The position numbers and the translations under genes were made by a program. A stretch of DNA of 64,000 nt, from positions 263,832 to 327,831 of the forward strand of contig CAWJRG010000010.1 of assembly GCA_963845185.1 (NCBI GenBank). The letters run 5' to 3'. Of the stretch, positions 1-64,000 are shown in pieces. The notes beneath the pieces were generated by a model. That model did not search any database. It was not told the origin of the DNA and worked only from the letters and a program-made list of their open reading frames with translations. The stretch comes from an uncultured bacterium. GTDB taxonomy: Bacteria; Oederibacteriota; PGYV01; CAWJRG01. The stretch's first letter is position 1. Each line of letters begins with the position of its first letter.

Positions 1-261
1 TATGGTAAAATGCGGGCACATTGCTTTTGTGTGAAGTGGAGATTTTGTCAGGACTTCTTTTATGCGTGCTACTGCAAAATTCTTTTTTAAATCCGTAATT
101 TTTGCTTTTACACTGTCGCCCGGCACACCGTAAGGCACAAATATCGTAAAACCTTTATTTTTTGCCACACCTTTGCCTTCGTATGCCAGGTCTTCAATGG
201 AAACAACTACCTCCTGGCCCTCAGCTAAATTAACCGTGCTCTCATTTTTTTTCAAACTCAA
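1..261 (-). CDS. TRAM-domain RNA (uracil-5)-methyltransferase, RlmD/RumA-like, N-terminal fragment running off the window
   Basis: This is my own minus-strand translation from TTG 261 (or TTG 255): LKKNESTVNLAEGQEVVVSIEDLAYEGKGVAKNKGFTIFVPYGVPGDSVKAKITDLKKNFAVARIKEVLTKSPLHTKAMCPHF. It shows the TRAM pattern (G-x-GVA, FVP..PGD, KK-x-A-x-A) and the CPHF start of the RumA Fe-S motif. It is absent from the ORF track because it is truncated. The start codon is uncertain. Confidence 0.6.
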   Translation of the reverse strand, partial: MSLKKNESTVNLAEGQEVVVSIEDLAYEGKGVAKNKGFTIFVPYGVPGDSVKAKITDLKKNFAVARIKEVLTKSPLHTKAMCPHFTI

Positions 262-295
262 TTCAGGCCTGCCTTTCTTAAATTTATAATCTTGA

Positions 296-1768
296 TTATT
301 TCTGATCCTTTATCTTTTTTCTGAGAATCTCGTTTACCATTTGAGGGCTGGCTTTTCCTTTTGATTCTTTCATCGCCTGGCCCACAAGAAAACCAAGCCC
401 TTTTTCCTTGCCGCCTTTTATTTCCATGGCAATTTGCTGATTCTCGGATATCACCTTGTCAATCAATGCCTCAATTTCCTTTGTGTTGGTTATCTGCGTA
501 AGCCCTTTATCGCTTACTATTTTTTCAGGGTCATTGCCGTGTTCAAACATCTCGTCAAATACAGTCTTTGCTATTTTTCCGCTTATGATATTTTTTGTTA
601 TCATCTGTATCATTTTGCCCAAGGCCGCGGGCGCTATCTTTGTTGCCGTTATGTTCTTTACGCCCGCATTGTTCATGCGGCCTAAAAGCTCTACCATTAT
701 CCAGTTGCTTGAGAGCTTGGGTTCATTGCATGCTTTTACCGTATTTTCATAAAAGCCGGCTGTTTCCTGGTCCTCGGTCAGAACTTCCGCGTCATACTTT
801 GGCAGGCCGTATTCCTTGATAAATCTTTCCATTTTTTGGCCGGGCAATTCGGGTATTTCCTTTTTTATACTTTCAATATAAATTTTGTCTGTTTCCATGG
901 GCGGAAGGTCTGGCTCAGGAAAATACCTGTAGTCATGAGATTCTTCCTTACTCCTCATCGAAAATGTTTTGTCTTTGTTTGCGTCCCACAGCCTTGTTTC
1001 CTGCGTTACACGCTCACCCGATTCAAGCATTTTCATCTGGCGTTCCGCCTCAAATTCCAACGCTTTTTGTGCGTTGTTGAATGAGTTCATGTTTTTAATC
1101 TCGACTTTAGCTCCTAGCTTTTCTTCGCCTTTCTTCCTCACCGAAATATTTGCGTCGCAGCGCAGGCTTCCTTCTTCCATATTGCAGTCTGAAACATCAA
1201 TATAACGCAGTATTGACTTTACCTGCTTTAAATAAAGGTATGCTTCTTCCGGCGTGCTTAAATCAGGCTCGCTCACAATCTCAATCAAAGGCACACCTGC
1301 CCTATTATAATCCACGAGGCTTTCCTCGGCGTCGCCTATCTGGCCTGTTTTTGTCAGGTGAAGCAGTTTACCTGCGTCCTCTTCCATATGAAGCCGTGTT
1401 ATCCCTATTCTTTTCTTTACGTCTTTATCCGCGATTTCTATAAATCCTTTTATAGCAATGGGCATGTCGTACTGGGATATCTGGTAGGCTTTGGGAAGGT
1501 CCGGGTAATAATAATTTTTCCTGTCAAATTTCGATTTATACGCGATTGTGCAGTTTAAGGCAAGGCCTGCTTTGATGGCGTGGTGCACTACCTGTTTGTT
1601 TATTACAGGCAGACTTCCCGGCAAACCGAGGCATACCGGGCATATGTGCGTGTTGGGTTCGGCTCCGAATTCAGTCGGGCACCCGCAGAATATCTTGCTT
1701 TTTGTATTAAGCTCGGCATGCACCTCGAGCCCTATAACCACTTCATATTTTTCCTTCAGATTTTCCAT
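296..1768 (-). CDS. gatB: Asp/Glu-tRNA amidotransferase subunit B
   Basis: 490 aa. The N-terminus YEVVIGLEVHAELNTKSKIFCGC...CPVCLGLPGSLP is the canonical GatB signature, and the gene sits in a gatC-gatA-gatB context. Confidence 0.97.
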   Translation of the reverse strand: MENLKEKYEVVIGLEVHAELNTKSKIFCGCPTEFGAEPNTHICPVCLGLPGSLPVINKQVVHHAIKAGLALNCTIAYKSKFDRKNYYYPDLPKAYQISQYDMPIAIKGFIEIADKDVKKRIGITRLHMEEDAGKLLHLTKTGQIGDAEESLVDYNRAGVPLIEIVSEPDLSTPEEAYLYLKQVKSILRYIDVSDCNMEEGSLRCDANISVRKKGEEKLGAKVEIKNMNSFNNAQKALEFEAERQMKMLESGERVTQETRLWDANKDKTFSMRSKEESHDYRYFPEPDLPPMETDKIYIESIKKEIPELPGQKMERFIKEYGLPKYDAEVLTEDQETAGFYENTVKACNEPKLSSNWIMVELLGRMNNAGVKNITATKIAPAALGKMIQMITKNIISGKIAKTVFDEMFEHGNDPEKIVSDKGLTQITNTKEIEALIDKVISENQQIAMEIKGGKEKGLGFLVGQAMKESKGKASPQMVNEILRKKIKDQK

Positions 1769-1788
1769 TTACTATTTTATGCCTCTTG

Positions 1789-2187
1789 TCATTCTGCCTT
1801 ATTCTCGCTGCTGCCGGGTTCCTGTTCCTGTGTCTCCTGTTTCGGCTGTTCCTGCGTTTCCTGCTTTGGCTCTTCCTTGTTTTCCTCGCCTGTTTCCGCT
1901 TCCTCTTCTTCTTTTTCCTCTTTCTTGAACTCCGCGGTTTTTTCCTCCCACTCATTTTCCTGCAGGATAACAAGCGGCCTATCCGGATACATGGACATAT
2001 CAAAATTTTCCATAGCAATATCCTGCGATCCGCAAGAAGCGCACTGGACTTCAATATCCACATCCCCGGAATCTTTCTGGCAGTAACGTGTCAGCACACC
2101 TGCGTTAAATTCCCACAGCTCAAGTGGTTTGTAATCAGTAACAACGCTTAAAAAGCCTTTGTCGTTTCCACATTTTCTGCAAATCAT
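1789..2187 (-). CDS. small CxxC...CxxC zinc-ribbon protein with an acidic repetitive tail, function unknown
   Basis: 132 aa. It has Cys pairs CRKC and CASC. The C-terminus is E/K/Q-rich with a tandem PKQETQEQ repeat. It is tightly packed between gatA (stop at 2199) and gatB (start at 1768). Confidence 0.6.
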   Translation of the reverse strand: MICRKCGNDKGFLSVVTDYKPLELWEFNAGVLTRYCQKDSGDVDIEVQCASCGSQDIAMENFDMSMYPDRPLVILQENEWEEKTAEFKKEEKEEEEAETGEENKEEPKQETQEQPKQETQEQEPGSSENKAE

Positions 2188-2198
2188 ATGCTACCTCC

Positions 2199-3659
2199 TT
2201 ATATATTTGGCCTTTTTTTATGCCAATCAGTGTTTTGCTGGTAGATATTCGCGATGTCGAACATATCCTGCTCGCAAAAAGGCTTTCCCAGTATCTGCAT
2301 TCCCACAGGCAAGCCTTTTTTGTCGAAACCGCACGGTATGGACAACCCTGGCAGTCCGGCAAGGTTTGGCGCTATGGTAAATATGTCGGATAAATACATT
2401 GTCATGGGATCCTCTGTCTTTTCTCCGACCTTAAAAGCCGTCGTAGGCGATACCGGAGTTATTATTATGTCAACTTTTTCAAATGTCTTGTCAAAATCTT
2501 TTTTTATCAACGTCCTCACCTTCTGTGCTTTTTTATAATATGCGTCGTAATAACCCGAAGAAAGCACATATGTACCAAGCATTATCCTTCTTTTTGTTTC
2601 CTTACCGAATCCTTTTTGCCTACTTTTCTTATACATATCAATCATATTGTCAGTCGTCGTGTCCCTGAGCCCGTATTGTACGCCGTCGAACCTGGCGAGG
2701 TTCGATGAAGCTTCGGCCGGCGCTATAATATAATAAACATCTATAGCGTAATCCGTGTGCGGCAAACTGATTTTTTCTGTTTTTGCGCCGAGTTTCTCAA
2801 GCACCTTAACCGCGTCAATAATACTTACCTTGACTTCCGGCTGCATTCCCTCGATAAAATATTCTTCCGGAAGCCCTATAACCTTATTTTTTATGTCACT
2901 TTTTAAATTCTTATAATAATCCGCTACCTCAACAGGCGCCGATGTCGAATCACGGTTATCTTTCCCTGCTATATATTTCAGCAATACGGCGTTATCTCTC
3001 GCTGTTTTTGTAATCGGGCCTATCTGGTCAAGCGATGACGCGAACGCTATCAGGCCGTATCTAGATACCCTTCCGTATGTAGGCTTGAGCCCTGTTATTC
3101 CGCAAAGCCCGCTTGGCTGTTTTATCGAGCCCCCGGTATCCGAACCAAGCGCCGCTATGCACATGTCTGCAGCTACCACAGCTGCGGAACCACCACTTGA
3201 ACCTCCTGGAACCCTTTCAATGTCCCACGGATTGCGCGTAGTAAAAAAAGCCGAGTTTTCTGTTGAAGAACCGAATGCATATTCATCCATGTTTGTTTTT
3301 CCTATAAAAACCGCGCCTGCTTCCTGCAGCTTTTCAAGTACAGTAGCAGTATAAGGTGGCCTGTATCCCTCGAGCATTTTTGCCGAACAAGTGGTTGGAT
3401 AGCCGTCAAGCACCATATTATCCTTTATTGCTATTGGTATGCCTGTAAGTTCCGTGACGTTTTGATTTTTTGATAATCTAGCCTCGGCAGCCTCAGCCGA
3501 CTTATACGCAAGGTCTTCTGTCAAAGACACAAAGCCTTTTACCTTTGGATCAACCTGCTTTATCCTTTTATAAACGCTGTCAAGGATATCTTTTGGCTTT
3601 ATTTTCTTTTCTTTCAACTGCGTGCTCAGTTCCTCTATTGTCTGCTGGTACAGTTCCAT
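2199..3659 (-). CDS. gatA: Glu-tRNA(Gln) amidotransferase subunit A
   Basis: 486 aa with the amidase signature GGSSGGSAAVVAA and a full-length GatA-like sequence. Confidence 0.97.
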   Translation of the reverse strand: MELYQQTIEELSTQLKEKKIKPKDILDSVYKRIKQVDPKVKGFVSLTEDLAYKSAEAAEARLSKNQNVTELTGIPIAIKDNMVLDGYPTTCSAKMLEGYRPPYTATVLEKLQEAGAVFIGKTNMDEYAFGSSTENSAFFTTRNPWDIERVPGGSSGGSAAVVAADMCIAALGSDTGGSIKQPSGLCGITGLKPTYGRVSRYGLIAFASSLDQIGPITKTARDNAVLLKYIAGKDNRDSTSAPVEVADYYKNLKSDIKNKVIGLPEEYFIEGMQPEVKVSIIDAVKVLEKLGAKTEKISLPHTDYAIDVYYIIAPAEASSNLARFDGVQYGLRDTTTDNMIDMYKKSRQKGFGKETKRRIMLGTYVLSSGYYDAYYKKAQKVRTLIKKDFDKTFEKVDIIITPVSPTTAFKVGEKTEDPMTMYLSDIFTIAPNLAGLPGLSIPCGFDKKGLPVGMQILGKPFCEQDMFDIANIYQQNTDWHKKRPNI

Positions 3660-3713
3660 ACCCTTCCTCTTTTTTTTAACATTAAACTTTTAACTTTAAA
3701 CATTAAACTGTTT

Positions 3714-3998
3714 TTAAATAATTTTCGGTACCTTAAACCCATTATTTTCTATCGAAGGCGCCGCGTCAAAAACTTTCTTTCTGTCAACTGTTTGCTTTAT
3801 TTCATCTTCCCTATAAACATTTTTCATATCAATAGTGTAAAAAGTCGGCTCAATATTGTCCGTATCAAGCTTTTGAAGTTTATTAATATGTTCAAGAATA
3901 TTCGAAAGCTGCTGCGCATATTTATCTTTTTCTTCCTCTGCTATCTCCAGCCGTGATAAATGCGCAATATACTCAACGTCTTTCTTTGTTATTGCCAT
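3714..3998 (-). CDS. gatC: Asp/Glu-tRNA amidotransferase subunit C
   Basis: 94 aa. The motif VEYIAHLSRLEIAEEE is typical of GatC. It is the first gene of the gat operon, with SD AGGAGT at 4004..4009. Confidence 0.93.
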   Translation of the reverse strand: MAITKKDVEYIAHLSRLEIAEEEKDKYAQQLSNILEHINKLQKLDTDNIEPTFYTIDMKNVYREDEIKQTVDRKKVFDAAPSIENNGFKVPKII

Positions 3999-4015
3999 GT
4001 TTCACTCCTAAATAT

Positions 4016-4108
4016 CGTTTGTTTTGTCAAGCTTCCAGCGCAGACAAAACATTACGAGATTTTGTACCCGCTCAAGTCCGAGGCCACTGGGCCGAGGACA
4101 AGTGGTGC
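4016..4108. repeat. structured intergenic repeat, copy A (three-helix element ending 6 nt from the gatC SD)
   Basis: Plus-strand reading: P1 is cgtTTGTTTTGtc / gaCAAAACATTACG. P2 is GTACC / GGTGC. The internal loop is CGCTCAA / AAGT. P3 is GTCC-GA-GGCC-actg-GGCC-GA-GGAC. The same architecture occurs at 6418, 6520, 9985 and 42391. Confidence 0.75.
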
Positions 4109-4185
4109 TTTAAAAATGCAAATAAATAACTTACGCCCGTTTTTGCGGGGTACTTTTAAACTTATCTTTTTTACCTGTACAAAAG

Positions 4186-4214
4186 AATTTATCATAAAAA
4201 AATAAAGTATTCAA
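4186..4214 (-). promoter_or_regulatory. candidate sigma70-type promoter upstream of repeat copy A and gatC
   Basis: Minus strand: TTGAAT, a 17-nt spacer, then TAAATT. It lies about 70 nt upstream of copy A. The match is only moderate. Confidence 0.3.
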
Positions 4215-4270
4215 GGTCTATCTGGAGATTGGAGGTTGATTGTATCCCCAAAAAACCGAATTTTACTGAT

Positions 4271-6088
4271 TTATTCAGGCTTACTATTATTTTTTGCAGC
4301 ATTTAAAAGCGTTTTTATTTCTGCGGTCTTTTTCTCGGATCTGGTCCATATATCCACTGCTTTTTTATATTCCCCCATGTCATAATATATGTTGCCCAAC
4401 AGATTGTAAAGCGCGCTGTAATTACCGTGCGCAGTTATAATTCTATTTAAGTATTCTATCGCTTGTTCCCTATTTTTATCCAAATACATTATCGCAAGCA
4501 TCAAGCAGGCTTTTTCTGACGGATAATCTGTTGTAAAGTCCTTAAGCTCGCTGAAAGCCTTTTTAAAATTAGCTTTGGTATAAAATTCAGAGTCATCTGC
4601 AGGTGTTAAATACTTAAAATATTTATCGATTTTTTGGGGGTTTACAAAAATAATAGCTTCATCGTCAAAATATACAGCTTTATAATTAAGTCCGGATAAC
4701 TTATCAATAACTGGTGCCCCATAGGAAAGTAAAAAACTGTTTATGTTGTTTTTTGCAATGAAATCCTTATAATTCCCTTGCGTGTAATATATATTAGAAT
4801 ATTCCTGAATTACTGTAAACAGCGCGTTAAGCCTGCCGTTTACCATTATTTTATATTCCGGGAAAAGCATATACTCAAAATATCCGCCCCATTCGTAATT
4901 TGAAAACAAATTTGGCGGTACTTTTGATTTCGTAATATATTTAAGCGCCTGCTCAGGATAAATACTTTTTGGAACTGCTGCTATTTTGAATGCCCCAAAA
5001 GCAAGCAGTAGCAAAGTCACGGCAATATAAATTTTATTGTTGAATGTAACAAGGTCTTTGTTTTCAGTCAACAAAACATCCTTCTTAATAGCCAAAAAGA
5101 TATAATAGGATAAAATTGGCAAGGATGTTATTATAAACAAGGGTATGTTTTTCCTGACTGCTAGACCGGCTGTCAGGAATAAAAGGATTATAACGCCGTC
5201 CTTTAGAAATACCGCGTTTCTCCTTATATCTGAGTCTTTCAAGTTGCGAAAAAATACCAGTATAACCGTTGCCGAATAAATAAAAAAAACTGAAAAATAT
5301 GCTGCGTTATCAATATTCGAAAAATCAAATCCAGTCTGCCATTCTTTTATATATTGTTTGATTCCGAAATCCTGCATGAAAAAAATTAAACTTTTCGGGC
5401 CCTCGGGGCTTATAAACGATGCGAGTATTACGCCGGCAAGTGAAATCAGTAATATTCTAAAATCGTAGGATTGTCTCTTTTCCTTTAACTTATATAAATT
5501 AACGCTGTAAAAAACACAATATATAAACATAACAATCGCGCCGATTATTTCTGTCGCGTGTATGTTCACCCATAAAACAGCTGCAACAGGAAGCGAATAG
5601 TATAATATTTTATGGCTTTTTACCGGCTCATGCTCAAGTACATATATGAAATACAGAATGAATAAAAAAGTGAAAAACTGGGGCCTTAAAACCAGGAAAG
5701 GCGACAGCAAATATACGGCAAGAAGCCAAAAAGGCAGTACCGGCTCAAGGTATTTGGCCTGCTGCCTCACTCGTATAACAAGAAAAAGCAGGCCAAAAAG
5801 TCCTGCTGCCATGAGTATTTTGAAATATAAAAGGTTGTTTATTCCAATAAAAATCGACAACAAATAAATAATAACGTCAAAAAGCCATTCATGCGAATAC
5901 CATTTTTGATTCGCAGCATAGGAAAAAGTATCATATTTCGGCAGGCCGTGAGCTTTTATTATTTCCCTGCCCGATGACATATGCCACCATGTGTCGCTGT
6001 CGAGAAAGTTGTTGTAAGAAATGGAAAAAAGGACAAATAAGGCGGCCAAAAGGAAAAAACCTTTTATTAGAGTGCTTTTTACGGCCAT
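4271..6088 (-). CDS. polytopic membrane protein with C-terminal TPR repeats (candidate GT-C-type glycosyltransferase)
   Basis: 605 aa with more than 10 hydrophobic segments. The N-terminal motif is DTWWHMSSGREI...HEWLFD. The C-terminal roughly 120 aa are TPR-like (AIEYLNRII...YYDMGEYKKAVDIW). Confidence 0.65.
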   Translation of the reverse strand: MAVKSTLIKGFFLLAALFVLFSISYNNFLDSDTWWHMSSGREIIKAHGLPKYDTFSYAANQKWYSHEWLFDVIIYLLSIFIGINNLLYFKILMAAGLFGLLFLVIRVRQQAKYLEPVLPFWLLAVYLLSPFLVLRPQFFTFLFILYFIYVLEHEPVKSHKILYYSLPVAAVLWVNIHATEIIGAIVMFIYCVFYSVNLYKLKEKRQSYDFRILLISLAGVILASFISPEGPKSLIFFMQDFGIKQYIKEWQTGFDFSNIDNAAYFSVFFIYSATVILVFFRNLKDSDIRRNAVFLKDGVIILLFLTAGLAVRKNIPLFIITSLPILSYYIFLAIKKDVLLTENKDLVTFNNKIYIAVTLLLLAFGAFKIAAVPKSIYPEQALKYITKSKVPPNLFSNYEWGGYFEYMLFPEYKIMVNGRLNALFTVIQEYSNIYYTQGNYKDFIAKNNINSFLLSYGAPVIDKLSGLNYKAVYFDDEAIIFVNPQKIDKYFKYLTPADDSEFYTKANFKKAFSELKDFTTDYPSEKACLMLAIMYLDKNREQAIEYLNRIITAHGNYSALYNLLGNIYYDMGEYKKAVDIWTRSEKKTAEIKTLLNAAKNNSKPE

Positions 6089-6089
6089 A

Positions 6090-6407
6090 TTAATCTTTTA
6101 TTTTGATAAAAACCATTTTTACCGTGTCTTTTGTGTCGTTTGTTATACTGTGGTTTTCTTTTTTCTCCGCGGTGAACGCGTCGCCTGCTTTTACCCTGAA
6201 TTCTTTCCCGCCTGCCATAAACTTAGGTGCCCCGGACACAAAATAAAAAAGCTCAATCTCGTCTTCATGCGAGTGCTCGTTTATGGCATCTCCGGGCTTT
6301 ATATAAGCCACGCCAAGTGCATATTTTTCCGCGGTAAAAAGGTACTTCGAGCCAGACTGTTTTTCCTTATTTTTAAACTCCACCTCATTGTCGTTTACAT
6401 GTTTCAT
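6090..6407 (-). CDS. cupin domain protein
   Basis: 105 aa with the cupin motif HSHEDEIELFYFVSG. SD GGAGGA lies at 6411..6416. Confidence 0.8.
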   Translation of the reverse strand: MKHVNDNEVEFKNKEKQSGSKYLFTAEKYALGVAYIKPGDAINEHSHEDEIELFYFVSGAPKFMAGGKEFRVKAGDAFTAEKKENHSITNDTKDTVKMVFIKIKD

Positions 6408-6417
6408 TTTTCCTCCT

Positions 6418-6513
6418 AAGTAAGAGTTTATTTTGTAAACCCGCAGAGTGAAGCAAAATATTACTCTTGCTTACACCCGCTCAAGTCCCGATTTTACGAG
6501 GGACAAGAGGTGT
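6418..6513. repeat. structured intergenic repeat, copy B1
   Basis: P1 is aagagTTTATTTTG / CAAAATATTACTCTT. P2 is ACACC / GGTGT. The loop is CGCTCAA / AAGA. P3 is GTCCC-GA-ttttac-GA-GGGAC. It abuts the cupin SD. Confidence 0.75.
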
Positions 6514-6519
6514 TAAAGT

Positions 6520-6606
6520 CCGTCGATTTTGCCGGGTGTAAAAACCAAAGCCAAAATCTTACGGAATCTTGCACCCGTTCTTGTCTCCATAAGGAGTAAG
6601 TGGTTT
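6520..6606. repeat. structured intergenic repeat, copy B2 (degenerate, in tandem with B1)
   Basis: P1 is ccgtcGATTTTG / CAAAATCttacgg. This is followed by GCACCCGTTCTTGTCTCC-ataa-GGAGTAAGTGGTTT. It ends 7 nt from the stop of the upstream gene (6613). Confidence 0.6.
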
Positions 6607-6612
6607 CTTTTA

Positions 6613-8061
6613 TCATTTTTTTTTCTTATATAAAATAATATCCTTTGTTTCGATTTGTTTGTCGTAAAAAGATCTGAACAATTGCGAAAATGCTTCTTCT
6701 TTTTCCTGCCGCGTAAGGACAAAAAAATCAGGCGGGTTATCCGCCATTTTCGCCCCAAACGTTTCCATGTCGTGCTGATAATACCCGAAAGCGTAAGCGT
6801 ATACAAACCTGGAAGGCGCTTTAATGCCTGTCAGGAAATATATTTCAGGCTCGTTTGGCCATACAAACAAAGTGGTTTTGTCTGTTTTTCCCCTGTTTAT
6901 TATTTCTGCCACGGCGCTGCTCTCATAAAACATTTCCTTGGTATATACACCGCTTTTATAAAATTCTATCAATTTTAAATAATTGATGAAAAAAAATATA
7001 TTAGCGATGAAAAAAACTGCTAATACCGTTAAAGCCGCCTTGTAATTAGTTTTTTTTGTAATCATTGTATAAAAATCCCTGAACATTATTGCCGCAAGGA
7101 TAGCAAGTGCAGGAATAAAAACCATGTAATAATGTGCGTATGTATCCTTAAGTATTCTTATTCCTATATACATTGTTATTACAGAGAAACAAATTAAAAA
7201 ATTGACCCTGTCTTTTGGAGCTTTGAAAAGCTTGTATGCCGACCATAAAAAGGCCATAAGAAGCAACGCATTCGAGTTTATTATTAACCTTAAAACCGCA
7301 AAAAGTTCGTCGTTGTTAGTTCCGGTTGCTTTTGCGCCTATATAAAAAAGGTTGTACATGATGTTACAGTCAATAAAATAATTCAATATACCGTTTTTTA
7401 CGCACCATATTAATACCAGCAGGGTTATTGTCAGGAACCCAGCTGTGTACCATGCTGCGTAACTGATTAGGTCTTTTTTATTTTTATAGTAAAAAATAAG
7501 GTAAATAACCGGCGCCACAAACACGAATAAAACCATGGTTTTTATGTACACGGCTATGCCTATGAAAATGCCTGAAATAAAAAAGTTGACATGCGCATAT
7601 TTTTTTTCAATATCCGTTAAAAACAGCAATGATAAAATCAGGGGTATCTGCAGAAAAACCTCGGTATTGGCTGTTTCGCCCCCCATCATATAATTATTCT
7701 GGTATACCATGTATATAAGCGCTGCGAGCAGAGATAACCACCTACCGCTTATATGCCGCATAAAAATAAAAACAAGTATCATGGTTACAATGACGCATAA
7801 AGTTGTAAATGTCCTTATGGCATATACGGAAATCCCAAAAAAATCAAAAGCGGTTTTGTAAATATAATAAATAAAGGGCGGTTTCTGGTCAAAAGTGTCC
7901 TTATAGGGCAGTTCGTTATGGTATATGTGCTGCGCCATGTAGGCGTATGTGCCCTCATCCCTGTCAAGCGGCATGCCGGTAAACGGCACTCTTATGGCAG
8001 CCATAATTATTATTAACAGCAGCAGCATGCAGATTTCCAGTATGGTTATTTTCTTTTCCAT
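6613..8061 (-). CDS. ArnT/PMT-like (GT39/GT83-type) membrane glycosyltransferase
   Basis: 482 aa and polytopic. The N-terminal motif LDRDEGTYAYMAQHI..LPYKDTFDQKPP is typical of this GT-C family. Confidence 0.7.
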   Translation of the reverse strand: MEKKITILEICMLLLLIIIMAAIRVPFTGMPLDRDEGTYAYMAQHIYHNELPYKDTFDQKPPFIYYIYKTAFDFFGISVYAIRTFTTLCVIVTMILVFIFMRHISGRWLSLLAALIYMVYQNNYMMGGETANTEVFLQIPLILSLLFLTDIEKKYAHVNFFISGIFIGIAVYIKTMVLFVFVAPVIYLIFYYKNKKDLISYAAWYTAGFLTITLLVLIWCVKNGILNYFIDCNIMYNLFYIGAKATGTNNDELFAVLRLIINSNALLLMAFLWSAYKLFKAPKDRVNFLICFSVITMYIGIRILKDTYAHYYMVFIPALAILAAIMFRDFYTMITKKTNYKAALTVLAVFFIANIFFFINYLKLIEFYKSGVYTKEMFYESSAVAEIINRGKTDKTTLFVWPNEPEIYFLTGIKAPSRFVYAYAFGYYQHDMETFGAKMADNPPDFFVLTRQEKEEAFSQLFRSFYDKQIETKDIILYKKKK

Positions 8062-9176
8062 CAGACTGCCGCTTTAATTATTTTCATTACTTTTTCTTTG
8101 TCCATTTCCACCGGGTTATAAGCCATTGAGCCTGTGTAAATTGTCTTTTCCATAATCTCCTGAATCTTTTCTTTGATATTTTTGTCTATGCCCGTTAATT
8201 TCAGCGGGATTCCCATTTTCCTGTTCAGGCTTCTTACACCTTTGATAATGTTAAACTCGAGTATCTTATTCAATTTATTGAATTCTTTTCTGCGCTGCCT
8301 TGAGTTGAATTCAAGTACATGAGGCATAAGCACAGCGTTTACAAGGCCGTGCGGTACTTTAAGTACTGCTCCGATCGGGTGCCCAATACCATGTATCGCG
8401 CCCAATCCTGCGTTTGCGAAAGCCATGCCTGCTGTAAGGCTTGCCAAAAGCATATCATAGCGTGCTTTCCTGTTATTGCCGCTTTTATATGCTTTATAAA
8501 TGCTCAGGAATACAGTCTCGATTGCCTTTACGGACAAGGCCCTTGTGCATTCGTTAGCCGATTTGGAAAAATACGACTCGGCTGCGTGGCTTAAGGCATC
8601 CATGCCGCTGTATGCTGTTATTTTTGGCGGCATTGTGAGGGTCAATTCGGGGTCAGCTATAACAGCGTCTGATATCAGCGAATCTCCCCTTAAGCTTATT
8701 TTAATGCCTTTTAATGTATAAGTCAAAACCGCATTTTTGGTTGTTTCTGAACCCGAGCCCGCGGTTGTTGGTATGGCTATAAAATAGGCGCCTTTCTGAA
8801 TTACCTTTGCCTTCTCGTCAAGAAAATCCTTTACGCTTAAATTGTGCCTGAATATGCCTGCCGCGGCTTTTGCGCAGTCAAGCGCGCTGCCGCCGCCCAT
8901 GCCTATTATGCAGTCTATATTGTTTTGCCTGGCATAAGAAGCGCAGTAATCAACCGTTTCCACTGAAACTTCAGGCTCAACCCTGTCAAATATAAATATT
9001 TTTTTTTGCAGGCCGTTTAATATATTTAAGACGCTGTTTAAAACCCCTGATTTTTTTGCTGAATTTTTGCCTGTAACGACAAGGATATTCTCCCCTTTTA
9101 CCAGCCCGCCCAGTTTTCCCATGCTGCCGTACCCAAAAAATATCTTCGGAGGGAAAACCATGCTGAATTCCTTCAT
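8061..9176 (-). CDS. iron-containing alcohol dehydrogenase family protein
   Basis: It has the GGGSALDCAKA motif and His-rich metal-site motifs (HGIGHPIG). I chose the start at the internal ATG at 9176 (MKEFSMVFPPKIFFGYG), which forms an ATGA overlap with the upstream stop. The longer ORF-track start at 9320 would overlap the Memo-like gene. Confidence 0.88.
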   Translation of the reverse strand: MKEFSMVFPPKIFFGYGSMGKLGGLVKGENILVVTGKNSAKKSGVLNSVLNILNGLQKKIFIFDRVEPEVSVETVDYCASYARQNNIDCIIGMGGGSALDCAKAAAGIFRHNLSVKDFLDEKAKVIQKGAYFIAIPTTAGSGSETTKNAVLTYTLKGIKISLRGDSLISDAVIADPELTLTMPPKITAYSGMDALSHAAESYFSKSANECTRALSVKAIETVFLSIYKAYKSGNNRKARYDMLLASLTAGMAFANAGLGAIHGIGHPIGAVLKVPHGLVNAVLMPHVLEFNSRQRRKEFNKLNKILEFNIIKGVRSLNRKMGIPLKLTGIDKNIKEKIQEIMEKTIYTGSMAYNPVEMDKEKVMKIIKAAV

Positions 9177-9970
9177 ATAATAACTGCCCCGCCGTAACCA
9201 ACAACCTGGCTGTAATCCCCGCTCGCATCCCCGGAATTCATATATCTGATTATCCTTCCTTCTTTTGCTCCAAGGAGTTTGCACGCATGCAGAAGTACAA
9301 AAGTAGGCATCCATCCGCACATTGATATGTCATGTTCCTGAACAGCCTCGACCAGGGCGTTTTCGTCCATTTTCTCTATGGCAGAAAGTACAAAAGAATC
9401 TTTTGTATGCGCTGTTTTTGAATCCTCATAATGGGTCAGGTCGGTTGACGAAATAAGCAGCACATCCCTGTCTTTAATGCTTTCGCTTATCGCCCTTGCT
9501 GTTTCTTTCAGGTGCTCTATATTGTAATCCCTGAATATGATTGGAACAAAGGTAAAATTTTTCTTGATTTCCTGCAAAAAGGGCAGCTGCACTTCAATTG
9601 AATGCTCCCTTATATGCGCCGAAGTGTCCTTTAGCGCGTTATCTGAATTTTTTAATATGTCGTTTGCCAGCGGCTGGTTTATTTTGACATCGCCGAGCGG
9701 CGTCCTCCATACTCCTTCGTTCATGATTGAAATCGCCGGCCCCATGCCCGTATGGTTCGGCCCCATTATTATTGCTATGTCCGGTATGTTTATTGACGAA
9801 TACACTTCGCCCGCCACTTTCCCGGAATAAATATATCCTGCGTGTGGCACGACAATACCTTTAACGTCGAGCTTTTTTTCTTTTTCTACGATGTATTTAT
9901 TGACATGCTTTTTCAGGGCATAAGCATCTGCCTCGTAAAACATTCCTGCGACAGCAGGGTCCCTTAGCAT
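9173..9970 (-). CDS. Memo-like protein (AmmeMemoRadiSam system protein B family)
   Basis: It starts MLRDPAVAGMFYEAD and contains GIVVPHAGYIYSG, typical of the MEMO1 family. The start is moved to the ATG at 9970, which has AAGGAG at 9977..9982. The ORF-track start at 10021 lies inside repeat copy C. Confidence 0.85.
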   Translation of the reverse strand: MLRDPAVAGMFYEADAYALKKHVNKYIVEKEKKLDVKGIVVPHAGYIYSGKVAGEVYSSINIPDIAIIMGPNHTGMGPAISIMNEGVWRTPLGDVKINQPLANDILKNSDNALKDTSAHIREHSIEVQLPFLQEIKKNFTFVPIIFRDYNIEHLKETARAISESIKDRDVLLISSTDLTHYEDSKTAHTKDSFVLSAIEKMDENALVEAVQEHDISMCGWMPTFVLLHACKLLGAKEGRIIRYMNSGDASGDYSQVVGYGGAVII

Positions 9971-9984
9971 TTTAAACTCCTTAC

Positions 9985-10082
9985 GATAGCTTTTGTTTTG
10001 TCCAGCCGAAGGCGCCGGCAAAACATTACGCTATCTTGTACCCGCTCCAGTCCGAAGCCTACAGGCCGAGGACAAGCGGTGC
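9985..10082. repeat. structured intergenic repeat, copy C
   Basis: P1 is GATAGCtttTGTTTTG / CAAAACAttacGCTATC. P2 is GTACC / GGTGC. The loop is CGCTCCA / AAGC. P3 is GTCC-GA-AGCC-taca-GGCC-GA-GGAC. It ends 2 nt from the SD. Confidence 0.75.
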
Positions 10083-10116
10083 TACAATATCGTTTTGACT
10101 TTTTTTATCCTAAAGC

Positions 10117-10145
10117 ATTTTACTCAATTTTCCTACTTGTGTCAA
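10117..10145 (-). promoter_or_regulatory. sigma70-type promoter driving repeat copy C and the Memo-like operon
   Basis: Minus strand: TTGACA (10145..10140), a 17-nt spacer, then TAAAAT (10122..10117). It lies about 35 nt upstream of copy C. Confidence 0.5.
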
Positions 10146-10199
10146 TCGGCTAGGCAGTTTCTAAAACTACTTGTCCCAATATGTCTTTTCTAATTTAGA

Positions 10200-12122
10200 C
10201 TATTGATTAAAAAATTCTTTTACGTCATCAATATTGCGGGTAATATTTACTTCCGGCAAAGCTGCGATAAATTCCCTGCCATAAGATTTTGTCGTTATCC
10301 TTTTATCAAGAATCATCACAACCCCGGTATCTTCCTTTGACCTTATAAGCCTTCCAAATCCCTGTTTCAGCATAAAAATGGCTCTTGGAAGCGAATACTC
10401 CCGGAAAGCGTCGTCTCCCCTATCTTCGATATACCGGTGTATTGCCTTTTGCAAAGGGTGCTCGGGCATCTCAAAAGGCAGGCGCGTAATAACCACACAT
10501 TTCAAAATATTCCCGCTTATATCTATGCCCTGCCAGAATGTGTTTGTCGCGAACAGCACGGATCGCCTGTTTTTAAAATTCGCAATAAGCTCGTTCGGGT
10601 TCAGTTCTCCCTGCATCATAAATTCCCTGTCCCTGTTTTCCCTTTTCAGGGTTTTATAGGTTTTTTTCATGAACTCGGTATTTGTGAAAAGTATTAACAT
10701 GTTGCCTGATACCGTACCGATTATATCCGCCAGCTTATTTGCCAGGCTTTCCGAATAATTGCTGTCCTGCGGCGAGGCTATGTCGCTTTCAAGGTATAAA
10801 AGCGCCTGCTTTTTGTAATCAAACGGCGATTTCAGGAGCTTTGTCCGTGGGCCTGAAAACCCAAGCTGTTTTATTATATAATCAAAATCCTTTCCCGTCG
10901 AAAGCGTTGCCGAAGTAAAAATAGTGCTGTCGTAATTATCCAGCACCGTAGCAGCGAATATTTTATCAATCCTGTAAGGAGTAATATAAAACACCGCGTT
11001 GTCTTTGCCCTCCATGGCGACCCAGTAAAAAAACTCCTCTTCATCGCGCTCTTGCCAGTGCTCCATGGTGCTTATGTATTCGTTGCACCTTGAAAGCAGG
11101 AACTCATAGTACTTTTTTAAATCCTCATTCCTTCCGGTTTCATACGCTATTGATTCAGCCAGCTCGAACAGGGTGTCTTTAAGCCTGGTGTGGATGTCTA
11201 TTTTATCCTTAAAAGGGAAATCAATAAGCACTGCTTCTTTTTCGTAAAGCCTTAATTCTGGGTTATTGTAAACAGCTTTGCTAAATTCCGTAAAATCCTT
11301 CCGCGCGGATATCAGGTGGCTGTGCAGGTTGCTGTATGTTTTTTTAGTGAGCCTGTCTTTTTGCCTTAAAAATTCCTCAAGCTCGGATATTAATTTCAAA
11401 TATCCCTGCGTTGAAAAACGCCTGCTAAGCATGTCCCTGGCCACGTCTTCCACCCTGTGGCCCTCGTCAAAAAGCGCTATTGAGGAAGCCGGCAGGATCT
11501 TGTTGTCCACAGCCATGTCGCTGAAAAAAAGATGGTGATTTATGACTATAATATGCGCTTTTGTGAGTTTCCTTTTCATCTTGAAATAATAGCATTTAAA
11601 AAAATCCTCGCAACTTTCGTCCCTGCACAGTTCCGGCATCCTGTTTACTTCGCTCCATGCCTCGTCCGGTATATGAAACCTGCTGTTCCCGCGCAGTCCT
11701 GCCCCGTCCTTTAAAAACTCGAGCATTTCGTTGATTGAGTTTGTATTCATAAAAAGCGTGCCTTTATTTTTAAATTCAGCAGCCCTACGCATGCACATGT
11801 AATTTTCCGCGCCAAAAGCCACCTCGTACTTGAGCTCGGGGAATATTTTTTTAATGACAGGAAGGTCTTTTTTGTATATTTGCTGCTGCAGGGCCTTGGT
11901 ATAGGTTGAAACAAAAACCTTTTTCTTGTTTGTTATTGCGTATTCCGCCAGCGGCATGAGATAGGCAAAAGTTTTCCCTATGCCCGTGCCTGCTTCTATT
12001 ATAAGGTTGCCCTTGCCGTTATTTATTGTTTCTTTTATTATCTCGGCCATCATGACCTGCTGTAATCTTTCCTCGTAATTTTCTATGTGAAGGGGCAGCT
12101 CTTTTTCAAAATATTTCTTCAT
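10200..12122 (-). CDS. dinG: DinG/XPD-family ATP-dependent DNA helicase
   Basis: It has Walker A AGTGIGKT, a DEGH box (LFDEGHRVED), and a Cys cluster (CMRR..C..C..C) consistent with an XPD-type Fe-S domain. The start is set at the ATG at 12122, which has an AAGAGG SD. The ORF-track start at 12146 lacks an SD. Confidence 0.85.
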   Translation of the reverse strand: MKKYFEKELPLHIENYEERLQQVMMAEIIKETINNGKGNLIIEAGTGIGKTFAYLMPLAEYAITNKKKVFVSTYTKALQQQIYKKDLPVIKKIFPELKYEVAFGAENYMCMRRAAEFKNKGTLFMNTNSINEMLEFLKDGAGLRGNSRFHIPDEAWSEVNRMPELCRDESCEDFFKCYYFKMKRKLTKAHIIVINHHLFFSDMAVDNKILPASSIALFDEGHRVEDVARDMLSRRFSTQGYLKLISELEEFLRQKDRLTKKTYSNLHSHLISARKDFTEFSKAVYNNPELRLYEKEAVLIDFPFKDKIDIHTRLKDTLFELAESIAYETGRNEDLKKYYEFLLSRCNEYISTMEHWQERDEEEFFYWVAMEGKDNAVFYITPYRIDKIFAATVLDNYDSTIFTSATLSTGKDFDYIIKQLGFSGPRTKLLKSPFDYKKQALLYLESDIASPQDSNYSESLANKLADIIGTVSGNMLILFTNTEFMKKTYKTLKRENRDREFMMQGELNPNELIANFKNRRSVLFATNTFWQGIDISGNILKCVVITRLPFEMPEHPLQKAIHRYIEDRGDDAFREYSLPRAIFMLKQGFGRLIRSKEDTGVVMILDKRITTKSYGREFIAALPEVNITRNIDDVKEFFNQ

Positions 12123-12204
12123 TAAATACCTCTTATAGCTTGGCATATAGAAAGGCTTAATTCATCCCCCAACCGGATTTGGGTATTTCTTCCCGGATTA
12201 AATC

Positions 12205-12927
12205 CTACCAGTTCTTTTCGTTATTATTCTGTTTCGGCTGGTTAAGGTTTCCGTTCATTCTTCTTTCCATGTACTGCATTATTTGCTCGGGGCTCATGTT
12301 GAATAAATCAGGCATGTCCTGGTTCATAGCTTTCTGCTGCTGCTGTTTTTGCTGGCTTAAATACCCCTTAACCTGTTTTTCCTGGTTTTTCATCGCGTTA
12401 AGCATAGCCTGAATCTCATCGTCTGACATGTTTGGCCTTGGTTTAGCCGCTTGCTGTTGTTGGCCTTGTTGGCCATTGCCTGCCTGCTGCTGTTGGCTCT
12501 GGCCGTTTTGCTTATTTTGTTGCGCCTGATTTTGCTGGCCCTTCTGCCCCCGGCTTTGCTGTCCCTGCCCCTGCTTGTTTTGCTGATTCTGGTTTTGATT
12601 ATTTGGGGGGGTTTTCTGCTGTTCCTCAAGTTTTCTTTTTGTCACATCTATATTAAATTGCGTGTCCTCATCATCTGGCTTTAATTTTAATGCATAATTA
12701 TATGCTGCAAGCGCCTTATCATACTGCTCTGTCCTGAAAAAAGCGTTCCCCAGGTTATAAAATCCCTCAAACCTGTCCGGATTTTTATTTACAAAATCCG
12801 AATATTCCTTTAACGCATCCTGGTATTGGCCCTTTAAATATGATTCATTGCCATTTTTAAACTGGTTGTCTGCTTGCGCGATTATCGGAAGCAAAAACAT
12901 ACAGGTTAATATAAGCATCTTCTTCAT
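12205..12927 (-). CDS. secreted TPR protein with a long Q/N-rich low-complexity region (BatC-like)
   Basis: 240 aa. It has a signal peptide (MKKMLILTCMFLLPIIAQA) and two or three TPRs. Roughly 90 aa follow of the Q/N/G-rich type NQNQNQQNKQGQGQQSRGQKGQQNQAQQ. Confidence 0.75.
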   Translation of the reverse strand: MKKMLILTCMFLLPIIAQADNQFKNGNESYLKGQYQDALKEYSDFVNKNPDRFEGFYNLGNAFFRTEQYDKALAAYNYALKLKPDDEDTQFNIDVTKRKLEEQQKTPPNNQNQNQQNKQGQGQQSRGQKGQQNQAQQNKQNGQSQQQQAGNGQQGQQQQAAKPRPNMSDDEIQAMLNAMKNQEKQVKGYLSQQKQQQQKAMNQDMPDLFNMSPEQIMQYMERRMNGNLNQPKQNNNEKNW

Positions 12928-12957
12928 TTCAAAACCTCTTGATAAAATATTTGCTAT

Positions 12958-12986
12958 ATTGTATCAACAGTTTTTTATAAAATCAA
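12958..12986 (-). promoter_or_regulatory. sigma70-type promoter of the TPR gene
   Basis: Minus strand: TTGATT (12986..12981), a 17-nt spacer, then TACAAT (12963..12958). The -10 ends about 30 nt upstream of the ATG at 12927. Confidence 0.5.
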
Positions 12987-12997
12987 GTATATCCCCG

Positions 12998-13035
12998 CCC
13001 ATTTCCCGGGTCCCTAATCCCATTTCTCGGATCCC
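12998..13035. promoter_or_regulatory. two 17-nt direct repeats spaced 21 nt, just upstream of the -35 (candidate regulator binding site)
   Basis: CCCATTTCCCGGGTCCC lies at 12998..13014 and CCCATTTCTCGGATCCC at 13019..13035. They match at 15 of 17 positions and are spaced two helical turns apart. Confidence 0.4.
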
Positions 13036-13044
13036 GTATTCAAA

Positions 13045-14187
13045 TCATTCCACTGTTTTTCTGAACTGTTTAATAGCTATTGAAAAAACTATTATTCCAA
13101 ACGCGAACAATGCAAATGTCTGCGGCAGCAGTTCAATAAAAGTCATGTCCTTGAGAAAAATTCCCCTGACTATTATCAGATAATACCTCATTGGTATGAT
13201 GTAAGTAAGCAACTGTATCGCCTCAGGCATGTTCTTTATCGGGAATATGAACCCCGACAAAAGCATCTGCGGCAGCATGAAGAATATCGCCGACAGCATT
13301 GCCTGCTGCTGCGTAGTCAATATCGTCAATATCAGTATGCCTAACCCCAGGTTTGTAAGTATCACAAAAAACGAGAGCGCGAGCAGCAGCAAAAAACTTC
13401 CCTTAAAAGATATATGGAAAAGCAGCAGGCTTATTACCACTATAGTAATTATGTCCACAAAAGAGATAAAAATATATGGGATTATTTTTCCGGCTATTAT
13501 CTGCCACGGTTTTATGGGGCTTACCAGCATCTGCTCTATGTTCCCTGACTCCTTTTCCCTGACAAGCGCGAGCGCAGTGATCACCATGGTGACCACTGCG
13601 AGTATCAGTGCCAATACTCCCGGGACCATGTCGTACGCACTCAGCAGCTCGGGGTTGTACCAGGCGCGCTCTTCCATGACCACGGACGGCAGCGCACCTA
13701 CTATATTGTGCATTGCGGTTATTTTATCCGCGAAAATTTCGTTTGAAAACGCCATTATTATCTGTATTGCCCTTGTCATGCTTATCCCGCCGGAATTTGA
13801 GTCTGTGCCGTCCACTATTACCTGCACCGGCGACCTTTTGCCTTTTTTAATGTTCTCCTCGAAACGCTGCAATATCCTGATGCATATTTTCGCCTTGTTA
13901 CCGCCTATGGCTCTTTGTATGTCTTCTGGCGTCCGCGTAAAACCCGTAACCCGAAAATATTCCGTATGCATAAATTTGTCAGCTAGTTTCCTGCTAAGCG
14001 CTGTGTTGTCCTCGTCGCATATCAGCGTCCTGACATGCGTCACGTCCGTGGTGGCCACGTAACCGAAAACAATTGTCATTATTATGGGGGCCACCAGCAG
14101 GAAAGCTATGAGCCTCGTCCTCCTGAGCTCAATGAATTCTTTTTCTATAATATGCCTAACCGGCCCCATCATTAATTTAATGTCCAT
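13045..14187 (-). CDS. ABC-2 type transporter permease (YbhR-like)
   Basis: 380 aa. An N-terminal TM segment and a large extracytoplasmic loop are followed by five C-terminal TM segments, the typical ABC-2 permease layout. It sits in an operon with two ATPases and an HlyD adaptor. Confidence 0.85.
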   Translation of the reverse strand: MDIKLMMGPVRHIIEKEFIELRRTRLIAFLLVAPIIMTIVFGYVATTDVTHVRTLICDEDNTALSRKLADKFMHTEYFRVTGFTRTPEDIQRAIGGNKAKICIRILQRFEENIKKGKRSPVQVIVDGTDSNSGGISMTRAIQIIMAFSNEIFADKITAMHNIVGALPSVVMEERAWYNPELLSAYDMVPGVLALILAVVTMVITALALVREKESGNIEQMLVSPIKPWQIIAGKIIPYIFISFVDIITIVVISLLLFHISFKGSFLLLLALSFFVILTNLGLGILILTILTTQQQAMLSAIFFMLPQMLLSGFIFPIKNMPEAIQLLTYIIPMRYYLIIVRGIFLKDMTFIELLPQTFALFAFGIIVFSIAIKQFRKTVE

Positions 14188-14216
14188 AATTTTCCAATCT
14201 GTAATTTATATACATT

Positions 14217-15380
14217 CTATCCGAGGTCCTTCCTGAATCTTTTCGCAGCCACAAGCATGAAAAACATGCCGAAAATAAAGAGAAAAAACGCCTCATTCCA
14301 CAATGTCAATATCCCCGTATCTGCTTTTAAAAATATTGTCCTCAGCGCCGTAATAAAATACCGCGCCGGCATGAAATATGTCACTGCCTGCAGTATCCAT
14401 GGCATCGAGTCAATCGAAAAAACAAACCCTGAAAGCAAAAATGACGGCAGCACTGTCCCGAAAGCCGTACCTACCACCGCTATCTGCTGATTTGGCGCCA
14501 CGGCTGAGATGAAAAGACCCATGCCCAGCGCGCAAAAAAGGAAAAGCAGAGTGAACAATATAAGAGTCAGGACATTTCCGCGGAAAGGCACTTTAAAAAG
14601 GAATACCCCCACCAGCACTATAAGCGCGACGTCTATAAGGCATATGAGGATGTACGGCACCAGCTTGCCCGCCATAAGTTCTATAGACTTTATCGGCGTT
14701 GCTATCAGCTGCTCAAAAGTCCCGTTTTCTTTTTCCTTGACCACGGTCAGGGACGTGAGCATGGCCGCGACAAGCATCATGATTATCGCCGAAAGCCCCG
14801 GCACTATGTAATCTGTGCTTACAAGGTCCGGATTGTACCAGACGCGCGGCACCGGCTCGACCATTGGTATGACCCTGGGGTTGAACCCGCGCTTTTGCAC
14901 CGCGTTAAGCATAATATTTTGCGAAAATGAAGCTATTATGACGTTGGCGTACCCTATTGCCACGTTTGTCGTGTTGGAGTCCGAACCGTCGCCTATTACC
15001 TGGAGCCTTACTGTCCGGTTTTTCTTTATGTCGGTTTGCAGGTCTTTCGGCAGTGTAAGAATCATTTTTATCCTGTTAAGCTTCAGCGCTTCCACGCATT
15101 TTTTCATGTCATTTTCCGTGGGATTGTAAACATCGAAATACCCGCTTGCCGTAAACTTCTGGATTATTGTCCTGCTGAGTGATGACTGGTCATAGTCCAC
15201 CACGCCAAGATCTATCTTTTTTATGTCAAAATTAACTGCGTAACTGAAAAGTGCAAGCATCGCTATCGGCGCTGCAATGACTATTCCAAGTGACCTCGCA
15301 TCCCTGATTATATGCAGGAACTCTTTTTTCATGACAGGAATTATTCTCTTGGGGTCTATTCTTCCTTTTTCGTTTGCCAT
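14217..15380 (-). CDS. ABC-2 type transporter permease (YbhS-like)
   Basis: 387 aa and paralogous in layout to the adjacent permease. Confidence 0.85.
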   Translation of the reverse strand: MANEKGRIDPKRIIPVMKKEFLHIIRDARSLGIVIAAPIAMLALFSYAVNFDIKKIDLGVVDYDQSSLSRTIIQKFTASGYFDVYNPTENDMKKCVEALKLNRIKMILTLPKDLQTDIKKNRTVRLQVIGDGSDSNTTNVAIGYANVIIASFSQNIMLNAVQKRGFNPRVIPMVEPVPRVWYNPDLVSTDYIVPGLSAIIMMLVAAMLTSLTVVKEKENGTFEQLIATPIKSIELMAGKLVPYILICLIDVALIVLVGVFLFKVPFRGNVLTLILFTLLFLFCALGMGLFISAVAPNQQIAVVGTAFGTVLPSFLLSGFVFSIDSMPWILQAVTYFMPARYFITALRTIFLKADTGILTLWNEAFFLFIFGMFFMLVAAKRFRKDLG

Positions 15381-15400
15381 AATTTCACTCCAAGCAACAG

Positions 15401-16345
15401 CTAAGTGCTGGCTTTCTCATATTGTTTTACCAGGTTCACGAACACGTCTTCCATTGTAGGGTCCACTTTTTCTGGTTCTGTGGCTTTGATGCCTGCCGGC
15501 TCAAGTATGGCTTTTATCGCCGCTGCTGTCTCCTCAACGCCGTCGGAAGGTATCACGTGGAGAAGCGCCCCATGTATGGACACTTCCCCGAGCTTTTCTT
15601 TGTTCAGTGAGAGCAGTTTGTGCGCCTCTACTGGGGTGTCGCTTTCTATCTCAAGTATAGGTTTGTTGAAAACCGCGGCTTTTATGTCGTGTATGGTGCC
15701 TTCCATTATTATTTTTCCCGAGTGCATCAGCGCTATGCGGTTGCAGTGTTCCACTTCGTCCATGTAATGCGTGGTCACAAATACCGTGGTGCCTGTAGAT
15801 GACAGCTGGGCTATTATCTCCCAGAACCTGCGGCGCAGCATTGGGTCCACGCCTGCGGTCGGCTCGTCAAGAAATAGCACTTCTGGGTGATGCGCTATGG
15901 AGCAGGCAAGCGACACCCTCTGCTTCAGCCCACCCGGCAAATCTCCGACTATCCTGTCTTCATACCCCTCAAGCCCTACTCTTTTCGCAACTTCTACAGC
16001 CCTTTCCTTTATTAAAGCGTCGTCAAGCCCGTATATTCCACCGTAAAAAGCTATATTTTCCCTAACCGTCAGCACAGGGTAAAGAGAAAACTTCTGCGAC
16101 ATGTACCCGAGCCGTTTTTTGATTTCCTCGGGCTGCTCCTTTATGCTGAACCCGGCCACGACAGCGTCACCTGACGTAGGCGCCAGCAGACCGCAAAGCA
16201 TACGTATAGTTGTGGTTTTTCCCGCGCCGTTGGCGCCCAGGAACCCGTAAATTTCTCCTTTTTTAACTTCAAAAGAAATTGAGTCCACTGCTGTGAACTT
16301 GTCGAATCTCTTTGTCAGGTCTTTTGCGCTTACCGATATTTCCAT
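15401..16345 (-). CDS. ABC transporter ATP-binding protein
   Basis: It has Walker A GANGAGKTT, the signature LPGGLKQRV, and Walker B LFLDEP. The start is set at the ATG at 16345 (MEISVSAKDL), which has a GGAGA SD. The ORF-track TTG start at 16393 is less likely. Confidence 0.9.
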   Translation of the reverse strand: MEISVSAKDLTKRFDKFTAVDSISFEVKKGEIYGFLGANGAGKTTTIRMLCGLLAPTSGDAVVAGFSIKEQPEEIKKRLGYMSQKFSLYPVLTVRENIAFYGGIYGLDDALIKERAVEVAKRVGLEGYEDRIVGDLPGGLKQRVSLACSIAHHPEVLFLDEPTAGVDPMLRRRFWEIIAQLSSTGTTVFVTTHYMDEVEHCNRIALMHSGKIIMEGTIHDIKAAVFNKPILEIESDTPVEAHKLLSLNKEKLGEVSIHGALLHVIPSDGVEETAAAIKAILEPAGIKATEPEKVDPTMEDVFVNLVKQYEKAST

Positions 16346-16421
16346 TTTTTCTCCAATTTGTTTTTTCTTTTCCTGTATTAATTTTTCAATCAAAAATCCA
16401 AAATATAAACTCTAAAATGCC

Positions 16422-17324
16422 TTACTTGATTTTATCCACAAACACATCTTCCACATTCGCTGCGATTCTCCGGACACGCGCCCCTCCGGATTTTTTATTC
16501 AGGTCTTCTGCTGCTGCCTCGTCCCTGACCACCACATGGAAACGCTCGCCGAGCTGCTGCCAGTCCTTTACATAGTCCACGGAATTCAGCATGGCCTCTA
16601 CCTCAGCACCTTTTCCTTCCGGGAATATTTCCAGCACCACCCCGTCCAGCGCTTTTTTCATGTTTTTTGGCGTGTCGCTGGAAATTATTTTCCCCTTAAA
16701 CATCAGGCCAATACGCGAGCACTGCTCTGCCTCGTCCATGTACGGCGTACTTACCACTATGGTCACACCCTCGGAGTGTATCTGCTGCAGTATTTCCCAG
16801 AAATCCCTGCGCGACACAGGGTCTACGCCTGTGGTCGGCTCGTCAAGGAAAAGTATTTTCGGCCTGTGTATGAGCGTGCATATTAGGGCGAGTTTCTGTT
16901 TCATGCCGCCTGACAGCTTACCTGCCTGCCTGTCCTTAAAAGGCTCCAGCCTTGTCATGTCAAGCAGCGGCCCTAGGCGCTTATCCAGTGTATCTTTTTC
17001 TATATTATATACATCAGCGAAAAACCTTATATTTTCCTCGACCGTCAGGTCTGTATAAAGGCTGAACTTCTGGCACATGTAACCTATGTGTTCCTTCAGC
17101 CCCTCTGCCCCCTGCGGCAGCTTGAACCCGAGCACCTCCACGCTCCCGGCACCCGGCAGCATAATGCCTGAGAGTATCCGCAATGTTGTTGTCTTCCCTG
17201 CGCCGTCGGGCCCTATGAGCCCGAATATTTCTCCTGCCATTACCTCAAAACTCAGCTTGTCCACTGCAATTATGTCTTTAAACTTTTTAACAAGCTCTTT
17301 TACCTGAATAACTGTTTCAGCCAT
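16422..17324 (-). CDS. ABC transporter ATP-binding protein
   Basis: It has Walker A GPDGAGKTT, the signature LSGGMKQKL, and Walker B LFLDEP. Confidence 0.92.
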   Translation of the reverse strand: MAETVIQVKELVKKFKDIIAVDKLSFEVMAGEIFGLIGPDGAGKTTTLRILSGIMLPGAGSVEVLGFKLPQGAEGLKEHIGYMCQKFSLYTDLTVEENIRFFADVYNIEKDTLDKRLGPLLDMTRLEPFKDRQAGKLSGGMKQKLALICTLIHRPKILFLDEPTTGVDPVSRRDFWEILQQIHSEGVTIVVSTPYMDEAEQCSRIGLMFKGKIISSDTPKNMKKALDGVVLEIFPEGKGAEVEAMLNSVDYVKDWQQLGERFHVVVRDEAAAEDLNKKSGGARVRRIAANVEDVFVDKIK

Positions 17325-17404
17325 AAAACCTCTTTATTAGTTTTTAATTCCGGGGTACAAACTTATAGCCTTTCAACTCGAAACTGGAAACCTGAAACTT
17401 TAAA

Positions 17405-18169
17405 CTATTTCGTTGCTATTTCCACATCCGCTGGTATTCCCGGCTTCAGTATATAATCCGGGTTCGGCACCGTAACCTGTACTTCAAAAACTTCCTTTAT
17501 TCTTTCGTCCTGTGTCTGCACATTTTTCGGCGTGAACTCGGCTTCGCTTGATATGAATGTAATCTTGCCTTCAAACCATTTCTTGGGATACGAGTCAATC
17601 TTTACCTTGGCGGCCTCTCCGTAAGTTATTTTTCCTATGTCAACAAGCGGCAAATAAATGGTCACTTTGGATAACGCGACATCGCCGAGCGTGAAAAGCG
17701 GGGTTCCTGAAGAAACAAGCTCTCCCTCTTCCACGTGCTTTTTCAGTATTACTCCGCTCCATGGAGCAATGACTTTTGCCTCGTTAAGCATGACTTCCGC
17801 CTCTATTAGCTGGTTCTGCGCTGAAATGTAGTTTGTCCTGGCGTTGTCCAGCGACTGCTGCGAAGTGGAAGCCGTCTCAAAGAGGTTTTTTGTCCTGCTG
17901 TAATAGTCCTGCGCCTGCTTGTACATGCTTGCCGCGGCGTCTTTCTGCGCCACTACTATGGACGGGTCAAGCTCGGCAAGCACATCTCCCTTTTTCACCA
18001 TTGAGCCCTCGTCAACGTAGAGCTTTGTGACTCGGCTCGATATGCGCGAAGCCAGGTCTGCTTCTGTGTCTTCCACTGTCCCGGACGCGGTTATCACGTT
18101 CGCTTTCCCGCACCCGCAAATAACCGCTGCTGCCGCTGCAAATATTATTGCAATTGCTGCCTTTTTCAT
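17405..18169 (-). CDS. HlyD-family periplasmic adaptor lipoprotein (YbhG-like)
   Basis: 254 aa with a lipobox (AVICGCG). A biotinyl-lipoyl-like motif (VKKGDVLAELD) and a coiled-coil segment fit the HlyD_D23 pattern. Confidence 0.85.
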   Translation of the reverse strand: MKKAAIAIIFAAAAAVICGCGKANVITASGTVEDTEADLASRISSRVTKLYVDEGSMVKKGDVLAELDPSIVVAQKDAAASMYKQAQDYYSRTKNLFETASTSQQSLDNARTNYISAQNQLIEAEVMLNEAKVIAPWSGVILKKHVEEGELVSSGTPLFTLGDVALSKVTIYLPLVDIGKITYGEAAKVKIDSYPKKWFEGKITFISSEAEFTPKNVQTQDERIKEVFEVQVTVPNPDYILKPGIPADVEIATK

Positions 18170-18191
18170 GTCAACCTCCTGTAATATTTGT

Positions 18192-18827
18192 TTATTTAAT
18201 TACTCCTTCTTTCATCACATCCAGCACAAATTTCTTCCTGTCCTTTACGAATTTATTAAGCGCCATGTCACCAATGCCAAAAAGTTTTGCTTTGTCTCCT
18301 ATAAACGATTTTGCAACATAAACCGGCGCTACCTGGGCTATTAAACTTATAAGCAGGTGAAAAACGTTTATGTTTTTTATTTTTCCGGCTTTCATTTGGC
18401 TTTTAAAATATTTGTAAATCTTTCCGTTCACCGGATTCATGGGTACAATCATAAAATTTTCCTTTGCTATTTTAGCCAGCTTATCTCCGCCTCTTATAAT
18501 TTCATAAAGAAGCAGCTTTACATACAGGCTGTTATCCGTAAATATTTCAATAAAGGCGTCCAGTATCTGGCTCATCTTTTTTTCCGGATCCACAGGTTCG
18601 TCGCTGATGCTGTTTAGCCTCTGCATAAGCCTAAAAAACAGGGTTTTCAGTGTTTCCTCGTATATGTTTTCCTTGTTCCGGAAATAATAGTGAAGCATTG
18701 CCTTGTTGACCTTGGCGCGGTTGGCTATATTTTGTGTGCGCGCCCCGTAAAACCCGTACTCCACAAATTCCTCTATTGCAGCTTTTAGTATCCTGTCTTT
18801 TGTTTCAACTTCGTTCTTTTTTATCAT
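18192..18827 (-). CDS. TetR/AcrR family transcriptional regulator
   Basis: 211 aa with an N-terminal HTH (ILKAAIEEFVEYGFYGARTQNIANRAKVNKAMLHYYF). It is the first long gene of the efflux operon, in an arrangement like E. coli ybiH-ybhGFSR. Confidence 0.9.
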   Translation of the reverse strand: MIKKNEVETKDRILKAAIEEFVEYGFYGARTQNIANRAKVNKAMLHYYFRNKENIYEETLKTLFFRLMQRLNSISDEPVDPEKKMSQILDAFIEIFTDNSLYVKLLLYEIIRGGDKLAKIAKENFMIVPMNPVNGKIYKYFKSQMKAGKIKNINVFHLLISLIAQVAPVYVAKSFIGDKAKLFGIGDMALNKFVKDRKKFVLDVMKEGVIK

Positions 18828-19021
18828 ATTAGCCCTCCTGTTATTTCAGTTTATCCATCGGGCAAGAATAAACGCAACGTAATTCATTATATTTTCCCTT
18901 TTACGGGTTAATCTTTTAATTCCGTACTGTTTTTTCTTATATATCTTTTTTGCTCTATTTTTTTGCTTTCCCATGAAATTTGTCCTTTTCCTCGTTTTTA
19001 GCATATCAACCATAAATAATT

Positions 19022-19046
19022 AACCATTTGGTTTAACCATCTGGTT
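19022..19046. promoter_or_regulatory. two adjacent 12-bp palindromes, candidate TetR operator
   Basis: AACCAttTGGTT lies at 19022..19033 and AACCAtcTGGTT at 19035..19046. Both sit immediately downstream of the predicted -10. Confidence 0.5.
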
Positions 19047-19048
19047 AA

Positions 19049-19077
19049 AAAATACAACATAAGAATGTTTTTGTCAA
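19049..19077 (-). promoter_or_regulatory. sigma70-type promoter of the TetR/efflux operon
   Basis: Minus strand: TTGACA (19077..19072), a 17-nt spacer, then TATTTT (19054..19049). Confidence 0.45.
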
Positions 19078-19198
19078 GTATTTTTTGTTTGATTTATTAT
19101 ATTTTACCGGAGGTTTAACTTAAAAATGAAAGTTGACTTATTGATTTATGTCGATTTAATAATATGGTATTCTAACCCTAATAATAATTTTATATTGT

Positions 19199-20206
19199 CT
19201 ACGGCCCAAATACCTGAATCCTGTTATTTCCGTAATCCGCCACATACACATCTCCGATTCCATCAACCGCGACTCCCATGGGCCATCCAAACTCTCCAAA
19301 TGCGGTTCCGAGAAATCCCCATTGCGTTATATATCCGCCGGTGGAATTGAATTTCTGGATTCTGTCATTGTATTTGTCTGTAACATACACATTGTTGTTT
19401 CCATCTACGGCAATTCCGCAGGGAATGTTAAATTTTCCCTCAGTGTCTCCATGGCTGCCCCATGTCAATATATAATTACCGAATGAATCAAATTTCTGTA
19501 CCCTGTAATTGCCGGAATCCGTAACATATATATTGCCGCTGCTGTCTGCAGCAACTCCCATAGGCGTGTTAAATTGCCCATTGCCACTGCCCTGCGTTCC
19601 CCATTCCGCTGAAATCGCTGCTACCACTCCCGGTGAACTGAATTTTTCTATCCTGTCATTGCCGGCATCAGCGACATATATATTGCCGGCTCCATCCACG
19701 GCTATCCCGTAAGGACTATTAAATTGTCCGATTGCTGGACCGTAGCTTCCCCATTGTGTTACATAACCGCCGCCGGGAGCAAATTCCTGAACCCTGGCGT
19801 TTCCTATATCTGTGACATATATGTTACCGGCACCATCAACGGCAATTCCGACAGGATCATTGAATTGCCCTGCATTTGTTCCAAGAGTTCCCCATTGCGT
19901 TATATATGTGCCCGTACTGCTGAATTCTTCAATTCTATTATTAATAAAATCAGTAACATAAACAATTCCGCCTCCATACACCGCTACCCCATAAGGATAA
20001 ACAAGTTGACCGGAACCGCTTCCCTGGTTTCCAAAAACTGCCAAAGGTGTTCGAGGAGTCGGAACCGCAGTTGGGGTTAATAATGATGAAGAGTCTCCTG
20101 GTGATGGTGATGATGATGAGCTGCTTGTCGGTGAAGTGCCTGAATTTTGCGAACATGCGCAAAGGAATAACAAAGGTATCAATATTATAAGCACTGATTT
20201 TTTCAT
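19199..20206 (-). CDS. NHL-repeat beta-propeller lipoprotein
   Basis: Six repeats of the form GxFNxPxGIAVDxxGNIYVTDxGNxRIQKF. The start is set at MKKSVLIILIPLLFLCAC (lipobox). A Ser/Pro-rich linker follows the lipobox. Confidence 0.88.
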   Translation of the reverse strand: MKKSVLIILIPLLFLCACSQNSGTSPTSSSSSSPSPGDSSSLLTPTAVPTPRTPLAVFGNQGSGSGQLVYPYGVAVYGGGIVYVTDFINNRIEEFSSTGTYITQWGTLGTNAGQFNDPVGIAVDGAGNIYVTDIGNARVQEFAPGGGYVTQWGSYGPAIGQFNSPYGIAVDGAGNIYVADAGNDRIEKFSSPGVVAAISAEWGTQGSGNGQFNTPMGVAADSSGNIYVTDSGNYRVQKFDSFGNYILTWGSHGDTEGKFNIPCGIAVDGNNNVYVTDKYNDRIQKFNSTGGYITQWGFLGTAFGEFGWPMGVAVDGIGDVYVADYGNNRIQVFGP

Positions 20207-20353
20207 TATTCTTTCTCCTTTTTTATTATTTATTTTCACATAATTATACATCATGTATAGTATTTTGTCAAATATCATTACCTTTTTATTTTTCGTAGGT
20301 TGACTTTTACTAAAATTTAAAATAAAATCTTTTTATTACGTTCCAGGAGGCAT

Positions 20354-22372
20354 ATGATATTGACTGATATTTCTTTGGTTAAAAAATACTTAAATAAACT
20401 TCTGCATTTTACTCTTTATACGATTTTTTTTATCGTTCCAATTTCTTTCTGGCTCTCAGCTCATGAAAGTTTCGAAACGCCCAAAAGCATCAATTTTTAT
20501 GTCCTGCTTGTTTTATCCGTAGTTCTGTTTATTATCCAGCAGGCCTTAAACAAAAATTTATGCCTTAAATGGACTACCTTTTCCGTTCCGGTTATTCTAT
20601 TGCTGCTTGTCTTTTTTGCCTCGTTGATGAAAAGCATTGCCATAAACAAATATGCTTTCCCGCTTCACTGGCAGTTTTTTAAGCTTATACTTGGAAATGT
20701 TATACTTTACTTTCTTATTATAAACATCTTTTCAAAAAACGACATTTTAAAATTGATTTTTTTCGTGCTTCTATCCCATTTTGTGGTTGTTGTTTACGGT
20801 GTGCTGCAGTATTTAGGCGTTGATTTTATACACTGGGTTTCTTTCGGCGAAGGGCGGGTTTACTCGACCATGGGCAACCCCGATTATATGGCAACCCAGT
20901 TCAGCGACCTTATCCCGCTGCTCATAATACTCTCGCTTGCCGATATAAGGCGCGTATACAAATTCATTATTTCCCTTTTCCTCGCCATGATGTTTTTCCT
21001 TGTCCTGGTGTCTCACGGCCGTGGCGCCTGGATTGGTTTTCTGGGTTCCCTTTTTTACATGCTTGTCATGTTTGCTATGTTTTACGGTAAAATTTTCTTC
21101 CAAAAATACAGGTTTTTCTTTACGGGCATAATCGCGTTTGTTATCTTCCTGGTATGTATTTTTTCCTTCCCAAACCCTTTGAATAAAAACGCAAATACCG
21201 TTTTTGAAAGGCTGAAAAACGGGTTTAGCCTTACAAGCGATGCCGTAGCCGTGAGGCTTTTATACTATGAATCCGCCTTGCAGATGGTAAAATACAACCC
21301 TTTATTCGGCGTCGGCGTTGGGGGTTTTTCCCTGAACACGGCTTATTACCAGAAAAAAGTTTATGACAGGTGGCTCAGGGTTTATCCGCCGCTTGCGGAC
21401 AAAATCCAGCCCCATGTTGAATTATATACCCACAATGATTTTCTTCAGACAATGTCTGAAATCGGGCTTGTAGGTTTTGGGGTTTTTCTGTGGCTTTTTG
21501 TCTGTTTATTTGTTCTCGCAATTTCAAAATTATCAAAAGAGGAACAACCGCTTTATAAAAACATACTTCTCGGCATAACGGCGTCGGCAATAGCTTTTTT
21601 GTTGAACGGATTGCTTAATTTCCCCTGGCGCGTCGTGCCTACTCTCGTTCTTTTGTGGACAGTATTTGGCTTTTTCTCTCTCGTTGAAAATAAAAAAATA
21701 TTAAGAATCAATTTTAACATCAATATAAAATGGCTCGCTCCGCTGCTCGCGGTCCTGCTTTTGTTCGTTTCGGCGCTGCAGGTAAAAGCTTTATACGCGG
21801 ATATTTGCATCAAATACGGCCAGGCATCTTTTGCCGCAGGCAAATACGAGGAAGCAAGAGTCACCTTTGAAAAAGCCCTTGCCAGTAACCCGCGCGGCAC
21901 CGATATAATCGAACTTGTGCTTTATACCGGTAACGCGTATAACGCCTTAAAAAACATCAACAAAGCTTTGTATTATTATAAGGAAGGGCTTGCTATGTTC
22001 CCCAATTTCATAGAGTCTCATTATAATATAGCCAACGTATACATGAATAACTCCATGACCGACGACGCCATAAGGGAATATAATATTGTGTTGTCCTTAA
22101 ACCCGAAATTCACTGCTGCCATAAACAACCTTGCCAATATCTATTACGCAAAAAAAGATTACGCAAGGGCCCGTGACCTGTACCTGGACTCAATTAAATA
22201 TAACCCGAACGGCGTTGAGTCACTCTACAACCTCGGCGCTGTATATTTCATGTTGAAACAATACCCCCAGGCTGCCCTGGAGTTTCAAAAAGTGCTTGAG
22301 ATAGACCCGAATTATCAGCTTGCAAAAGACTGGCTGCAAAAAATGAAATCATTCGGCCTGGTAAAGCCATAG
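20354..22372 (+). CDS. O-antigen ligase/polymerase-like (Wzy_C) membrane protein with C-terminal TPR domain
   Basis: 672 aa. About 12 TM segments, including the HNDFLQTMSEIGLVG motif typical of Wzy_C, are followed by five or six TPRs. This is the only plus-strand gene in the window. Confidence 0.8.
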   Translation: MILTDISLVKKYLNKLLHFTLYTIFFIVPISFWLSAHESFETPKSINFYVLLVLSVVLFIIQQALNKNLCLKWTTFSVPVILLLLVFFASLMKSIAINKYAFPLHWQFFKLILGNVILYFLIINIFSKNDILKLIFFVLLSHFVVVVYGVLQYLGVDFIHWVSFGEGRVYSTMGNPDYMATQFSDLIPLLIILSLADIRRVYKFIISLFLAMMFFLVLVSHGRGAWIGFLGSLFYMLVMFAMFYGKIFFQKYRFFFTGIIAFVIFLVCIFSFPNPLNKNANTVFERLKNGFSLTSDAVAVRLLYYESALQMVKYNPLFGVGVGGFSLNTAYYQKKVYDRWLRVYPPLADKIQPHVELYTHNDFLQTMSEIGLVGFGVFLWLFVCLFVLAISKLSKEEQPLYKNILLGITASAIAFLLNGLLNFPWRVVPTLVLLWTVFGFFSLVENKKILRINFNINIKWLAPLLAVLLLFVSALQVKALYADICIKYGQASFAAGKYEEARVTFEKALASNPRGTDIIELVLYTGNAYNALKNINKALYYYKEGLAMFPNFIESHYNIANVYMNNSMTDDAIREYNIVLSLNPKFTAAINNLANIYYAKKDYARARDLYLDSIKYNPNGVESLYNLGAVYFMLKQYPQAALEFQKVLEIDPNYQLAKDWLQKMKSFGLVKP

Positions 22373-22378
22373 TCTCTA

Positions 22379-22837
22379 TTATTTTTCATCCATAAATTCC
22401 CTTAATTTTTTCATTATTTTATCGTAATGAGTCCCGTGCCAGAATACTCTGCCGCAGTTTTCACATATATAAAACTCGTTCATTATCGAAAAAACACGTT
22501 CGGGTACTTTTTCCTTTATTGATTCTTTCGGTATTTTTACGAGGGGTTTGTTGCATTCGACACACAGGGTAAAAGCGTTTTTATAATCCAGTTTAAAATC
22601 CTTCACTGCCTTTTTAATCTGCCCGTTCAAATTATTTTCCGTAAGAAAATAGATTCTGGTATCCGGGCTTTTTATTTTGCTGTCTTTTGTTATTATAACT
22701 CTCTGTTCGGAAACGGCCAGGGGTATTAGTTTTTCCCTCTCATTATGCTTTACATATACGGTATCATACCCTGCCACGCGCAGGAACTTTGCCAGCTTTC
22801 CGAACATGTTGTCCAAAATGAATTTCATTTTTCCCAT
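22379..22837 (-). CDS. Mut7-C RNase domain (DUF82, PIN-like plus zinc ribbon) protein
   Basis: 152 aa. It has an N-terminal FILDNMFGKLAKFLRVAGYDT motif and a C-terminal CxxC...CxxC (CVECN...CENCG). Confidence 0.75.
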   Translation of the reverse strand: MGKMKFILDNMFGKLAKFLRVAGYDTVYVKHNEREKLIPLAVSEQRVIITKDSKIKSPDTRIYFLTENNLNGQIKKAVKDFKLDYKNAFTLCVECNKPLVKIPKESIKEKVPERVFSIMNEFYICENCGRVFWHGTHYDKIMKKLREFMDEK

Positions 22838-22909
22838 TTTTAGTCTATATATCCTGTATCCTTATCCCTACCCCCATCTTTTCTTGTTTTTCCCCTCGCC
22901 CCTTATTTA

Positions 22910-24217
22910 TTATCCTCCGTAATTAATAGCCTCTGTTATTATTTCCGAATAAGACGGGTGTATGTGAACAGCGTCTTTTATGTCTTCTGTTTTCATTCTA
23001 TTTTTTACTATTACTGACAGCTCGTTCATAATATCCGCTATTTCCTCGCCTACAGCAGCCGCGCCGAGTATCTGCCCGGTCGTTTTGTCGGCTATGAGCT
23101 TTAAAAACCCGCTGTCTTTGCCTTCCATTACAGCCTTGCCTATTGCCTTGAAAAAGTATTTGTAAATTTTGCAGTCCAAATTTTTTTCTTTGGCTTCTTT
23201 TTCGTTAAGCCCTATGCTCCCGAGCGCCGGGCTTGAAAAAACAAGCTTGGGAATCACTTTGTAATCAATATTGCCCTCTTTGCCTTCGGCTATATGCATG
23301 ATTGCGGTTTCAGCTTCTTTATAAGCTGTGTATGCGAGCATGGGCGTTTCTATGCAGTCGCCCACAGCGTAAATATTCGGTATATTCGTCCGCATATTGT
23401 TGTTTACTTCAATAAACATGTTTTTCTTTAGTTTCACGCCTGCCTTGCCAAGTCCAATGGTTTCGGTGTTTGGCTTCCTGCCTGTTGCCTCAAAAATCAT
23501 ATCGTATTTTTCCATGCTGTCGCCTTCAGGCGTTTTAATTACTGCCGTGTTATCGCCCGTGATTTCTTTTACTTTGCTTTTTTCAAGTAGTTTTATGTTT
23601 TTCTTTTTGAATTCCCTGGACAGCGTCCTCACAGCCTCTTCGTCCTCGCCAAAAAGTATAGTGTCGAGTATTTCAGCTATCGTGACGTCAACGCCCAAAT
23701 TGCTGAGGAAAGATGCGTATTCGCACCCTATAACCCCGCCTCCTATTATAAGGGTTTTTTTCGGTACTTTTTCCAGGTCAAATATTTTTTCCGAGGAAAA
23801 AACTTCCGGCATGTTAAACAGCCTTTTAGACGATGACCCTGAAGCAATAATAAAATATTTTGCCCTGATTGTCCTGTTCCCGGCCATAATCTCGCTGCTT
23901 GATATGAATTTAGCATCTGCGTTTATTATTTCTATTTTATGGGTCTCGAGCCTTGCCTTTAATCCCGCCTGCAAAAATTTTGTTTTTTGCATTACATCAT
24001 TTTTTATTTTAAAATAGTCCTTTGTAAGTAAAGAATAATGCAAAAGGCCTTTTAAGGGTATGCACCCCTCGTTCAGGCAGACGCCGCCGAGTTTACCGGC
24101 ATCCTTTTCAAAAATAGCTATTTTGTATTTATGCTTCACAGCCTCAAGCGCGGCAGTGTAACCTGCCGGCCCTGAACCGATAATTGCTATATCGTAATCT
24201 ACTTCAGGTTGTTTCAT
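22910..24217 (-). CDS. lpd: dihydrolipoyl dehydrogenase-like FAD/NAD disulfide oxidoreductase
   Basis: 435 aa with FAD motif GSGPAGY, redox disulfide GGVCLNEGCIPLK, NAD motif GGGVIGCE, and a C-terminal dimerisation HIHPSYSE motif. It is shorter than classical Lpd. Confidence 0.8.
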   Translation of the reverse strand: MKQPEVDYDIAIIGSGPAGYTAALEAVKHKYKIAIFEKDAGKLGGVCLNEGCIPLKGLLHYSLLTKDYFKIKNDVMQKTKFLQAGLKARLETHKIEIINADAKFISSSEIMAGNRTIRAKYFIIASGSSSKRLFNMPEVFSSEKIFDLEKVPKKTLIIGGGVIGCEYASFLSNLGVDVTIAEILDTILFGEDEEAVRTLSREFKKKNIKLLEKSKVKEITGDNTAVIKTPEGDSMEKYDMIFEATGRKPNTETIGLGKAGVKLKKNMFIEVNNNMRTNIPNIYAVGDCIETPMLAYTAYKEAETAIMHIAEGKEGNIDYKVIPKLVFSSPALGSIGLNEKEAKEKNLDCKIYKYFFKAIGKAVMEGKDSGFLKLIADKTTGQILGAAAVGEEIADIMNELSVIVKNRMKTEDIKDAVHIHPSYSEIITEAINYGG

Positions 24218-25182
24218 TTAAACACGTCCTTTATGTATATTAAATCATCCTGCGTCAGGGGCTTATCCGCGGCAGTTAAGTTTGTTTCCACCTGTTTTTT
24301 GTTCCTGAAGCCCGGTATTACGCATCCCACGGTATCATAACTTAAAACATACTGCAGGGCAACCCTTGACAAATCCTTTATTTCGCTTCCGAACCTTTTT
24401 TTCAGCTTCTCGACTTTTGGTTCTAGCTTTGATATTTCTTCGGTTGTAAAGCGCTGGTCTCCTTTTCTGTGGTCTCCCTCTTCGAATTTCGGCGGATTTT
24501 TTGACGTATATTTCCCGAGAAGCAGCCCCTGCGCAAGAGGGCTGAAGGCAACAAACGACATTTTCCTTTCTTTTAAAAGCTTATTTACCGGCGTGTTTTC
24601 CCTGACAAACTGGTCGTCTGTGATATTTGCCCAGCTTTGCAGCACATCAGGCTTTATGGATGGTGAAAGCTTTAAGAAATCGTTGCTTGAATAGGATGAA
24701 AGCCCGATAAAACGTATTTTGCCCTGCTGTTTCAGCTTGTACATTGCCTCAACCGCGCCGTTTAAATATTCGTCTTTTTCACCGAAATTTCCGTGGTGAA
24801 AATAATAAAGGTCGATAAAATCCCGTTTTAAATTTACAAGCGACTGCTCGCACTGGTGAATTATATGCTGCGGCTCATAGGCATTCAATGCCGTCCCGGG
24901 AAACCAGCCGACTTTTGTTGCTATTATGACTTTTTTATTTTTGTCGCCCAATGCCTTTGCGAGCATGCGCTCTGCCCTGCCGTTGCCGTAAACATCAGCG
25001 TTGTCAAAGTGATTAACGCCTTTTTCAATGCCGTAATTTATGGCGTCAATGGCGTCTTTTTCATCCACGTTTGCCCAGCCATTCGGCTCGCCGTTTACCC
25101 AGTTCAGCCCGCCAAGCGTCCAGCATCCAAGCGAAATCTCCGAGACTTCCAGATCCGTTGTTCCAAGTTTCCTGTATTTCAT
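24214..25182 (-). CDS. aldo/keto reductase
   Basis: 322 aa beginning MKYRKLGTTDLEVSEISLGCW and containing FDNADVYGNGRAE, typical of the AKR family. Confidence 0.9.
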   Translation of the reverse strand: MKYRKLGTTDLEVSEISLGCWTLGGLNWVNGEPNGWANVDEKDAIDAINYGIEKGVNHFDNADVYGNGRAERMLAKALGDKNKKVIIATKVGWFPGTALNAYEPQHIIHQCEQSLVNLKRDFIDLYYFHHGNFGEKDEYLNGAVEAMYKLKQQGKIRFIGLSSYSSNDFLKLSPSIKPDVLQSWANITDDQFVRENTPVNKLLKERKMSFVAFSPLAQGLLLGKYTSKNPPKFEEGDHRKGDQRFTTEEISKLEPKVEKLKKRFGSEIKDLSRVALQYVLSYDTVGCVIPGFRNKKQVETNLTAADKPLTQDDLIYIKDVFK

Positions 25183-25293
25183 ATATCCTGCCTCCTAATT
25201 ATATCGTTTATTTTCCAGCTCTGAGTTTGTAAAGGACAAATGCTGCTTGGATAATGTTTTCCTTGAAACATTATAACATTAAAACCCCTATTA

Positions 25294-25349
25294 TCCCCCT
25301 TTATTAAAGGGGGATGCAATGCACTTCCCTCCCCCTTAACAAGGGGGAG
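25294..25349. terminator. two GC-run hairpins downstream of typA (possible terminator region)
   Basis: TCCCCCTTT-att-AAAGGGGGA lies at 25294..25314 and CTCCCCC-ttaacaa-GGGGGAG at 25329..25349. On the minus strand the distal hairpin (25314..25294) is followed by TAATAGGGGTTTT, which is not a clean U-tract. Confidence 0.35.
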
Positions 25350-25387
25350 TTGGAGAGGGTTTGCCCTTGCTTCCTGCTTACCATAGT

Positions 25388-27220
25388 CTAATTCTCTTCT
25401 TCTTCCTCTTTTGCTTTTGCGTTATGGGCGCGCTTGCGAACTGTCGGGTCCAGTATTTTTTTGCGCATCCTTATATTTTGCGGCGTTATCTCTAGCAGTT
25501 CGTCGTCGGCTATATATTCCATTGCCTGCTCCAGGCTGAATTTCCTGGGCGGCTCGAGATTTATGGCCTCATCCGAACCGGACGCCCGCATGTTTGTAAG
25601 CTTCTTTTCCCTGCACACGTTTATTATCATATCCTTGTCCCTGCTGTTCTCTCCTGCTATCATGCCAGGATACACTTCGTCCCCGGGCTTTATGAAAAAA
25701 GCTCCTCTGTCTTGCAGTTTATCTAGCGCGTAAGCAACAGTTATGCCTTTTTCCATCACAATCAGCACCCCGCGGTTCCTTGTAGGCACCTCGCCTTTAT
25801 ATGGCCCGTATTCGTGAAAACTGTGGTTAAGTATGCCTGTGCCGCGTGTTTCAGTGATGAATTCATTGCGGAATCCGAGCAGCCCCCGTGTCGGCACATA
25901 AAATTCAAGCCTTGTGTAGCCGTCGCTCCCCGGCACCATATTTATCATCTCGCCTTTTCTTATTCCCATTTTTTCTATCACAGTGCCCACATGCTCGGCA
26001 GGCACGTCCATAATTGCGTGTTCTATTGGCTCCATTTTTTCATTGTTTATTTCCTTGTAAATTACCTGCGGCTTTGATACCTGTAGCTCGTATCCTTCGC
26101 GCCTCATATTTTCTATGAGTATGGCAAGTTGCAGTTCGCCCCTGCCCTTGACAGTAAATGCCTCGGTCGAGTCTGTTTTTTCAACAACTATGCTCACGTT
26201 TGTCTGGAGTTCTTTTTGCAGCCTTTCCCCCAGATGCCGTGATGTTACAAACTTTCCCTCTCGTCCCGCAAAAGGCGAATTATTCACCATAAAAGTCATT
26301 GACATGGTCGGCTTGTCAATGTCAATAGTTGGAAGCGCCTCAGGGAATTCTTTGCTCGCCACAGTATCTCCCACGTCAATTATTTCCAGCCCTGCCAGCG
26401 ATACAATATCGCCTGCAAAAGCTTCTTTTACTTCAACTTTCGCGAGCCCCTCAAAAGCCATTATCTTTGTTACGCGGTAAAGGATTTTCTGGCCGTCAGC
26501 CTTTATCAAATACACTTCCTCGCCTTGAGATACTTTCCCGTTGTATATTTTGCCTGTGCCCATTTTCCCGACATAGTTGTCGTAACCAATTGCTGATGTC
26601 AGGAACTGAAACGGCTTGTTGGGGTCGCCTGTTGTATCCTCGACGTGGCGTATTATCATGTCAAAAAGCGGCTTCATGCTGTCGCTTTTGTCTTTCATGT
26701 GGTCCTTTGCTATACCGTCTTTCGCGGACGCGTAAATCACCGGAAAATCCAGCTGGTCATCCGCAGCGTTCAGTTCCACAAAAAGGTCAAATATCATATT
26801 GAGTACTTCAGTGGACCTTTCATTTGGCCTGTCTATTTTATTTATAACAACTATGGGCATAAGCCCTGCTTCCAGGGATTTTTTCAGAACATATTTTGTC
26901 TGCGGCATGGGCCCCTCGAAAGCGTCAACCACCAGCAGCACCGAGTCCACCATTTTAAGTATCCTCTGCACTTCCCCACCAAAATCCGCGTGTCCGGGCG
27001 TATCGACTATGTTTATTTTATATCCCCCGTAATGAAAAGCCGCGTTTTTTGAGAATATGGTTATCCCGCGCTCTTTTTCGATATCGTTCGAATCCATTAC
27101 GCGCTCCACAAGTGTCTGATATTCTTTAAACACTCCCGCCTGCCTTAACATGCAGTCGACAAGCGTGGTTTTGCCGTGGTCAACATGCGCCACTATGGCT
27201 ATATTCTTGATTTTGCTCAT
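25388..27220 (-). CDS. typA: translational GTPase TypA/BipA
   Basis: It begins MSKIKNIAIVAHVDHGKTTLVD and carries DTPGHADFGGEV, with full-length TypA similarity. The start is set at the internal ATG at 27220. Confidence 0.95.
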   Translation of the reverse strand: MSKIKNIAIVAHVDHGKTTLVDCMLRQAGVFKEYQTLVERVMDSNDIEKERGITIFSKNAAFHYGGYKINIVDTPGHADFGGEVQRILKMVDSVLLVVDAFEGPMPQTKYVLKKSLEAGLMPIVVINKIDRPNERSTEVLNMIFDLFVELNAADDQLDFPVIYASAKDGIAKDHMKDKSDSMKPLFDMIIRHVEDTTGDPNKPFQFLTSAIGYDNYVGKMGTGKIYNGKVSQGEEVYLIKADGQKILYRVTKIMAFEGLAKVEVKEAFAGDIVSLAGLEIIDVGDTVASKEFPEALPTIDIDKPTMSMTFMVNNSPFAGREGKFVTSRHLGERLQKELQTNVSIVVEKTDSTEAFTVKGRGELQLAILIENMRREGYELQVSKPQVIYKEINNEKMEPIEHAIMDVPAEHVGTVIEKMGIRKGEMINMVPGSDGYTRLEFYVPTRGLLGFRNEFITETRGTGILNHSFHEYGPYKGEVPTRNRGVLIVMEKGITVAYALDKLQDRGAFFIKPGDEVYPGMIAGENSRDKDMIINVCREKKLTNMRASGSDEAINLEPPRKFSLEQAMEYIADDELLEITPQNIRMRKKILDPTVRKRAHNAKAKEEEEEN

Positions 27221-27409
27221 AAAATAGAATAATCTCACTTTCAATTAGAATTTTAAGCCGGATTTCCTTTTGAGTTTTGCAGGAAAACGCTGAAATGCCT
27301 ACGAAGGAGCCTCCTCTTAATATGTAATAATATGCTCCCTCCCCGAAGCGCTATCATACCCCGACTCTACCAAGCGGGGTTTTTCGCGTAGCGGGATTAA
27401 TATATAAAG

Positions 27410-27438
27410 AGTATAGCAGTTAGAACTGTCTAAATCAA
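27410..27438 (-). promoter_or_regulatory. sigma70-type promoter giving a leader of about 185 nt for typA
   Basis: Minus strand: TTGATT (27438..27433), a 17-nt spacer, then TATACT (27415..27410). Confidence 0.45.
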
Positions 27439-27476
27439 GCAATTTGCTTATTTGGTTCAGGACTTTATTAAAAATA

Positions 27477-28049
27477 TTATGCTGTCTTTTTGATTATCCA
27501 CGCCATGTTTTTACCCAAGTTTCTGAAGTTCCTTATGCCTTCCTCGTCGTTCATTATATCGCCTGGGTTGCGGGAAAGAGTCATGTTCCAGTAAGTTGAG
27601 CCGGGTATTACCATCTGCATTATTCCAAAGAAAAAGTTTATGGCGGCGTATGTAAAATTCGAACCTGCGCGCCGCACGCTTACTACAGCAGCGCCGGTCT
27701 TGCGTATAAACATACCGTCATTTGCCATGGAAACATAACCGCAGCGCTCTATGAGCGCCTTGATATTGGCAGTGACATTGCCGAAATAAACAGGCGAGCC
27801 GATTATGACGCCGTCTGCCTCTGCCATCTTGGCTATGAGCCCGTTCATGCCGTCGTCGGCAGCGCCGCATTTTTTGTCCTTGTTCTGCCTGCATTTCAGG
27901 CAGGCAATGCAGCCGGAAAGTTTTTTTGTCCCGATATTAATAAGCTCGGTCTGTATGCCTTCCTTTTCAAGCTCCTCAAAAACAAACTTTATTGCCTGCT
28001 GCGTGTTGCCGTTTGCCCGCGGGCTGCCGTTAAAAGCAACTACTTTCAT
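27477..28049 (-). CDS. NADPH-dependent FMN reductase / flavodoxin-like iron-sulfur flavoprotein
   Basis: 190 aa beginning MKVVAFNGSPRANGNT, with a Cys cluster CIACLKC..KKC. Confidence 0.8.
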   Translation of the reverse strand: MKVVAFNGSPRANGNTQQAIKFVFEELEKEGIQTELINIGTKKLSGCIACLKCRQNKDKKCGAADDGMNGLIAKMAEADGVIIGSPVYFGNVTANIKALIERCGYVSMANDGMFIRKTGAAVVSVRRAGSNFTYAAINFFFGIMQMVIPGSTYWNMTLSRNPGDIMNDEEGIRNFRNLGKNMAWIIKKTA

Positions 28050-28100
28050 AAAATACCTCCTATGATCTTCCGAATTATTTTTTTAAGCACCTTTTATAGA

Positions 28101-28129
28101 TTTATACAATAACTTGAGATTTTTGACAA
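28101..28129 (-). promoter_or_regulatory. sigma70-type promoter of the flavoprotein gene
   Basis: Minus strand: TTGTCA (28129..28124), a 17-nt spacer, then TATAAA (28106..28101). Confidence 0.4.
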
Positions 28130-28137
28130 TATGGAAG

Positions 28138-28686
28138 TTAGTTATTTATCGCAAACCAGTATTCGGCCAGTTGTCTCTCGATTTTTTCATAGTCCCTGAA
28201 ATACTTCTTAATATCCCAAAAAAATTCCCTGTTATGCCTTCTGTGCCTGAAATGGTTCAGCTCGTGGCAGACAATATAGTCTATCAGCCTCTCCGGCAGC
28301 TTTGACAGCGCGCAGTTTATTGTGATATTGCCCCTGCTGCTCCAGCTTCCCCATTTCGACCGCATGTTCTTGAAAAAAACTCTTGACGCCTTAACGCCCA
28401 TTCTTTGTTCGTTTTTTAGGATGGATTTTTTTACTATCCTCTTAAATTCATTCATCGTCCTGATTATTGGCACCAGTCCAGCCGCATTCTGCTTTATCGC
28501 CTGTATCTCGTTTATTTTCCTGTAAATCCAGTTTTTATGTTTCTGTATTATCCTCTTTTCGTCCATATGCCTTCTCGGCGCTATCAGGACAAGCCTGCCT
28601 GTTTTAAGCTCTATCCTTGCGTGCTTTACGTCCCTGCGTTCGACCCGGTACGTTACATCCAGGTCATTTATCCGTATTTTTTCCAT
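28138..28686 (-). CDS. YgjP/DUF45-like HExxH metal-dependent hydrolase
   Basis: 182 aa with the motif CHELNHFRHRRH near the C-terminus. It overlaps the 3' end of hsdR by 23 nt. Confidence 0.8.
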   Translation of the reverse strand: MEKIRINDLDVTYRVERRDVKHARIELKTGRLVLIAPRRHMDEKRIIQKHKNWIYRKINEIQAIKQNAAGLVPIIRTMNEFKRIVKKSILKNEQRMGVKASRVFFKNMRSKWGSWSSRGNITINCALSKLPERLIDYIVCHELNHFRHRRHNREFFWDIKKYFRDYEKIERQLAEYWFAINN

Positions 28687-31600
28687 AATCCTGCGCCCCT
28701 ATAATATCGGAAACTATGCTGCCTGATATCCTGTCCAGCTCATCCGGGTTATATCCCTTTTTCCTGAATATTCTCCTGATGATTTGCGTGACTGCCTTGC
28801 CTATTTCGGGGTTGGATATGTACTCGAGCATGTACTCGCCCTCCTCCCTGATTTTTTCCTTCACCTGTTTCATGCATTCCACGGCGTCCCCATCGCTCAG
28901 TTTTTCCTTTTTCAGCCGCAGGAACATGACATACTCTATATTGTCCAGCCCCAGCTCTTTTTGTTTGTTTTCCACTGCTTCTTTATCGTCGAATATGGCG
29001 TTCCCGGCTTTTATTATTTCCATGTAGGTTTTCACATTGCTCTGCCATTCCTGTATGAGCCGCATTACCCTGTCGGCCAGCTCCTCATAAATAGGGTTCT
29101 TTGCCTTGTCTACCAGTACATACTTTCGCAGGGCAAATATTATGCTCGCCGCCTTTTCTTCTGTCGGGTCCGCTTTCGCGAGCAGTTGCCTCATCCTTGC
29201 CTCGTCATACCGTATGCCCGGAAGCTCTTTTAAGCCTTTTATCTCCGTGCCCTTGTAAATATTTTCCAGCGTCCTCTTGAAATACTTGCGTATATAATAA
29301 TCTTTTTCCGGCTCGTCGAAGTTTTTCTTGTAGTAATAATAAAACGCGGTCAGCCATTTATATTCCTTTAAGAATTTTATCTTGACTTCAGAGCTTCCGA
29401 GCAGCTCGTACAGCCGCCTTGCCTGCCTGTATTTCTCGTCGAATTCAGCCTGCCGCCTGTCTTCGGAACTTATGAATTTCAGGATAGAAGTCAAGTGCTG
29501 GACATCATAATTCTCAAAATCAACTTTTCCTCTCTCCAGCAGCTTTTTTAATCCTTGTATTGTATCGGCAAACTTATCCGCCATTTTATCAAAGTCATAC
29601 AATATGTTTTCCCTGTCTTTCTCCTCATACGCCTTAAAAGCCTTGTCTATGTCGTCGAGCACGCCCACATAATCTATTACCAGCCCTGCTTCTTTTTCCT
29701 CATAGCGCCTGTTTGTGCGCGCTATCGCCTGTAAAAGCCTGTAATTTTTCAGGGCTTTGTGCAGGTATACGGTCTGCAAAACAGGCGCGTCAAACCCTGT
29801 TATAAGCATTTCCGTTACTATCAAAATCTTCGGGCTTTTATCGGCGTTGTCCTTGAATTTGGGCGTTATTTTCTTTTTGATTTCAGAAATATCTTTTTCA
29901 TTATATTTTTCAGTTATCCTGCTGTACTGCGCGGCTATTTTTTGGTCTGCTTCCTTTTGACCCATTGACATGACTATTTCGGTTTCGTCTTCGTCAAAAT
30001 ACCTGTCCAGTTCTTCCTTGTACAGGCAGCATGCATGCCGGGACGCGGCTATCACGACTGCCTTGAATTTCCCGTCAAGGTTGGCTTTAAAATGCCCCGC
30101 GATATCTTTTGCTACTATCTTGATTATTTCAGGATTTTCAAGGACTACGTTTATTTTACTTAGGCGTTCCCTGACCCCTTTTTCCACGTCTTCTTTCATG
30201 GTCTCGTTTATTTCATCTATATCTTCCTGGTCGTAAAAGAACTTGATAAGGTCCCTGTCCACGTGCACTTCATCCGTCAATCTCGGCTGGTAGGCTATTT
30301 CAAGCGTGTACCCGTCCCTGACGGAATCTTCCATAAAATACCGGTCAAGGTAAAGTTTGTCGCCGTATTCAAATTCTTTATAAGTGTTCCTTTCCCTGTT
30401 TGCTATCGGCGTGCCTGTAAAAGCAAAAAGGTTTCCGCTTTTAAATATGCTTTTCATCTGCGCTGATAAAATCCCGTATTGCGACCTGTGCCCCTCGTCT
30501 ATCAGGCAAATGACGTTTTTCCTGCCTGCTATGGTTGACTCGCTGCTGCCCGAGGCTTTTATTTCCTCTTCTATTGCCTTCATCTCGCTTTCAAAATCCC
30601 GTAGCTGGCCCGGATTAAACTTATGGATGAGCGTGACAAATACGCCCCTTTTGCCCCTGTATCCGTCGTGTTTCAGGATTTTCCGCAAATCCTCAATGGA
30701 TGAAATCGGTTCAATGTCGGAGAACAAATCAAGATAACCGAACTCGTCGAATAACTGGGTCTCAAGCTCCTCCCTGTCCACAATAAAAAAAATGGACGGG
30801 TTTGCCGCTTCCCTCATCTGGAAAAGCTTATTCGCGGCAAATATCATGGTAAGCGTCTTTCCCGAACCCTGCCAGTGCCATATCAGGCCGCGGTCTTTTT
30901 CCTTTTTCCCGCTTATCCTGCCTGTCACCCTTTTTACAATCTTATCAGTTGCCCTGTACTGCATATAGCGGCATATTACTTTGGTTTTCCTGCCACGCTC
31001 TTCCCTGAAAAATAAATAATATTTTATAATATCGAGCAGCCTGGCAGGCTCAAGCATTTCAATTATGTCAAATAAATCTTTTGTATTCGTAGAGACAGGT
31101 TTCAAACCTGTCTCAGTTTTATCCTGTATTTCTTCAATGGATTTCCACTCGTACATCTGCGGCAATTCCCCGTTCCATGGGACTATCGGGAAATACTTTG
31201 ACACGACATCAGCGCCGACTCCTATCTGGACATATTTGAATAATTCAGGTATTTTCTTTTCGTATGTTTTTATGTCTGTCACGGCGTCCAGCCAGCTCTT
31301 CCTCGCGCTTTCCGGACTTTTCAACTCTATGTTTACGAGCGGTATACCGTTGATATACAGCATTATGTCGCTCCGGATTTCCCTGTCTCCAGCCCTGTAA
31401 ACCGGCTGGTTCGTGACAATATATTCATTGTTTTCAGTATTATTGAAATCAATGAAATTAAGGTCTTTTAATATTCTTTCTTTCTTATCCTCCACTCTTT
31501 GCCCGAATTTGATGTATTGCAGGGCATGTTTCATGCCTTGCTCGGTCGTAGGAAGCATTTTAAACTCATGAATCTTGCGCGTGATTTCCTCAGGGCTGAT

Positions 31601-31759
31601 GTTTGTGGATTTATTGATTCTTTCTATGGCGTTTTTAAGGCTGTTTTCCAGCAATACATCCCCAAGCGAGTTCCTCACCAGCCCCGCCCCGGGTATGTAT
31701 TTCCATCCTGCTGCCTTTAACCGCTCTATAAACTGTTGTTCAAGACTTTGTTCTGTCAT
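28664..31759 (-). CDS. hsdR: type I restriction enzyme R subunit
   Basis: 1031 aa with an N-terminal nuclease-like region, helicase motif I (WHWQGSGKTLTM) and motif II (IDEGHRSQYG). The remaining SF2 motifs and a helical C-terminus are present. Confidence 0.93.
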   Translation of the reverse strand: MTEQSLEQQFIERLKAAGWKYIPGAGLVRNSLGDVLLENSLKNAIERINKSTNISPEEITRKIHEFKMLPTTEQGMKHALQYIKFGQRVEDKKERILKDLNFIDFNNTENNEYIVTNQPVYRAGDREIRSDIMLYINGIPLVNIELKSPESARKSWLDAVTDIKTYEKKIPELFKYVQIGVGADVVSKYFPIVPWNGELPQMYEWKSIEEIQDKTETGLKPVSTNTKDLFDIIEMLEPARLLDIIKYYLFFREERGRKTKVICRYMQYRATDKIVKRVTGRISGKKEKDRGLIWHWQGSGKTLTMIFAANKLFQMREAANPSIFFIVDREELETQLFDEFGYLDLFSDIEPISSIEDLRKILKHDGYRGKRGVFVTLIHKFNPGQLRDFESEMKAIEEEIKASGSSESTIAGRKNVICLIDEGHRSQYGILSAQMKSIFKSGNLFAFTGTPIANRERNTYKEFEYGDKLYLDRYFMEDSVRDGYTLEIAYQPRLTDEVHVDRDLIKFFYDQEDIDEINETMKEDVEKGVRERLSKINVVLENPEIIKIVAKDIAGHFKANLDGKFKAVVIAASRHACCLYKEELDRYFDEDETEIVMSMGQKEADQKIAAQYSRITEKYNEKDISEIKKKITPKFKDNADKSPKILIVTEMLITGFDAPVLQTVYLHKALKNYRLLQAIARTNRRYEEKEAGLVIDYVGVLDDIDKAFKAYEEKDRENILYDFDKMADKFADTIQGLKKLLERGKVDFENYDVQHLTSILKFISSEDRRQAEFDEKYRQARRLYELLGSSEVKIKFLKEYKWLTAFYYYYKKNFDEPEKDYYIRKYFKRTLENIYKGTEIKGLKELPGIRYDEARMRQLLAKADPTEEKAASIIFALRKYVLVDKAKNPIYEELADRVMRLIQEWQSNVKTYMEIIKAGNAIFDDKEAVENKQKELGLDNIEYVMFLRLKKEKLSDGDAVECMKQVKEKIREEGEYMLEYISNPEIGKAVTQIIRRIFRKKGYNPDELDRISGSIVSDIIGAQDYGKNTDK

Positions 31760-31802
31760 TTACCTACCTCTACGTAAAAAATATGAAGTAAAATTATATA
31801 AT

Positions 31803-33323
31803 TTAATCTCGAAAGAATACAGCTTCGCTATATCTCTTTGAGTTTTTTACAATTTCATTTGCTATTCTTTTTAATTCGATTTCTTTTTGAACATCATTTT
31901 TCCAAGCACGAGTAAAACGTAATTTCCATTTTTTTATTTTATTTAATGTTATTATCTGGGAATTTAAATAACTAAATATATCTTTTGACTTTTTATTTTT
32001 CCAATCTAACAAACTTTTAATTTGAAATTCATTATCTAATTTTGATGAAATTTCATCTAATAAATCAAAATGCAATTTTTTAGCGGATTTACAAAGTACT
32101 TTGGGAGGTAATTCTTGAATTATTTCCGCATAAGAAATACTTGTTTTCCATAAATTTTCTAAAGGTTGATTGTTAATTCCCTCAATAAAAATAGCTTCTT
32201 TTGCGCCAAAGAAAAAATAAATTAATTGCCTGAAATTATAATAATCTTGGTCATTAGGGACATCCTTCATATTAAATCTAAAAATGTCATCAGTTTTTAT
32301 ATTTATTACATATAATTCCGTCTTCGTTTTTCTATCATGATCCTTACTATTAATTATTTTTTTTCGTAAAATTTCAGAAAATTCGATAGCACTTAATCTA
32401 TTATTCTTAGGTTTAACTAAATATAAAGCTATTGATTTCGTACCAATTTGCGGAATATTAGAAGCAAATATTCGATTTCCCAAAACAATTATAGGTAACT
32501 TTGGGAGGTAATTTTTTTCAATATCTTTTGGAATGTTTTTACCAATTATTAAAAATGCTCCTTTTACTTTATCAAAAGTACCAGCATCTCTAAAAATTTT
32601 CTTATCTATTTTTTCTTGAATTATTTCTCTTAAAACACTATTTAATTCTGCTTTTTTATTAATTTCTTTTTGAAAAAAATCATACATTTGTTTAGCATTT
32701 AACAAGCGAGCAATTTCAAATAGAATTTTTAATGTGTTTTTAAATCCTAATTCATTATTTAAATTTTCCAATTTATTTTTTTCATTTCTTAAATTATAAA
32801 CATTAGCCATAACTCTTTCATTTCTTGTTGTTTTCTGAAAACTATATTTATTTAATCTTGTTATTATAAAATTTTTTAAATCTTTTAGCGTTGGTTCATT
32901 ATTTAAATCATGCGGTTTTGCGTTTATATATATATTCAACAAGCATATAAATATAAGAGCGTTATTAAATGGTTCATCTGCTTTAATAAGATTTTTCTCA
33001 AATATTTTTTCAATGCAATCTTCTAAACTAAGTGGATAGTCATCCGTTGCTTCAATCTTTTTAATATTACCAATAAAGACCAATGCGTTATAAATCCTAT
33101 CTATTATTTTAGTATTCCAGTCTTTATTGAATTTTTTTATCTTATATTCATCAATTACTTCTTTTAAAGCAAGCCACCCAAATGAAAATAAATTAATTAT
33201 TAGTTTAATTATAAGGTTTTGATCTTTTAATGTGGTAAAAGTCAAAATTAACATTATTCCTATAATTAATAAAAACAAAATCATATTTTTTTTATAAGTT
33301 AAAATAATTTTTTCAAATGTCAT
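31803..33323 (-). CDS. hypothetical membrane-anchored protein embedded in the type I R-M operon
   Basis: 506 aa. It has two N-terminal hydrophobic segments (ILFLLIIGIMLILTF and LIINLFSFGWLAL). I recognise no other motif. It is very AT-rich, and its start overlaps the hsdS stop by 11 nt. Confidence 0.6.
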   Translation of the reverse strand: MTFEKIILTYKKNMILFLLIIGIMLILTFTTLKDQNLIIKLIINLFSFGWLALKEVIDEYKIKKFNKDWNTKIIDRIYNALVFIGNIKKIEATDDYPLSLEDCIEKIFEKNLIKADEPFNNALIFICLLNIYINAKPHDLNNEPTLKDLKNFIITRLNKYSFQKTTRNERVMANVYNLRNEKNKLENLNNELGFKNTLKILFEIARLLNAKQMYDFFQKEINKKAELNSVLREIIQEKIDKKIFRDAGTFDKVKGAFLIIGKNIPKDIEKNYLPKLPIIVLGNRIFASNIPQIGTKSIALYLVKPKNNRLSAIEFSEILRKKIINSKDHDRKTKTELYVINIKTDDIFRFNMKDVPNDQDYYNFRQLIYFFFGAKEAIFIEGINNQPLENLWKTSISYAEIIQELPPKVLCKSAKKLHFDLLDEISSKLDNEFQIKSLLDWKNKKSKDIFSYLNSQIITLNKIKKWKLRFTRAWKNDVQKEIELKRIANEIVKNSKRYSEAVFFRD

Positions 33324-34530
33324 TTTTAATACCCCTTTTAATCCTTTGTTTTCCTGTCAAAAGTACATTTATAAGCCCTTTTTTCAGAAGTTCAAATTTT
33401 CCTTTTCTATTTTCTTCGATATTTAATTGTTTATCAATATTTGAAATAATAGAAGCAATTTCACGTTGTTCAATTATAGACAATTTAACAATCTTAAAAT
33501 TAACAATGTCCCTTTGAAAAAGATGGGGAATACTACTGCCGGATATTTTTTCCTTTATTAAGCTTGTAAAATTATTTGATTGGAAATATTGGAATACAAA
33601 TTCAGCATCATATAATTTTTCATCAGTTCTTATAAGCATCATTGTTCCATTTATAGTTGCCTTATCAGGCAATTCATCAATATAAGCCACTCTTCCAATT
33701 GTTCCATCTTTACTTATGATAATATCTTTTTCTTTTAAAATAATTTCATGCGATTCTTCATATCTTTCAATTGAAATATGTTGGCATCTATTCCAGATTA
33801 CTTTTCCGTTTTCAATATGATTACCTGCTATAAGATAGGGCCCCGATTTAGTATATTCTTTTGAAGATAATGCTCTCCATCCAATTCTTGCTTTAATATA
33901 TGAAAAATCTCCTAGCCTAACCACCTCCCACTCCTCTGGTATCTCCCCAAGTTCGGTTTTTTTAAACTTCTTATGCCCTATGCCTCTTGTCAGCAGTTTC
34001 TGCATCATGCCTTTTTTCAGCCGCTCGGTCTTCTGTATCTTCTCCTCCGCCATCGAGATGGCGTCGTCAACAGTGGACAAGACTTTGGCGATTTTGTTTT
34101 GCTCAATGATAGGAGGCATAACAGTTTTTCTTCTATACACAATGTCTCTATTTAATCCCGGAATAGCAGAGGAAGTTTCCATTTTTGATAAATCAAGCTT
34201 GTTTAATAAATAATAAAAGTATTTTAAATCAATATCTTTTTGCTTAAATTTAATAAAATATGTTGTATCTATAGCCCAAAAATCAGTATTGCACAAATGA
34301 ATTGACCCAATAGACCCCTTTCTACCTACTAATATACCCGGCCCCTTAGCATTGTAGGAATCGTGATTGCCAACAAGTCCATTTGAACCATATACCGGAT
34401 ATTTTCCTCCATCCCGTTCATTCCTTTTTAAGGCAGAACCATATTCAAGTGTACAAATATCCCCAATTGATATAAGGTTCCACTCTTCCGGTATCTCGCC
34501 AAATTCTGTTTTTTTATAGCCGGATTTCAT
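33313..34530 (-). CDS. hsdS: type I restriction-modification specificity subunit
   Basis: 405 aa with two target-recognition halves. Each is introduced by TE(F/L)GEIPEEW and followed by a conserved helix: LKKGMMQKLLTRG and LKKGLINVLLTGK. Confidence 0.92.
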   Translation of the reverse strand: MKSGYKKTEFGEIPEEWNLISIGDICTLEYGSALKRNERDGGKYPVYGSNGLVGNHDSYNAKGPGILVGRKGSIGSIHLCNTDFWAIDTTYFIKFKQKDIDLKYFYYLLNKLDLSKMETSSAIPGLNRDIVYRRKTVMPPIIEQNKIAKVLSTVDDAISMAEEKIQKTERLKKGMMQKLLTRGIGHKKFKKTELGEIPEEWEVVRLGDFSYIKARIGWRALSSKEYTKSGPYLIAGNHIENGKVIWNRCQHISIERYEESHEIILKEKDIIISKDGTIGRVAYIDELPDKATINGTMMLIRTDEKLYDAEFVFQYFQSNNFTSLIKEKISGSSIPHLFQRDIVNFKIVKLSIIEQREIASIISNIDKQLNIEENRKGKFELLKKGLINVLLTGKQRIKRGIKNDI

Positions 34531-35471
34531 TGCTTCTCCTCCCCAGCTTCATCCATTAACAAAACAAGCGAACCTAAAATCATGTACGTTTCTATTACGC
34601 ATAAATTAATATCTGTTTCTTTAAGATCGTTATGCGTTCCTTTCGAAAGTATATTATGGAGAAAAATTACTCTACTATCTAAATCGGATACCCTTGCCAT
34701 TAATAATTTTGCTTTATCGTCTTTTGCTTTTTGATCAATAAATGCAATAATTCTATTCTTATATTTATCATCTGTTACATCAATTTCTGTCCCGTCATTA
34801 CGAACAAATTTTTCTTTTCTAGCAGGAAATACCACATTTGCAAAAGCTTTAATTATATTTCGACATGTTGATAAGGCCTGCGACCATTCTTCAGGATTTG
34901 TTGAAGGAAGTCTGTCATATACAGCAATAAATTTGTCTATAATATCCGGAGAAATTTCCTGAAGTTTCTTATTAACATCTTTTTGCATTTTGATAAATAT
35001 ATCTTCAAGTATTTTTCCAAATTTATATTTGTGATTTATCCTCACAACATAAATATAAATATGTGATCGTATTTTTGCTAATAATCCCTTATTTTTCTTA
35101 ATTCTTGCAGCAAGATGATTTCCCTTTGAATCCTTATATGAAATTTGATCTGTTTCTATTTCACTTTCTATTTCCGGCACCGAATCAGTCCAATATTGAT
35201 ATATTTCTTTTCCCGCATTATCTTTTGTCTTTATATACCTTCCTGACCATCCAGCAAATGCTTGTAATTTATCATCTTTTATATCGGTAACATTCTGTTC
35301 TTGATAACCCATAAGTTCTGCAGCAAACCATTTTTCCGCCTCTTTATCATTTGTTAATCTTGCCAATTTTTGACACTTAAATAGAATCTTCTCAAAAGCT
35401 ATTCTGTCCATTTCAAAATCTGAAATAATTTCTTCAGATAAATCTATTATGTTTTTATCTCGTTCGCTCAT
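34527..35471 (-). CDS. AbiTii-like / helical (DUF4145- or HEPN-like) protein embedded in the type I R-M operon
   Basis: 314 aa. The N-terminus ILFKCQKLARLTNDKEAEKWFAAELMGYQEQ resembles, from memory, the AbiTii N-terminal module (..KC..LA..L.N...W...EL.GY). The C-terminus is a helical region ending LHNILSKGTHND. It overlaps hsdS by 4 nt. Confidence 0.6.
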   Translation of the reverse strand: MSERDKNIIDLSEEIISDFEMDRIAFEKILFKCQKLARLTNDKEAEKWFAAELMGYQEQNVTDIKDDKLQAFAGWSGRYIKTKDNAGKEIYQYWTDSVPEIESEIETDQISYKDSKGNHLAARIKKNKGLLAKIRSHIYIYVVRINHKYKFGKILEDIFIKMQKDVNKKLQEISPDIIDKFIAVYDRLPSTNPEEWSQALSTCRNIIKAFANVVFPARKEKFVRNDGTEIDVTDDKYKNRIIAFIDQKAKDDKAKLLMARVSDLDSRVIFLHNILSKGTHNDLKETDINLCVIETYMILGSLVLLMDEAGEEKQ

Positions 35472-35485
35472 AAACTCACCTCACA

Positions 35486-37273
35486 TTATTTTATCTCATT
35501 TAAATATCCTTCTATTTTCTTTTCCTTTAAAGTCAGTTCTTTCTCCAGTCCTTTTATCTCTTTCCAGACCTTATCCGTATCAATATCCTCGATTTCCTCT
35601 TCTTTAGAGCAGTACATGGTTACATTAAGCGACCAGCCATTGTTTTCAATTTCCGATATACTCACAACACGGGAAACGCCTTTTTTGCCCCTGTAACCGT
35701 CGTTATTTATAAATTCCCCGTAATAACCTTTGATTTCTTCAATATTTTTATCAGCAATAATATTTAATTTCCTGACATCGGGATGTTTTTCAAATAATCC
35801 GGAAGCGTTAATAAACAAAACCTTATTTTTCATCTCTTCTTTACGTTTTTTGTTTATAATGATTACACCGCCCGGCGCGCCCGTGTTATAAAAAAGCTTT
35901 TCAGGCAGCAGCATGACGCATTCGATAAGCCCTTTTGTTAAAACCGCCTGCCTTATATTTCCTTCTTTCCCGCTTCGGAACATTGCGCCGTTATCTATCA
36001 CTATACCCGCCCTTCCTTTTTTATCGTCAAGGCTTGCGATTACATGCTGTATCCATGCCCAGTCAGCGGACTGGTTGGGCGTAAAACCGTAGGTAAACCT
36101 TTCTTTTACAAAATTTCCTTTTTTAAGGTTTTCTTCGGGATACCCGTCCTGGTTCCACGGCGGGTTCACAAGGACAATGTCGAATGTTTTTAGTTTTCCT
36201 TTGTCCTCGAACTTCGGATATTTAAGGCTGTCGCTTAATTTCAAAACATCCTGCTTTATGCCGTGAATGTACAGGTTCATCTGCGCGAGCGCGACTGACT
36301 GGGCGTTTGCCTCCTCACCGTACAGGGAAAGGGTCTTTGCTTTTCCTGGCCCTTCCTTTTCAGTCACGTATTTATATGCCTGCAACAGCATATTTGCCGC
36401 GCCGCAGGCCGGGTCATAAACATTCTCGCCTGATTTTGGTTTTGTTATTTCCACAAGAAGCCTTATCACTTCTTTTGGCGTGTACACCTCGCCTTCCTTT
36501 GCCTTTTGCGGCGCGAAATACCTGATTATCCATTCATAAGAGTCTCCAAGCACGTCGTCGGAAACGTTTGAAAGCCGTTTTTCGCTGAACAGCTCGACAA
36601 GCTGCCTTAACAGCTCGGAATTTTCCTTGTTCCCGGAAAACTGGATAAAGGAAGTCTGTGATACTATTTCTTTTATCTTAGGGTTATGGTCGCCGATCTC
36701 CTTCAATATTTCCGACAACCCTTCGGGCAAATGGGACACATCGTTTCTTATGTTGTCCCAGAAATTCATATTGACACCCAGGTATTTGTCGGGCACGATA
36801 AAGTCATGATACGCTTCGTTCATGGCTTCTTTCTTTGCCTGGTTCTCCGAATACCCGTCTGCTTTTGCTTTTTCATATTCGTCTTCAAATTCCTTCTGCC
36901 ACTTATCGCTTATCCTTTTTAAAAACAAAAGCACGAGAATAAACTTATAATCAACCCTTGTGCGTATAAGGTCCGCCGCGCGTTTTAAAATCTTTTCTAT
37001 GTCATCCCTTGTCAATTCCTTGCTTTCGGAAAGCATTGGTTTCACCCCGTCGCCGCATTCCAGGAGCCTGTATATTTTTCTTCTGGCATTTTCCGGGTCT
37101 TTCACCACCTCAAGGCACTTATCCTTGCTGATGGAGGAAAGAATTGTCAATACCTGCTTTTCTTCGTCTCCATATGTGTCTTTAAGAATCCTGGCGGCAT
37201 TCTCAAACCTGAACTTTCCTTCTCCCAGTTTATCCTTTAATATCTGGTATCTCTTTCTAACCCATTTATCCAT
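35486..37273 (-). CDS. hsdM: type I restriction-modification N6-adenine DNA methyltransferase subunit
   Basis: 595 aa with SAM motif I (VYDPACGAANML), motif IV (VLVNPPWNQ) and an N-terminal HsdM_N-like helical domain. Confidence 0.93.
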   Translation of the reverse strand: MDKWVRKRYQILKDKLGEGKFRFENAARILKDTYGDEEKQVLTILSSISKDKCLEVVKDPENARRKIYRLLECGDGVKPMLSESKELTRDDIEKILKRAADLIRTRVDYKFILVLLFLKRISDKWQKEFEDEYEKAKADGYSENQAKKEAMNEAYHDFIVPDKYLGVNMNFWDNIRNDVSHLPEGLSEILKEIGDHNPKIKEIVSQTSFIQFSGNKENSELLRQLVELFSEKRLSNVSDDVLGDSYEWIIRYFAPQKAKEGEVYTPKEVIRLLVEITKPKSGENVYDPACGAANMLLQAYKYVTEKEGPGKAKTLSLYGEEANAQSVALAQMNLYIHGIKQDVLKLSDSLKYPKFEDKGKLKTFDIVLVNPPWNQDGYPEENLKKGNFVKERFTYGFTPNQSADWAWIQHVIASLDDKKGRAGIVIDNGAMFRSGKEGNIRQAVLTKGLIECVMLLPEKLFYNTGAPGGVIIINKKRKEEMKNKVLFINASGLFEKHPDVRKLNIIADKNIEEIKGYYGEFINNDGYRGKKGVSRVVSISEIENNGWSLNVTMYCSKEEEIEDIDTDKVWKEIKGLEKELTLKEKKIEGYLNEIK

Positions 37274-37357
37274 GCTTTCCTCCTGATATACAAGTAATCA
37301 ACCAAATAGGTTGTATATTCCCGAAACTCAAAAAAAAAGACCTTTTTACTTATTCTA

Positions 37358-37386
37358 ATTATAACGGCTGGATGCAAAAAAGTCAA
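37358..37386 (-). promoter_or_regulatory. near-consensus sigma70 promoter of the R-M operon
   Basis: Minus strand: TTGACT (37386..37381), a 17-nt spacer, then TATAAT (37363..37358). It lies about 85 nt upstream of the hsdM ATG. Confidence 0.6.
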
Positions 37387-37470
37387 GCTCCTTTCAGCTA
37401 TCGGCTGCTCCCCTGCATCAGGAATATCCTAGAAATTTCAGGAAGAACCTATAAATTCCACTTAACACCC

Positions 37471-38313
37471 TTACTCTCCTGCCACAAGATAATCCCCAGC
37501 GTGGTACGAGCTCCGGACATAAGGCCCGCTTTCGACGTGCAGGAACCCCATATCAAGCGCGATATTTTTATATTCTTCAAATTTCTCCGGCTTAATAAAC
37601 TCAACAACCTCGTAATTCTGGTTTCCAGGCCTCAGGTACTGACCTATGCTTAAAAATTCGCATCCCGCTTTCCTCAAATCGCTGAAAACCCCTTTAACTT
37701 CGTCATGCTTTTCACCCAGGCCGAGCATTATGCCCGATTTTGTGAATATATTCGGTGTTTTCCTGGCAAAAGCCAGCACTTGGAGGCTCTTTCCATAATC
37801 AGCGCCCTTCCTTATATTATATAAAGAAGGCACAACCTCAAGATTGTGGCCGAAAATCTCGGGCTTCGCGTCAAGGACCTTCTGTATCGCTCTAAAATCA
37901 CCTTTAAAATCCGGGGCAAGTACTTCTACTTTAATGGCTATATTGTGCTCTTTGATCAGTTTTATCGTCTGCGCGAAGATTTCTGCCCCGCCATCCTCCA
38001 TATCGTCCCTTGTGACGGAAGTTATCACAACATATCTTAATTTCATCCTTTTTACAGCTTCAAGCACCCTTTTTGGTTCATCTTTATCAATTGGCTTTGG
38101 CGTGCCCTTTTTTACACTGCAAAAACCGCACTGCCTTGTGCACGTGTCTCCGAGTATTAAAAAAGTCGCGGTGCTGTTGTGGAAGCACTCCGAGATATTC
38201 GGGCACCTTGCCTGGTGGCAGACAGTATGCAGGCCCAGGTCCTTCATGTAATCGTCAGTGCCCGCGATCTTTTTAAAATCTATTTTCTTGTTGAGCCAGT
38301 TTGGTTTTCTCAT
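37471..38313 (-). CDS. lipA: lipoyl synthase
   Basis: 280 aa with the auxiliary cluster motif CHQARCPNISEC and the radical-SAM motif CTRQCGFC. Confidence 0.95.
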   Translation of the reverse strand: MRKPNWLNKKIDFKKIAGTDDYMKDLGLHTVCHQARCPNISECFHNSTATFLILGDTCTRQCGFCSVKKGTPKPIDKDEPKRVLEAVKRMKLRYVVITSVTRDDMEDGGAEIFAQTIKLIKEHNIAIKVEVLAPDFKGDFRAIQKVLDAKPEIFGHNLEVVPSLYNIRKGADYGKSLQVLAFARKTPNIFTKSGIMLGLGEKHDEVKGVFSDLRKAGCEFLSIGQYLRPGNQNYEVVEFIKPEKFEEYKNIALDMGFLHVESGPYVRSSYHAGDYLVAGE

Positions 38314-38317
38314 GATA

Positions 38318-39154
38318 TTATTCGCCTTCCATCGTCAGGGCAGGCTCATTCTGCCCGTCGGCCGTATTTTTCAGGTTCCATTCGTCTTTTGAATATTTCT
38401 CATCTATTAATCTTTTTATTGTATTTCTTTCATCAACTGTCAAATCCTGTTCTTTCAGGCCGAACCTGAATGTGCGGTCAAAAGCCGCGATAAATCTTTC
38501 TACAATTTCGAAAACCATGATTTGTTTGTTTGTGAATTCATTAAGCGCACCGAAATTGGCGTAATTAATATCGGCGTTGAAATATTTTGATATTTTTCCA
38601 CTGTTTATCGAAAGAGGTATTGACCCGTGCTGAAAAATCAATCCCTTTTTCCTTGCCTGCGCATTTCCGCCTATTTTCTTGTTTGCAATGATTATGTCGT
38701 ATTCTTCCTTGCCTGAAAAACAAAACCCAGGCCGTTCCTCGGGCCTCGTGTAACTGATAACATCTTTCGCGTATCCGGGTTCCAGTCCGAAATCCTGGTA
38801 TAATTTCATGATAAAAGAATTCAGCCTTTCAAAAGATTTTTTTACAGGCGCTTTTTTACATCTTATATCCTCTTCAGAACATATGATACAGTAAGTAAGT
38901 TCATCATCATGCAGTATCGCTCCGCCCCCGGTCATCCTCCTGACAATTGCAACATTATCGTTCCTGCATTTTTCAACGCTTACGTCCCTTCCTGCGTCCT
39001 GGTATTTCCCGACGGATATCCCCGCAGGCTGCCATGAATAAAGCCTGAGGATCGGCGTTTTATTCAGCTTATAAAATTCAAACAATGACTCGTCTATGGC
39101 CATGTTTTCAAAAGCATGGTATGCTTTATACGGTATGTAACGCCAGGATTTCAT
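38318..39154 (-). CDS. lipoate-protein ligase / octanoyltransferase family (BPL/LPL catalytic domain)
   Basis: 278 aa. It has NMAIDESLFE..PILRLYSWQPAGISVGKYQ and RRMTGGGAILH motifs and a conserved KIGGNAQ lysine. Confidence 0.85.
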   Translation of the reverse strand: MKSWRYIPYKAYHAFENMAIDESLFEFYKLNKTPILRLYSWQPAGISVGKYQDAGRDVSVEKCRNDNVAIVRRMTGGGAILHDDELTYCIICSEEDIRCKKAPVKKSFERLNSFIMKLYQDFGLEPGYAKDVISYTRPEERPGFCFSGKEEYDIIIANKKIGGNAQARKKGLIFQHGSIPLSINSGKISKYFNADINYANFGALNEFTNKQIMVFEIVERFIAAFDRTFRFGLKEQDLTVDERNTIKRLIDEKYSKDEWNLKNTADGQNEPALTMEGE

Positions 39155-39224
39155 TTATTTTATCTCCCCGTTTCCTGCTGTATATATTTGTTGAGACGTT
39201 TTGCAAAGCGTCTCAACTTTTAAA

Positions 39225-40664
39225 TTATTCACAAATAATTTTTACTTCTTTAGCCGCTTTTGTTTCGTCCGGCCTTGATATCTCGGTCATCATTGGCGCG
39301 GACTTGATTTTTTCCGGGTCTTTCTCGGCTAGCCCGGCTATTTCTATCATTGCTGAAATAAATTCATCCAGGGTTTCTTTTGACTCTGTTTCCGTAGGCT
39401 CAATCATTATTGCTTCTTCCACCACCAGCGGGAAATATATTGTCGGCGGGTGTATGCCGCGGTCTATCAGCGCTTTTGCTATGTCAACGGCGTGTACCCC
39501 GTTTTTTGCCTGGTTTTTAGCTGAAAACACGCATTCATGCATGCATGTTTTGTCATAAGGCAAATAATAATATTTTTTCAATTTTTCTTTAACATAATTC
39601 GCGTTTAAAACTGCTTTCTCAGCTACGTCAATCAGGCCTTCCTTCCCGAGCATTAAAATATAAGCGTAAGCCTTGAGCATGACTCCGAAATTCCCGAAAA
39701 ACGAAGCCACTGCTCCTATTGTGTCCTCTTTATGTATAATTGCCTTGTACTGGTTGTCCATTCCGCGTTCCACGATTGGCGTCGGTAGCAATCCGGAAAT
39801 TTTCTCTGATACTCCCACAACGCCCGAACCCGGGCCACCGCCTCCGTGAGGTGTTGAAAAAGTCTTGTGCAAATTTATGTGAATTATGTCAAAACCTATG
39901 TCCCCGGGCCTTACTTTGCCAAGAATTGCGTTTAAATTCGCGCCGTCGTAATACATGAGCGCGTCGTACTTGTGTGATATATCTATTATTTCCTTTACCC
40001 TTTTATGGAAAATCCCGACCGTATTCGGCATGGTCATCATTACGCCTGCGACCTCGTCGTTCATCTTTTTCTTGAACAGGTCAAGGTCCATCTCGCCCTC
40101 GCTGTCTACAGGCACTGATATTACAGTGTAACCGCCCATTGCAGCGCTCGCAGGGTTTGTGCCGTGCGCCGAGTCCGGTACTATTACGTATTTTTTCTTA
40201 TTGCCCTTGTTTTTATGGTAAGCAGCCATTAAAAGTATGCCTGTTAATTCGCCGTGTGCGCCGGCATATGGCTGTGTAGTGAACTTTTTCATGCCTGTTA
40301 TCTCTGAAAGCAAAAAGGACAGATTATAAACAACCTCCAGCGCTCCCTGGGCCGACTTTTCGTCTATATACGCGAGGTATGGATGCAAATCAGTAAACCC
40401 GGGCAGCACGCTGACTGCCTCGTTTATCTTGGGATTATATTTCATGGTGCATGAGCCCAGCGGATAAAAATGCGTGTCGACCGAGAAATTTTTACGCGAT
40501 AAATTTATATAATGCCTTATTACGTCAAGTTCCGAAAGTTCGGGCAAATCAGCGTCAATACTGCTTAAATATTTAGCGTCTATTTTTTTGATTGTATCCG
40601 GATCCGCTTTCCCCGCGTCAACGCCTTTTCTTCCTTTTACGCTCTTCTCAAAAATCAGCTTCAT
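39225..40664 (-). CDS. gcvPB: glycine dehydrogenase (aminomethyl-transferring) subunit 2
   Basis: 479 aa beginning MKLIFEKSVKGRKG, with the PLP lysine context NLHKTFSTPHGGGGPG. Confidence 0.95.
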   Translation of the reverse strand: MKLIFEKSVKGRKGVDAGKADPDTIKKIDAKYLSSIDADLPELSELDVIRHYINLSRKNFSVDTHFYPLGSCTMKYNPKINEAVSVLPGFTDLHPYLAYIDEKSAQGALEVVYNLSFLLSEITGMKKFTTQPYAGAHGELTGILLMAAYHKNKGNKKKYVIVPDSAHGTNPASAAMGGYTVISVPVDSEGEMDLDLFKKKMNDEVAGVMMTMPNTVGIFHKRVKEIIDISHKYDALMYYDGANLNAILGKVRPGDIGFDIIHINLHKTFSTPHGGGGPGSGVVGVSEKISGLLPTPIVERGMDNQYKAIIHKEDTIGAVASFFGNFGVMLKAYAYILMLGKEGLIDVAEKAVLNANYVKEKLKKYYYLPYDKTCMHECVFSAKNQAKNGVHAVDIAKALIDRGIHPPTIYFPLVVEEAIMIEPTETESKETLDEFISAMIEIAGLAEKDPEKIKSAPMMTEISRPDETKAAKEVKIICE

Positions 40665-42001
40665 AGACTCTCCCTCACTGCTTTTGCAAAAAGGTTCATC
40701 TCGTTTTCCGTGCGTTTCTCTGTAACCGCGACAATAAGGTAATTGTCTTTGTTGTCGTAAAAAAGCGAGGCAGGCAGGCCTGCGCTGAATCCTCGGCTCA
40801 ACATTTTCTTGGTAAAATCCTCTGCCTTGACAGGCAGTTTTATCGTGAATTCGTTGAAAGTCTGGCCTGATTTCACCTCGATATTTTTTATTTGCATAAG
40901 TTTTTCTTTCAGATATCCGGCTTTTTCAAGGTTTATCAACGCGAGGTTCCTGAATCCGTCTTTACCGAGCAGGGAAAGGTATACTGCTGCACGTAAAGCG
41001 CAAAGTGCCTGGTTTGAGCATATGTTTGAAGTGGCTTTTTCCCTGCGTATGTGCTGCTCCCTTGCCTGTAAAGTCAGGACAAAACATCTTTTGCCGTTTT
41101 TATCGACCGTTTCCCCTGCTATCCTGCCCGGCATTTTCCTTGCGAATTTTTTGTCTGCTGTCATTATACCGAGGTACGGCCCTCCGAAAGAAAGCGGCAT
41201 GCCGAGCGACTGACCGTCTGCCACTGCAATGTCTGCTTTCATTTCTCCTGGCTTTTTAAGCAAGCCAAGGGATATAGGATAAAAAACAAGTATATTAAGA
41301 GCGCCTTTTGACGTTGAGTATTCAAAAATATCACTGTAATCGTCAACCACTCCAAAAAAATTCGGGTTCTGCATTATTACGGCCGCAGTATTGTCGTCTA
41401 TAAGCGAATTTATTTTTTTTCTGTCAGAGCTTATGTCGCTTAAATCAGCTTCGACTATCTCGACATCGAGGTTTATTGTGTATGTATATAGTATCCTTGT
41501 ATATAAAGGGTTTACTCCCTTATCTATTACGACTTTGCTTTTATTTGTTATCCTTATTGCCATTGCCATTGCCTCGTATAAGGCAGTGCCGCCGTCGTAC
41601 AAGGAAGCGTTTGCCGCGCCTAACCCGGTCAGCCGCGCCATCATTGTCTGGTACTCGAATATCGCCTGTAATGTGCCCTGGGAAGCTTCCGGCTGGTAAG
41701 GCGTGTATGCAGTGTAAAACTCAGAGCGCGAAGATACGCTGTCAACCGCAGCAGGTATAAAATGGTCATAATATCCCCCGCCTAAAAAATTCACGTAATC
41801 TATCCTGTTTTTATCAGCAAGCGTTTTAAAAACTTTCATTGTTTCATATTCAGTCATGCCTGCCGGGATGTTGAATGATTTTGGGGAAAATTCTCCGGGT
41901 ATGTCCTTAAATAAATCGGAAACAGACCCAATGCCTATGCCCGAAAGCATTTCCTTTACTTCTTTTTCAGTGTGAGGCGTGAATGTTGCCATTTTATTCA
42001 A
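40661..42001 (-). CDS. gcvPA: glycine dehydrogenase (aminomethyl-transferring) subunit 1
   Basis: 446 aa with FTPHTEKEVKEML and YTPYQPEASQGTLQAIFEYQT motifs. Confidence 0.95.
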   Translation of the reverse strand: MNKMATFTPHTEKEVKEMLSGIGIGSVSDLFKDIPGEFSPKSFNIPAGMTEYETMKVFKTLADKNRIDYVNFLGGGYYDHFIPAAVDSVSSRSEFYTAYTPYQPEASQGTLQAIFEYQTMMARLTGLGAANASLYDGGTALYEAMAMAIRITNKSKVVIDKGVNPLYTRILYTYTINLDVEIVEADLSDISSDRKKINSLIDDNTAAVIMQNPNFFGVVDDYSDIFEYSTSKGALNILVFYPISLGLLKKPGEMKADIAVADGQSLGMPLSFGGPYLGIMTADKKFARKMPGRIAGETVDKNGKRCFVLTLQAREQHIRREKATSNICSNQALCALRAAVYLSLLGKDGFRNLALINLEKAGYLKEKLMQIKNIEVKSGQTFNEFTIKLPVKAEDFTKKMLSRGFSAGLPASLFYDNKDNYLIVAVTEKRTENEMNLFAKAVRESL

Positions 42002-42380
42002 GGCCTTCTATGTATTTTTTGTACGCCGTTGTATCCATCAGGTTCTTGGTTTCAGCCGCGTCCTTTACTTCAATCTCTGCTATCCATCCGGCTGTATAAG
42101 GTTCTTTGTTTATAAGCTCGGGTGTAGCGTCAAGGCCGCTGTTTATTGCCACAACCTTGCCGGATAAAGGCGAATAAACGTCGCTTGCCGCTTTGACCGA
42201 CTCCACTCCTGTCAAAACCTCGGATTGTTTCACCTGCTTGCCTGTGGCCGGCAGCTCGACAAAAGTAATATCTCCTAATTTATGCTGGGCATAATCAGTA
42301 ATGCCGATTTTTGCTTTTGCACCTTCTATTTTTGCCCATTCATGTTCCTTTGTGAAATAGTAATTGTCAGGTACGTTCAT
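41994..42380 (-). CDS. gcvH: glycine cleavage system H protein
   Basis: 128 aa with the motifs YFTKEHEWA and lipoyl-lysine VESVKAASDVYSP. Confidence 0.96.
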   Translation of the reverse strand: MNVPDNYYFTKEHEWAKIEGAKAKIGITDYAQHKLGDITFVELPATGKQVKQSEVLTGVESVKAASDVYSPLSGKVVAINSGLDATPELINKEPYTAGWIAEIEVKDAAETKNLMDTTAYKKYIEGLE

Positions 42381-42390
42381 TTTAAGCCTC

Positions 42391-42558
42391 CTAGCAAGAG
42401 TTTATTTTGCAAACCGTCAACAGGTGCAGCAAAATATTACTCTTGCTAGCACCCGTTCAAGTCCGAGGCCGTCAGGCCGAGAGTTAAATAGTCCTGTGGA
42501 CTATTTAACGGGTAGCTTCCATAAGTTGGTATAATATAAAACTACCCACAAGTGGTGC
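42391..42558. repeat. structured intergenic repeat, copy D (expanded by two extra hairpins), between gcvT and gcvH
   Basis: P1 is CTAGCAAGAGtttATTTTGC / GCAAAATattaCTCTTGCTAG. P2 is GCACC / GGTGC. The loop CGTTCAA is followed by GTCC-GA-GGCC-gtca-GGCC-GA. Two inserted hairpins lie at 42482..42509 and 42510..42547, followed by ACAAGTGGTGC. It overlaps the gcvH SD by 2 nt. Confidence 0.75.
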
Positions 42559-42567
42559 TGGATATAT

Positions 42568-43662
42568 TCATTCGTTATTTTTTATTGAAGTATTCTTTAT
42601 AAAAGGCGGCGCTGTCACGATTGCCTCAGCCGCGCCCCTTTCTAGTTCGATTGTCAATTTGCCAGCCTCCTGGGAATATTCCCTATCAACGTAGGCAAAT
42701 GCTATTCCTTTATTAAGATGCGGCGAAAATACCCCGCTTGTAACAAATCCTTTTTCCCTGCCGTCCACCATTATTTTGTTCAAGTGCCTCGGCGTCCTCC
42801 TGCCATCCACTGCCAGCCCCACAAGTTTTCTTTTTATGCCTGCTGATTTTTGTGCAAGTAACGCCTGCCTGCCTGTAAATTCTTTTTCAAAATCAAGGAA
42901 CCTTTCCATGCCGGCGTCAAGCGGTGTGGTCTCTTCAGTTAACTCATCGCCGTATAAAGGATAGCCTGCCTCAAGCCTGAGAATGTCCCTTGCGCCAAGG
43001 CCAGCCGGTTTTACGTCAGGGTCTTTAAGCATGAGCCTCCACAAATCAATGCCCTTGCTTATATCCACGTAAACTTCAAACCCCAGCTCGCCCGTATACC
43101 CTGTCCTGCTTATTATGTACTTACCACCCAGCATGTCGAATAAATCAAAAGCATAATATTTAAGTTTTTTAATGTTGTCTCCTGCTATTTTTTTCATGGC
43201 AGACATTGCGAGCGGTCCCTGTAAATCAAGTTTGACCGTCCTTGCGGAAATATTCTCAAAAGAAGCGTTTTTCGAAAGCCCCTTGCTTATTATCTCCGCG
43301 TCCCGCTGCTCGTTTGAAGCATTTACTACTATCATCCACTCGTCGTCTTTTTTCCTGTAAATTATTAGATCGTCTATTATCGTGCCGTTTGGATTCAGGA
43401 GGAATCCGTACCTGCATATATTATTTTTCATTTTAACTAACGGGTTTGTTATTATTTTATCGAGCGACGATTTAGTAGGGTCTTCCTTTATCAGGAATTC
43501 ACCCATGTGGCATATGTCGAATACTGAAGCTTTTGTCCGGGTATGTTTTGATTCTTCGATTATGCTTCCATAGTGGATTGGCATGTTCCAGTCTGCAAAA
43601 GGAGCCATAAGTGCATTTAATTTTAAGTGTTCTTCGTAAAGTATTGTATTTTTATAGTCCAT
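42568..43662 (-). CDS. gcvT: glycine cleavage system aminomethyltransferase T protein
   Basis: 364 aa with LYEEHLKLNALMAPFADWNMPIHYGS and ISRTGYTGELGFEV motifs. Confidence 0.95.
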   Translation of the reverse strand: MDYKNTILYEEHLKLNALMAPFADWNMPIHYGSIIEESKHTRTKASVFDICHMGEFLIKEDPTKSSLDKIITNPLVKMKNNICRYGFLLNPNGTIIDDLIIYRKKDDEWMIVVNASNEQRDAEIISKGLSKNASFENISARTVKLDLQGPLAMSAMKKIAGDNIKKLKYYAFDLFDMLGGKYIISRTGYTGELGFEVYVDISKGIDLWRLMLKDPDVKPAGLGARDILRLEAGYPLYGDELTEETTPLDAGMERFLDFEKEFTGRQALLAQKSAGIKRKLVGLAVDGRRTPRHLNKIMVDGREKGFVTSGVFSPHLNKGIAFAYVDREYSQEAGKLTIELERGAAEAIVTAPPFIKNTSIKNNE

Positions 43663-43720
43663 TATTATTATCCTTTAATTGTGGGAACAAACTTAATCTA
43701 ATGATAAAATTTCGAATCAT

Positions 43721-43748
43721 TTTATAATAAAATCATTGAATACGTCAA
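43721..43748 (-). promoter_or_regulatory. sigma70-type promoter of the gcv operon
   Basis: Minus strand: TTGACG (43748..43743), a 16-nt spacer, then TATAAA (43726..43721). The leader is about 55-60 nt. Confidence 0.45.
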
Positions 43749-43773
43749 GGGCATATATTTTTTTGTAATTACC

Positions 43774-44697
43774 CTACTCCGCAGGCTTTTTTGACCATAT
43801 ATTCGCCAGTATTGAACCTGTAACAATACACCATACAGCGAACAAAGCGTTCGGCAGGGCTGATTGCGGGCCCAAGTATTTCAAAGCCAGCACAGCTCCG
43901 AGTCCAGCGTTATGCATGCCGACTTCCAGCGTCAGCGTACGTCGCATCTTTTCCTTAAACCTATAAAGCATTCCAGCGGCGTATCCAATCACAAGCCCGA
44001 AAAAATTATGCAGGAAAACTGCCACAAAAATAATTATGTTCGCCTGCTGTAAATATTCCCTGTTAAGCGCCACCACCAGGCCGCAGATAAAAGCTATAAA
44101 GAGTGTTGAAATGGCCGGGAAGACCGCTTTTATTTTTTCAACCTGCTTTTTCATAAAATGCTTTATGGTAAATCCGACTAAAAGCGGCAATATCACCATC
44201 TGGATTATGCTGAAAAACATGGGCCAGAATGCCATTTTTATGTATGTACTCCCGTAGAAAAGCACAAGGGCGGGCGTGACAAAAGGCGCGAAAAAAGTTG
44301 TTGTGCTTGTAATCGCTATTGAGTAAGCCACGTCTGCTCCAGCAAGGTATGAAATTATGTTTGACGCCATTGCGCCAGGCGCCGAGCCTGCAAGTATCAG
44401 GCCTATGGCGAGGTTAGGAGGCAGCTTCAAAGTTTTTGCGAAGAACCACCCCAAAAACGACATTACCCCAAACTGCGTCAGCGTGCCGAGCAGAACCACA
44501 AAAGGATTTTTTAAAAGCGGCCTAAAATCTTCAGGCGACATGACAAAGCCTATGCCGAGCATGGCAAACATGAAGAAATAGTCAAGGTATGGCCTTAATA
44601 TGATAAGCGACTTAGGGAAAAGATATCCCGCAAAGCACACAAGCAATACCCAAACAACGAGAAACTTCGTAAACCAGCTACAGATTTTGTTAAACAT
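43774..44697 (-). CDS. bile acid:sodium symporter (BASS) family transporter
   Basis: About 307 aa with roughly 9-10 TM segments and a sequence pattern typical of the YocS/BASS family. The start is set at the ATG at 44697, which has an AGAGG SD. Confidence 0.75.
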   Translation of the reverse strand: MFNKICSWFTKFLVVWVLLVCFAGYLFPKSLIILRPYLDYFFMFAMLGIGFVMSPEDFRPLLKNPFVVLLGTLTQFGVMSFLGWFFAKTLKLPPNLAIGLILAGSAPGAMASNIISYLAGADVAYSIAITSTTTFFAPFVTPALVLFYGSTYIKMAFWPMFFSIIQMVILPLLVGFTIKHFMKKQVEKIKAVFPAISTLFIAFICGLVVALNREYLQQANIIIFVAVFLHNFFGLVIGYAAGMLYRFKEKMRRTLTLEVGMHNAGLGAVLALKYLGPQSALPNALFAVWCIVTGSILANIWSKKPAE

Positions 44698-44871
44698 TCG
44701 CAACCTCTATATGCCGTATAAAAAATATTTTTATTTAATTGCACTTCATTTTTCATTATCAGCCAAGTCTGAAAAAAAAGCAAGTCCAGGTTTGCATTTT
44801 TCAAATTGCTATAAAACTTGATCCCAGCCTTTCTTTTTGGCTTTATTTAAAGAATTTCGAGCATATAAAAT

Positions 44872-44906
44872 AAAAAAGCCCTCCCGGCTAAGGAAGGGCT
44901 TTTTTT
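44872..44906. terminator. bidirectional intrinsic terminator
   Basis: AAAAAA-GCCCTCC-cggctaa-GGAAGGGC-TTTTTTT. The GC-rich stem has one bulge and is flanked by an A-run and a T-run. Confidence 0.7.
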
Positions 44907-44991
44907 ACCGCCGCCGTTTGTTAGGTGTGAGCCACTTTTTCAAATGGCAAATGATATAAGGGGGTATATCAAAAGGTGTGAGGCGGCGGTA
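44906..44991 (-). ncRNA. candidate small RNA or leader element (GC clamp enclosing two hairpins), strand uncertain
   Basis: A perfect 10-bp clamp, TACCGCCGCC / GGCGGCGGTA, encloses two hairpins: GCCA-n10-TGGC and TGATATA-aggggg-TATATCA. There are two copies of AGGTGTGA. On the minus strand the element is followed directly by the terminator. Confidence 0.3.
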
Positions 44992-45363
44992 AATTGTAAA
45001 ACAGTCCAGGTCTTTTATGCCTCATTAATTGTTTGATATTTTCTTCATCTTTAAGCTTTATCAAATAGCTGTTATTCTCTTACTTAACTTATGCTGAAAG
45101 TTTACCATACGTTTTGTAATCTGTCAAGATATATTATAAAATATTTTCAATTAAAATATACAATAGATTTGCTGGTTTTTTTGTATGTTTTATTGTTATA
45201 CGCATAATAATATGCAAAATAGGCTATAAGTTGTAAACAATTGAGCCATTAGGGACAATTATACCAACAATTCATGATTAATATGAAACTCTTCGGTAAT
45301 ATCAAATGAGTCTTACATTGGACTGGTTTTATCGGACAGAAATGTTAAAATTGATATTTTAAA

Positions 45364-47085
45364 TTAGAAACTTTTTTCTTCCTTTACTATTTGCACAATT
45401 TTATCAAACACTGTTGTCTTATCCATCAGTTCAAAATCCTTGTTCCTTCTCAGTTTTATTTCTACTTTCCCATCTTTGAAATTCTTTTCGCCAACTGTCA
45501 CCCTTAACGGGAACCCTATCAAATCCGCGTCCTTGAATTTTGCGCCCGGGGATATGTCCCTGTCGTCTATTATCACATCTATGCCTGCGCCCTTTAATTT
45601 CTCGTACAAGTCAAAAGAGTATTTTACGCCTTCTTCATATTTCATGTTTACAGGGGTTATTACAGCTTCATACGGCGCTATTGCAAATGGCCATATTATC
45701 CCGTTTTCATCGTTATTCTGTTCGATCGCGGCAGCTACTATTCTGGTGATGCCTATGCCGTAACAGCCCATTATAAATTCCTTTGGTTTTCCATCTTCAT
45801 CAAGGAAAGTTGCCTTCATTGATTTGCTATATTTCGTGCCCAGGTAAAACACATGCCCGATCTCTATTCCCTTTTGTTCCGATAAAACACCGTTGCATTT
45901 CGGGCATCCGTCGCCTTTCTGTACTCTTATAATATCTGCTGTCATGTCCTCTTTAAAATCCCTGTTGCGGTTCACGCCAATATAATGATACTCATGTTCG
46001 TTACCGCCGCACACAATGTTTTTCATGGCTGCCACTGTGGTATCAATTATCAGCGTAATGCCTTTTTGCTTGATGTTTACCGGCCCTGCAAATCCTACAG
46101 GTGCGCCTGTTTGCGAAGTAATTTCTTCGGGCGTCGCAAGCCTTAACTCGGAAGCATTAAGCGCATTTTTTAATTTTATCTCGTTTATTTCCCTGTCGCC
46201 CCTCATCATTGCGGCAACCATTTTCCCGTCTGCAATATACAATATTGTCTTTGCGGTGTCCTCCGGCTTTTTATTAAGGAACCCTGCCAGTTCTTCAACT
46301 GTCCTGATGTTCGGGGTATGCACCTTTTCCATCTTTTCTTCAGGCGCGTCCCCGCCCTTATTTTCAATCTTTCCTGTTGCTTTTTCAACGTTTGCCGCGT
46401 AATCGCACTTTACGCAGTATACTATTGTCTCCTCGCCGGTATCGGCCAAAACCATAAATTCCGCAGAAGATGTGCCGCCTATTGCTCCCGGATCAGCCTC
46501 GACCGGCCGGTACTTGAAGCCTATCCTCTTGCAGATTTTGTCGTAAGTTTCATACATTTTTTTGTAAGCAATAAGCGCGTTTGGTTCGTCACGGTCAAAA
46601 GAATAGGCGTCTTTCATTATAAATTCGCGTGCCCTCATGACGCCGAAGCGTGGCCTTATCTCGTCGCGGAATTTTACCTGAATCTGATACAGGTTTATTG
46701 GAAGCTGCTTATAGGAACTTACCTGCCTGCGTATTATGTCGGTGATTACTTCCTCATGCGTTGGGCCCAGAGCCCATTCCTTGTCATGCCTGTCTTTTAG
46801 CCGCATCATCTCGCTGCCGTAAAGGTTCCAGCGCCCGGTTTCCTGCCAAAGCTCCGATGGCGAGAGTATCGGCATCAGGATTTCCTGCGCTCCTGCTTCA
46901 TTCATTTCCTCCCTTATTATATTAATCACTTTCATTGTGGACTTCCAGCCTAAAGGAAGCAGGTCGTAAATACCTGCACCGATTTTAATTATCAACCCTG
47001 CCCTGAGCATAAGCTTATGGCTTATAGTTTCAGCCTCTTTCGGTGTTTCCCTTATGGTATTGATAAACGCCTTTGTCCATCTCAT
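45364..47085 (-). CDS. proS: prolyl-tRNA synthetase (bacterial type with INS editing domain)
   Basis: It begins MRWTKAFINTIRETPKEAE and carries class II motifs (FRDEIRPRFGVMRAREF and GCYGIGITR). The start is set at the ATG at 47085, which has an AGGAGG SD. Confidence 0.95.
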   Translation of the reverse strand: MRWTKAFINTIRETPKEAETISHKLMLRAGLIIKIGAGIYDLLPLGWKSTMKVINIIREEMNEAGAQEILMPILSPSELWQETGRWNLYGSEMMRLKDRHDKEWALGPTHEEVITDIIRRQVSSYKQLPINLYQIQVKFRDEIRPRFGVMRAREFIMKDAYSFDRDEPNALIAYKKMYETYDKICKRIGFKYRPVEADPGAIGGTSSAEFMVLADTGEETIVYCVKCDYAANVEKATGKIENKGGDAPEEKMEKVHTPNIRTVEELAGFLNKKPEDTAKTILYIADGKMVAAMMRGDREINEIKLKNALNASELRLATPEEITSQTGAPVGFAGPVNIKQKGITLIIDTTVAAMKNIVCGGNEHEYHYIGVNRNRDFKEDMTADIIRVQKGDGCPKCNGVLSEQKGIEIGHVFYLGTKYSKSMKATFLDEDGKPKEFIMGCYGIGITRIVAAAIEQNNDENGIIWPFAIAPYEAVITPVNMKYEEGVKYSFDLYEKLKGAGIDVIIDDRDISPGAKFKDADLIGFPLRVTVGEKNFKDGKVEIKLRRNKDFELMDKTTVFDKIVQIVKEEKSF

Positions 47086-47135
47086 ATAATTTCCTCCTGG
47101 CATCTGTATTATATATTCATCTTCTGTTATAACTT

Positions 47136-47420
47136 TTAAGTTCCGGGAGGGAACATTAAATCCATGTCCCGCTTGACTCTTTCAGCTTTTTGTTCTTCGC
47201 CTTTATTTATGTATATTTGCTTTACGTGTTCGTATAATTCTTTGGCCTTCATTTTATCGCCAATTTCATAATACGATTTTGCAAGCGGCTCAACTATATA
47301 AGGGTCTTCCGGAAATTCTTTTCTCAAATTTTCATATTCGCTGATTGCTTTTACCCAATTTTTTGTGCTTGTGTAAACCCTCGCGCACCGCACCAGCACT
47401 AGCTTTGTCTTGTCGTCCAA
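47136..47420 (-). CDS. small TPR-like helical protein
   Basis: 94 aa with a helical repeat pattern (WVKAISEYENLRKEFPEDPY..AKSYYEIGDKMKAKELYE). Confidence 0.6.
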   Translation of the reverse strand: MDDKTKLVLVRCARVYTSTKNWVKAISEYENLRKEFPEDPYIVEPLAKSYYEIGDKMKAKELYEHVKQIYINKGEEQKAERVKRDMDLMFPPGT

Positions 47421-47426
47421 AAATAT

Positions 47427-48500
47427 TCATCCCTTTCCATTTAAAAATCTTCCCAGTTCCATTTCAAACTCCCGCAGCAAATTTTTTTTGCTTACCTTTT
47501 TTATTATAATGCCTTTTTTAAATATAACGCCTATTCCCCTGCCTCCAGCAATACCGATGTCAGCTTCTTTTGCCTCTCCCGGGCCGTTCACGCTGCAGCC
47601 CATTACCGCTATTTTTAAAGGTTTATCCAGTTTCATGGTTATTCTTTCGACCTTATGCGCAAGTTTTATTACATCTATTTCTGTCCTCGCGCATGTAGGG
47701 CATGATATTATATCAACCCCTCTTTTGCGGAGATTAAGGTTATCAAGTATCCTGTAGGCAACATAAACTTCTTTTTCAGGAGCTGCCGTCAAAGAAACCC
47801 TTATGGTATCGCCAAGCCCTTCGTTGAGCAAAATGCCCAGCCCCATTGACGACTTTATTAGCCCGCCAAGCTCGGTGCCTGCCTCCGTGATGCCTATGTG
47901 CAGGGGGTAATCCCTGTATTCCGAGAATAATTCATATGCCGCAACTGTTGTAATTACATCCGATGCTTTAAGCGATATGACTATGTCAAAAAACTTTTGT
48001 TTCTCAAAAAAACCGATATATTCAAGCAGTGATGCCACCATTTTATTCGCTTTAATGTTTCCGCTTTTTTTGCCCGGCAGACGGCCGGCGGTTTCCTTCA
48101 GCGAGCCTGAATTAACGCCTATTCTTATCGGGATTTTTCTTTTCTTGGCTTCTTGTATTATTGCCTTTACTTTTTCTTCCGACCCTATATTTCCCGGGTT
48201 TATCCTTATTTTATCAGCGCCAGCCCTGACAGATTCAATGGCAAGCCTGTAATCATAATGAATGTCTGCAACAAGCGGTATTTTAATCTTTCTTTTTATT
48301 TCGCCAATGGCTTTTGCGGAGTCCATATCAGGTACCCCTACCCTGATAATTTCGCATCCCACGGCTTCCAGTCCTTTAATCTGCCCTATTGTTGCCTTTA
48401 CATTCTTGGTCCTTGTACTTGTCATGGACTGCACCCGTATGGGATTGCCTCCGCCTATGATTAAATTGCCTATTTTAACTTTTCTGGTTGCCACGTTCAT
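47427..48500 (-). CDS. ispG: 4-hydroxy-3-methylbut-2-en-1-yl diphosphate synthase
   Basis: 357 aa with PIRVQSMT and C-terminal Fe-S cysteines (SCPTCART and GCSVNGPGE). Confidence 0.95.
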   Translation of the reverse strand: MNVATRKVKIGNLIIGGGNPIRVQSMTSTRTKNVKATIGQIKGLEAVGCEIIRVGVPDMDSAKAIGEIKRKIKIPLVADIHYDYRLAIESVRAGADKIRINPGNIGSEEKVKAIIQEAKKRKIPIRIGVNSGSLKETAGRLPGKKSGNIKANKMVASLLEYIGFFEKQKFFDIVISLKASDVITTVAAYELFSEYRDYPLHIGITEAGTELGGLIKSSMGLGILLNEGLGDTIRVSLTAAPEKEVYVAYRILDNLNLRKRGVDIISCPTCARTEIDVIKLAHKVERITMKLDKPLKIAVMGCSVNGPGEAKEADIGIAGGRGIGVIFKKGIIIKKVSKKNLLREFEMELGRFLNGKG

Positions 48501-49558
48501 CCGCCTTTGATTATCCTCATAATGTCGTTATATGTGACAAAAATAATCAGGGTTATTATAAGCGCCCATCCGAACTGCGCGAGCGCCTCCTGGACCTTCA
48601 GGCTCATTCTTTTTTTTGTAATAAACTCTATGAGAAAAATAAATACAAGGCCTCCGTCAAACGGAATAATGGGAAGCAGGTTAAACAAAGCCAGGTTAAT
48701 ATTTATAATTGCGATAAGCATTAAAAGATTTAAAATCCCTGTTTTCGCGACTTTCCATGTAATCTGCGCAACGCCTATTGGCCCTGCAATATCCGGAGCA
48801 ATTTTTCTTGTTATCATTTTATAAACGCCCTTGACTGTTAAAACCGTAAAAAACCAGGTTTGCTGGATTGCCCGGTTGCCGGCATCAATAATTCCTATTT
48901 TTTCCACTATAACATCCTGCTCGGACGGCATTATACCGATAAATGCCCTGTCTTTTTTGTCTTTTATCACGTCTTCCACTTCTTCAATCTTCGGTGTTAT
49001 TTTGAAATTCATGGTCTTGCCCGTCCTTTTTATAGTAATTAGAAGCGGGGCTCCTGTGCTTTTTGTTATTGCGTCTGTCAATTCGTCCCAGTATTTGATT
49101 TTATTGCCGTTTACTTCAATTATCTCGTCTCCCTTTTTCAGCCCTGAAGTTTCCGCAGGGTATCCTTTTTTTAATTCACCTACAACAGGCTTTAAATTCG
49201 GTATTCCCGAAATAAAAACAATCCACATTAAAATTATCGCAAGCAAATAATTCTGGACCACTCCGGCACAGCCAACGGCTATTTTCTTATAGGCAGGTTG
49301 GTTTAAAAAAGCACCTTCCCCGACTTTCTCAGCTTCTTCAGGCAGTTCGCCGGCAAGCTTGACATACCCGCCCAAAAACACAAGCAGGGATATGATATAT
49401 TCGGTCTCATTGCGCTTAAATCCGAAAATTTTCGGGCCCCACCCTATTGAAAAGCTCTCAACTTTGATTCCCAGCCTTTTTGCCACAACAAAATGCCCAA
49501 ACTCGTGAACGAATATGGTTAAACCGAGGGTTATTATTATATAAATTATTTCAAGCAT
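48497..49558 (-). CDS. rseP: RIP site-2 metalloprotease RseP (M50)
   Basis: 353 aa with HEFGHF at the N-terminus, a central PDZ domain, and an NLLPIIPFDGG motif. Confidence 0.93.
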   Translation of the reverse strand: MLEIIYIIITLGLTIFVHEFGHFVVAKRLGIKVESFSIGWGPKIFGFKRNETEYIISLLVFLGGYVKLAGELPEEAEKVGEGAFLNQPAYKKIAVGCAGVVQNYLLAIILMWIVFISGIPNLKPVVGELKKGYPAETSGLKKGDEIIEVNGNKIKYWDELTDAITKSTGAPLLITIKRTGKTMNFKITPKIEEVEDVIKDKKDRAFIGIMPSEQDVIVEKIGIIDAGNRAIQQTWFFTVLTVKGVYKMITRKIAPDIAGPIGVAQITWKVAKTGILNLLMLIAIININLALFNLLPIIPFDGGLVFIFLIEFITKKRMSLKVQEALAQFGWALIITLIIFVTYNDIMRIIKGG

Positions 49559-50699
49559 TTATTATGTCCTCCGTAAATTTTCTCGTTATTTTGTCAGCCG
49601 CCATTATATCATTTAAACTCGCATTTTTAACAGTTTTGTGCATTTTCATAGCTTTCTCTATATAATAAGGTATTTTATCAAAGGAAATCCTTTCTGCCAG
49701 AAAATTTTTCACTGCAACTTCGTTTGCCGCGTTCATGCACGCGGGCATTGTGCCTCCTGTTTTTCCAGCGCGAATAGCAAGGCCGAACGCCCTGAACTTC
49801 TTTAAATCAACAGGATGGAATTCAAGTTTTTTCAGCTCAGTTAACTTTAGCGGCTTGATGACGCCGTGTTTTCTTTCCGGGTAAGTGAGGGCATACATAA
49901 TCGGCAAACGCATATCCGGGTTTGACATCTGCGCTATCACCGAACCGTCTATGTATTCAACCATTGAATGTATTATGCTTTGCGGGTGGATTACAACATT
50001 GATTTTTTCATACGGTATGTTAAAAAGATAATGCGCTTCTATTACTTCGAGGCCTTTGTTCATGAGAGTGCCGGAATCTATGGTTATCTTTCTTCCCATT
50101 TTCCATGTCGGGTGGATAAGGGCCTGTTTAACCGTGACTTTTTTTAGCTGTTCCGCAGGATAATTTATAAATGCCCCGCCCGAGGCTGTGATAATAAGCC
50201 TTTTCACCTGTTCTATCTTATTCCCCTGCAGGCACTGGAATATGGCGCTGTGCTCGCTGTCAATCGGTATTATTTCAGCTCCGTACTTTTTTAATGCAGA
50301 TTTTATGATATCTCCTGCTATAATCAGTGACTCTTTGTTGGCGAGCGCGATTTTTTTGCCTGCCTTTATCGCTGCCATGAGCGGCGTTATTCCTGCCGCG
50401 CCGACAACGCTTATAAGCACTATATCAGCTTCTTTCAGTGAAGATATTTCAGCGAACCCCTGAAAACCGGTCAATACTTTTGTCCTGTCACAGGCATTCT
50501 TAAGCTCTTTTTCTTTTGTTTTATCAAGTATCGCCACGTATTTTGGACAATACTTTTTCATTTGTTTTTTCAGTTCTCTGGCATTATCATTCGCGGAAAT
50601 TGCCAGGACTTTGTAATCTTTAAGTACCTTGTCAAAAAGGTTAAGTGCTGATTTGCCTATGGATCCCGTGGAGCCTATTATGACCACTTTTTTTGCCAT
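49551..50699 (-). CDS. dxr: 1-deoxy-D-xylulose 5-phosphate reductoisomerase
   Basis: It begins MAKKVVIIGSTGSIGKSAL and carries LANKESL and IDSEHSAIFQ motifs. The start is set at the ATG at 50699, which has a GAGGGA SD. The ORF-track extension to 50819 reads through a GC palindrome. Confidence 0.95.
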   Translation of the reverse strand: MAKKVVIIGSTGSIGKSALNLFDKVLKDYKVLAISANDNARELKKQMKKYCPKYVAILDKTKEKELKNACDRTKVLTGFQGFAEISSLKEADIVLISVVGAAGITPLMAAIKAGKKIALANKESLIIAGDIIKSALKKYGAEIIPIDSEHSAIFQCLQGNKIEQVKRLIITASGGAFINYPAEQLKKVTVKQALIHPTWKMGRKITIDSGTLMNKGLEVIEAHYLFNIPYEKINVVIHPQSIIHSMVEYIDGSVIAQMSNPDMRLPIMYALTYPERKHGVIKPLKLTELKKLEFHPVDLKKFRAFGLAIRAGKTGGTMPACMNAANEVAVKNFLAERISFDKIPYYIEKAMKMHKTVKNASLNDIMAADKITRKFTEDIINA

Positions 50700-51143
50700 T
50701 GTTTCCCTCGTAAATACTGAATTACCTCCGGCTTTGTTGGAGGGTTTAAAAACTTCCCCTTCCCCCTCGACGGGGGAAGGATTAAATATTCCAGCGGAAT
50801 ATTTAATGGCGATAGTCAATAAAATTTATAATCAAGCATTCCTCGCCAGGAACGGGATGAGGGTGAAGTAGCGGCTGATTCCGTATCATTTCACGCCAAC
50901 ATCAGACCTCAAAACTTATTTTATTTAGTAGGGATTTAAAGTTTAACTTTTTTGTAAAACATGTGGATAAATTATAACACAAAACCCGGAAAATCATCTG
51001 TAAAATAATGTAAAAGAAGTTTTCGATGCAGAATATAAGGATATTGAAAGTCCACGAAGCGACAAAGAGAAATGGGGAACGAGGAAAAATTAAAAAGTGC
51101 AAAAATTTTAACTTAATAAAACCAAATCAGTTATTTTTTTTTA

Positions 51144-51404
51144 TTAATGGATTATGATTTTTGACTTTATTCTTTCTTTTATCTTTGAATATTTTTTATC
51201 TGCATACTCACAACTATAAGCAAATATAGTGTACAGGACTGAAAGTGACATCAAGATTGACATTATTGTACATAAATAAAATAAAAACCGCAATTCACTA
51301 AAATAATATTCAGATATTCCCATGCCAATCAAGCTGATCATCCAAACCAAAACGTTTTGATTAATGTAGTGCTTATCAATTTCGTCTGCAAGTTTACTCA
51401 TCAT
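51144..51404 (-). CDS. small hypothetical membrane protein
   Basis: 86 aa with two hydrophobic segments and no recognisable motif. It lies in an AT-rich insert. Confidence 0.3.
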   Translation of the reverse strand: MMSKLADEIDKHYINQNVLVWMISLIGMGISEYYFSELRFLFYLCTIMSILMSLSVLYTIFAYSCEYADKKYSKIKERIKSKIIIH

Positions 51405-51930
51405 TTTTCATCATCTTCCTTCTTTTTCGGCTTGTTCCAGTAGGGACTCTTGCTTGGGGCAAATTATTGGGACTTCATCCTTGTTTCTAGACACCCTTAT
51501 ATGATTGTAGCGTTAACACTTGAACCCATTTATCGCAATCCTAATCCTTGCCATAATAATACCCACGTTATTAAACATATTTAAACTGGTATTCGTAATA
51601 TCAAAATCAACCAGCCTGTTTTCATCATTAATTTTATCCCAAAAGGTATTTAAGTCAAGAAAATATATTTAATCTTTATAATTTTTATTACTATATTTTT
51701 CATTTAGCATTTTTAGAGGTTTCTTTAAATATCTGACCAATTTGCTCCTTCATATGGAGTTCCTGGAAAGCCCATATCAGCAGCGCCATTGTTTTTCAGC
51801 ATAAGCAAAAATACTGAAACAAAATAAAAAGATTATTACAGGTAAAAGTTTTTTCATAAAAGCCTCCCTTGGTGGTGCGTATTCAATTTCTCTTTACTTA
51901 CTTCCTTATTTTTCGGCAAAGCAGTTAAAA

Positions 51931-52968
51931 TCAATCCATTCTATTCATATTTGAAGAAATGTTTCCGATAAAAAATATATTATATATAATTTGAATTGAG
52001 CAAAGAAGGGTATAGAGACCAGATCTTATTTGCAATGACGAAAATAAAAATAGCAATGATACTATTGCTGTACAAGCGTTAATAATTATAGCAAAATACG
52101 CCGCCCATTTTTTCATCATTAATAATCCAATAATCGGAATTAAACCCAATAATGATCCTAATAAACCATACGGAAAAGCCAAAATAGCCAATATAAACAA
52201 ATTTATAATTCCTAAAACACAAAATAACGTGATAATAAACGGACGTTCAACACTCTTAGATATTGTTTCTTTTTTTTGGGCCGCAGCCAATGATTTATCT
52301 AATATTTCTCCACAATGTTTACATTTTATAGCTTCATAAAGTATTTCTTCAGCACAATAAGGACACTTTTTTGTTTTTGAGTGAAAAGTTTCAAAATTGT
52401 CATTAGCAATATCTTCTTCAGTAGACTCCGCGTTATATTCAGGTTTTTCATATGACTTGCTATAAGCTGTTTCCAGTATCCCTTCCTTATAAATCTCAAC
52501 TTTTTCAATGGTTCCGTCTTCATAATACCAAGTACTTTTTCCATCGGGCTTATCATTTTTATATTCTTGTGTTGATTCAATTTTTCCTGATTTATAATAC
52601 GTTTTGCTTACTCCAGATTCACAATTATTTACAAACTGTTCTTCGTGAAATAAATATCCTTCATTATGATACAATTTAAAAATGCCGTTTAGTATTTCCC
52701 CTTTTTTTTCCACAATTTTATCTCCGTCATAAATCCAACGCGCTATTTCTTTTGTGCCTAAATAAAATACCCGTGTTTCGGTATCAGACCATTTAGAAAT
52801 TTTTTCATCTTTAGATGGTTTTATACCGGATATATTTTTTATTGTGTCTTGGCGTTTTACTACATTATTAGGTTCGTTTTTTGTTGTGCTTTTTAAAAAT
52901 TCCCCACAATATCGGCACTTTATCGCGTCATCCTGTATTTCTTCGGCACAATAAGGGCATTTTTTCAT
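51931..52968 (-). CDS. double zinc-ribbon / MORN-variant repeat / C-terminal multi-TM protein
   Basis: 345 aa with two near-identical zinc ribbons: [22 protein letters not shown] and [26 protein letters not shown]/YwqK-like repeats lie between them ([35 protein letters not shown]). Three C-terminal TM segments follow. Confidence 0.7.
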
Positions 52969-53105
52969 TGCCGCCTCCTGAAATTAGAATCAATTTTCAA
53001 GTGTAATTATATTCCCTGTTTACGGCTTTGTCAATAACGGCTACCTTCAAAAACCTCTTTCCTTCCCGCGTTTTTATCGTATGCAACCCTTCGTACATCT
53101 TTTTC

Positions 53106-54385
53106 CTACCTTTTTTTCATCCAATTTTTCACCATCTTCACACCCTGTTTAAACACTGCATGCCCTATCTTGCCAAAAAGTGACTTTGGCACATGGTTTT
53201 CCGCTTGCGTTATAATGTTCTTCACCAGTTCAAAGCCGGGATTTTTCTCTGTTTCTGGTCTCTGGTCTCTTGTTTCTGGTTGGGTATTACCTTGAGACTT
53301 GAAACCAGAAACCAGAGACTTGTTTTCCTTGTCATCACTTACCCCTTCCCCCTTACCACTTACCACCTCCCCCGCTCTTATCTGCTCATACAGTCCCGGC
53401 AAATCTGCAAGATACGGATTTTCGTCCAATTTACTGCCCTTATTCTTTAATCCCCATATTGCCCCTGCCGCGCCAAGCGCTGCCGCTGCGCCGCTGTCCT
53501 CGTCCGCTATTATAATATGAACACTGCCCTTAGCCGGCGTTTTTATCTGAAAATACCCTGTATCCTTCAACTCCTGCCACAGCTTGGCATACGGCCCGTC
53601 CTGCCCTGAGCTTCCATCCTGAGCTTGTCGAAGGGCTGCCAAAGAGACCCCCTCTCCCGCAGGGGGCGAGGGGTGTGTTTTGCTGCCATCCCCGAAGGAT
53701 TCCGGCGTATTGTCTGCTTTTATCCATTCAGCCAGCTTTTTGGCCTGCTTTTCAGTCATTTTCCCGGCTATAAGCACCTTTATTGCCTTTTCCATCTTAT
53801 CAACGTCGTCCGGATAACCATTCGCAAGCCCGGTTAGGGCAATTACGACAGACTCAGGTATCTTCCAGGCTGTGGATAACTCCGGATTCCGGAGTTGTCC
53901 ACATATTTGCTCTCTTGCCGCTGTATTCAACAGCCTCATTACCTTTGCCACATTCCCCACATATTGAAACCTTATTTGGAGCTTATCCGCGACTTCCTGG
54001 TTGTTGAGGTCAGGGCATAAAGCCATGTATTTTTCAATACCCAGGTAGTTGTCAAACCAGTTTGGCGGCTCCGCCTTATTGCCCATAATCAACTCCAGCA
54101 TCTCATCTGCCGGGCTGAGGCCCTTTACAACAACCGCCTCTATTTCGGTCCAGTTGTTCTGCTTTGCGCCTGCGTACCTGTATGCCCGCATAGGATGTAA
54201 TAGTTGATTCCCTGCCCCGACAGGCCGTCGCCGGCCTTTCTCTCGTCCGTCAAAAGCACCAGCTTGACAGGGTTAAGCAGCCCGTCCTTATCCATGGACT
54301 TTGCGACAGCGTCCACAATATCCTGTTGCAGGAAGCTCCTCGGGTTGTTTGGATGCGGCTTGATCTCGGAAATAGGTATCTTCAT
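53106..54385 (-). pseudogene. ParB/Srx-like nuclease-domain gene interrupted by a single-base frameshift near 54182
   Basis: ORF 54140..54385 begins MKIPISEIKPHPNNPR and ends ..INYYILCGH. ORF 53106..54191 continues in the -1 frame with (H)YRYAGAKQNNWTEIEAVVV. Joined, they restore a ParB-type Y-x-I-x-x-G-H-x-R-x-A box. Confidence 0.55.
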
Positions 54386-54407
54386 GTTAGAACCCCCATT
54401 ATGTTTT

Positions 54408-54596
54408 GGGCGATTCATGAATCGCCCCTACGTAATGCACAGCGTTTTATTCCTTATGTAGGGGTAATTCACGAATTACCCTGTCTTTGCCGTTCATCTC
54501 GTTTTGGACAATTCGCTATAGTCCCGAGCGAAGTCGAAGCGGATGAATTGCCCGTCTTTGTTGTTTCATTCGTTTTGGGCGATTCGTGAATCGCCC
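54408..54596. repeat. cluster of REP-like 20-bp palindromes with shared flanks
   Basis: GGGCGATTCATGAATCGCCC lies at 54408..54427, GGGTAATTCACGAATTACCC at 54462..54481, and GGGCGATTCGTGAATCGCCC at 54577..54596. Two degenerate copies are also present. The left flank (C/A)(G/T)GTTTTGG and right flank C(C/T)TAC/TGTCTTTG are shared. Confidence 0.7.
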
Positions 54597-54606
54597 CTAC
54601 TCTTCG

Positions 54607-55419
54607 TTATTTGATAATAAAAAGTTTAATATATAGGTATAAGACTGGCGCGTTAAAAAGCAGCGAGTCAATTTTATCCATTATTCCGCCCATTTCAGGC
54701 AGCAGGTTCGAAGAATTTTTAACTCCCGTGTATCTTTTTATCACGGACTCTGCTATATCGCCTGCCTGCCCGGTGAAGGACAATAGTACAGCAAGTATTA
54801 TAAGATGCGTCACTGGGAAAAAAGGAAAAAAATCCTTGAATATCAGAAGTTTTAATATTACTGTGGCAGCAATATTAATAATTATGCCTCCTATAAATCC
54901 CTCGACTGACTTTTTAGGTGAGAGCTCTACAATTAACTTGTGCCTGCCAAAAGCCACGCCTGTAAAATAAGCGCCCGCGTCGTAAATCCAGGTAAACATC
55001 ATCAGCGAGAATATCCAGTAATTCCCCTGCGGTAACTTTCTTAAAAGTATCACAAATGTGCCCAGGGCAGTAAGATAAACAAAAGGGAATACGGTGTTCA
55101 CAACCTTTGGCATATCCCTGTCCACATTTTTTGTTATTAGAATAATTGAGAGAAGGATCATTATCAGCGCCGCCAAAGTATAAAACCCGTACGCAGGGTT
55201 TCCTGTATATGCCACAAGCAAAAATGTTATAACCGAAGCCGTAAGCCCGATGTACATGAATGAAGCCATCTTTTTTGCTTTAAAAATACTGTAGATTTCA
55301 ATCAATCCTGCTAAAAAAACAGCCGTTACAAATGCATAAAACGGCCAGGTTATCGCAGACATTATAATAAAATAAATTGTCGGGCATGCTATGATGGCTA
55401 TTATAATGCGTTTAAGCAT
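54607..55419 (-). CDS. cdsA: phosphatidate cytidylyltransferase
   Basis: 270 aa and polytopic, with the C-terminal CdsA-like signature SVIKRYTGVKNSSNLLPEMGGIMDKIDSLLF. This is a variant of the S..KR..KD...PGHGG..DR.D consensus. It sits in a uppS-cdsA context. Confidence 0.85.
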   Translation of the reverse strand: MLKRIIIAIIACPTIYFIIMSAITWPFYAFVTAVFLAGLIEIYSIFKAKKMASFMYIGLTASVITFLLVAYTGNPAYGFYTLAALIMILLSIILITKNVDRDMPKVVNTVFPFVYLTALGTFVILLRKLPQGNYWIFSLMMFTWIYDAGAYFTGVAFGRHKLIVELSPKKSVEGFIGGIIINIAATVILKLLIFKDFFPFFPVTHLIILAVLLSFTGQAGDIAESVIKRYTGVKNSSNLLPEMGGIMDKIDSLLFNAPVLYLYIKLFIIK

Positions 55420-56131
55420 TTGTTACCCCGCCAAAACGCCTGTCGCGTTTATTAAATATTTTTATTGCTTCGACAAGCTGCAGCTTGCGGAAATCCGGCC
55501 AAAGTGTGTCAGTCACGTAAAACTCAGCGTAAGAAAGCTGCCATAAAAGAAAATTGCTCAGGCGCATTTCCCCGCTGGTGCGTATCATCAGGTCCGGGTC
55601 TGGAATGCCTTTGGTATACAGGTGCTCTGCTATTGTGTTCTCCGTTATGTCGGAAACCCGTATCCTGCCGTCCGCGTATTTTTTTGCTATGCTTTTAGCC
55701 GCCATGGTTATTTCATCCCTTGAACCGTAATTAAGAGCAAGCACAAGGGTCAAACCTGTGTTTTTCGAGGTTAATTTTATGACTTTAGCTATTTCTTTTT
55801 TTACGCCAGCCGGGAGTTTTGATATATTTCCTATGGCTAAAAAGCGCACGTTGTTTTTCATCATTGTCTTTTTTTCTTTTACGAGGTAATCCTTAAGAAG
55901 CCTCATCAGGAAGTTTACTTCACTTTCCTGTCTTTTCCAGTTTTCCGTTGAAAAAGCGTAGAGTGTGAGGTACTTGATTCCTAGCTCCGCGCAGGCTTCT
56001 GTAACAGCCCTTACGGATTTTGCCCCCTCTTTATGCCCCATGATTCTCGGCAGGTTCCTGTGTTTTGCCCATCTTCCGTTCCCATCCATTATTATGGCTA
56101 TATGTGTGGGTAATTTTTCGCCTCTTTTCAT
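55412..56131 (-). CDS. uppS: undecaprenyl diphosphate synthase
   Basis: 239 aa with HIAIIMDGNGRWA, YAFSTENWKR and RTSGEMRLSNFLLWQ motifs. Confidence 0.96.
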   Translation of the reverse strand: MKRGEKLPTHIAIIMDGNGRWAKHRNLPRIMGHKEGAKSVRAVTEACAELGIKYLTLYAFSTENWKRQESEVNFLMRLLKDYLVKEKKTMMKNNVRFLAIGNISKLPAGVKKEIAKVIKLTSKNTGLTLVLALNYGSRDEITMAAKSIAKKYADGRIRVSDITENTIAEHLYTKGIPDPDLMIRTSGEMRLSNFLLWQLSYAEFYVTDTLWPDFRKLQLVEAIKIFNKRDRRFGGVTNA

Positions 56132-56216
56132 CAGTCACCTTTATGATAAATACCGAAAAGTGGAATTTTTAAAAATTTTTTCTTTTTGATTTTCGAGGTG
56201 TAAAATTTGCTCGGCA

Positions 56217-56771
56217 TTATATGGTCATCAAGTCTTGTTCTTTTGCCTTTGCAATATCATCAATTTCTTTTATAAATTTATCCGTTGTTTTTTGCACCCG
56301 TGCTTCGCCGTGTTTTAAATCGTCCTCGGATATTTCCTTTGTTTTCTGTTTATCCTTGAGTTTTTCGTTTGTATCTCTTCTCACGTTCCTTATATTTACC
56401 TTTGTCTCTTCGGCTATTTTCCCCACTTTTTTAACAAGTTCTTTTCTGGTTTCCTCGGTTAGTTCCGGAAATTTAACTTTTAAAGATTCCCCTGTATTCA
56501 CCACCGAAAGCCCTATGTTTGCCGCAAGTATGGATTTTTCAATCTCGGCAAGCATGATTTTATCCCATGGTTTTATGTCGATGGTTTTAGCTTCAATTAC
56601 CGCTACGCTTGCCACCTGATTTATGGGCATTGCGCTGCCGTAATACTGCACTTTTATGCCGTCGAGAACCCCCGCGTTTGCCCTGCCCGTCCTTATATTC
56701 GCAAGTTCCTTCTGAAAAACTTCGACAGTCTTCGTCATTTTTCCTTCTGATTCCTTAAAAATTTCCTCCAT
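56217..56771 (-). CDS. frr: ribosome recycling factor
   Basis: 184 aa with the typical RRF sequence (LANIRTGRAN...VRRDTNEKLK). Confidence 0.96.
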   Translation of the reverse strand: MEEIFKESEGKMTKTVEVFQKELANIRTGRANAGVLDGIKVQYYGSAMPINQVASVAVIEAKTIDIKPWDKIMLAEIEKSILAANIGLSVVNTGESLKVKFPELTEETRKELVKKVGKIAEETKVNIRNVRRDTNEKLKDKQKTKEISEDDLKHGEARVQKTTDKFIKEIDDIAKAKEQDLMTI

Positions 56772-56785
56772 AATACATCCTCCTG

Positions 56786-57505
56786 CTATGAAGTTATTAT
56801 GGTACCAATATTCTTCTTTTCAGCAACTTTTTTTATGTTCCCTTTTTCTTTCAGATTAAAAATAATTATCGGAATTTTATTGTCCATGCAAAGAGATATT
56901 GCAGTGGCATCCATCACCTTAAGGCCCTTGTTCAGTACGTCAATATATGAAAGTTTGGAATATTTTTTTGCGTTCTTGTCTATTTCAGGGTCTCCGCTGT
57001 ATACGCCGGATACTCTTGTTGCTTTTAAAATTACTTCGGCACCCATCTCAATTGCGCGTAAAGCCGCTGCTGTATCCGTTGTAAAATAAGGATTGCCTGT
57101 GCCGCCTCCGAATATTACCACCCTGCCTTTCTGCAGGTGCCTTTGCGCCCTTCTTTTTATAAAAGGCTCGGCAATTTCATGCATTTCAATTGCAGTCAGT
57201 ACTCTTGTTTGTATATTCATCTGCTCCAGTATGTCCTGAAGCGCAATGGAATTGATTATGGTCGCAAGCATTCCCATATAATCGCCGACAACCCTGTCTA
57301 TTTTGAAATTCTTTCCCCTGCCGCCCCTGAATATATTTCCTCCTCCTATGACGACGCCGATTTCGACTCCCATCCTGTGCACTTCTTTTATTTCCTCGGC
57401 TATATTGTAAACCGTATCATAATCTATCCCTGATGATTTTTCGCCGGCAAGAGCTTCGCCGGAAATTTTTAGCATGATACGTTTATATTTGGAACCCTTC
57501 GCCAT
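56786..57505 (-). CDS. pyrH: UMP kinase
   Basis: 239 aa with [13 protein letters not shown] and [19 protein letters not shown] motifs. Confidence 0.96.
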
Positions 57506-57555
57506 ATTAGCAAACCTCCATTGTCGATATTGGATAAGTACCGTCCAATATCGCT

Positions 57556-58155
57556 TTAATTTTCTCCCACTTTGAATCTTGCGAACCTTTTTACTACTAT
57601 ATTTTCGCCTATCTTGGCAATTTTTTCCTTAATGATGCTTTCTATTGTCTTTTTGTCGTCTTTTATATAAGCCTGTTCAATAAGGCATGTGTCCTTATAA
57701 AATTTATCCAGTTTGCCTTCGATAATTTTTTCAATAACCGGTGCGGGTTTGCCTGAATCTTTCATCTGTGACCTGTAAATCTCTTTTTCCTTTTCAATGA
57801 CTTCAGCCGGGACATCTTCTCTTTTCACATACTGAGGTGCCATTGCCGCTATTTGCATTGCGATTTCCTTTGCGAGTTCCTGGAAATCATCGGTCCTAGC
57901 CACAAAATCAGTCTCGCAGTTAATCTCAAGCATTGCTCCAAGTTTATTGTTTGAATGGATGTATGAATAAACAAGCCCTTCTTTTGCAACTCTGTCGCTT
58001 TTTTTTGCCGCTCCAGCTATTCCCTTTTCCCTCAAATAATCAACTGCCTTGCCAATGTCTCCGCTTGTTTCAGCAAGGGCTTTCTTGCAATCATTCACAC
58101 CCGCCCCTGTTTTTTCCCTTAGTTCTTTTACCATTTCTATTGTTACTTCAGCCAT
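57556..58155 (-). CDS. tsf: elongation factor Ts (short form)
   Basis: 199 aa beginning [20 protein letters not shown], and containing [13 protein letters not shown]. Confidence 0.95.
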
Positions 58156-58220
58156 ATCACTTTCTCCTTTTATTTTTCATATATGCATGGCGATTATTTA
58201 ATTTACGCCGTGACATATTT

Positions 58221-59078
58221 TTAATTTTGCGTCGATGTTGGTTCTGATTGGGGCGGTTCTTCCTTAAAAACAGTTTCAAAATTCATATTGGGTTCAAACG
58301 CGGCTGCTTTTTCGCCTGATTCATCTGTTTTTGCGGCAATTGCCTCTGCTGAGGATTCCTGTTCTACTTTAACTTCAACTGCCTTTTCCCTTTCAATAGC
58401 GACTTTTTCTTCTGTTATCGTGTCCGCCATTATCTTGCACATCAGGCGGACAGCCCTTATCGCATCATCGTTCCCTGGAATTAAAAAATCAATACCATCA
58501 GGGTCGCAGTTTGTGTCTACAACGGCTACTGTAGGTATTCCGAGCCTGTTTGCCTCTTTTACCGCATTCTCTTCCCTTTTTACGTCTATAACAAATATTG
58601 CGCCAGGAAGTATGTCCATGTCTTTTAATCCTTCAAGGTTGTTTTTTAATTTTTTGAATTCTTTCTGGATAGCCATTTTTTCTTTTATCGGGTATTTTTC
58701 AAATCCGCCCGTAGCTTCCATCTCTTCAAGTTCTTTGAGCCGCTCAACCCTTTTTTTGATGGTTACAAAATTCGTAAGAATCCCGCCAAGCCATCTGTTG
58801 TTGATATATGGCATGCCGCAGCGGATTGCCTCTTCCTTGATTGCGTCCTTGGATTGTTTTTTGGTGCCGACAAAAAGGATTTTTTTGCCGTTCCTTACAA
58901 CCTGCCTAAGAAATTGAACCGCTTCTTTTGTATAGCGCATGGTTTTTTGCAGGTCGACGATGTAAATACCGTTTCTTGCGGCAAATATGTAGGGTTTCAT
59001 TTTGGGGTTCCATCTTTTGGTCTGGTGCCCGAAATGGACCCCGCTTTCGAGAAGTGCTTTCATGGAAATCTGTGGCAT
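58221..59078 (-). CDS. rpsB: 30S ribosomal protein S2
   Basis: 285 aa beginning [19 protein letters not shown]. It has an acidic C-terminal extension. Confidence 0.96.
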
Positions 59079-59202
59079 AAAACTTCCTCCTTTAGGTTTT
59101 TTCCTCTGCTTCCGTCATTTTTCAACGTTCCCCTGTTTCTTAAGGGGACCTGCGCTGAAATCAGGCAAGCATGTGTTATTTAAATCCTTTAAAAGCTGCT
59201 AA

Positions 59203-59231
59203 ATAGTATCATACCATATATTATTTTGCAA
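59203..59231 (-). promoter_or_regulatory. sigma70-type promoter of rpsB-tsf
   Basis: Minus strand: TTGCAA (59231..59226), a 17-nt spacer, then TACTAT (59208..59203). The leader is about 120 nt and contains a TCCCCT-n8-AGGGGA hairpin. Confidence 0.5.
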
Positions 59232-59281
59232 GAAATTTCTTTAAGACTAGGTCCATTGCTTTTTTGAAAAATATGATACTT

Positions 59282-60943
59282 TTATATGGAATATTTAAAC
59301 ATTGTTTTAATTTTTTCGTAATTGTTCGTTTTTCCTAGTTTTTTGAAAATATTTTTAAATATCTTCTTAGCCTGCCCCGGCAAATGCAAAAGATACCTGT
59401 AATCAGCCGGCACTTCCGCTTTCGTGACGTTCAAAATTTTGTCTGTTGTATGCGGCAGGTTTAAAACCCAGACATTTGAACTTTTTATTTTAAACTGCGT
59501 GAGCAATGGATATTGATTATTGAGAAGTATAAGATTTTTCCCCTTGTTTATCGTCTGGCTTATAAAAATATTATCTTCAATCTTATAGCTTTTCCCCTTT
59601 ATATCAATTGTTTTTATTTTTATGCCTTCTTCCGATTTTTTGATTTCAAATTTTTTGTTTATATGCCCTGCAAAATTAATTGTCATAAATATATCTTTTT
59701 TTTGTTTCAATAGGAATGTGAAAACTTTTTCAAATTCTCCTCTTTCAGCGGACTGCTCGGTTAAAATTACGCCTTTTGACTGTGTTTTCAGGTTTGGCGT
59801 AATAAAAGCCGGGGCATCAAGCATGAGAAAATACTGGTGCAGTTTCTCGTCACCGTAAGTGTTTAATGCCCTTATAATAGGTATTGAAAAAACGGTTTTG
59901 TCCTCTGCCGCTGAATCTATTTTAGGGGTATGTTTTATAAGCGACTCTACCAGCGGCCTTACCTTAGGCAGCGGCAGGTTTCCTGCGCAAAATAAGATTA
60001 TTTCTTCAGCGCCTGCTAAAGATGCCTGATATGCCTGTTCCGGGTATGTTTTTTCATCGCACATATAAGCGTCAAGCCACGCTTTTTTTACTTTATTTCC
60101 TGCAATCTCATGTATATATCTATGCAGCATTGCGCCGTAGACCGGCATATACCGTGATTTGTTAAAATCCCTTGTTTCAACTCCAACGGCAATTTCGTCG
60201 AATGCTGGCACGAGTTTGGCCAGGTCATAACCCCTGTCATAGTATGATTCCATCCAGTTGGGAAGCTTTAATATAAGTTTAACGTCTTTTTTTATTTCCT
60301 TTGCCGGGGTTATTATATTCTTTTTTGCCGCCTCAAAAAGAAGCTCGCTCCTGAATTCCTGCCATGTTTTATTATGCCTCATTTTTATACAATTTGAGCA
60401 CTTGCATACGGTAAAATACCAGTCATCAATTATTATTTCATTGAACATGCCGGCGGTGTACCTGAAAATTTCCGCCATTTTTTCATTTCCACGCCTGTCG
60501 GTATAGCAGGTCGAAGCACAGGCATATTCATTGTATTTCGTCCTGTTGGAAAAATGAGTGGTTGTTACCGCGCCAGAAACCGCAAAACCTTTATTTGACA
60601 GGATTTCTTTTGCATAAAGTATCGTATTTTCATCCACCAGTAAACCGTCTCTGTAGGTTTCGAGATAGACCTTTTTTACATTAAGCGGAGAAAAAATATC
60701 TATGAAATCCTCCATGATTTTGTCATAATCCCTGACGTCAAAGGCTGTAAAATAAAGTGAATATGAAAAATTTTCGGGATTGACTTTTTTGCCTGCAAAA
60801 GGTGAATAATTCGTGACAAGCGGATCCGCCGGCACTGAAACCGGCTGCATTGCGAGGGGTCTTAATTCCTTTGATGGGTAACTAAGTGCATTAACAAATT
60901 CTATTTGTTTTGTTTCTTTTTCCTTTTTATTTTTTTTGGTCAT
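59282..60943 (-). CDS. hypothetical protein, 553 aa
   Basis: This is a long uninterrupted ORF with no motif I can name. It has an internal DDWYFTVCKCSNC cysteine cluster and no obvious signal peptide. Confidence 0.6.
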   Translation of the reverse strand: MTKKNKKEKETKQIEFVNALSYPSKELRPLAMQPVSVPADPLVTNYSPFAGKKVNPENFSYSLYFTAFDVRDYDKIMEDFIDIFSPLNVKKVYLETYRDGLLVDENTILYAKEILSNKGFAVSGAVTTTHFSNRTKYNEYACASTCYTDRRGNEKMAEIFRYTAGMFNEIIIDDWYFTVCKCSNCIKMRHNKTWQEFRSELLFEAAKKNIITPAKEIKKDVKLILKLPNWMESYYDRGYDLAKLVPAFDEIAVGVETRDFNKSRYMPVYGAMLHRYIHEIAGNKVKKAWLDAYMCDEKTYPEQAYQASLAGAEEIILFCAGNLPLPKVRPLVESLIKHTPKIDSAAEDKTVFSIPIIRALNTYGDEKLHQYFLMLDAPAFITPNLKTQSKGVILTEQSAERGEFEKVFTFLLKQKKDIFMTINFAGHINKKFEIKKSEEGIKIKTIDIKGKSYKIEDNIFISQTINKGKNLILLNNQYPLLTQFKIKSSNVWVLNLPHTTDKILNVTKAEVPADYRYLLHLPGQAKKIFKNIFKKLGKTNNYEKIKTMFKYSI

Positions 60944-61217
60944 TTTTCCTCTTTTTAATGCGGGAGTCCCACATATTTTTCATTCAGAAACATTTTACAT
61001 TTAACCGTTTTTTCTAAAAACCACAATTTTGTACATAGTTGAATAAAATTTGTCCCCTATTATAACCATACAACTTTTCATTTACAAGCAAAAAGTTGAT
61101 AAGGCTGGTTTTAATGGATGGTTCCGCCGCGCCAGAATATCATGCTTGCCTCTCCCTGAAAAAACTGACGTTGGCAGGGACTGTATAAAATTCATTCGTA
61201 ACGTTTATGAATTCTAA

Positions 61218-62135
61218 CTATTTCTCAGGCCTTCTTTCAAATAATTTCCTCTTCATCTTTACCTTTTTATTTGAAAAATTTCTGTTATTATTGTCATATT
61301 TATGAAGCATCTTCTGCACTTTCATTCTTCTTTCCTGTGAAAATGAATTTGGCGAGCTGTTAAGCCTCTGCCTGAAATTCTCCATTTTTTTCTGCCTTAC
61401 CTGTTGTTGGTACTGGCGCAGCCTGCCTGTTCTTTTCAATTCGCGCATATACTTTACCCTGTTTCTCATGTCAAACATCTCGGTCTTGCGTTTTAAAAAA
61501 TATTCTCTCATTTTATAAGGATTGGACGCCTTCCTGTCCTTTTCACCAACGGTCGTTTCCTGGTTTTCTGGTATAATTACTTCATTTACAACCTTTCCGT
61601 TTGCGTCAAGCCCAGAAACTTTTACGCTTCCGCCATAAACACCAACCTTGCTGTCCCTGTTATTCTGGTCCCCTGCGTCGACTGCGAAGTCTGTGCCCTT
61701 TACGGCAGCCATCGCCATCTTGGTTTTAACCTCGAACTTGTCATTGCCCTGAAGCTTATTTACAGATGTGAAAAGTTTGCCGGTTATTAATTCAATTATT
61801 GTTTGTTTCCAGTCCTTGCGTTCAAGGGTAAGTATCACCATGTCGCTGTTTGGGTCCAATTTTACAATGGTATCATCGTCAAACGCAATTTCGGCATAAC
61901 CGTCTTTTCCTGTTTTAACAGTGTCATTTTCATACAGCGGCAAGTACATATCGTCTATATCCTCGTATTTGTTTTCCCCGTTTCTCTTTATCTGGCAGTC
62001 GCCGTTGAAGTCATTTATATACGCTATTGAGTATTGACCTTCCTCTGCCGCATAGATTTTCTGCGCCGGCTGCTGTGTTTGGTATATTAGAACAAGTGCC
62101 GCAAACATCATAAAAAATTTTGAAAATGTTTTCAT
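61218..62135 (-). CDS. secreted FecR-domain protein with a basic C-terminal tail
   Basis: 305 aa with a signal peptide. The beta-rich segment KTGKDGYAEIAFDDDTIVKLDPNSDMVI fits the FecR-domain pattern. The C-terminal roughly 90 aa are R/K/Q-rich. Confidence 0.7.
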   Translation of the reverse strand: MKTFSKFFMMFAALVLIYQTQQPAQKIYAAEEGQYSIAYINDFNGDCQIKRNGENKYEDIDDMYLPLYENDTVKTGKDGYAEIAFDDDTIVKLDPNSDMVILTLERKDWKQTIIELITGKLFTSVNKLQGNDKFEVKTKMAMAAVKGTDFAVDAGDQNNRDSKVGVYGGSVKVSGLDANGKVVNEVIIPENQETTVGEKDRKASNPYKMREYFLKRKTEMFDMRNRVKYMRELKRTGRLRQYQQQVRQKKMENFRQRLNSSPNSFSQERRMKVQKMLHKYDNNNRNFSNKKVKMKRKLFERRPEK

Positions 62136-62250
62136 GCGAATCCTCCTTTATAATCTTTATGTATTTGACGCTAATTTCATACAGAATGTTTACGCGAAAC
62201 TGTCTTGTAATAAATGCCGGGTAAACATTCGCTTAAATTACGGTCTAAAA

Positions 62251-62871
62251 CTATTTCGTTATAAGATAAATGCCATAAATAAGCAGCCAGATTGAAACCA
62301 GAATTGCTGCTATCTTGCCGGCGTTCCTTACCCTGTCAAATCTTGTTATTAGCCCTGTAAAAATAAAAGGCAAGACATAAACCGTAGTCGAAGCGAAAAA
62401 AAACGCAAAATACAAAATGCTCCCGAAAACTGTTTTTAATGCAATTGTGTATGAAAACGCCGCTAAGAAAGGCGGGCAAAAATTCAGGCCGTTGATAAGT
62501 CCTGCAGTAAAAGGTATTCTCGCCGACACTTTCAAAAAATTCATGTATTTATTTGTTTTTTCAATCCCTTCAAAAATAATGCCTGATGAATAAAGTAGCA
62601 TTAAAAAAGCCGTAACAATTATTAATATTCCGTATATTTTTCCTGATATTTTCATATTTCCTATTAATATGCCTGTCATTCCCGCTATTATTCCGGCTAT
62701 CATATAGGCAATCAACCTGCCGGTCAGGTATTCCATTACTATAAGGAAATTGCCCTTGGTGTTTCTGTGCTCTGCAATCAAAAACGGCACCAAAAAAGGC
62801 GTGCATGCCCCAAGACAACTCCCACCTGATGACAGGCCCAGCAAGAGGGCGTTTATCATATGGCTGCCCAT
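62251..62871 (-). CDS. six-TM membrane protein, tentatively DsbD_2/CcdA-like
   Basis: 206 aa. A Cys pair lies in the first TM region (GGSCLGACTPFLVPF). The functional assignment is tentative. Confidence 0.5.
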   Translation of the reverse strand: MGSHMINALLLGLSSGGSCLGACTPFLVPFLIAEHRNTKGNFLIVMEYLTGRLIAYMIAGIIAGMTGILIGNMKISGKIYGILIIVTAFLMLLYSSGIIFEGIEKTNKYMNFLKVSARIPFTAGLINGLNFCPPFLAAFSYTIALKTVFGSILYFAFFFASTTVYVLPFIFTGLITRFDRVRNAGKIAAILVSIWLLIYGIYLITK

Positions 62872-63962
62872 CAGCGCGCAACACCAATTAGTTTCAAAAT
62901 CACTATCATTGCATCAGGCACAAAAAATGAAGATATGGCGCCTCCGAGTATTAACGCGCTTAATATGTAAATTATGTGCACTTTTTCGTTATAAATAATT
63001 TTCTCTTCTCTGTTTTTATACCGGCTTTTAAATCGCAGTTCCGTAATTTTCATATTTATGGCTTTCTGCGGGCATTTATCCATGCACACGCCGCAGCGCA
63101 CGCAATAATTTGATATTTCATAATTCTCGTTTATAGCGAACACAGGGCAGTTTATCGCGCATATTCCGCATTTTGTGCATTCTTCCTGGTTTATTTTTAT
63201 CCTGTAAGGATTGGCTTGCCCCGCTATGGATATAAACGCGCCGAACGGGCAAATAAAAGAGCAAAATGTCCTTTTTTTCATGATTAGCGGCAAAATAGCT
63301 AGAAAAATCAGGCCTATGGCGCAGAAAACAATTATCTGCAGTTTATATATTGTCATGTCGCCTTTGTTTAAAAAGGCTGTCGTAAGTTTAAGCGGGCACA
63401 CCCACATGCAGAACACAGGCTCGAAAAGCACTATCGACGCCAGCATCAAGAATATCCAGAATCCCAGCGGAAAATCTCGCAGACGCTGCGGCAAAAAATT
63501 AAATTTTAATCTTTGTTTCTTGAAAATTTTGCTCATTGCCTCGTCAATCCCGCCGTAAAAGCAGGCCCAGGAACAAAACCCCTGCCCGATACTTAACGTT
63601 GAAAAAACATATAATACCCCAAGCGTATAAAATCCCCATTTGTCCCAGCCGTAAAACACCGCGGATTTTATCTGGTCCCCCAGCGTGATAAGCAGGTTTG
63701 ACGCTATCGCGATATGGCAAAAAGGCACTTCCGGGACATTTGCCTGTTTCGCTATAAAAATATTTTGTGTCGCGCCCCACAGCCTGAATTTAAACACTAT
63801 TATAAAGCTTATTGCCGATGTGATAAAAAAAATACTGCGGTATTTCGATATTTCCCCGTTGTAAAAAATCAGGAAAGCAATAAGTCCGAGGAATAAAGCA
63901 TAGATTGTTTTTGCCGCGGTATATTCAATTCCGCGTTTTTCGGTAAGAAAGAATAAAACCAT
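62871..63962 (-). CDS. membrane-bound 4Fe-4S ferredoxin-type protein (NapH/MauN-like)
   Basis: 363 aa and polytopic, with CxxCxxCxxxCP motifs (CTKCGICAINCP and CVRCGVCMDKCP) and additional CxxxC pairs. Confidence 0.75.
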   Translation of the reverse strand: MVLFFLTEKRGIEYTAAKTIYALFLGLIAFLIFYNGEISKYRSIFFITSAISFIIVFKFRLWGATQNIFIAKQANVPEVPFCHIAIASNLLITLGDQIKSAVFYGWDKWGFYTLGVLYVFSTLSIGQGFCSWACFYGGIDEAMSKIFKKQRLKFNFLPQRLRDFPLGFWIFLMLASIVLFEPVFCMWVCPLKLTTAFLNKGDMTIYKLQIIVFCAIGLIFLAILPLIMKKRTFCSFICPFGAFISIAGQANPYRIKINQEECTKCGICAINCPVFAINENYEISNYCVRCGVCMDKCPQKAINMKITELRFKSRYKNREEKIIYNEKVHIIYILSALILGGAISSFFVPDAMIVILKLIGVAR

Positions 63963-64000
63963 AAAGAATACAAATAAAAAACCGGATAAAATTAAACTTT

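Follow-up and report, generated by a model that had tools for sequence, protein, structure and literature searches.

REP elements are imperfect palindromes of 20–40 nt with GTAG at their head; they are found in either orientation, often as inverted pairs, and for the most part downstream of genes, and classical MITEs are characterized by terminal inverted repeats together with a target-site duplication. Terminal inverted repeats are also carried by the Correia and ERIC elements, the former with a TA duplication in addition. The integron attC site is a single imperfect hairpin with RYYYAAC/GTTRRRY core sites, which is found in cassette arrays beside intI. Among structured RNAs, some ribozyme and second-messenger riboswitch classes recur many times within a genome in front of unrelated genes. 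The IS200/IS605 elements and PATEs, their derivatives without genes, are mobilized by the Y1 HUH transposase TnpA, possess imperfect subterminal hairpins and no terminal inverted repeats, and insert 3' of a conserved tetra- or pentanucleotide that stays outside the element, with target DNA neither gained nor lost. In IS200/IS605, the cleavage sites are paired with four-nucleotide guides, which adjoin each hairpin foot on its 5' side (PMC3201880). Finally, the promoter-early stem-loops of T4-type phages are short repeated intergenic cassettes tied to the gain and loss of adjacent sequences (PMC2839356).

Copy number and taxonomic range of the repeat family

The 64-kb stretch of DNA that was analysed (hereinafter, the window) contains five copies of a repeat, all in the same plus-strand reading. 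This five-copy family had been proposed in the preliminary description, and the copies were recovered at the same positions by three approaches: the pattern CAAAAYNTTACN{6,16}ACCCGYTCNNGTC gave five matches against 0.00 expected, a repeat finder returned the same five copies, and the covariance model R1 identified exactly five copies in the window, at 4003-4109, 6412-6514, 6515-6606, 9977-10083 and 42386-42495, the last of which (copy D) extends on to 42558. In total, 76 copies in a single orientation were identified by R1 in 348 kb comprising the window and 50 related peat-metagenome loci.

The repeat is restricted to a few related uncultured peat-bog bacteria that are Goldbacteria-like. A sequence-pattern scan of the GTDB species representatives produced three chance matches only, all of them without the repeat architecture, and zero matches were found in plasmids, phages and viral contigs. 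The more distant Goldbacteria-like relatives, which were retrieved via two neighbouring proteins, have zero copies, and the relatives without the repeat possess the same operons as the repeat-bearing genomes. As a separate observation, other small repeat families in the same genomes also show insertion polymorphism.

Comparison with Rfam 15, including its riboswitches, leaders, self-cleaving ribozymes, group II intron domains, HEARO and IS605-orfB RNAs and tRNA-like families, gave no match at the gathering score in the 64-kb window, in agreement with the initial failure to place the element in any known family. At E<=10, nothing was found on the element either around copies A and D or in 10 further loci holding at least 12 copies, and the Rfam ribozyme and intron models had no match on either strand.

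Conserved fold and covariation

The unit, which is about 100 nt long or, where it carries a nested module, about 170 nt, is composed of two hairpin domains. The P1 domain is a long hairpin formed by an interrupted helix of about 18 bp, the foot of which touches the Shine-Dalgarno (SD) site, while the P2/P3 domain is closed by pairing between GGTRY, the five nucleotides that end the element, and a YACC(C) segment on the near side of the P3 hairpin. The lower stem of P1, designated P1a, covaries and comprises 7–10 bp; its 5' arm begins 0–3 nt past CCTCC, the complement of the SD. The P1 helix outlined in the preliminary description is thus retained as an interrupted helix with two corrections, namely that the 7–8 nt segment regarded as a linker is the 3' arm of P1a, and that TTT and ATTA, which had been drawn as paired, constitute an internal loop within P1. 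In copy A, read on the plus strand, P1a (4010-4017/4055-4062) is followed by this internal loop (TTT at 4018-4020, ATTA at 4051-4054), P1b (4021-4026/4045-4050), P2 (4064-4068/4104-4108), J (4069-4075) and P3 (4076-4079/4096-4099), the latter continued by the GA/GA pairs (4080-81/4094-95) and a loop at 4086-4089. The spacing from TTAC to YACCC is a constant 9 nt in all five window copies. Overall, the fold consists of two neighbouring helical stacks, each with a strictly conserved internal loop, that are joined by a hinge of 0–1 nt, and the unpaired junction nucleotides are invariant through all subfamilies. The tandem GA/GA, initially described as conserved, is present in copies A, C and D, absent from B1 and B2, and found in about 60% of copies family-wide. 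The two ends of the element (the P1a 5' arm and GGTRY) are not inverted repeats of one another. A tRNA-like fold or T-loop, a K-turn and complementarity to the 3' region of 16S rRNA were also considered and proved poor fits by eye.

The compensatory changes that had been noted among the window copies in the P1 R:Y pair and in the first and second pairs of P2 are correct and recur in a set of 49 aligned copies. In this set, the P1b R:Y pair is A-U in 25 copies and G-C in 20, the first P2 pair is G-C in 31, G-U in 11 and A-U in two, and the second P2 pair is U-A in 31, C-G in 10 and U-G in seven, with changes on both sides at 16 pairs. Over the whole structure, 93.6% of cells are paired versus 82.5% in shuffles (0/500) and 34–48% when the partners are slid. 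The repeats are a genuine family with a conserved, covarying multi-helix fold.

Position relative to Shine-Dalgarno sites and operons

Among the roughly 60 array-terminal copies, about 55 end 0–3 nt from the SD of the downstream gene, always in the same orientation. An SD and start codon directly after the copy were scored for 50 copies and, by eye, for several further ones, and the distance from CTCC to P1b is 12–14 nt in 46 of 51 copies. The downstream genes are unrelated and include gatC, gcvH, atpD, ssb and nuoA by Pfam, as well as ribH, obg, grpE, typA, miaB, glycosidases and a serpin by eye from translations. Operon-internal copies occupy the whole gap from the upstream stop codon (−2 to +22 nt) through to the SD; Pfam-confirmed examples are found between atpG and atpD, rpsF and ssb, gcvT and gcvH, and in an ECF sigma/anti-sigma pair. 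Since several copies lie inside conserved operons, the gene-sense strand is transcribed there. Both the abutment on the SDs of unrelated genes and the transcription within operons, which had been deduced from the window alone, are thus supported.

The five window copies lie on the minus strand in gene sense. Copy A (4010..4108; R1 score 107.6 bits) forms the last ~100 nt of the gatC leader, with the SD complement at 4003-4008 and the gatC start at 3996-3998. Copy B1 (6417..6513; 90.2 bits) is the SD-proximal member of a two-copy array before a cupin gene, with the SD complement at 6412-6416 and the start codon at 6405-6407, and belongs to the P1a subfamily GTAAGAG/CTCTTGC. Copy B2 (6517..6606; 31.3 bits) is the distal, degenerate member of this array and, unlike B1, has a P1a of the AGTCCG/CGGAAT subfamily; it begins 6 nt past the stop codon (6613-6615) of an upstream PMT_2-type gene, assigned via its ortholog in the related locus L055. 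Copy C (9983..10082; 97.3 bits) is located in the 5' UTR of a Memo-like gene (SD complement 9977-9981, start codon 9968-9970), upstream of which a minus-strand sigma-70-type promoter TTGACA-17-TAAAAT (10117..10145, that is, 10145..10117 in gene sense) drives the copy-C leader. This promoter matches 11 of 12 positions and is kept in the relative L024, so that one of the two promoters proposed earlier stands; the other, a promoter-like site at 4191-4220, is weak (9/12). Copy D (42391..42558) lies in the gcvT-gcvH spacer, ending about 9 nt from the gcvT stop (42568-42570), with the SD complement at 42386-42391 and the gcvH start at 42378-42380. In this copy, the distal part of P3 is substituted by a nested module of about 66 nt (42482-42547), which is made of the hairpin GTTAAATAGTCC-TGTG-GGACTATTTAAC plus GGGTAG...CTACCC. 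The gene contexts given in the preliminary description were confirmed by Pfam (GatC, Cupin_2, Memo and GCV_H downstream), and the placement of B2 and D close behind upstream stop codons is also correct. In addition, a minus-strand remnant, CTTGGTGGTG (51868..51877), corresponds to the P1a 5' arm of the GATGATG/GGTGGTG subfamily and stands right after CCTCC at 51863-51867.

Presence and absence at orthologous sites

Copy D is a clean 184-nt insertion (42392-42575), directly 5' of GGAGG, in comparison with L060, the closest relative, where the gcvT stop is 3 nt from the gcvH ATG and the flanks align at 75–76%; outgroups are also without this copy. At the distal junction of D, 14 nt have no traced origin. 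No direct duplication flanks D in the filled/empty comparison, and the similarity of GAATGA and GGAGGTTTGA was too weak to claim a target-site duplication. Copy B2 is missing from the orthologous spacer in L024 and L055, and copy C is missing at the orthologous site of the same two loci, where its promoter is conserved. The orthologs L041 and L027 have two full copies where the window has only the P1a remnant; the window site 51863-51877 was considered as an empty target and rejected, as it represents this remnant. Other copies have been retained: the ortholog of copy A in L016 shows identity at 98/105 positions versus 84–86% in the flanks, and the ortholog of B1 in L024/L055 has undergone compensatory changes at the outermost P1a and P2 pairs. 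Overall, orthologous copies carry eight compensatory double changes in situ.

About five P1a/loop subfamilies were distinguished, near-identical members of which occupy different loci; for instance, copy D shares 81% identity with a copy that another genome carries at an unrelated locus. The highest-scoring copy is the SD-proximal one in 10 of 11 arrays, and at least five arrays mix subfamilies. Gain or loss at orthologous sites, one clean insertion among them, shows that the family is mobile, and the arrays record repeated independent insertions at one SD, with older copies upstream, where they decay. A mobile MITE/REP-like unit, one of several options listed in the preliminary description, thereby becomes the leading one, based on the filled and empty sites, the subfamilies, the mixed arrays and the decaying distal copies.

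Proposed explanation

The reading we favour, at a probability of about 0.5, is that of a non-autonomous mobile repeat, peculiar to this lineage, that is directed to the SD boundary in a site- and orientation-specific manner, is co-transcribed with the neighbouring genes and leaves the SD accessible. Insertion would occur in one fixed orientation immediately 5' of the SD in gene sense, that is, directly 3' of CCTCC on the plus strand. The insertion machinery would pick the SD boundary, which may represent a 'safe haven' because insertion there spares both the ribosome-binding site (RBS) and the coding sequences. A trans-acting enzyme, encoded at another place in the genome, may recognize the element by its conserved unpaired nucleotides and by the terminal P2 pairing; the closest mechanistic model for such an enzyme is an HUH/Y1-type single-strand transposase. 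In mRNA, the element would be a tolerated and possibly co-opted structured spacer, which could act as a 5' hairpin or insulator beside the exposed SD.

Several observations count against the mobile-repeat reading. A tblastn search over ~350 kb with approximate queries found no Y1 transposase (tnpA), and no transposase or other candidate mobilizing gene was found among the selected window ORFs scanned with Pfam, which leaves the proposed mobilization mechanism hypothetical. The guide/target geometry of IS608 does not hold at the left end, and the invariance of the junction nucleotides is as expected for a functional RNA. Moreover, the flank motif CTCC/CCTCC coincides with the SD complement, so that targeting and selection give the same pattern, and the SD adjacency could in principle arise from selection instead of targeting.

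A possible leader RNA and expression features

The strongest rival, which we regard as possible if on balance unlikely, is a host cis-regulatory leader RNA that acts in gene sense, its two-domain fold being recognized by a protein specific to the lineage, by an sRNA or small ligand, or by the 30S subunit itself. Such an RNA would set the translation, processing or stability of the adjacent cistron, in the way that an intercistronic RNase III site does together with a protective 5' hairpin, or that an RBS insulator does, and would have spread by duplication since it is useful. The conserved covarying structure sits in 5' UTRs and intercistronic regions, as a cis-regulatory RNA would require, always in sense orientation and with the P1 foot flush with the SD, and it occupies junctions where more of the downstream protein is needed (atpG>atpD, gcvT>gcvH). 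The unpaired nucleotides that do not vary between subfamilies and the preservation of only the SD-proximal copy in arrays point the same way. The orthologous copies, conserved above their flanks and carrying double changes, look as if selection acted on each of them, a pattern that gene conversion could mimic. At the same time, the downstream genes have no function in common, the family is limited to a narrow clade, with no copies in relatives that have the same operons, and the near-identical paralog subfamilies and mixed arrays would still require a mobility mechanism.

Partition-function calculations showed that the SD is not less accessible downstream of the repeats than in 201 control genes (0.49 versus 0.43), and that the AUG is slightly more accessible (0.59 versus 0.46, p=0.001), the latter being in favour of a leader RNA. 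The same calculations revealed no alternative structure sequestering the SD, which counts against a leader RNA; a simple translational off-switch is therefore not indicated. SD sequestration or a switch was rejected on these grounds, the CCUC motifs in P3 also not being universal. Other expression signals were considered and discarded. A candidate internal gene-sense promoter, TTGAGC-15-TAATAT, has too short a spacer and a variable -35-like motif (CTCCAG in about 30% of copies), and -10 boxes overlapping P2 were rejected since the strong promoters lie 12–43 nt upstream of P2. An intrinsic terminator or attenuator was matched once, weakly, in copy A and is not conserved, and a small ORF within the element exists only in the CAAAAC-type copies, its ATG being lost in the CAAAAT-type.

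Doubtful, in our opinion, is a more ambitious pair of possibilities: either a new structured-RNA class, spread by mobility, that would act flush with the SD of more than 100 genes as a leader module for ribosome docking or self-processing or as a sensor of a global signal, and would thereby govern translation or stability for many unrelated cistrons of a candidate phylum, or a new type of guide-directed single-strand mobile element, the target of which would be the RBS itself.

The strand that folds

We agree with the preliminary description that the functional strand is ambiguous. If the plus (antisense) strand were the functional one, it could serve as single-stranded DNA for an HUH-type or structure-specific enzyme, or as a retro-mobile, ribozyme-like or cis-antisense RNA that covers the SD; this we consider improbable. 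The whole-element fold is lower on the plus strand by 1.6 kcal/mol (30 of 49 copies, p=0.01), P3 alone favours this strand in 36 copies versus 10 (p=4e-5), and the tandem G-A pairs and GNRA-type loops occur on it exclusively; in gene sense, the fold is weakened by a tandem U-C/C-U loop and by A-C mismatches in P2. The conserved CCTCC flank 5' of the element also resembles an IS200/IS605 target. The apparent plus-strand excess of wobbles (71 G-T versus 36 A-C overall) was traced to the two outer pairs of P2 (18:2 and 9:2) and one doubtful Y:G pair, with an additional U-G excess at the P1b extension pair, while G-T and A-C are balanced elsewhere, both in P1a (8 versus 11) and in orthologous pairs (8 versus 11). 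As the excess is confined to these few positions, wobble pairs do not decide the strand, and the argument from them for the plus strand, made earlier on the window copies, fails family-wide.

Against an antisense RNA, a conserved promoter is impossible inside about 50 different coding starts, and the Rfam ribozyme and intron models, as noted above, match neither strand. With regard to DNA, the strand on which the flank motif precedes the element runs antisense to almost every gene, is C-/T-rich and has a GC skew of −0.14; based on gene orientation and skew, it is apparently the leading-strand template and, being also the template of transcription, would rarely be single-stranded.

The weakest candidate, either a small self-cleaving ribozyme of a new type or a riboswitch that responds to a global signal, placed in many leaders, is consistent with the stacked architecture, with the many copies before unrelated genes and with the negative Rfam results, but is very unlikely because of the narrow taxonomic range and the near-identical paralogs, the more so as there is no expression-platform pairing with the SD or a terminator, no coherent gene set and no preservation of the distal array copies. 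On the antisense strand, AUAUUAC and A-GUC resemble the loop letters of the hairpin ribozyme, a likeness that the Rfam Hairpin model does not recover.

Significance and comparison with described systems

Small non-coding repeats are commonly written off as REP- or MITE-like clutter, but the members of this family are placed at the SD boundary almost to the nucleotide and in a single orientation, even within the highly conserved atp, rpsF-ssb and gcv operons. The position just upstream of RBSs, to which the repeat has been copied dozens of times, is an unusual and apparently undescribed landing site for a small mobile element. If this position is set by the insertion machinery, the family would show mobile DNA using a new kind of safe haven, perhaps by means of a new targeting system guided by sequence or structure. 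If it is set by selection, the family would be a portable RNA module that conditions the translation or mRNA processing of many genes, of interest both for how an uncultured phylum regulates its genes and as the natural equivalent of synthetic RBS insulators. On either reading, a compact covarying fold with more than 70 natural variants and several pairs of filled and empty sites are at hand for direct tests.

Three described classes were rejected as assignments. Unlike an integron attC site, the element has two hairpins rather than one, its P1b (RTTTTG/CAAAAY) misfits GTTRRRY, and its flanks are scattered housekeeping operons. A classical MITE is at odds with ends that are not mutual inverted repeats and with the lack of a duplication around copy D. 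As for REP/BIME, the unit is about 100 nt long and consists of two domains without a GTAG head, all 76 copies have one orientation relative to the genes that flank them, and they are located upstream of start codons. With REP/BIME, ERIC/IRU, Correia (CREE) and MIRU elements it nevertheless shares the short, structured, multicopy, co-transcribed character, the intercistronic or UTR location, the division into subfamilies and the presence/absence differences among relatives. The mycobacterial MIRUs are similar also in their orientation specificity and their occurrence at operon junctions, and differ in being tandem coding-compatible units. To our knowledge, none of these four groups has been reported at a fixed distance of 0–3 nt from the SD.

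The T4-type cassettes differ from the present family in that they are phage-borne, contain promoters and act by inter-cassette recombination, with no abutment on the SD reported (PMC2839356). The intercistronic RNase III sites of phage T7 and the RiboJ-type insulator are likewise structured modules with a long interrupted helix just upstream of an exposed SD, and they offer a functional analogy for a possible role of the element in mRNA, processing being putative here; the former are single, immobile hairpins of a phage genome and the latter is synthetic.

The differences from IS200/IS605 concern geometry and replication. Neither the P1 nor the P1b foot is preceded by a tetranucleotide complementary to CTCC, the 5' arm of P2 lies 7 nt rather than 0 nt from the P3 foot, and the flank motif is 0–3 nt from the P1 foot (12–14 nt from P1b), a distance that amounts to 19 nt in IS608. 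Here the strand that bears the target is apparently the leading-strand template, whereas the active strand of IS200/IS605 is preferentially the lagging-strand template. The similarities to the IS200/IS605 and PATE elements include a hairpin near either end (P1 on the left, P2/P3 on the right) without terminal inverted repeats, a strict orientation and no evident target duplication. As in IS608, a short conserved flank motif immediately precedes the element on one strand (CTCC here, TTAC in IS608), non-canonical tandem G-A and G-T pairs occur on the flank-motif strand as they do in IS200/IS605, and, just as CR pairs with GR, the last nucleotides at the right end form base pairs (P2) with a short stretch that lies on the 5' side of the right hairpin.

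Structure and covariation of the element

The five copies of the element named in the preliminary description were all recovered at the positions it had given and all on the plus strand, which is antisense to the genes: A (4010..4108), B1 (6417..6513), B2 (6517..6606), C (9983..10082) and D (42391..42558). A degenerate core pattern matched these five only (0.00 expected), a repeat finder returned the same set, and our covariance model (R1) identified no sixth copy in the window. The compensatory changes noted earlier are correct, whereas the supposed 7–8-nt linker turns out to be the 3' arm of a stem lower in P1, termed P1a (7–10 bp). The 5' arm of P1a starts 0–3 nt past CCTCC, the complement of the Shine-Dalgarno (SD) site of the downstream gene, and the TTT and ATTA segments are opposite sides of one internal loop; P1 is thus an interrupted helix of about 18 bp. 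It is separated from P2 by 0–1 nt, and the spacing from TTAC to YACCC is constant at 9 nt.

The alignment (A2), the consensus fold and R1 were all derived from 49 full-length copies, and the R1 search identified 76 copies in a single consistent orientation in 348 kb. On a MAFFT alignment that was not fitted to the structure, standard pairs make up 93.6% of cells versus 82.5% in column shuffles (0/500 as high), and pairing falls to 34–48% when the partners are slid by 1–3 columns. Both-sided changes were found at 16 of 29 pairs, with a covariation score of 0.312 versus 0.125. The covariation, which is concentrated in P1a and includes at least one covarying pair each in P1b, P1c, P2 and the base of P3, supports the genuine multi-helix pairing proposed before. 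Invariant positions in A2 are mainly unpaired or junction nucleotides (TTT, ATTAC, ACCCG-TC-AGTCC and GGACAAG-GGT). About five subfamilies were distinguished, each characterized by a particular P1a sequence and P1 loop; their members from different loci are nearly identical.

Some copies carry a two-hairpin module of about 66 nt in the same orientation (GYCAAATAGTCC-NNNN-GGACTATTTGRC and GGGTAG..CCATAAG..CTACCC), which may be an optional domain of the element or else a second parasite living within the first. It sits in the P3 loop in copy D (42482-42547) and at loci L012, L038 and L005 outside the window, and in the P1 loop at L032, L051, L049 (5500) and L015 (4606 and 10917).

Distribution

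In agreement with the earlier failure to place the element in any known family, Rfam 15 gave no match in the window at the gathering score; around copies A and D and in ten other loci, it had no match to the element at E<=10. Viral contigs, plasmids and phages contained no match, and the core pattern had only three chance matches among GTDB species representatives, all without the architecture. A scan of JGI metagenomes yielded 50 loci from four peat or bog metagenomes. The element remains novel when set against curated RNA families and the mobile-element collections that were searched. For two window proteins, the closest named homologs are from Candidatus Goldiibacteriota/Goldbacteria, at 38% identity for a membrane/TPR protein of 605 aa and 66–68% for GcvH. 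A closer relative possesses fewer copies, and about 76 kb of loci reached through these two proteins in more distant relatives (36–43% and 68–71% protein identity) contained none.

Position at the Shine-Dalgarno site

Nearly all copies are preceded, in the plus orientation of the element, by CAT-N5-9-CCTCC, so that in gene sense it stops at the SD of an opposite-strand gene. The SD and start codon directly follow 50 copies by automatic scoring and several more by inspection, about 14 copies occupy upstream positions in tandem arrays, and about five are placed elsewhere (L029/L036, upstream of a promoter; L025/L034; L053). In 46 of 51 copies, P1b begins 12–14 nt from the CTCC core. As described initially, the downstream genes are functionally unrelated: Pfam identified gatC (A), cupin (B1), Memo (C) and gcvH (D) in the window and atpD, ssb and nuoA at other loci, while ribH, obg, grpE, typA, miaB, sugar-binding proteins, glycosidases, a serpin and surface proteins were recognized by eye from translations. 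At L010, a tiny hydrophobic ORF (230-310; MWIAALIAAIFLFVYLIYAFF...) lies directly after the copy at 310-416; thus, even very small genes have gained the element.

Copies in operons span the whole gap between the upstream stop codon (-2 to +22 nt) and the SD, for example in atpG-atpD, rpsF-ssb, gcvT-gcvH and an ECF sigma/anti-sigma pair. Transcription within operons, asserted earlier, is therefore certain for the gene-sense strand. Where promoters are present, they are good TTGACA-17-TATAAT sequences with the -10 box 12–43 nt upstream of P2, which places the entire element inside the leader. Neither sequence scans nor direct reading revealed a conserved terminator, an internal promoter or a small ORF in the element. 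Partition-function folding of gene-sense leaders, with 201 genes of the same loci as controls, gave an accessibility of 0.49 versus 0.43 for the SD (p=0.13) and 0.59 versus 0.46 for the start codon (p=0.001). The SD is not less accessible than in controls and is thus not sequestered.

The strand on which the element folds stays ambiguous, as previously stated. The plus strand is more stable by 1.6 kcal/mol for the whole element (30/49 copies, p=0.01) and is favoured for P3 alone in 36 copies versus 10, because of its tandem G-A pairs and GNRA-type loops. An excess of G-T over A-C is seen at the outer P2 pairs and one P1b-extending pair; no bias exists in P1a (8 vs 11) or in orthologous comparisons (8 vs 11). 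The strand known to be transcribed is the gene-sense one. A conserved plus-strand promoter within some 50 different coding starts is implausible.

Evidence for mobility

Copy D is a clean insertion. Its flanks (40678-42391 and 42576-43761) match contiguous sequence of the closest relative (L060; GcvH identity 84%) at 75–76%. There, 3 nt separate the gcvT stop from the gcvH ATG and the SD lies within the gcvT end; the 184 nt between the aligned window blocks consist of the element and a further 14 nt, inserted directly 5' of GGAGG. GcvT ends in ...IKNNE* in the window and in ...IKYTEV* in L060. Three outgroups have unrelated spacers at this site, without a model match. Copies B2 and C are likewise missing from the orthologous L024/L055 sites, where B1 and the promoter upstream of the site of C are kept. 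At 51863-51877, just CCTCC and a P1a 5' arm are left at a site where L041 and L027 have two copies. The gene following this remnant (51855-51880) is apparently shortened to about 26 codons (MKKLLPVIIFLFCFSIFAYAEKQWRC*); its L041 ortholog extends further, so it may be a pseudogene.

Together with its nested module, copy D shares 81% identity with a copy that precedes a different gene in another genome. Within tandem arrays, the SD-proximal copy has the top model score in 10 of 11, and members of different subfamilies occur together in at least five arrays. This is most simply explained by independent insertions recurring at the SD boundary, with older copies shifted upstream and then decaying. 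Two other small repeat families in the same genomes also vary by insertion.

Further repeats were observed in these neighborhoods. A second structured leader (50700-50900), upstream of dxr (49551-50699) in gene sense, comprises a G+C-rich hairpin (CTTCCCCCTCGACGGGGGAAG) followed by a hairpin TTAAATATTCC-AGCG-GGAATATTTAA resembling the nested module of copy D. The leader is 81–85% identical to stretches of L021 and L043, a similar unit adjoins the L034 copy, and Rfam gave no match for it. A third family (27296-27405; compare 4133-4149 and L016 1180-1410; consensus GCTCCCTCCCCGRAGCGCTAT...AAGCGGRGT.TTTCGCG.AG.GGGATTAA) has an L016 copy exactly at the position of the lone terminator-like hairpin of the window, CCCGTTTTTGCGGG, upstream of copy A, and a further copy borders the element at L045. 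Clusters of short CCAAAT/ATTTGG/TTGGCATT repeats precede, in gene sense, several copies of the element (L027 11330-11430, L041 880-960, L025 3470-3540, L015 10735-10810, L049 5760-5830) and break up a P1 loop in L015. The window also contains a type I restriction-modification locus (28138-37273) with HsdR (28664-31759), HsdS (33313-34530), HsdM (35486-37273), an AbiTii-domain gene (34527-35471), an unannotated 506-aa ORF and a YgjP-like metallopeptidase.

Interpretation and comparison with known systems

The original observation is confirmed and extended, and among the roles then considered a mobile MITE/REP-like unit now leads, on the basis of filled and empty sites, subfamilies and mixed arrays. 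The best-supported interpretation is a non-autonomous mobile repeat, site- and orientation-specific, that targets the SD boundary. This boundary would be a natural safe haven, where an insertion leaves the ribosome-binding site attached to its gene, does not disrupt coding sequences and lets transcription continue. The main rival explanation, a useful leader module, would still have to account for how the element spread. It is favoured by the restriction of intact copies to SD-proximal positions and by conservation in place: copy A and its L016 ortholog are identical at 98 of 105 positions, with flanks at 84–86%. Changes at paired positions across ten orthologous pairs (8 standard-to-standard double, 8 to G-T, 11 to A-C and 9 other mismatches) suggest that pairing is kept up in place, unless gene conversion among copies accounts for it. 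The two readings are compatible, as all observed features would be expected of a mobile element whose presence at the SD boundary is harmless or slightly beneficial. To our knowledge, precise targeting of the ribosome-binding-site boundary is undescribed, and the family therefore merits experimental follow-up.

The plus-strand letters AUAUUAC and A-GUCC (for example at 4047-4055 and 4074-4079) resemble those of the hairpin ribozyme, which has AUAUUAC in loop B and A-GUCC in loop A. The overall layout of two internal-loop helices and a hinge is also similar, but the resemblance sits on the strand antisense to the genes, and the Rfam Hairpin model had no match on the element.

The nearest mechanistic model would be the "peel and paste" IS200/IS605 family. 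Membership is not established: the left end of the element does not fit the guide geometry, its strand relative to replication is apparently the wrong one, and no transposase was identified by tblastn in about 350 kb or by Pfam on selected window ORFs. By the features of this family taken from PMC3201880, the common traits are a hairpin at each end, a lack of inverted repeats and of an evident duplication, a short fixed motif lying 5' of the left end, and terminal nucleotides paired to an internal segment, as for the terminal GGTRY that pairs in P2.

Follow-up and report, generated by a model that had tools for sequence, protein, structure and literature searches.

A probably mosaic type I restriction-modification operon with a predicted AbiTii/c2405-family toxin gene and a near-orphan gene among its hsd genes

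The window analyzed here, a 64,000-nucleotide stretch of DNA from an uncultured bacterium, contains a type I restriction-modification (R-M) operon which is probably a mosaic with independent embedded modules, a known pattern, consisting of a backbone and AT-rich cargo. Six minus-strand ORFs occupy positions 28138-37273, namely hsdM, orf314, hsdS, orf506, hsdR and a gene coding for a YgjP/DUF45 zincin, and are given below together with their promoter.

37358..37386, minus strand: sigma-70-type promoter TTGACT-17-TATAAT, 84 nt upstream of the hsdM ATG
35486..37273, minus strand: hsdM, type I N6-adenine DNA methyltransferase, 595 aa, N6_Mtase match
34527..35471, minus strand: orf314, AbiTii N-terminal domain and c2405-type HEPN-like C-terminal domain, 314 aa, in the hsdM/hsdS slot
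33313..34530, minus strand: hsdS, specificity subunit, 405 aa, two target-recognition domains (TRDs)
31803..33323, minus strand: orf506, near-orphan with N-terminal transmembrane helices, 506 aa, in the hsdS/hsdR slot
28664..31759, minus strand: hsdR, restriction subunit, 1031 aa, TIGR00348 match
28138..28686, minus strand: YgjP-like/DUF45 zincin, 182 aa, PF01863, overlapping the hsdR stop by 23 nt

The operon layout and the gene identities proposed in an earlier note on this DNA proved correct when compared with the coordinates and family matches. The spacing computed from the coordinates is the one claimed there, with a gap of 14 nt between hsdM and orf314, overlaps of 4 nt between orf314 and hsdS and of 11 nt between hsdS and orf506, a gap of 43 nt between orf506 and hsdR, and an overlap of 23 nt between hsdR and the zincin gene. 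The tight translational coupling at the 4-nt and 11-nt overlaps also fits a functional dependence on the R-M proteins. A single near-consensus promoter does precede the six genes, as had been stated: with a score of 11/12 it ranks first among 31 promoter-like sites of the region. Sites matching TTGACA-N17-TATAAT with no more than one mismatch number four in the 64-kb window against 0.82 expected, and all four lie on the minus (coding) strand. An SD-like purine run is located upstream of each gene, and the six ORFs are far longer than chance would allow at the local composition (log10 P(no stop) = -24 for orf506). The operon is flanked by housekeeping genes, including lipA, a lipoate ligase-like gene and gcvPB upstream and genes for FMN reductase and typA downstream.

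On the basis of family scores and catalytic motifs the type I system is predicted to be intact. HsdM shows the features of a gamma-class N6-adenine methyltransferase, matching Pfam N6_Mtase (PF02384, 5e-98), HsdM_N (PF12161, 7e-13) and PADLOC MTase_I (2e-84), with both motif I (DPACGAANML) and motif IV (NPPW) present in the translation. HsdS matches Methylase_S (PF01420, 1.7e-40) over two stretches and PADLOC Specificity_I (8e-89), and has two TRDs parted by conserved helical regions. HsdR, with 643.9 bits against a cut-off of 284.55 for TIGR00348, also matches HSDR_N, SWI2_SNF2 and T1R_D3-like domains in Pfam and REase_I in PADLOC (4e-109); a PD-(D/E)xK motif (D...ELK), a Walker A motif GSGKT and a DEGH box can be read in its translation, corresponding to an N-terminal PD-(D/E)xK nuclease and an SF2 translocase. 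The trailing zincin (PF01863, 1e-28, 101.1 bits against a cut-off of 26) carries HELNH at residues 141-145. Its homologues found by phmmer (6e-19, 7e-17 and 3e-12), annotated as 'SprT family zinc-dependent metalloprotease', adjoin hsdR in Geobacillus, Haloferax and Salinibacter plasmids, that is, in three of the four bacterial and archaeal plasmid operons making up this small sample. No paper on the role of hsdR-linked YgjP/DUF45 zincins in R-M was found in the literature. In this HsdR clade such a zincin is a regular companion and no special addition.

The two internal junctions of the operon are best read as promiscuous cargo slots. In locus L018, with an HsdM 76% identical to that of the window, a YhcG nuclease gene follows hsdM, and in the 49% relative L019 the same hsdM/hsdS slot holds four other genes. 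The hsdS/hsdR slot is filled with a GHKL ATPase gene in Salinibacter and with a DUF3644 HEPN gene in L013, and further cargo in the slots of related operons includes a DUF6036 NTase and a Schlafen-like ATPase. Among the orf314-family loci and the contigs of orf506 relatives, orf314 and orf506 occur together at no other locus.

The composition of the operon follows the same division. Against a host GC3 baseline of 0.43-0.53, values are host-like in hsdM residues 1-480 and the hsdS core (0.45-0.65) and are 0.40-0.70 in hsdR and the zincin gene; GC3 drops after about residue 480 of hsdM and is 0.07-0.34 in orf314 (0.10-0.34), both TRDs of hsdS and orf506 (GC 22.7%, GC3 0.15). Since these values are far below those of the host-like backbone, orf314 and orf506 are considered foreign. 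The hsdS gene is itself a mosaic, with GC3 of 0.17-0.33 at residues 1-120, 0.45-0.62 at residues 121-200 and 0.15-0.23 at residues 201-405, so that a conserved centre of host-like composition lies between an AT-rich TRD1 on one side and an equally AT-rich stretch of TRD2 and C-terminal repeat on the other. Two AT-rich patches can be delimited:

34171..35833, minus strand: patch A, the last ~115 hsdM codons, orf314 and hsdS TRD1
31803..33930, minus strand: patch B, TRD2 and C-terminal conserved region of hsdS, together with orf506

Patch A appears to be one horizontally acquired segment, and the identity of HsdM to its closest relative, that of L018, falls from 72-92% at residues 101-500 to 54% at residues 501-550. 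Patch B, with GC of 21-26% and GC3 of 0.07-0.23, appears to be a second one. The backbone, consisting of hsdM, hsdS, hsdR and the zincin gene, compositionally at home and located between housekeeping genes, would have received two AT-rich segments, for which recombination among related type I operons is the likeliest route, with each segment bringing one HsdS TRD and one passenger (orf314 with TRD1, and orf506 with TRD2). This recombination history is drawn from composition at one locus, and TRDs are often AT-rich anyway.

The product of orf314 is a predicted abortive-infection toxin of the described AbiTii-NTD/c2405 family. The earlier note had called one insert Abi-like, and residues 11-108 indeed match AbiTii in Pfam (PF18864, 7e-11, 43.1 bits against a cut-off of 27.6), as does the protein in PADLOC (2.3e-14). 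The AbiTii domain is matched in all 34 members of the family, 20 of which also show a weak Pfam match to pP_pnuc_1 on the C-terminal domain. Homology to E. coli CFT073 C_RS11400 is full-length (BLASTP 1e-23 over 319 aa; hhalign probability 99.7%). C_RS11400 is probably the gene with the old tag c2405, judging from the helix-hairpin-helix tail of its product and from the gene order after tcpC, which we take to be c2398 in this strain. The family alignment contains the conserved motifs CRN and SKGTH, and the invariant and near-invariant residues are all kept in orf314, including the near-invariant H280 in SKGTH. There is no Arg 4-6 residues upstream of H280, which fits the published description of the c2405-type HEPN-like domain as having a "conserved H but lacks R" (PMC3710099); the assignment of the c2405 domain to HEPN comes from published profile analysis. 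The AF2 model (pLDDT 89.5) is all-helical in its C-terminal part, and a Foldseek search with it gave no match in PDB or BFVD at E<0.06, nor any solved HEPN structure. None of the six proteins matched an AbiT component other than AbiTii in PADLOC, and there is no room for an AbiTi partner because hsdM ends 14 nt before orf314 and hsdS overlaps it by 4 nt. With Pfam, orf314 showed neither an ATPase domain nor any other sensor domain like that of PrrC, and no experimental test of any AbiTii/c2405-family member was found in the literature.

About 45 linker residues present in most relatives are missing from orf314, which, along with the extreme AT content and unadapted codon usage of the cargo, would suit a reading of the inserts as decaying, non-functional passengers of a canonical three-gene type I system. 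We consider this very unlikely, as there are no frameshifts or stops, every invariant family residue is kept in orf314, AF2 gives a confident model for the shortened protein, and a second sample (L020) yielded an identical junction between orf506 and hsdR.

Relatives of orf314 are found in many phyla, plasmids included, and are solitary in 15 of the 17 inspected loci. A type I R-M system lies within 10 kb in two of 13 metagenome or genome loci, L005, where it is adjacent and the orf314 relative directly follows hsdS, and L013, where it is about 3 kb away; there is none at the three plasmid loci or at the E. coli CFT073 locus. Proximity at two of 17 loci is about 10-20 times a rough background (binomial P 0.002-0.03) and falls short of the near-exclusive R-M embedding of PrrC/RloC.

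The earlier note had proposed that the six genes act as one composite system, and this claim is not supported. The orf314 relatives are mostly solitary, neither R-M nor AbiTii genes occur on the short contigs of the orf506 relatives, the HExxH gene is often found beside hsdR, the slots hold unrelated cargo in related operons, and composition marks both inserts as foreign DNA. Measured against a refuting condition put forward there, that the inserts do not co-occur with R-M genes in other genomes, an obligate composite is weakened. In an integrated version, the Hsd complex would keep orf314 and/or orf506 latent, and they would fire once it was put out of action by a phage anti-restriction protein; they would guard restriction in the manner of PrrC, and orf506 would be the membrane effector. 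Such an arrangement has a precedent in PrrC within EcoprrI and accords with the position of the genes inside the operon, their 4-nt and 11-nt overlaps, the one promoter, the orf314 relative directly after hsdS in L005 and the 4-nt overlap between an orf506 relative and a GHKL-ATPase/nuclease-like gene of a class known near R-M; nevertheless, we regard it as improbable, given that PrrC, unlike the orf314 relatives, is found almost only inside type I R-M, that orf314 has no PrrC-like sensor domain, that the two inserts are never together elsewhere, that sister operons carry unrelated cargo in their slots and that the cargo, by its composition, is foreign to the backbone.

The only new element of the operon is orf506. 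It was described in the earlier note as a membrane-anchored protein without an assignable fold, and this description holds. Kyte-Doolittle hydropathy in 19-residue windows rises to 2.75 in a strong hydrophobic helix at the N-terminus (window starts 5-21) and to 1.47 in a second, weaker helix (window starts 35-39), giving an architecture of one or two N-terminal transmembrane helices followed by helical, alpha/beta and helical regions. No family was matched in Pfam, PADLOC-DB 2.0.0, NCBIfam or PHROGs, there is no PDB sequence match, and the structure model is poor and has no fold match; the PADLOC check proposed earlier thus recognized AbiTii in orf314 and had no model for orf506. Among about 15 billion proteins orf506 has two relatives, both distant (P0037 and P0038), which are homologous to each other (2e-41), share 21-26% identity with orf506 with length and blocks conserved, and match none of the PADLOC-DB 2.0.0 families. 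P0037 has no hydrophobic helix, and a sub-threshold match to DUF4231, which we take to be a SLATT-type domain, was seen in P0038 only (E 0.056). The contigs of the two relatives contain no R-M or AbiTii gene, which is weak evidence because they are short (5.1 and 2.8 kb). On L008 the orf506 relative overlaps by 4 nt the GHKL-ATPase/nuclease-like gene mentioned above, the class of which is known from R-M neighbourhoods.

We regard orf506 as an independent passenger and, with low confidence, as a membrane-anchored defence-associated sensor or effector. There is some chance, though not a large one, that it is no defence gene at all and a membrane protein hitch-hiking with TRD2, be it a mobile-element remnant, an R-M regulator or localiser, or a selfish passenger with no phage role. 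This reading would agree with the absence of any match in PADLOC, Pfam, NCBIfam, PHROGs, PDB sequences or folds, with a family that counts just three members, no two of them in the same context, and with the lack of an assigned role for over half of the genes that lie inside type I R-M operons; on the other hand, the ORF is intact over 506 codons in 23% GC DNA and has an SD-like site, length and blocks are conserved at 21-26% identity, embedded genes usually turned out to be defence genes in published tests, and one relative is translationally coupled to the GHKL/nuclease-like protein. It is a more doubtful proposal that the orf506 family represents new, rare defence proteins partnering DNA-targeting NTPase/nuclease machines, with cargo that hitch-hikes with swapped TRDs. 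Hitch-hiking of this kind is suggested by the patches that orf314 shares with TRD1 and orf506 with TRD2. If the proposal is true, the partners would be type I R-M here and the GHKL-ATPase/nuclease-like protein in L008, and the role of the family could be that of a sensor or effector anchored in the membrane.

Under the mosaic reading with independent modules, HsdM2S would methylate the host's own sites, and HsdR2M2S would translocate and cut unmodified incoming DNA. The orf314 protein would work on its own as a one-gene abortive-infection module of the AbiTii/c2405 family, in which the N-terminal AbiTii domain may sense a phage component and restrain the C-terminal HEPN-like domain; on infection the latter would become toxic, probably as an RNase, and halt the cell. 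It may thereby serve as a second layer against phages escaping restriction, a layered and yet independent defence role which is plausible for orf314. Co-transcription would then provide for co-expression and co-inheritance and not for an obligate physical partnership.

The notion of R-M operons as a recognised hiding place for defence modules agrees with published work. The arrangement, for which the earlier note knew of no described system with this exact gene set, follows a recognised pattern and is not a new composite system. HEPN genes in R-M operons (PMC3710099), PrrC in the type I system EcoprrI (PMC3874165) and TgvAB in Vibrio cholerae VPI-2 (PMC11411939) have already been reported, and guilt-by-embedding in type I R-M was presented by Payne et al. 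2024 (bioRxiv 10.1101/2024.01.29.577857). Like other type I operons with embedded defence genes, the operon has accessory genes between its hsd genes, co-oriented and probably in one transcription unit, and the cargo of such operons usually consists of independent defence modules, many of families with no assigned function. It differs from them in its cargo, an AbiTii/c2405 gene and a member of a three-member orphan family, and in having two separate slots filled at once. The zincin resembles the homologous HExxH proteins immediately beside hsdR in plasmid operons, with the window's copy being shorter (182 aa against 219-242 aa) and overlapping hsdR by 23 nt.

As with PrrC/RloC, a gene for a predicted toxin of HEPN type is nested among the genes of a type I system and would provide a suicide layer behind restriction; orf314 lacks the ABC-ATPase sensor domain and the Rx4-6H motif of PrrC, no ATPase domain was found in either orf314 or orf506 with Pfam, PADLOC and NCBIfam, and PrrC is nearly always R-M-embedded, whereas orf314 relatives are mostly solitary. 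Lactococcal AbiT (AbiTi and AbiTii) has the AbiTii N-terminal domain in common with orf314, but there is no AbiTi partner beside orf314, and the lactococcal AbiTii does not have the HEPN-like C-terminal domain. There is also a close likeness to the AbiTii-NTD/c2405 proteins (Anantharaman et al. 2013, PMC3710099), to which orf314 is homologous over the full length, with the AbiTii N-terminal domain and the conserved His without the canonical Arg, differing from E. coli CFT073 c2405 in having no C-terminal helix-hairpin-helix tail.

The six genes of the operon all lie on the minus strand, and their recomputed coordinates agree exactly with the gene order, strand, spacing and promoter described in the earlier note. 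In the direction of transcription the features are:

37386..37358, minus strand, promoter TTGACT-17-TATAAT, 84 nt before the hsdM ATG and within the 197-nt gap after lipA
35486-37273, minus strand, hsdM ORF
34527-35471, minus strand, orf314
33313-34530, minus strand, hsdS ORF
31803-33323, minus strand, orf506
28664-31759, minus strand, hsdR ORF
28138-28686, minus strand, DUF45-like ORF

The successive junctions are a 14-nt gap, a 4-nt overlap, an 11-nt overlap, a 43-nt gap and a 23-nt overlap. Each gene is preceded by an SD-like run, and a chance open frame is ruled out for all six (for orf506, in DNA of 23% GC, log10 P is -24). A search for terminators inside the operon gave no convincing one on the minus strand. 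Near-perfect matches to the promoter consensus number four in the window against 0.82 expected, all of them on the coding strand; the other three TTGACA-N17-TATAAT sites (10117-10145, 20243-20271 and 53006-53034) are on the minus strand, as are nearly all genes of the window.

The restriction-modification (R-M) backbone consists of HsdM (N6_Mtase, 5e-98) with the DPACGAANML and NPPW motifs, HsdS with two Methylase_S stretches, and HsdR (TIGR00348, 644 bits, cut-off 285) carrying D...ELK, GSGKT and DEGH; judged by these sequences, all three subunits look intact. The operon is flanked by housekeeping genes (on one side lipA, a lipoate ligase-like gene and gcvPB; on the other an FMN reductase gene and typA), so it is a single insertion into a core region and does not belong to a defence island. 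A transposon-style insertion was rejected, with no direct or inverted flanking repeats pointing to one, and no tRNA or Rfam matches were found in the window. Elsewhere in the window, a 605-aa ORF without a Pfam match at 1e-5 occupies a lower-GC stretch (about 36%) at 4271-6088 on the minus strand, the next gene beyond it, at 6613-8061, coding for a PMT_2-type glycosyltransferase.

The trailing gene codes for a YgjP-like/DUF45 zincin (PF01863, 1e-28) with HELNH at residues 141-145. Since no usable published statement linking DUF45/YgjP to hsdR was found, the link was checked directly on four plasmid-borne type I operons encoding HsdR homologues. In three of them, from Geobacillus, the archaeon Haloferax and Salinibacter, a "SprT family zinc-dependent metalloprotease" homologous to the zincin of the window (phmmer 6e-19, 3e-12 and 7e-17, respectively) directly adjoins hsdR, while the fourth, on a Vibrio plasmid, has no SprT-family zincin. 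The gene, which the earlier note had counted as part of a new set, therefore routinely accompanies hsdR in this HsdR clade. With the zincin as a tblastn query on plasmids, the only match was a distant Lachnospira copy outside R-M.

An AbiTii domain that scores over the Pfam cut-off (PADLOC 2e-14) makes up the N-terminal 100 residues of the orf314 product, which bears out the earlier view that one insert is Abi-like. The C-terminal domain is common to 34 full-length relatives with 27-46% identity, has the motifs CRN, DDKYKNR and SKGTH, and is matched weakly by Pfam pP_pnuc_1 in 20 of the 34. A fusion of the AbiTii N-domain with the "c2405" HEPN family, having a "conserved H but lacks R" and in some members a helix-hairpin-helix (HhH) tail, has already been described by Anantharaman et al. 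2013 (PMC3710099). The orf314 product aligns along its full length (BLASTP 1e-23, hhalign 99.7%) with C_RS11400 of E. coli CFT073, the probable c2405, but has no HhH tail. C_RS11400 lies seven genes after tcpC, which we take to be c2398, and carries an HHH_3 tail. Most of its 33 homologues have about 45 more residues in the linker that joins the AbiTii domain to the long central helix; in orf314 these are lost in frame, and every invariant residue of the family is kept. Its structural model is confident and all-helical (pLDDT 89.5) and matched neither solved nor viral predicted structures, so the HEPN fold of the C-terminal domain was not confirmed here. No experimental test of the AbiTii/c2405 family was found in the literature, and the 314-aa protein is a compact version convenient for assay.

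Of the orf314 relatives at 13 distinct loci in metagenomes or genomes, spanning many phyla, only two have type I genes within 10 kb, and those at three plasmid loci and at the CFT073 locus have none, so that the co-occurrence with R-M expected of a dedicated partner is mostly absent. No phage copies of the family were found. At the first of the two loci (L005) the gene order is hsdR-x-hsdM-hsdS-AbiTii with an 11-nt gap, and at the second (L013 1-10951, a MAG contig) hsdM-hsdS-DUF3644(HEPN)-hsdR is followed by a 376-aa gene without assigned function, Fic/DOC and the orf314 homologue, about 3 kb from the type I operon. Two of 13 exceeds a rough background of 0.5-2% (P 0.002-0.03), and the family fits a defence-island gene rather than an obligate R-M partner. 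The L013 contig is itself a compact defence island, with the HEPN gene in the slot of orf506. In CFT073 (L030 17764-23745), the c2405 homologue adjoins TIR-domain and macro-domain genes in the tcpC island, a further defence or conflict-type neighbourhood.

Both slots are promiscuous in cargo. Between hsdM and hsdS, a YhcG/DUF1016 nuclease gene follows a 76%-identical hsdM with a 4-nt overlap in one related operon (L018), and in another, a 49% relative (L019 2538-7917), the slot holds four genes, coding for a DUF6036/AbiEii-like nucleotidyltransferase, a 456-aa protein without assigned function, a Schlafen/AlbA_2-type ATPase (AlbA_2/HATPase_c_4/Fic-like_C) and a 651-aa protein without assigned function (34% GC). 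Between hsdS and hsdR lie a GHKL ATPase in Salinibacter and the DUF3644 HEPN protein in L013. The former, an "ATP-binding protein" of Salinibacter ruber pSR56 (L027 4213-5655), begins with a GHKL ATPase domain and carries a zincin-like HELAH motif at its C-terminal end, and the same operon has an additional separate SprT-family zincin after hsdR.

The third-codon-position GC (GC3) of the host has a baseline of 0.43-0.53. Host-like values are seen in residues 1-480 of hsdM and the central conserved region of hsdS (0.45-0.65; for the latter, residues 121-200, 0.45-0.62) and in hsdR and the zincin gene (0.40-0.70), but GC3 is 0.07-0.34 in orf314, orf506 and both target-recognition domains (TRDs) of hsdS (TRDs plus C-terminal repeat, 0.15-0.33). 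The two AT-rich TRDs each directly adjoin an AT-rich cargo gene, and HsdM identity to its L018 relative falls at residues 501-550, at the start of the AT-rich patch. From composition at this one locus we infer two acquired segments, each of one TRD and one cargo gene, which would probably have been exchanged by recombination with conserved hsd sequence as arms. Such a clean mosaic of host-like backbone and AT-rich patches suggests a concrete inter-operon route for embedded cargo. A 43-nt direct repeat with 77% identity, present inside hsdR (30642-30684) and in 3' hsdM (35676-35718), has a 22-nt core with one mismatch, and both copies encode DGYRGK(R/K)GV on the coding strand. The motif is missing from the closest HsdM relative (L018), and the hsdM copy falls within the already low-GC3 residues 481-595; the repeat may be a micro-conversion or recombination footprint.

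Neither Pfam, PADLOC, NCBIfam nor PHROGs gave a match for the orf506 product. When 1.84 billion representatives were scanned exhaustively with HMMER, two relatives emerged, P0037 (478 aa, 5e-5) and P0038 (506 aa, full-length, 2e-4), clearly homologous to each other (2e-41) and the only ones detectable among about 15 billion proteins. Word-indexed searches of 5.8 billion proteins, run with orf506 by itself and with a three-sequence profile, recovered the query alone, and nothing was found in IMG/VR contigs, plasmids and phages (tblastn) or PDB sequences (profile). Assignments to NAM, Peptidase_C12 and LA_0991 were rejected as noise in a K/I/L/N-rich protein, with Pfam scores under the cut-off, and the Foldseek list was discarded as meaningless because the AF2 model from three sequences was poor (pLDDT 46). 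Conserved blocks of the shared part, among them GA[FY]L[IV]xGxx[IL]PK, Y[LV][VI]K and DWKN, were not seen to match a nameable signature. The P0037 gene overlaps by 4 nt an upstream gene (L008 22-1377, its N-terminus cut off by the contig end) with weak GHKL (HATPase_c_3) and NucS_C-like matches, and that of P0038 comes after an 8xMP membrane protein gene; neither contig, both short (2.8 and 5.1 kb), carries R-M or AbiTii genes. The earlier picture of a membrane-anchored protein of unknown fold agrees with the N-terminal hydrophobic helices (shared with P0038, not with P0037) and the lack of a family match. The orf506-hsdR junction was recovered identically in a second sample (L020). Intact and well placed, orf506 occupies a slot that in other operons is filled by defence genes of the HEPN and GHKL types. 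It is the one part of the locus without an assignment and, having only two detectable relatives and no recognisable domain, would cost little to probe by guilt-by-embedding; it deserves a simple functional test.

The locus is best read as a mosaic type I operon with independent embedded modules. The proposal of a single composite defence system with a new gene set is not supported, given an orf314 family mostly away from R-M, promiscuous slots and compositionally foreign cargo; layered defence is a plausible predicted role of orf314. Genes embedded in type I operons are already documented for PrrC (PMC3874165), HEPN genes (PMC3710099) and TgvAB (PMC11411939), and systematically by Payne et al. 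(bioRxiv 10.1101/2024.01.29.577857), so the locus is a further example of an established principle. It differs from the PrrC case in that PrrC is hardly ever found outside type I R-M operons, whereas the orf314 family lies mostly outside them.
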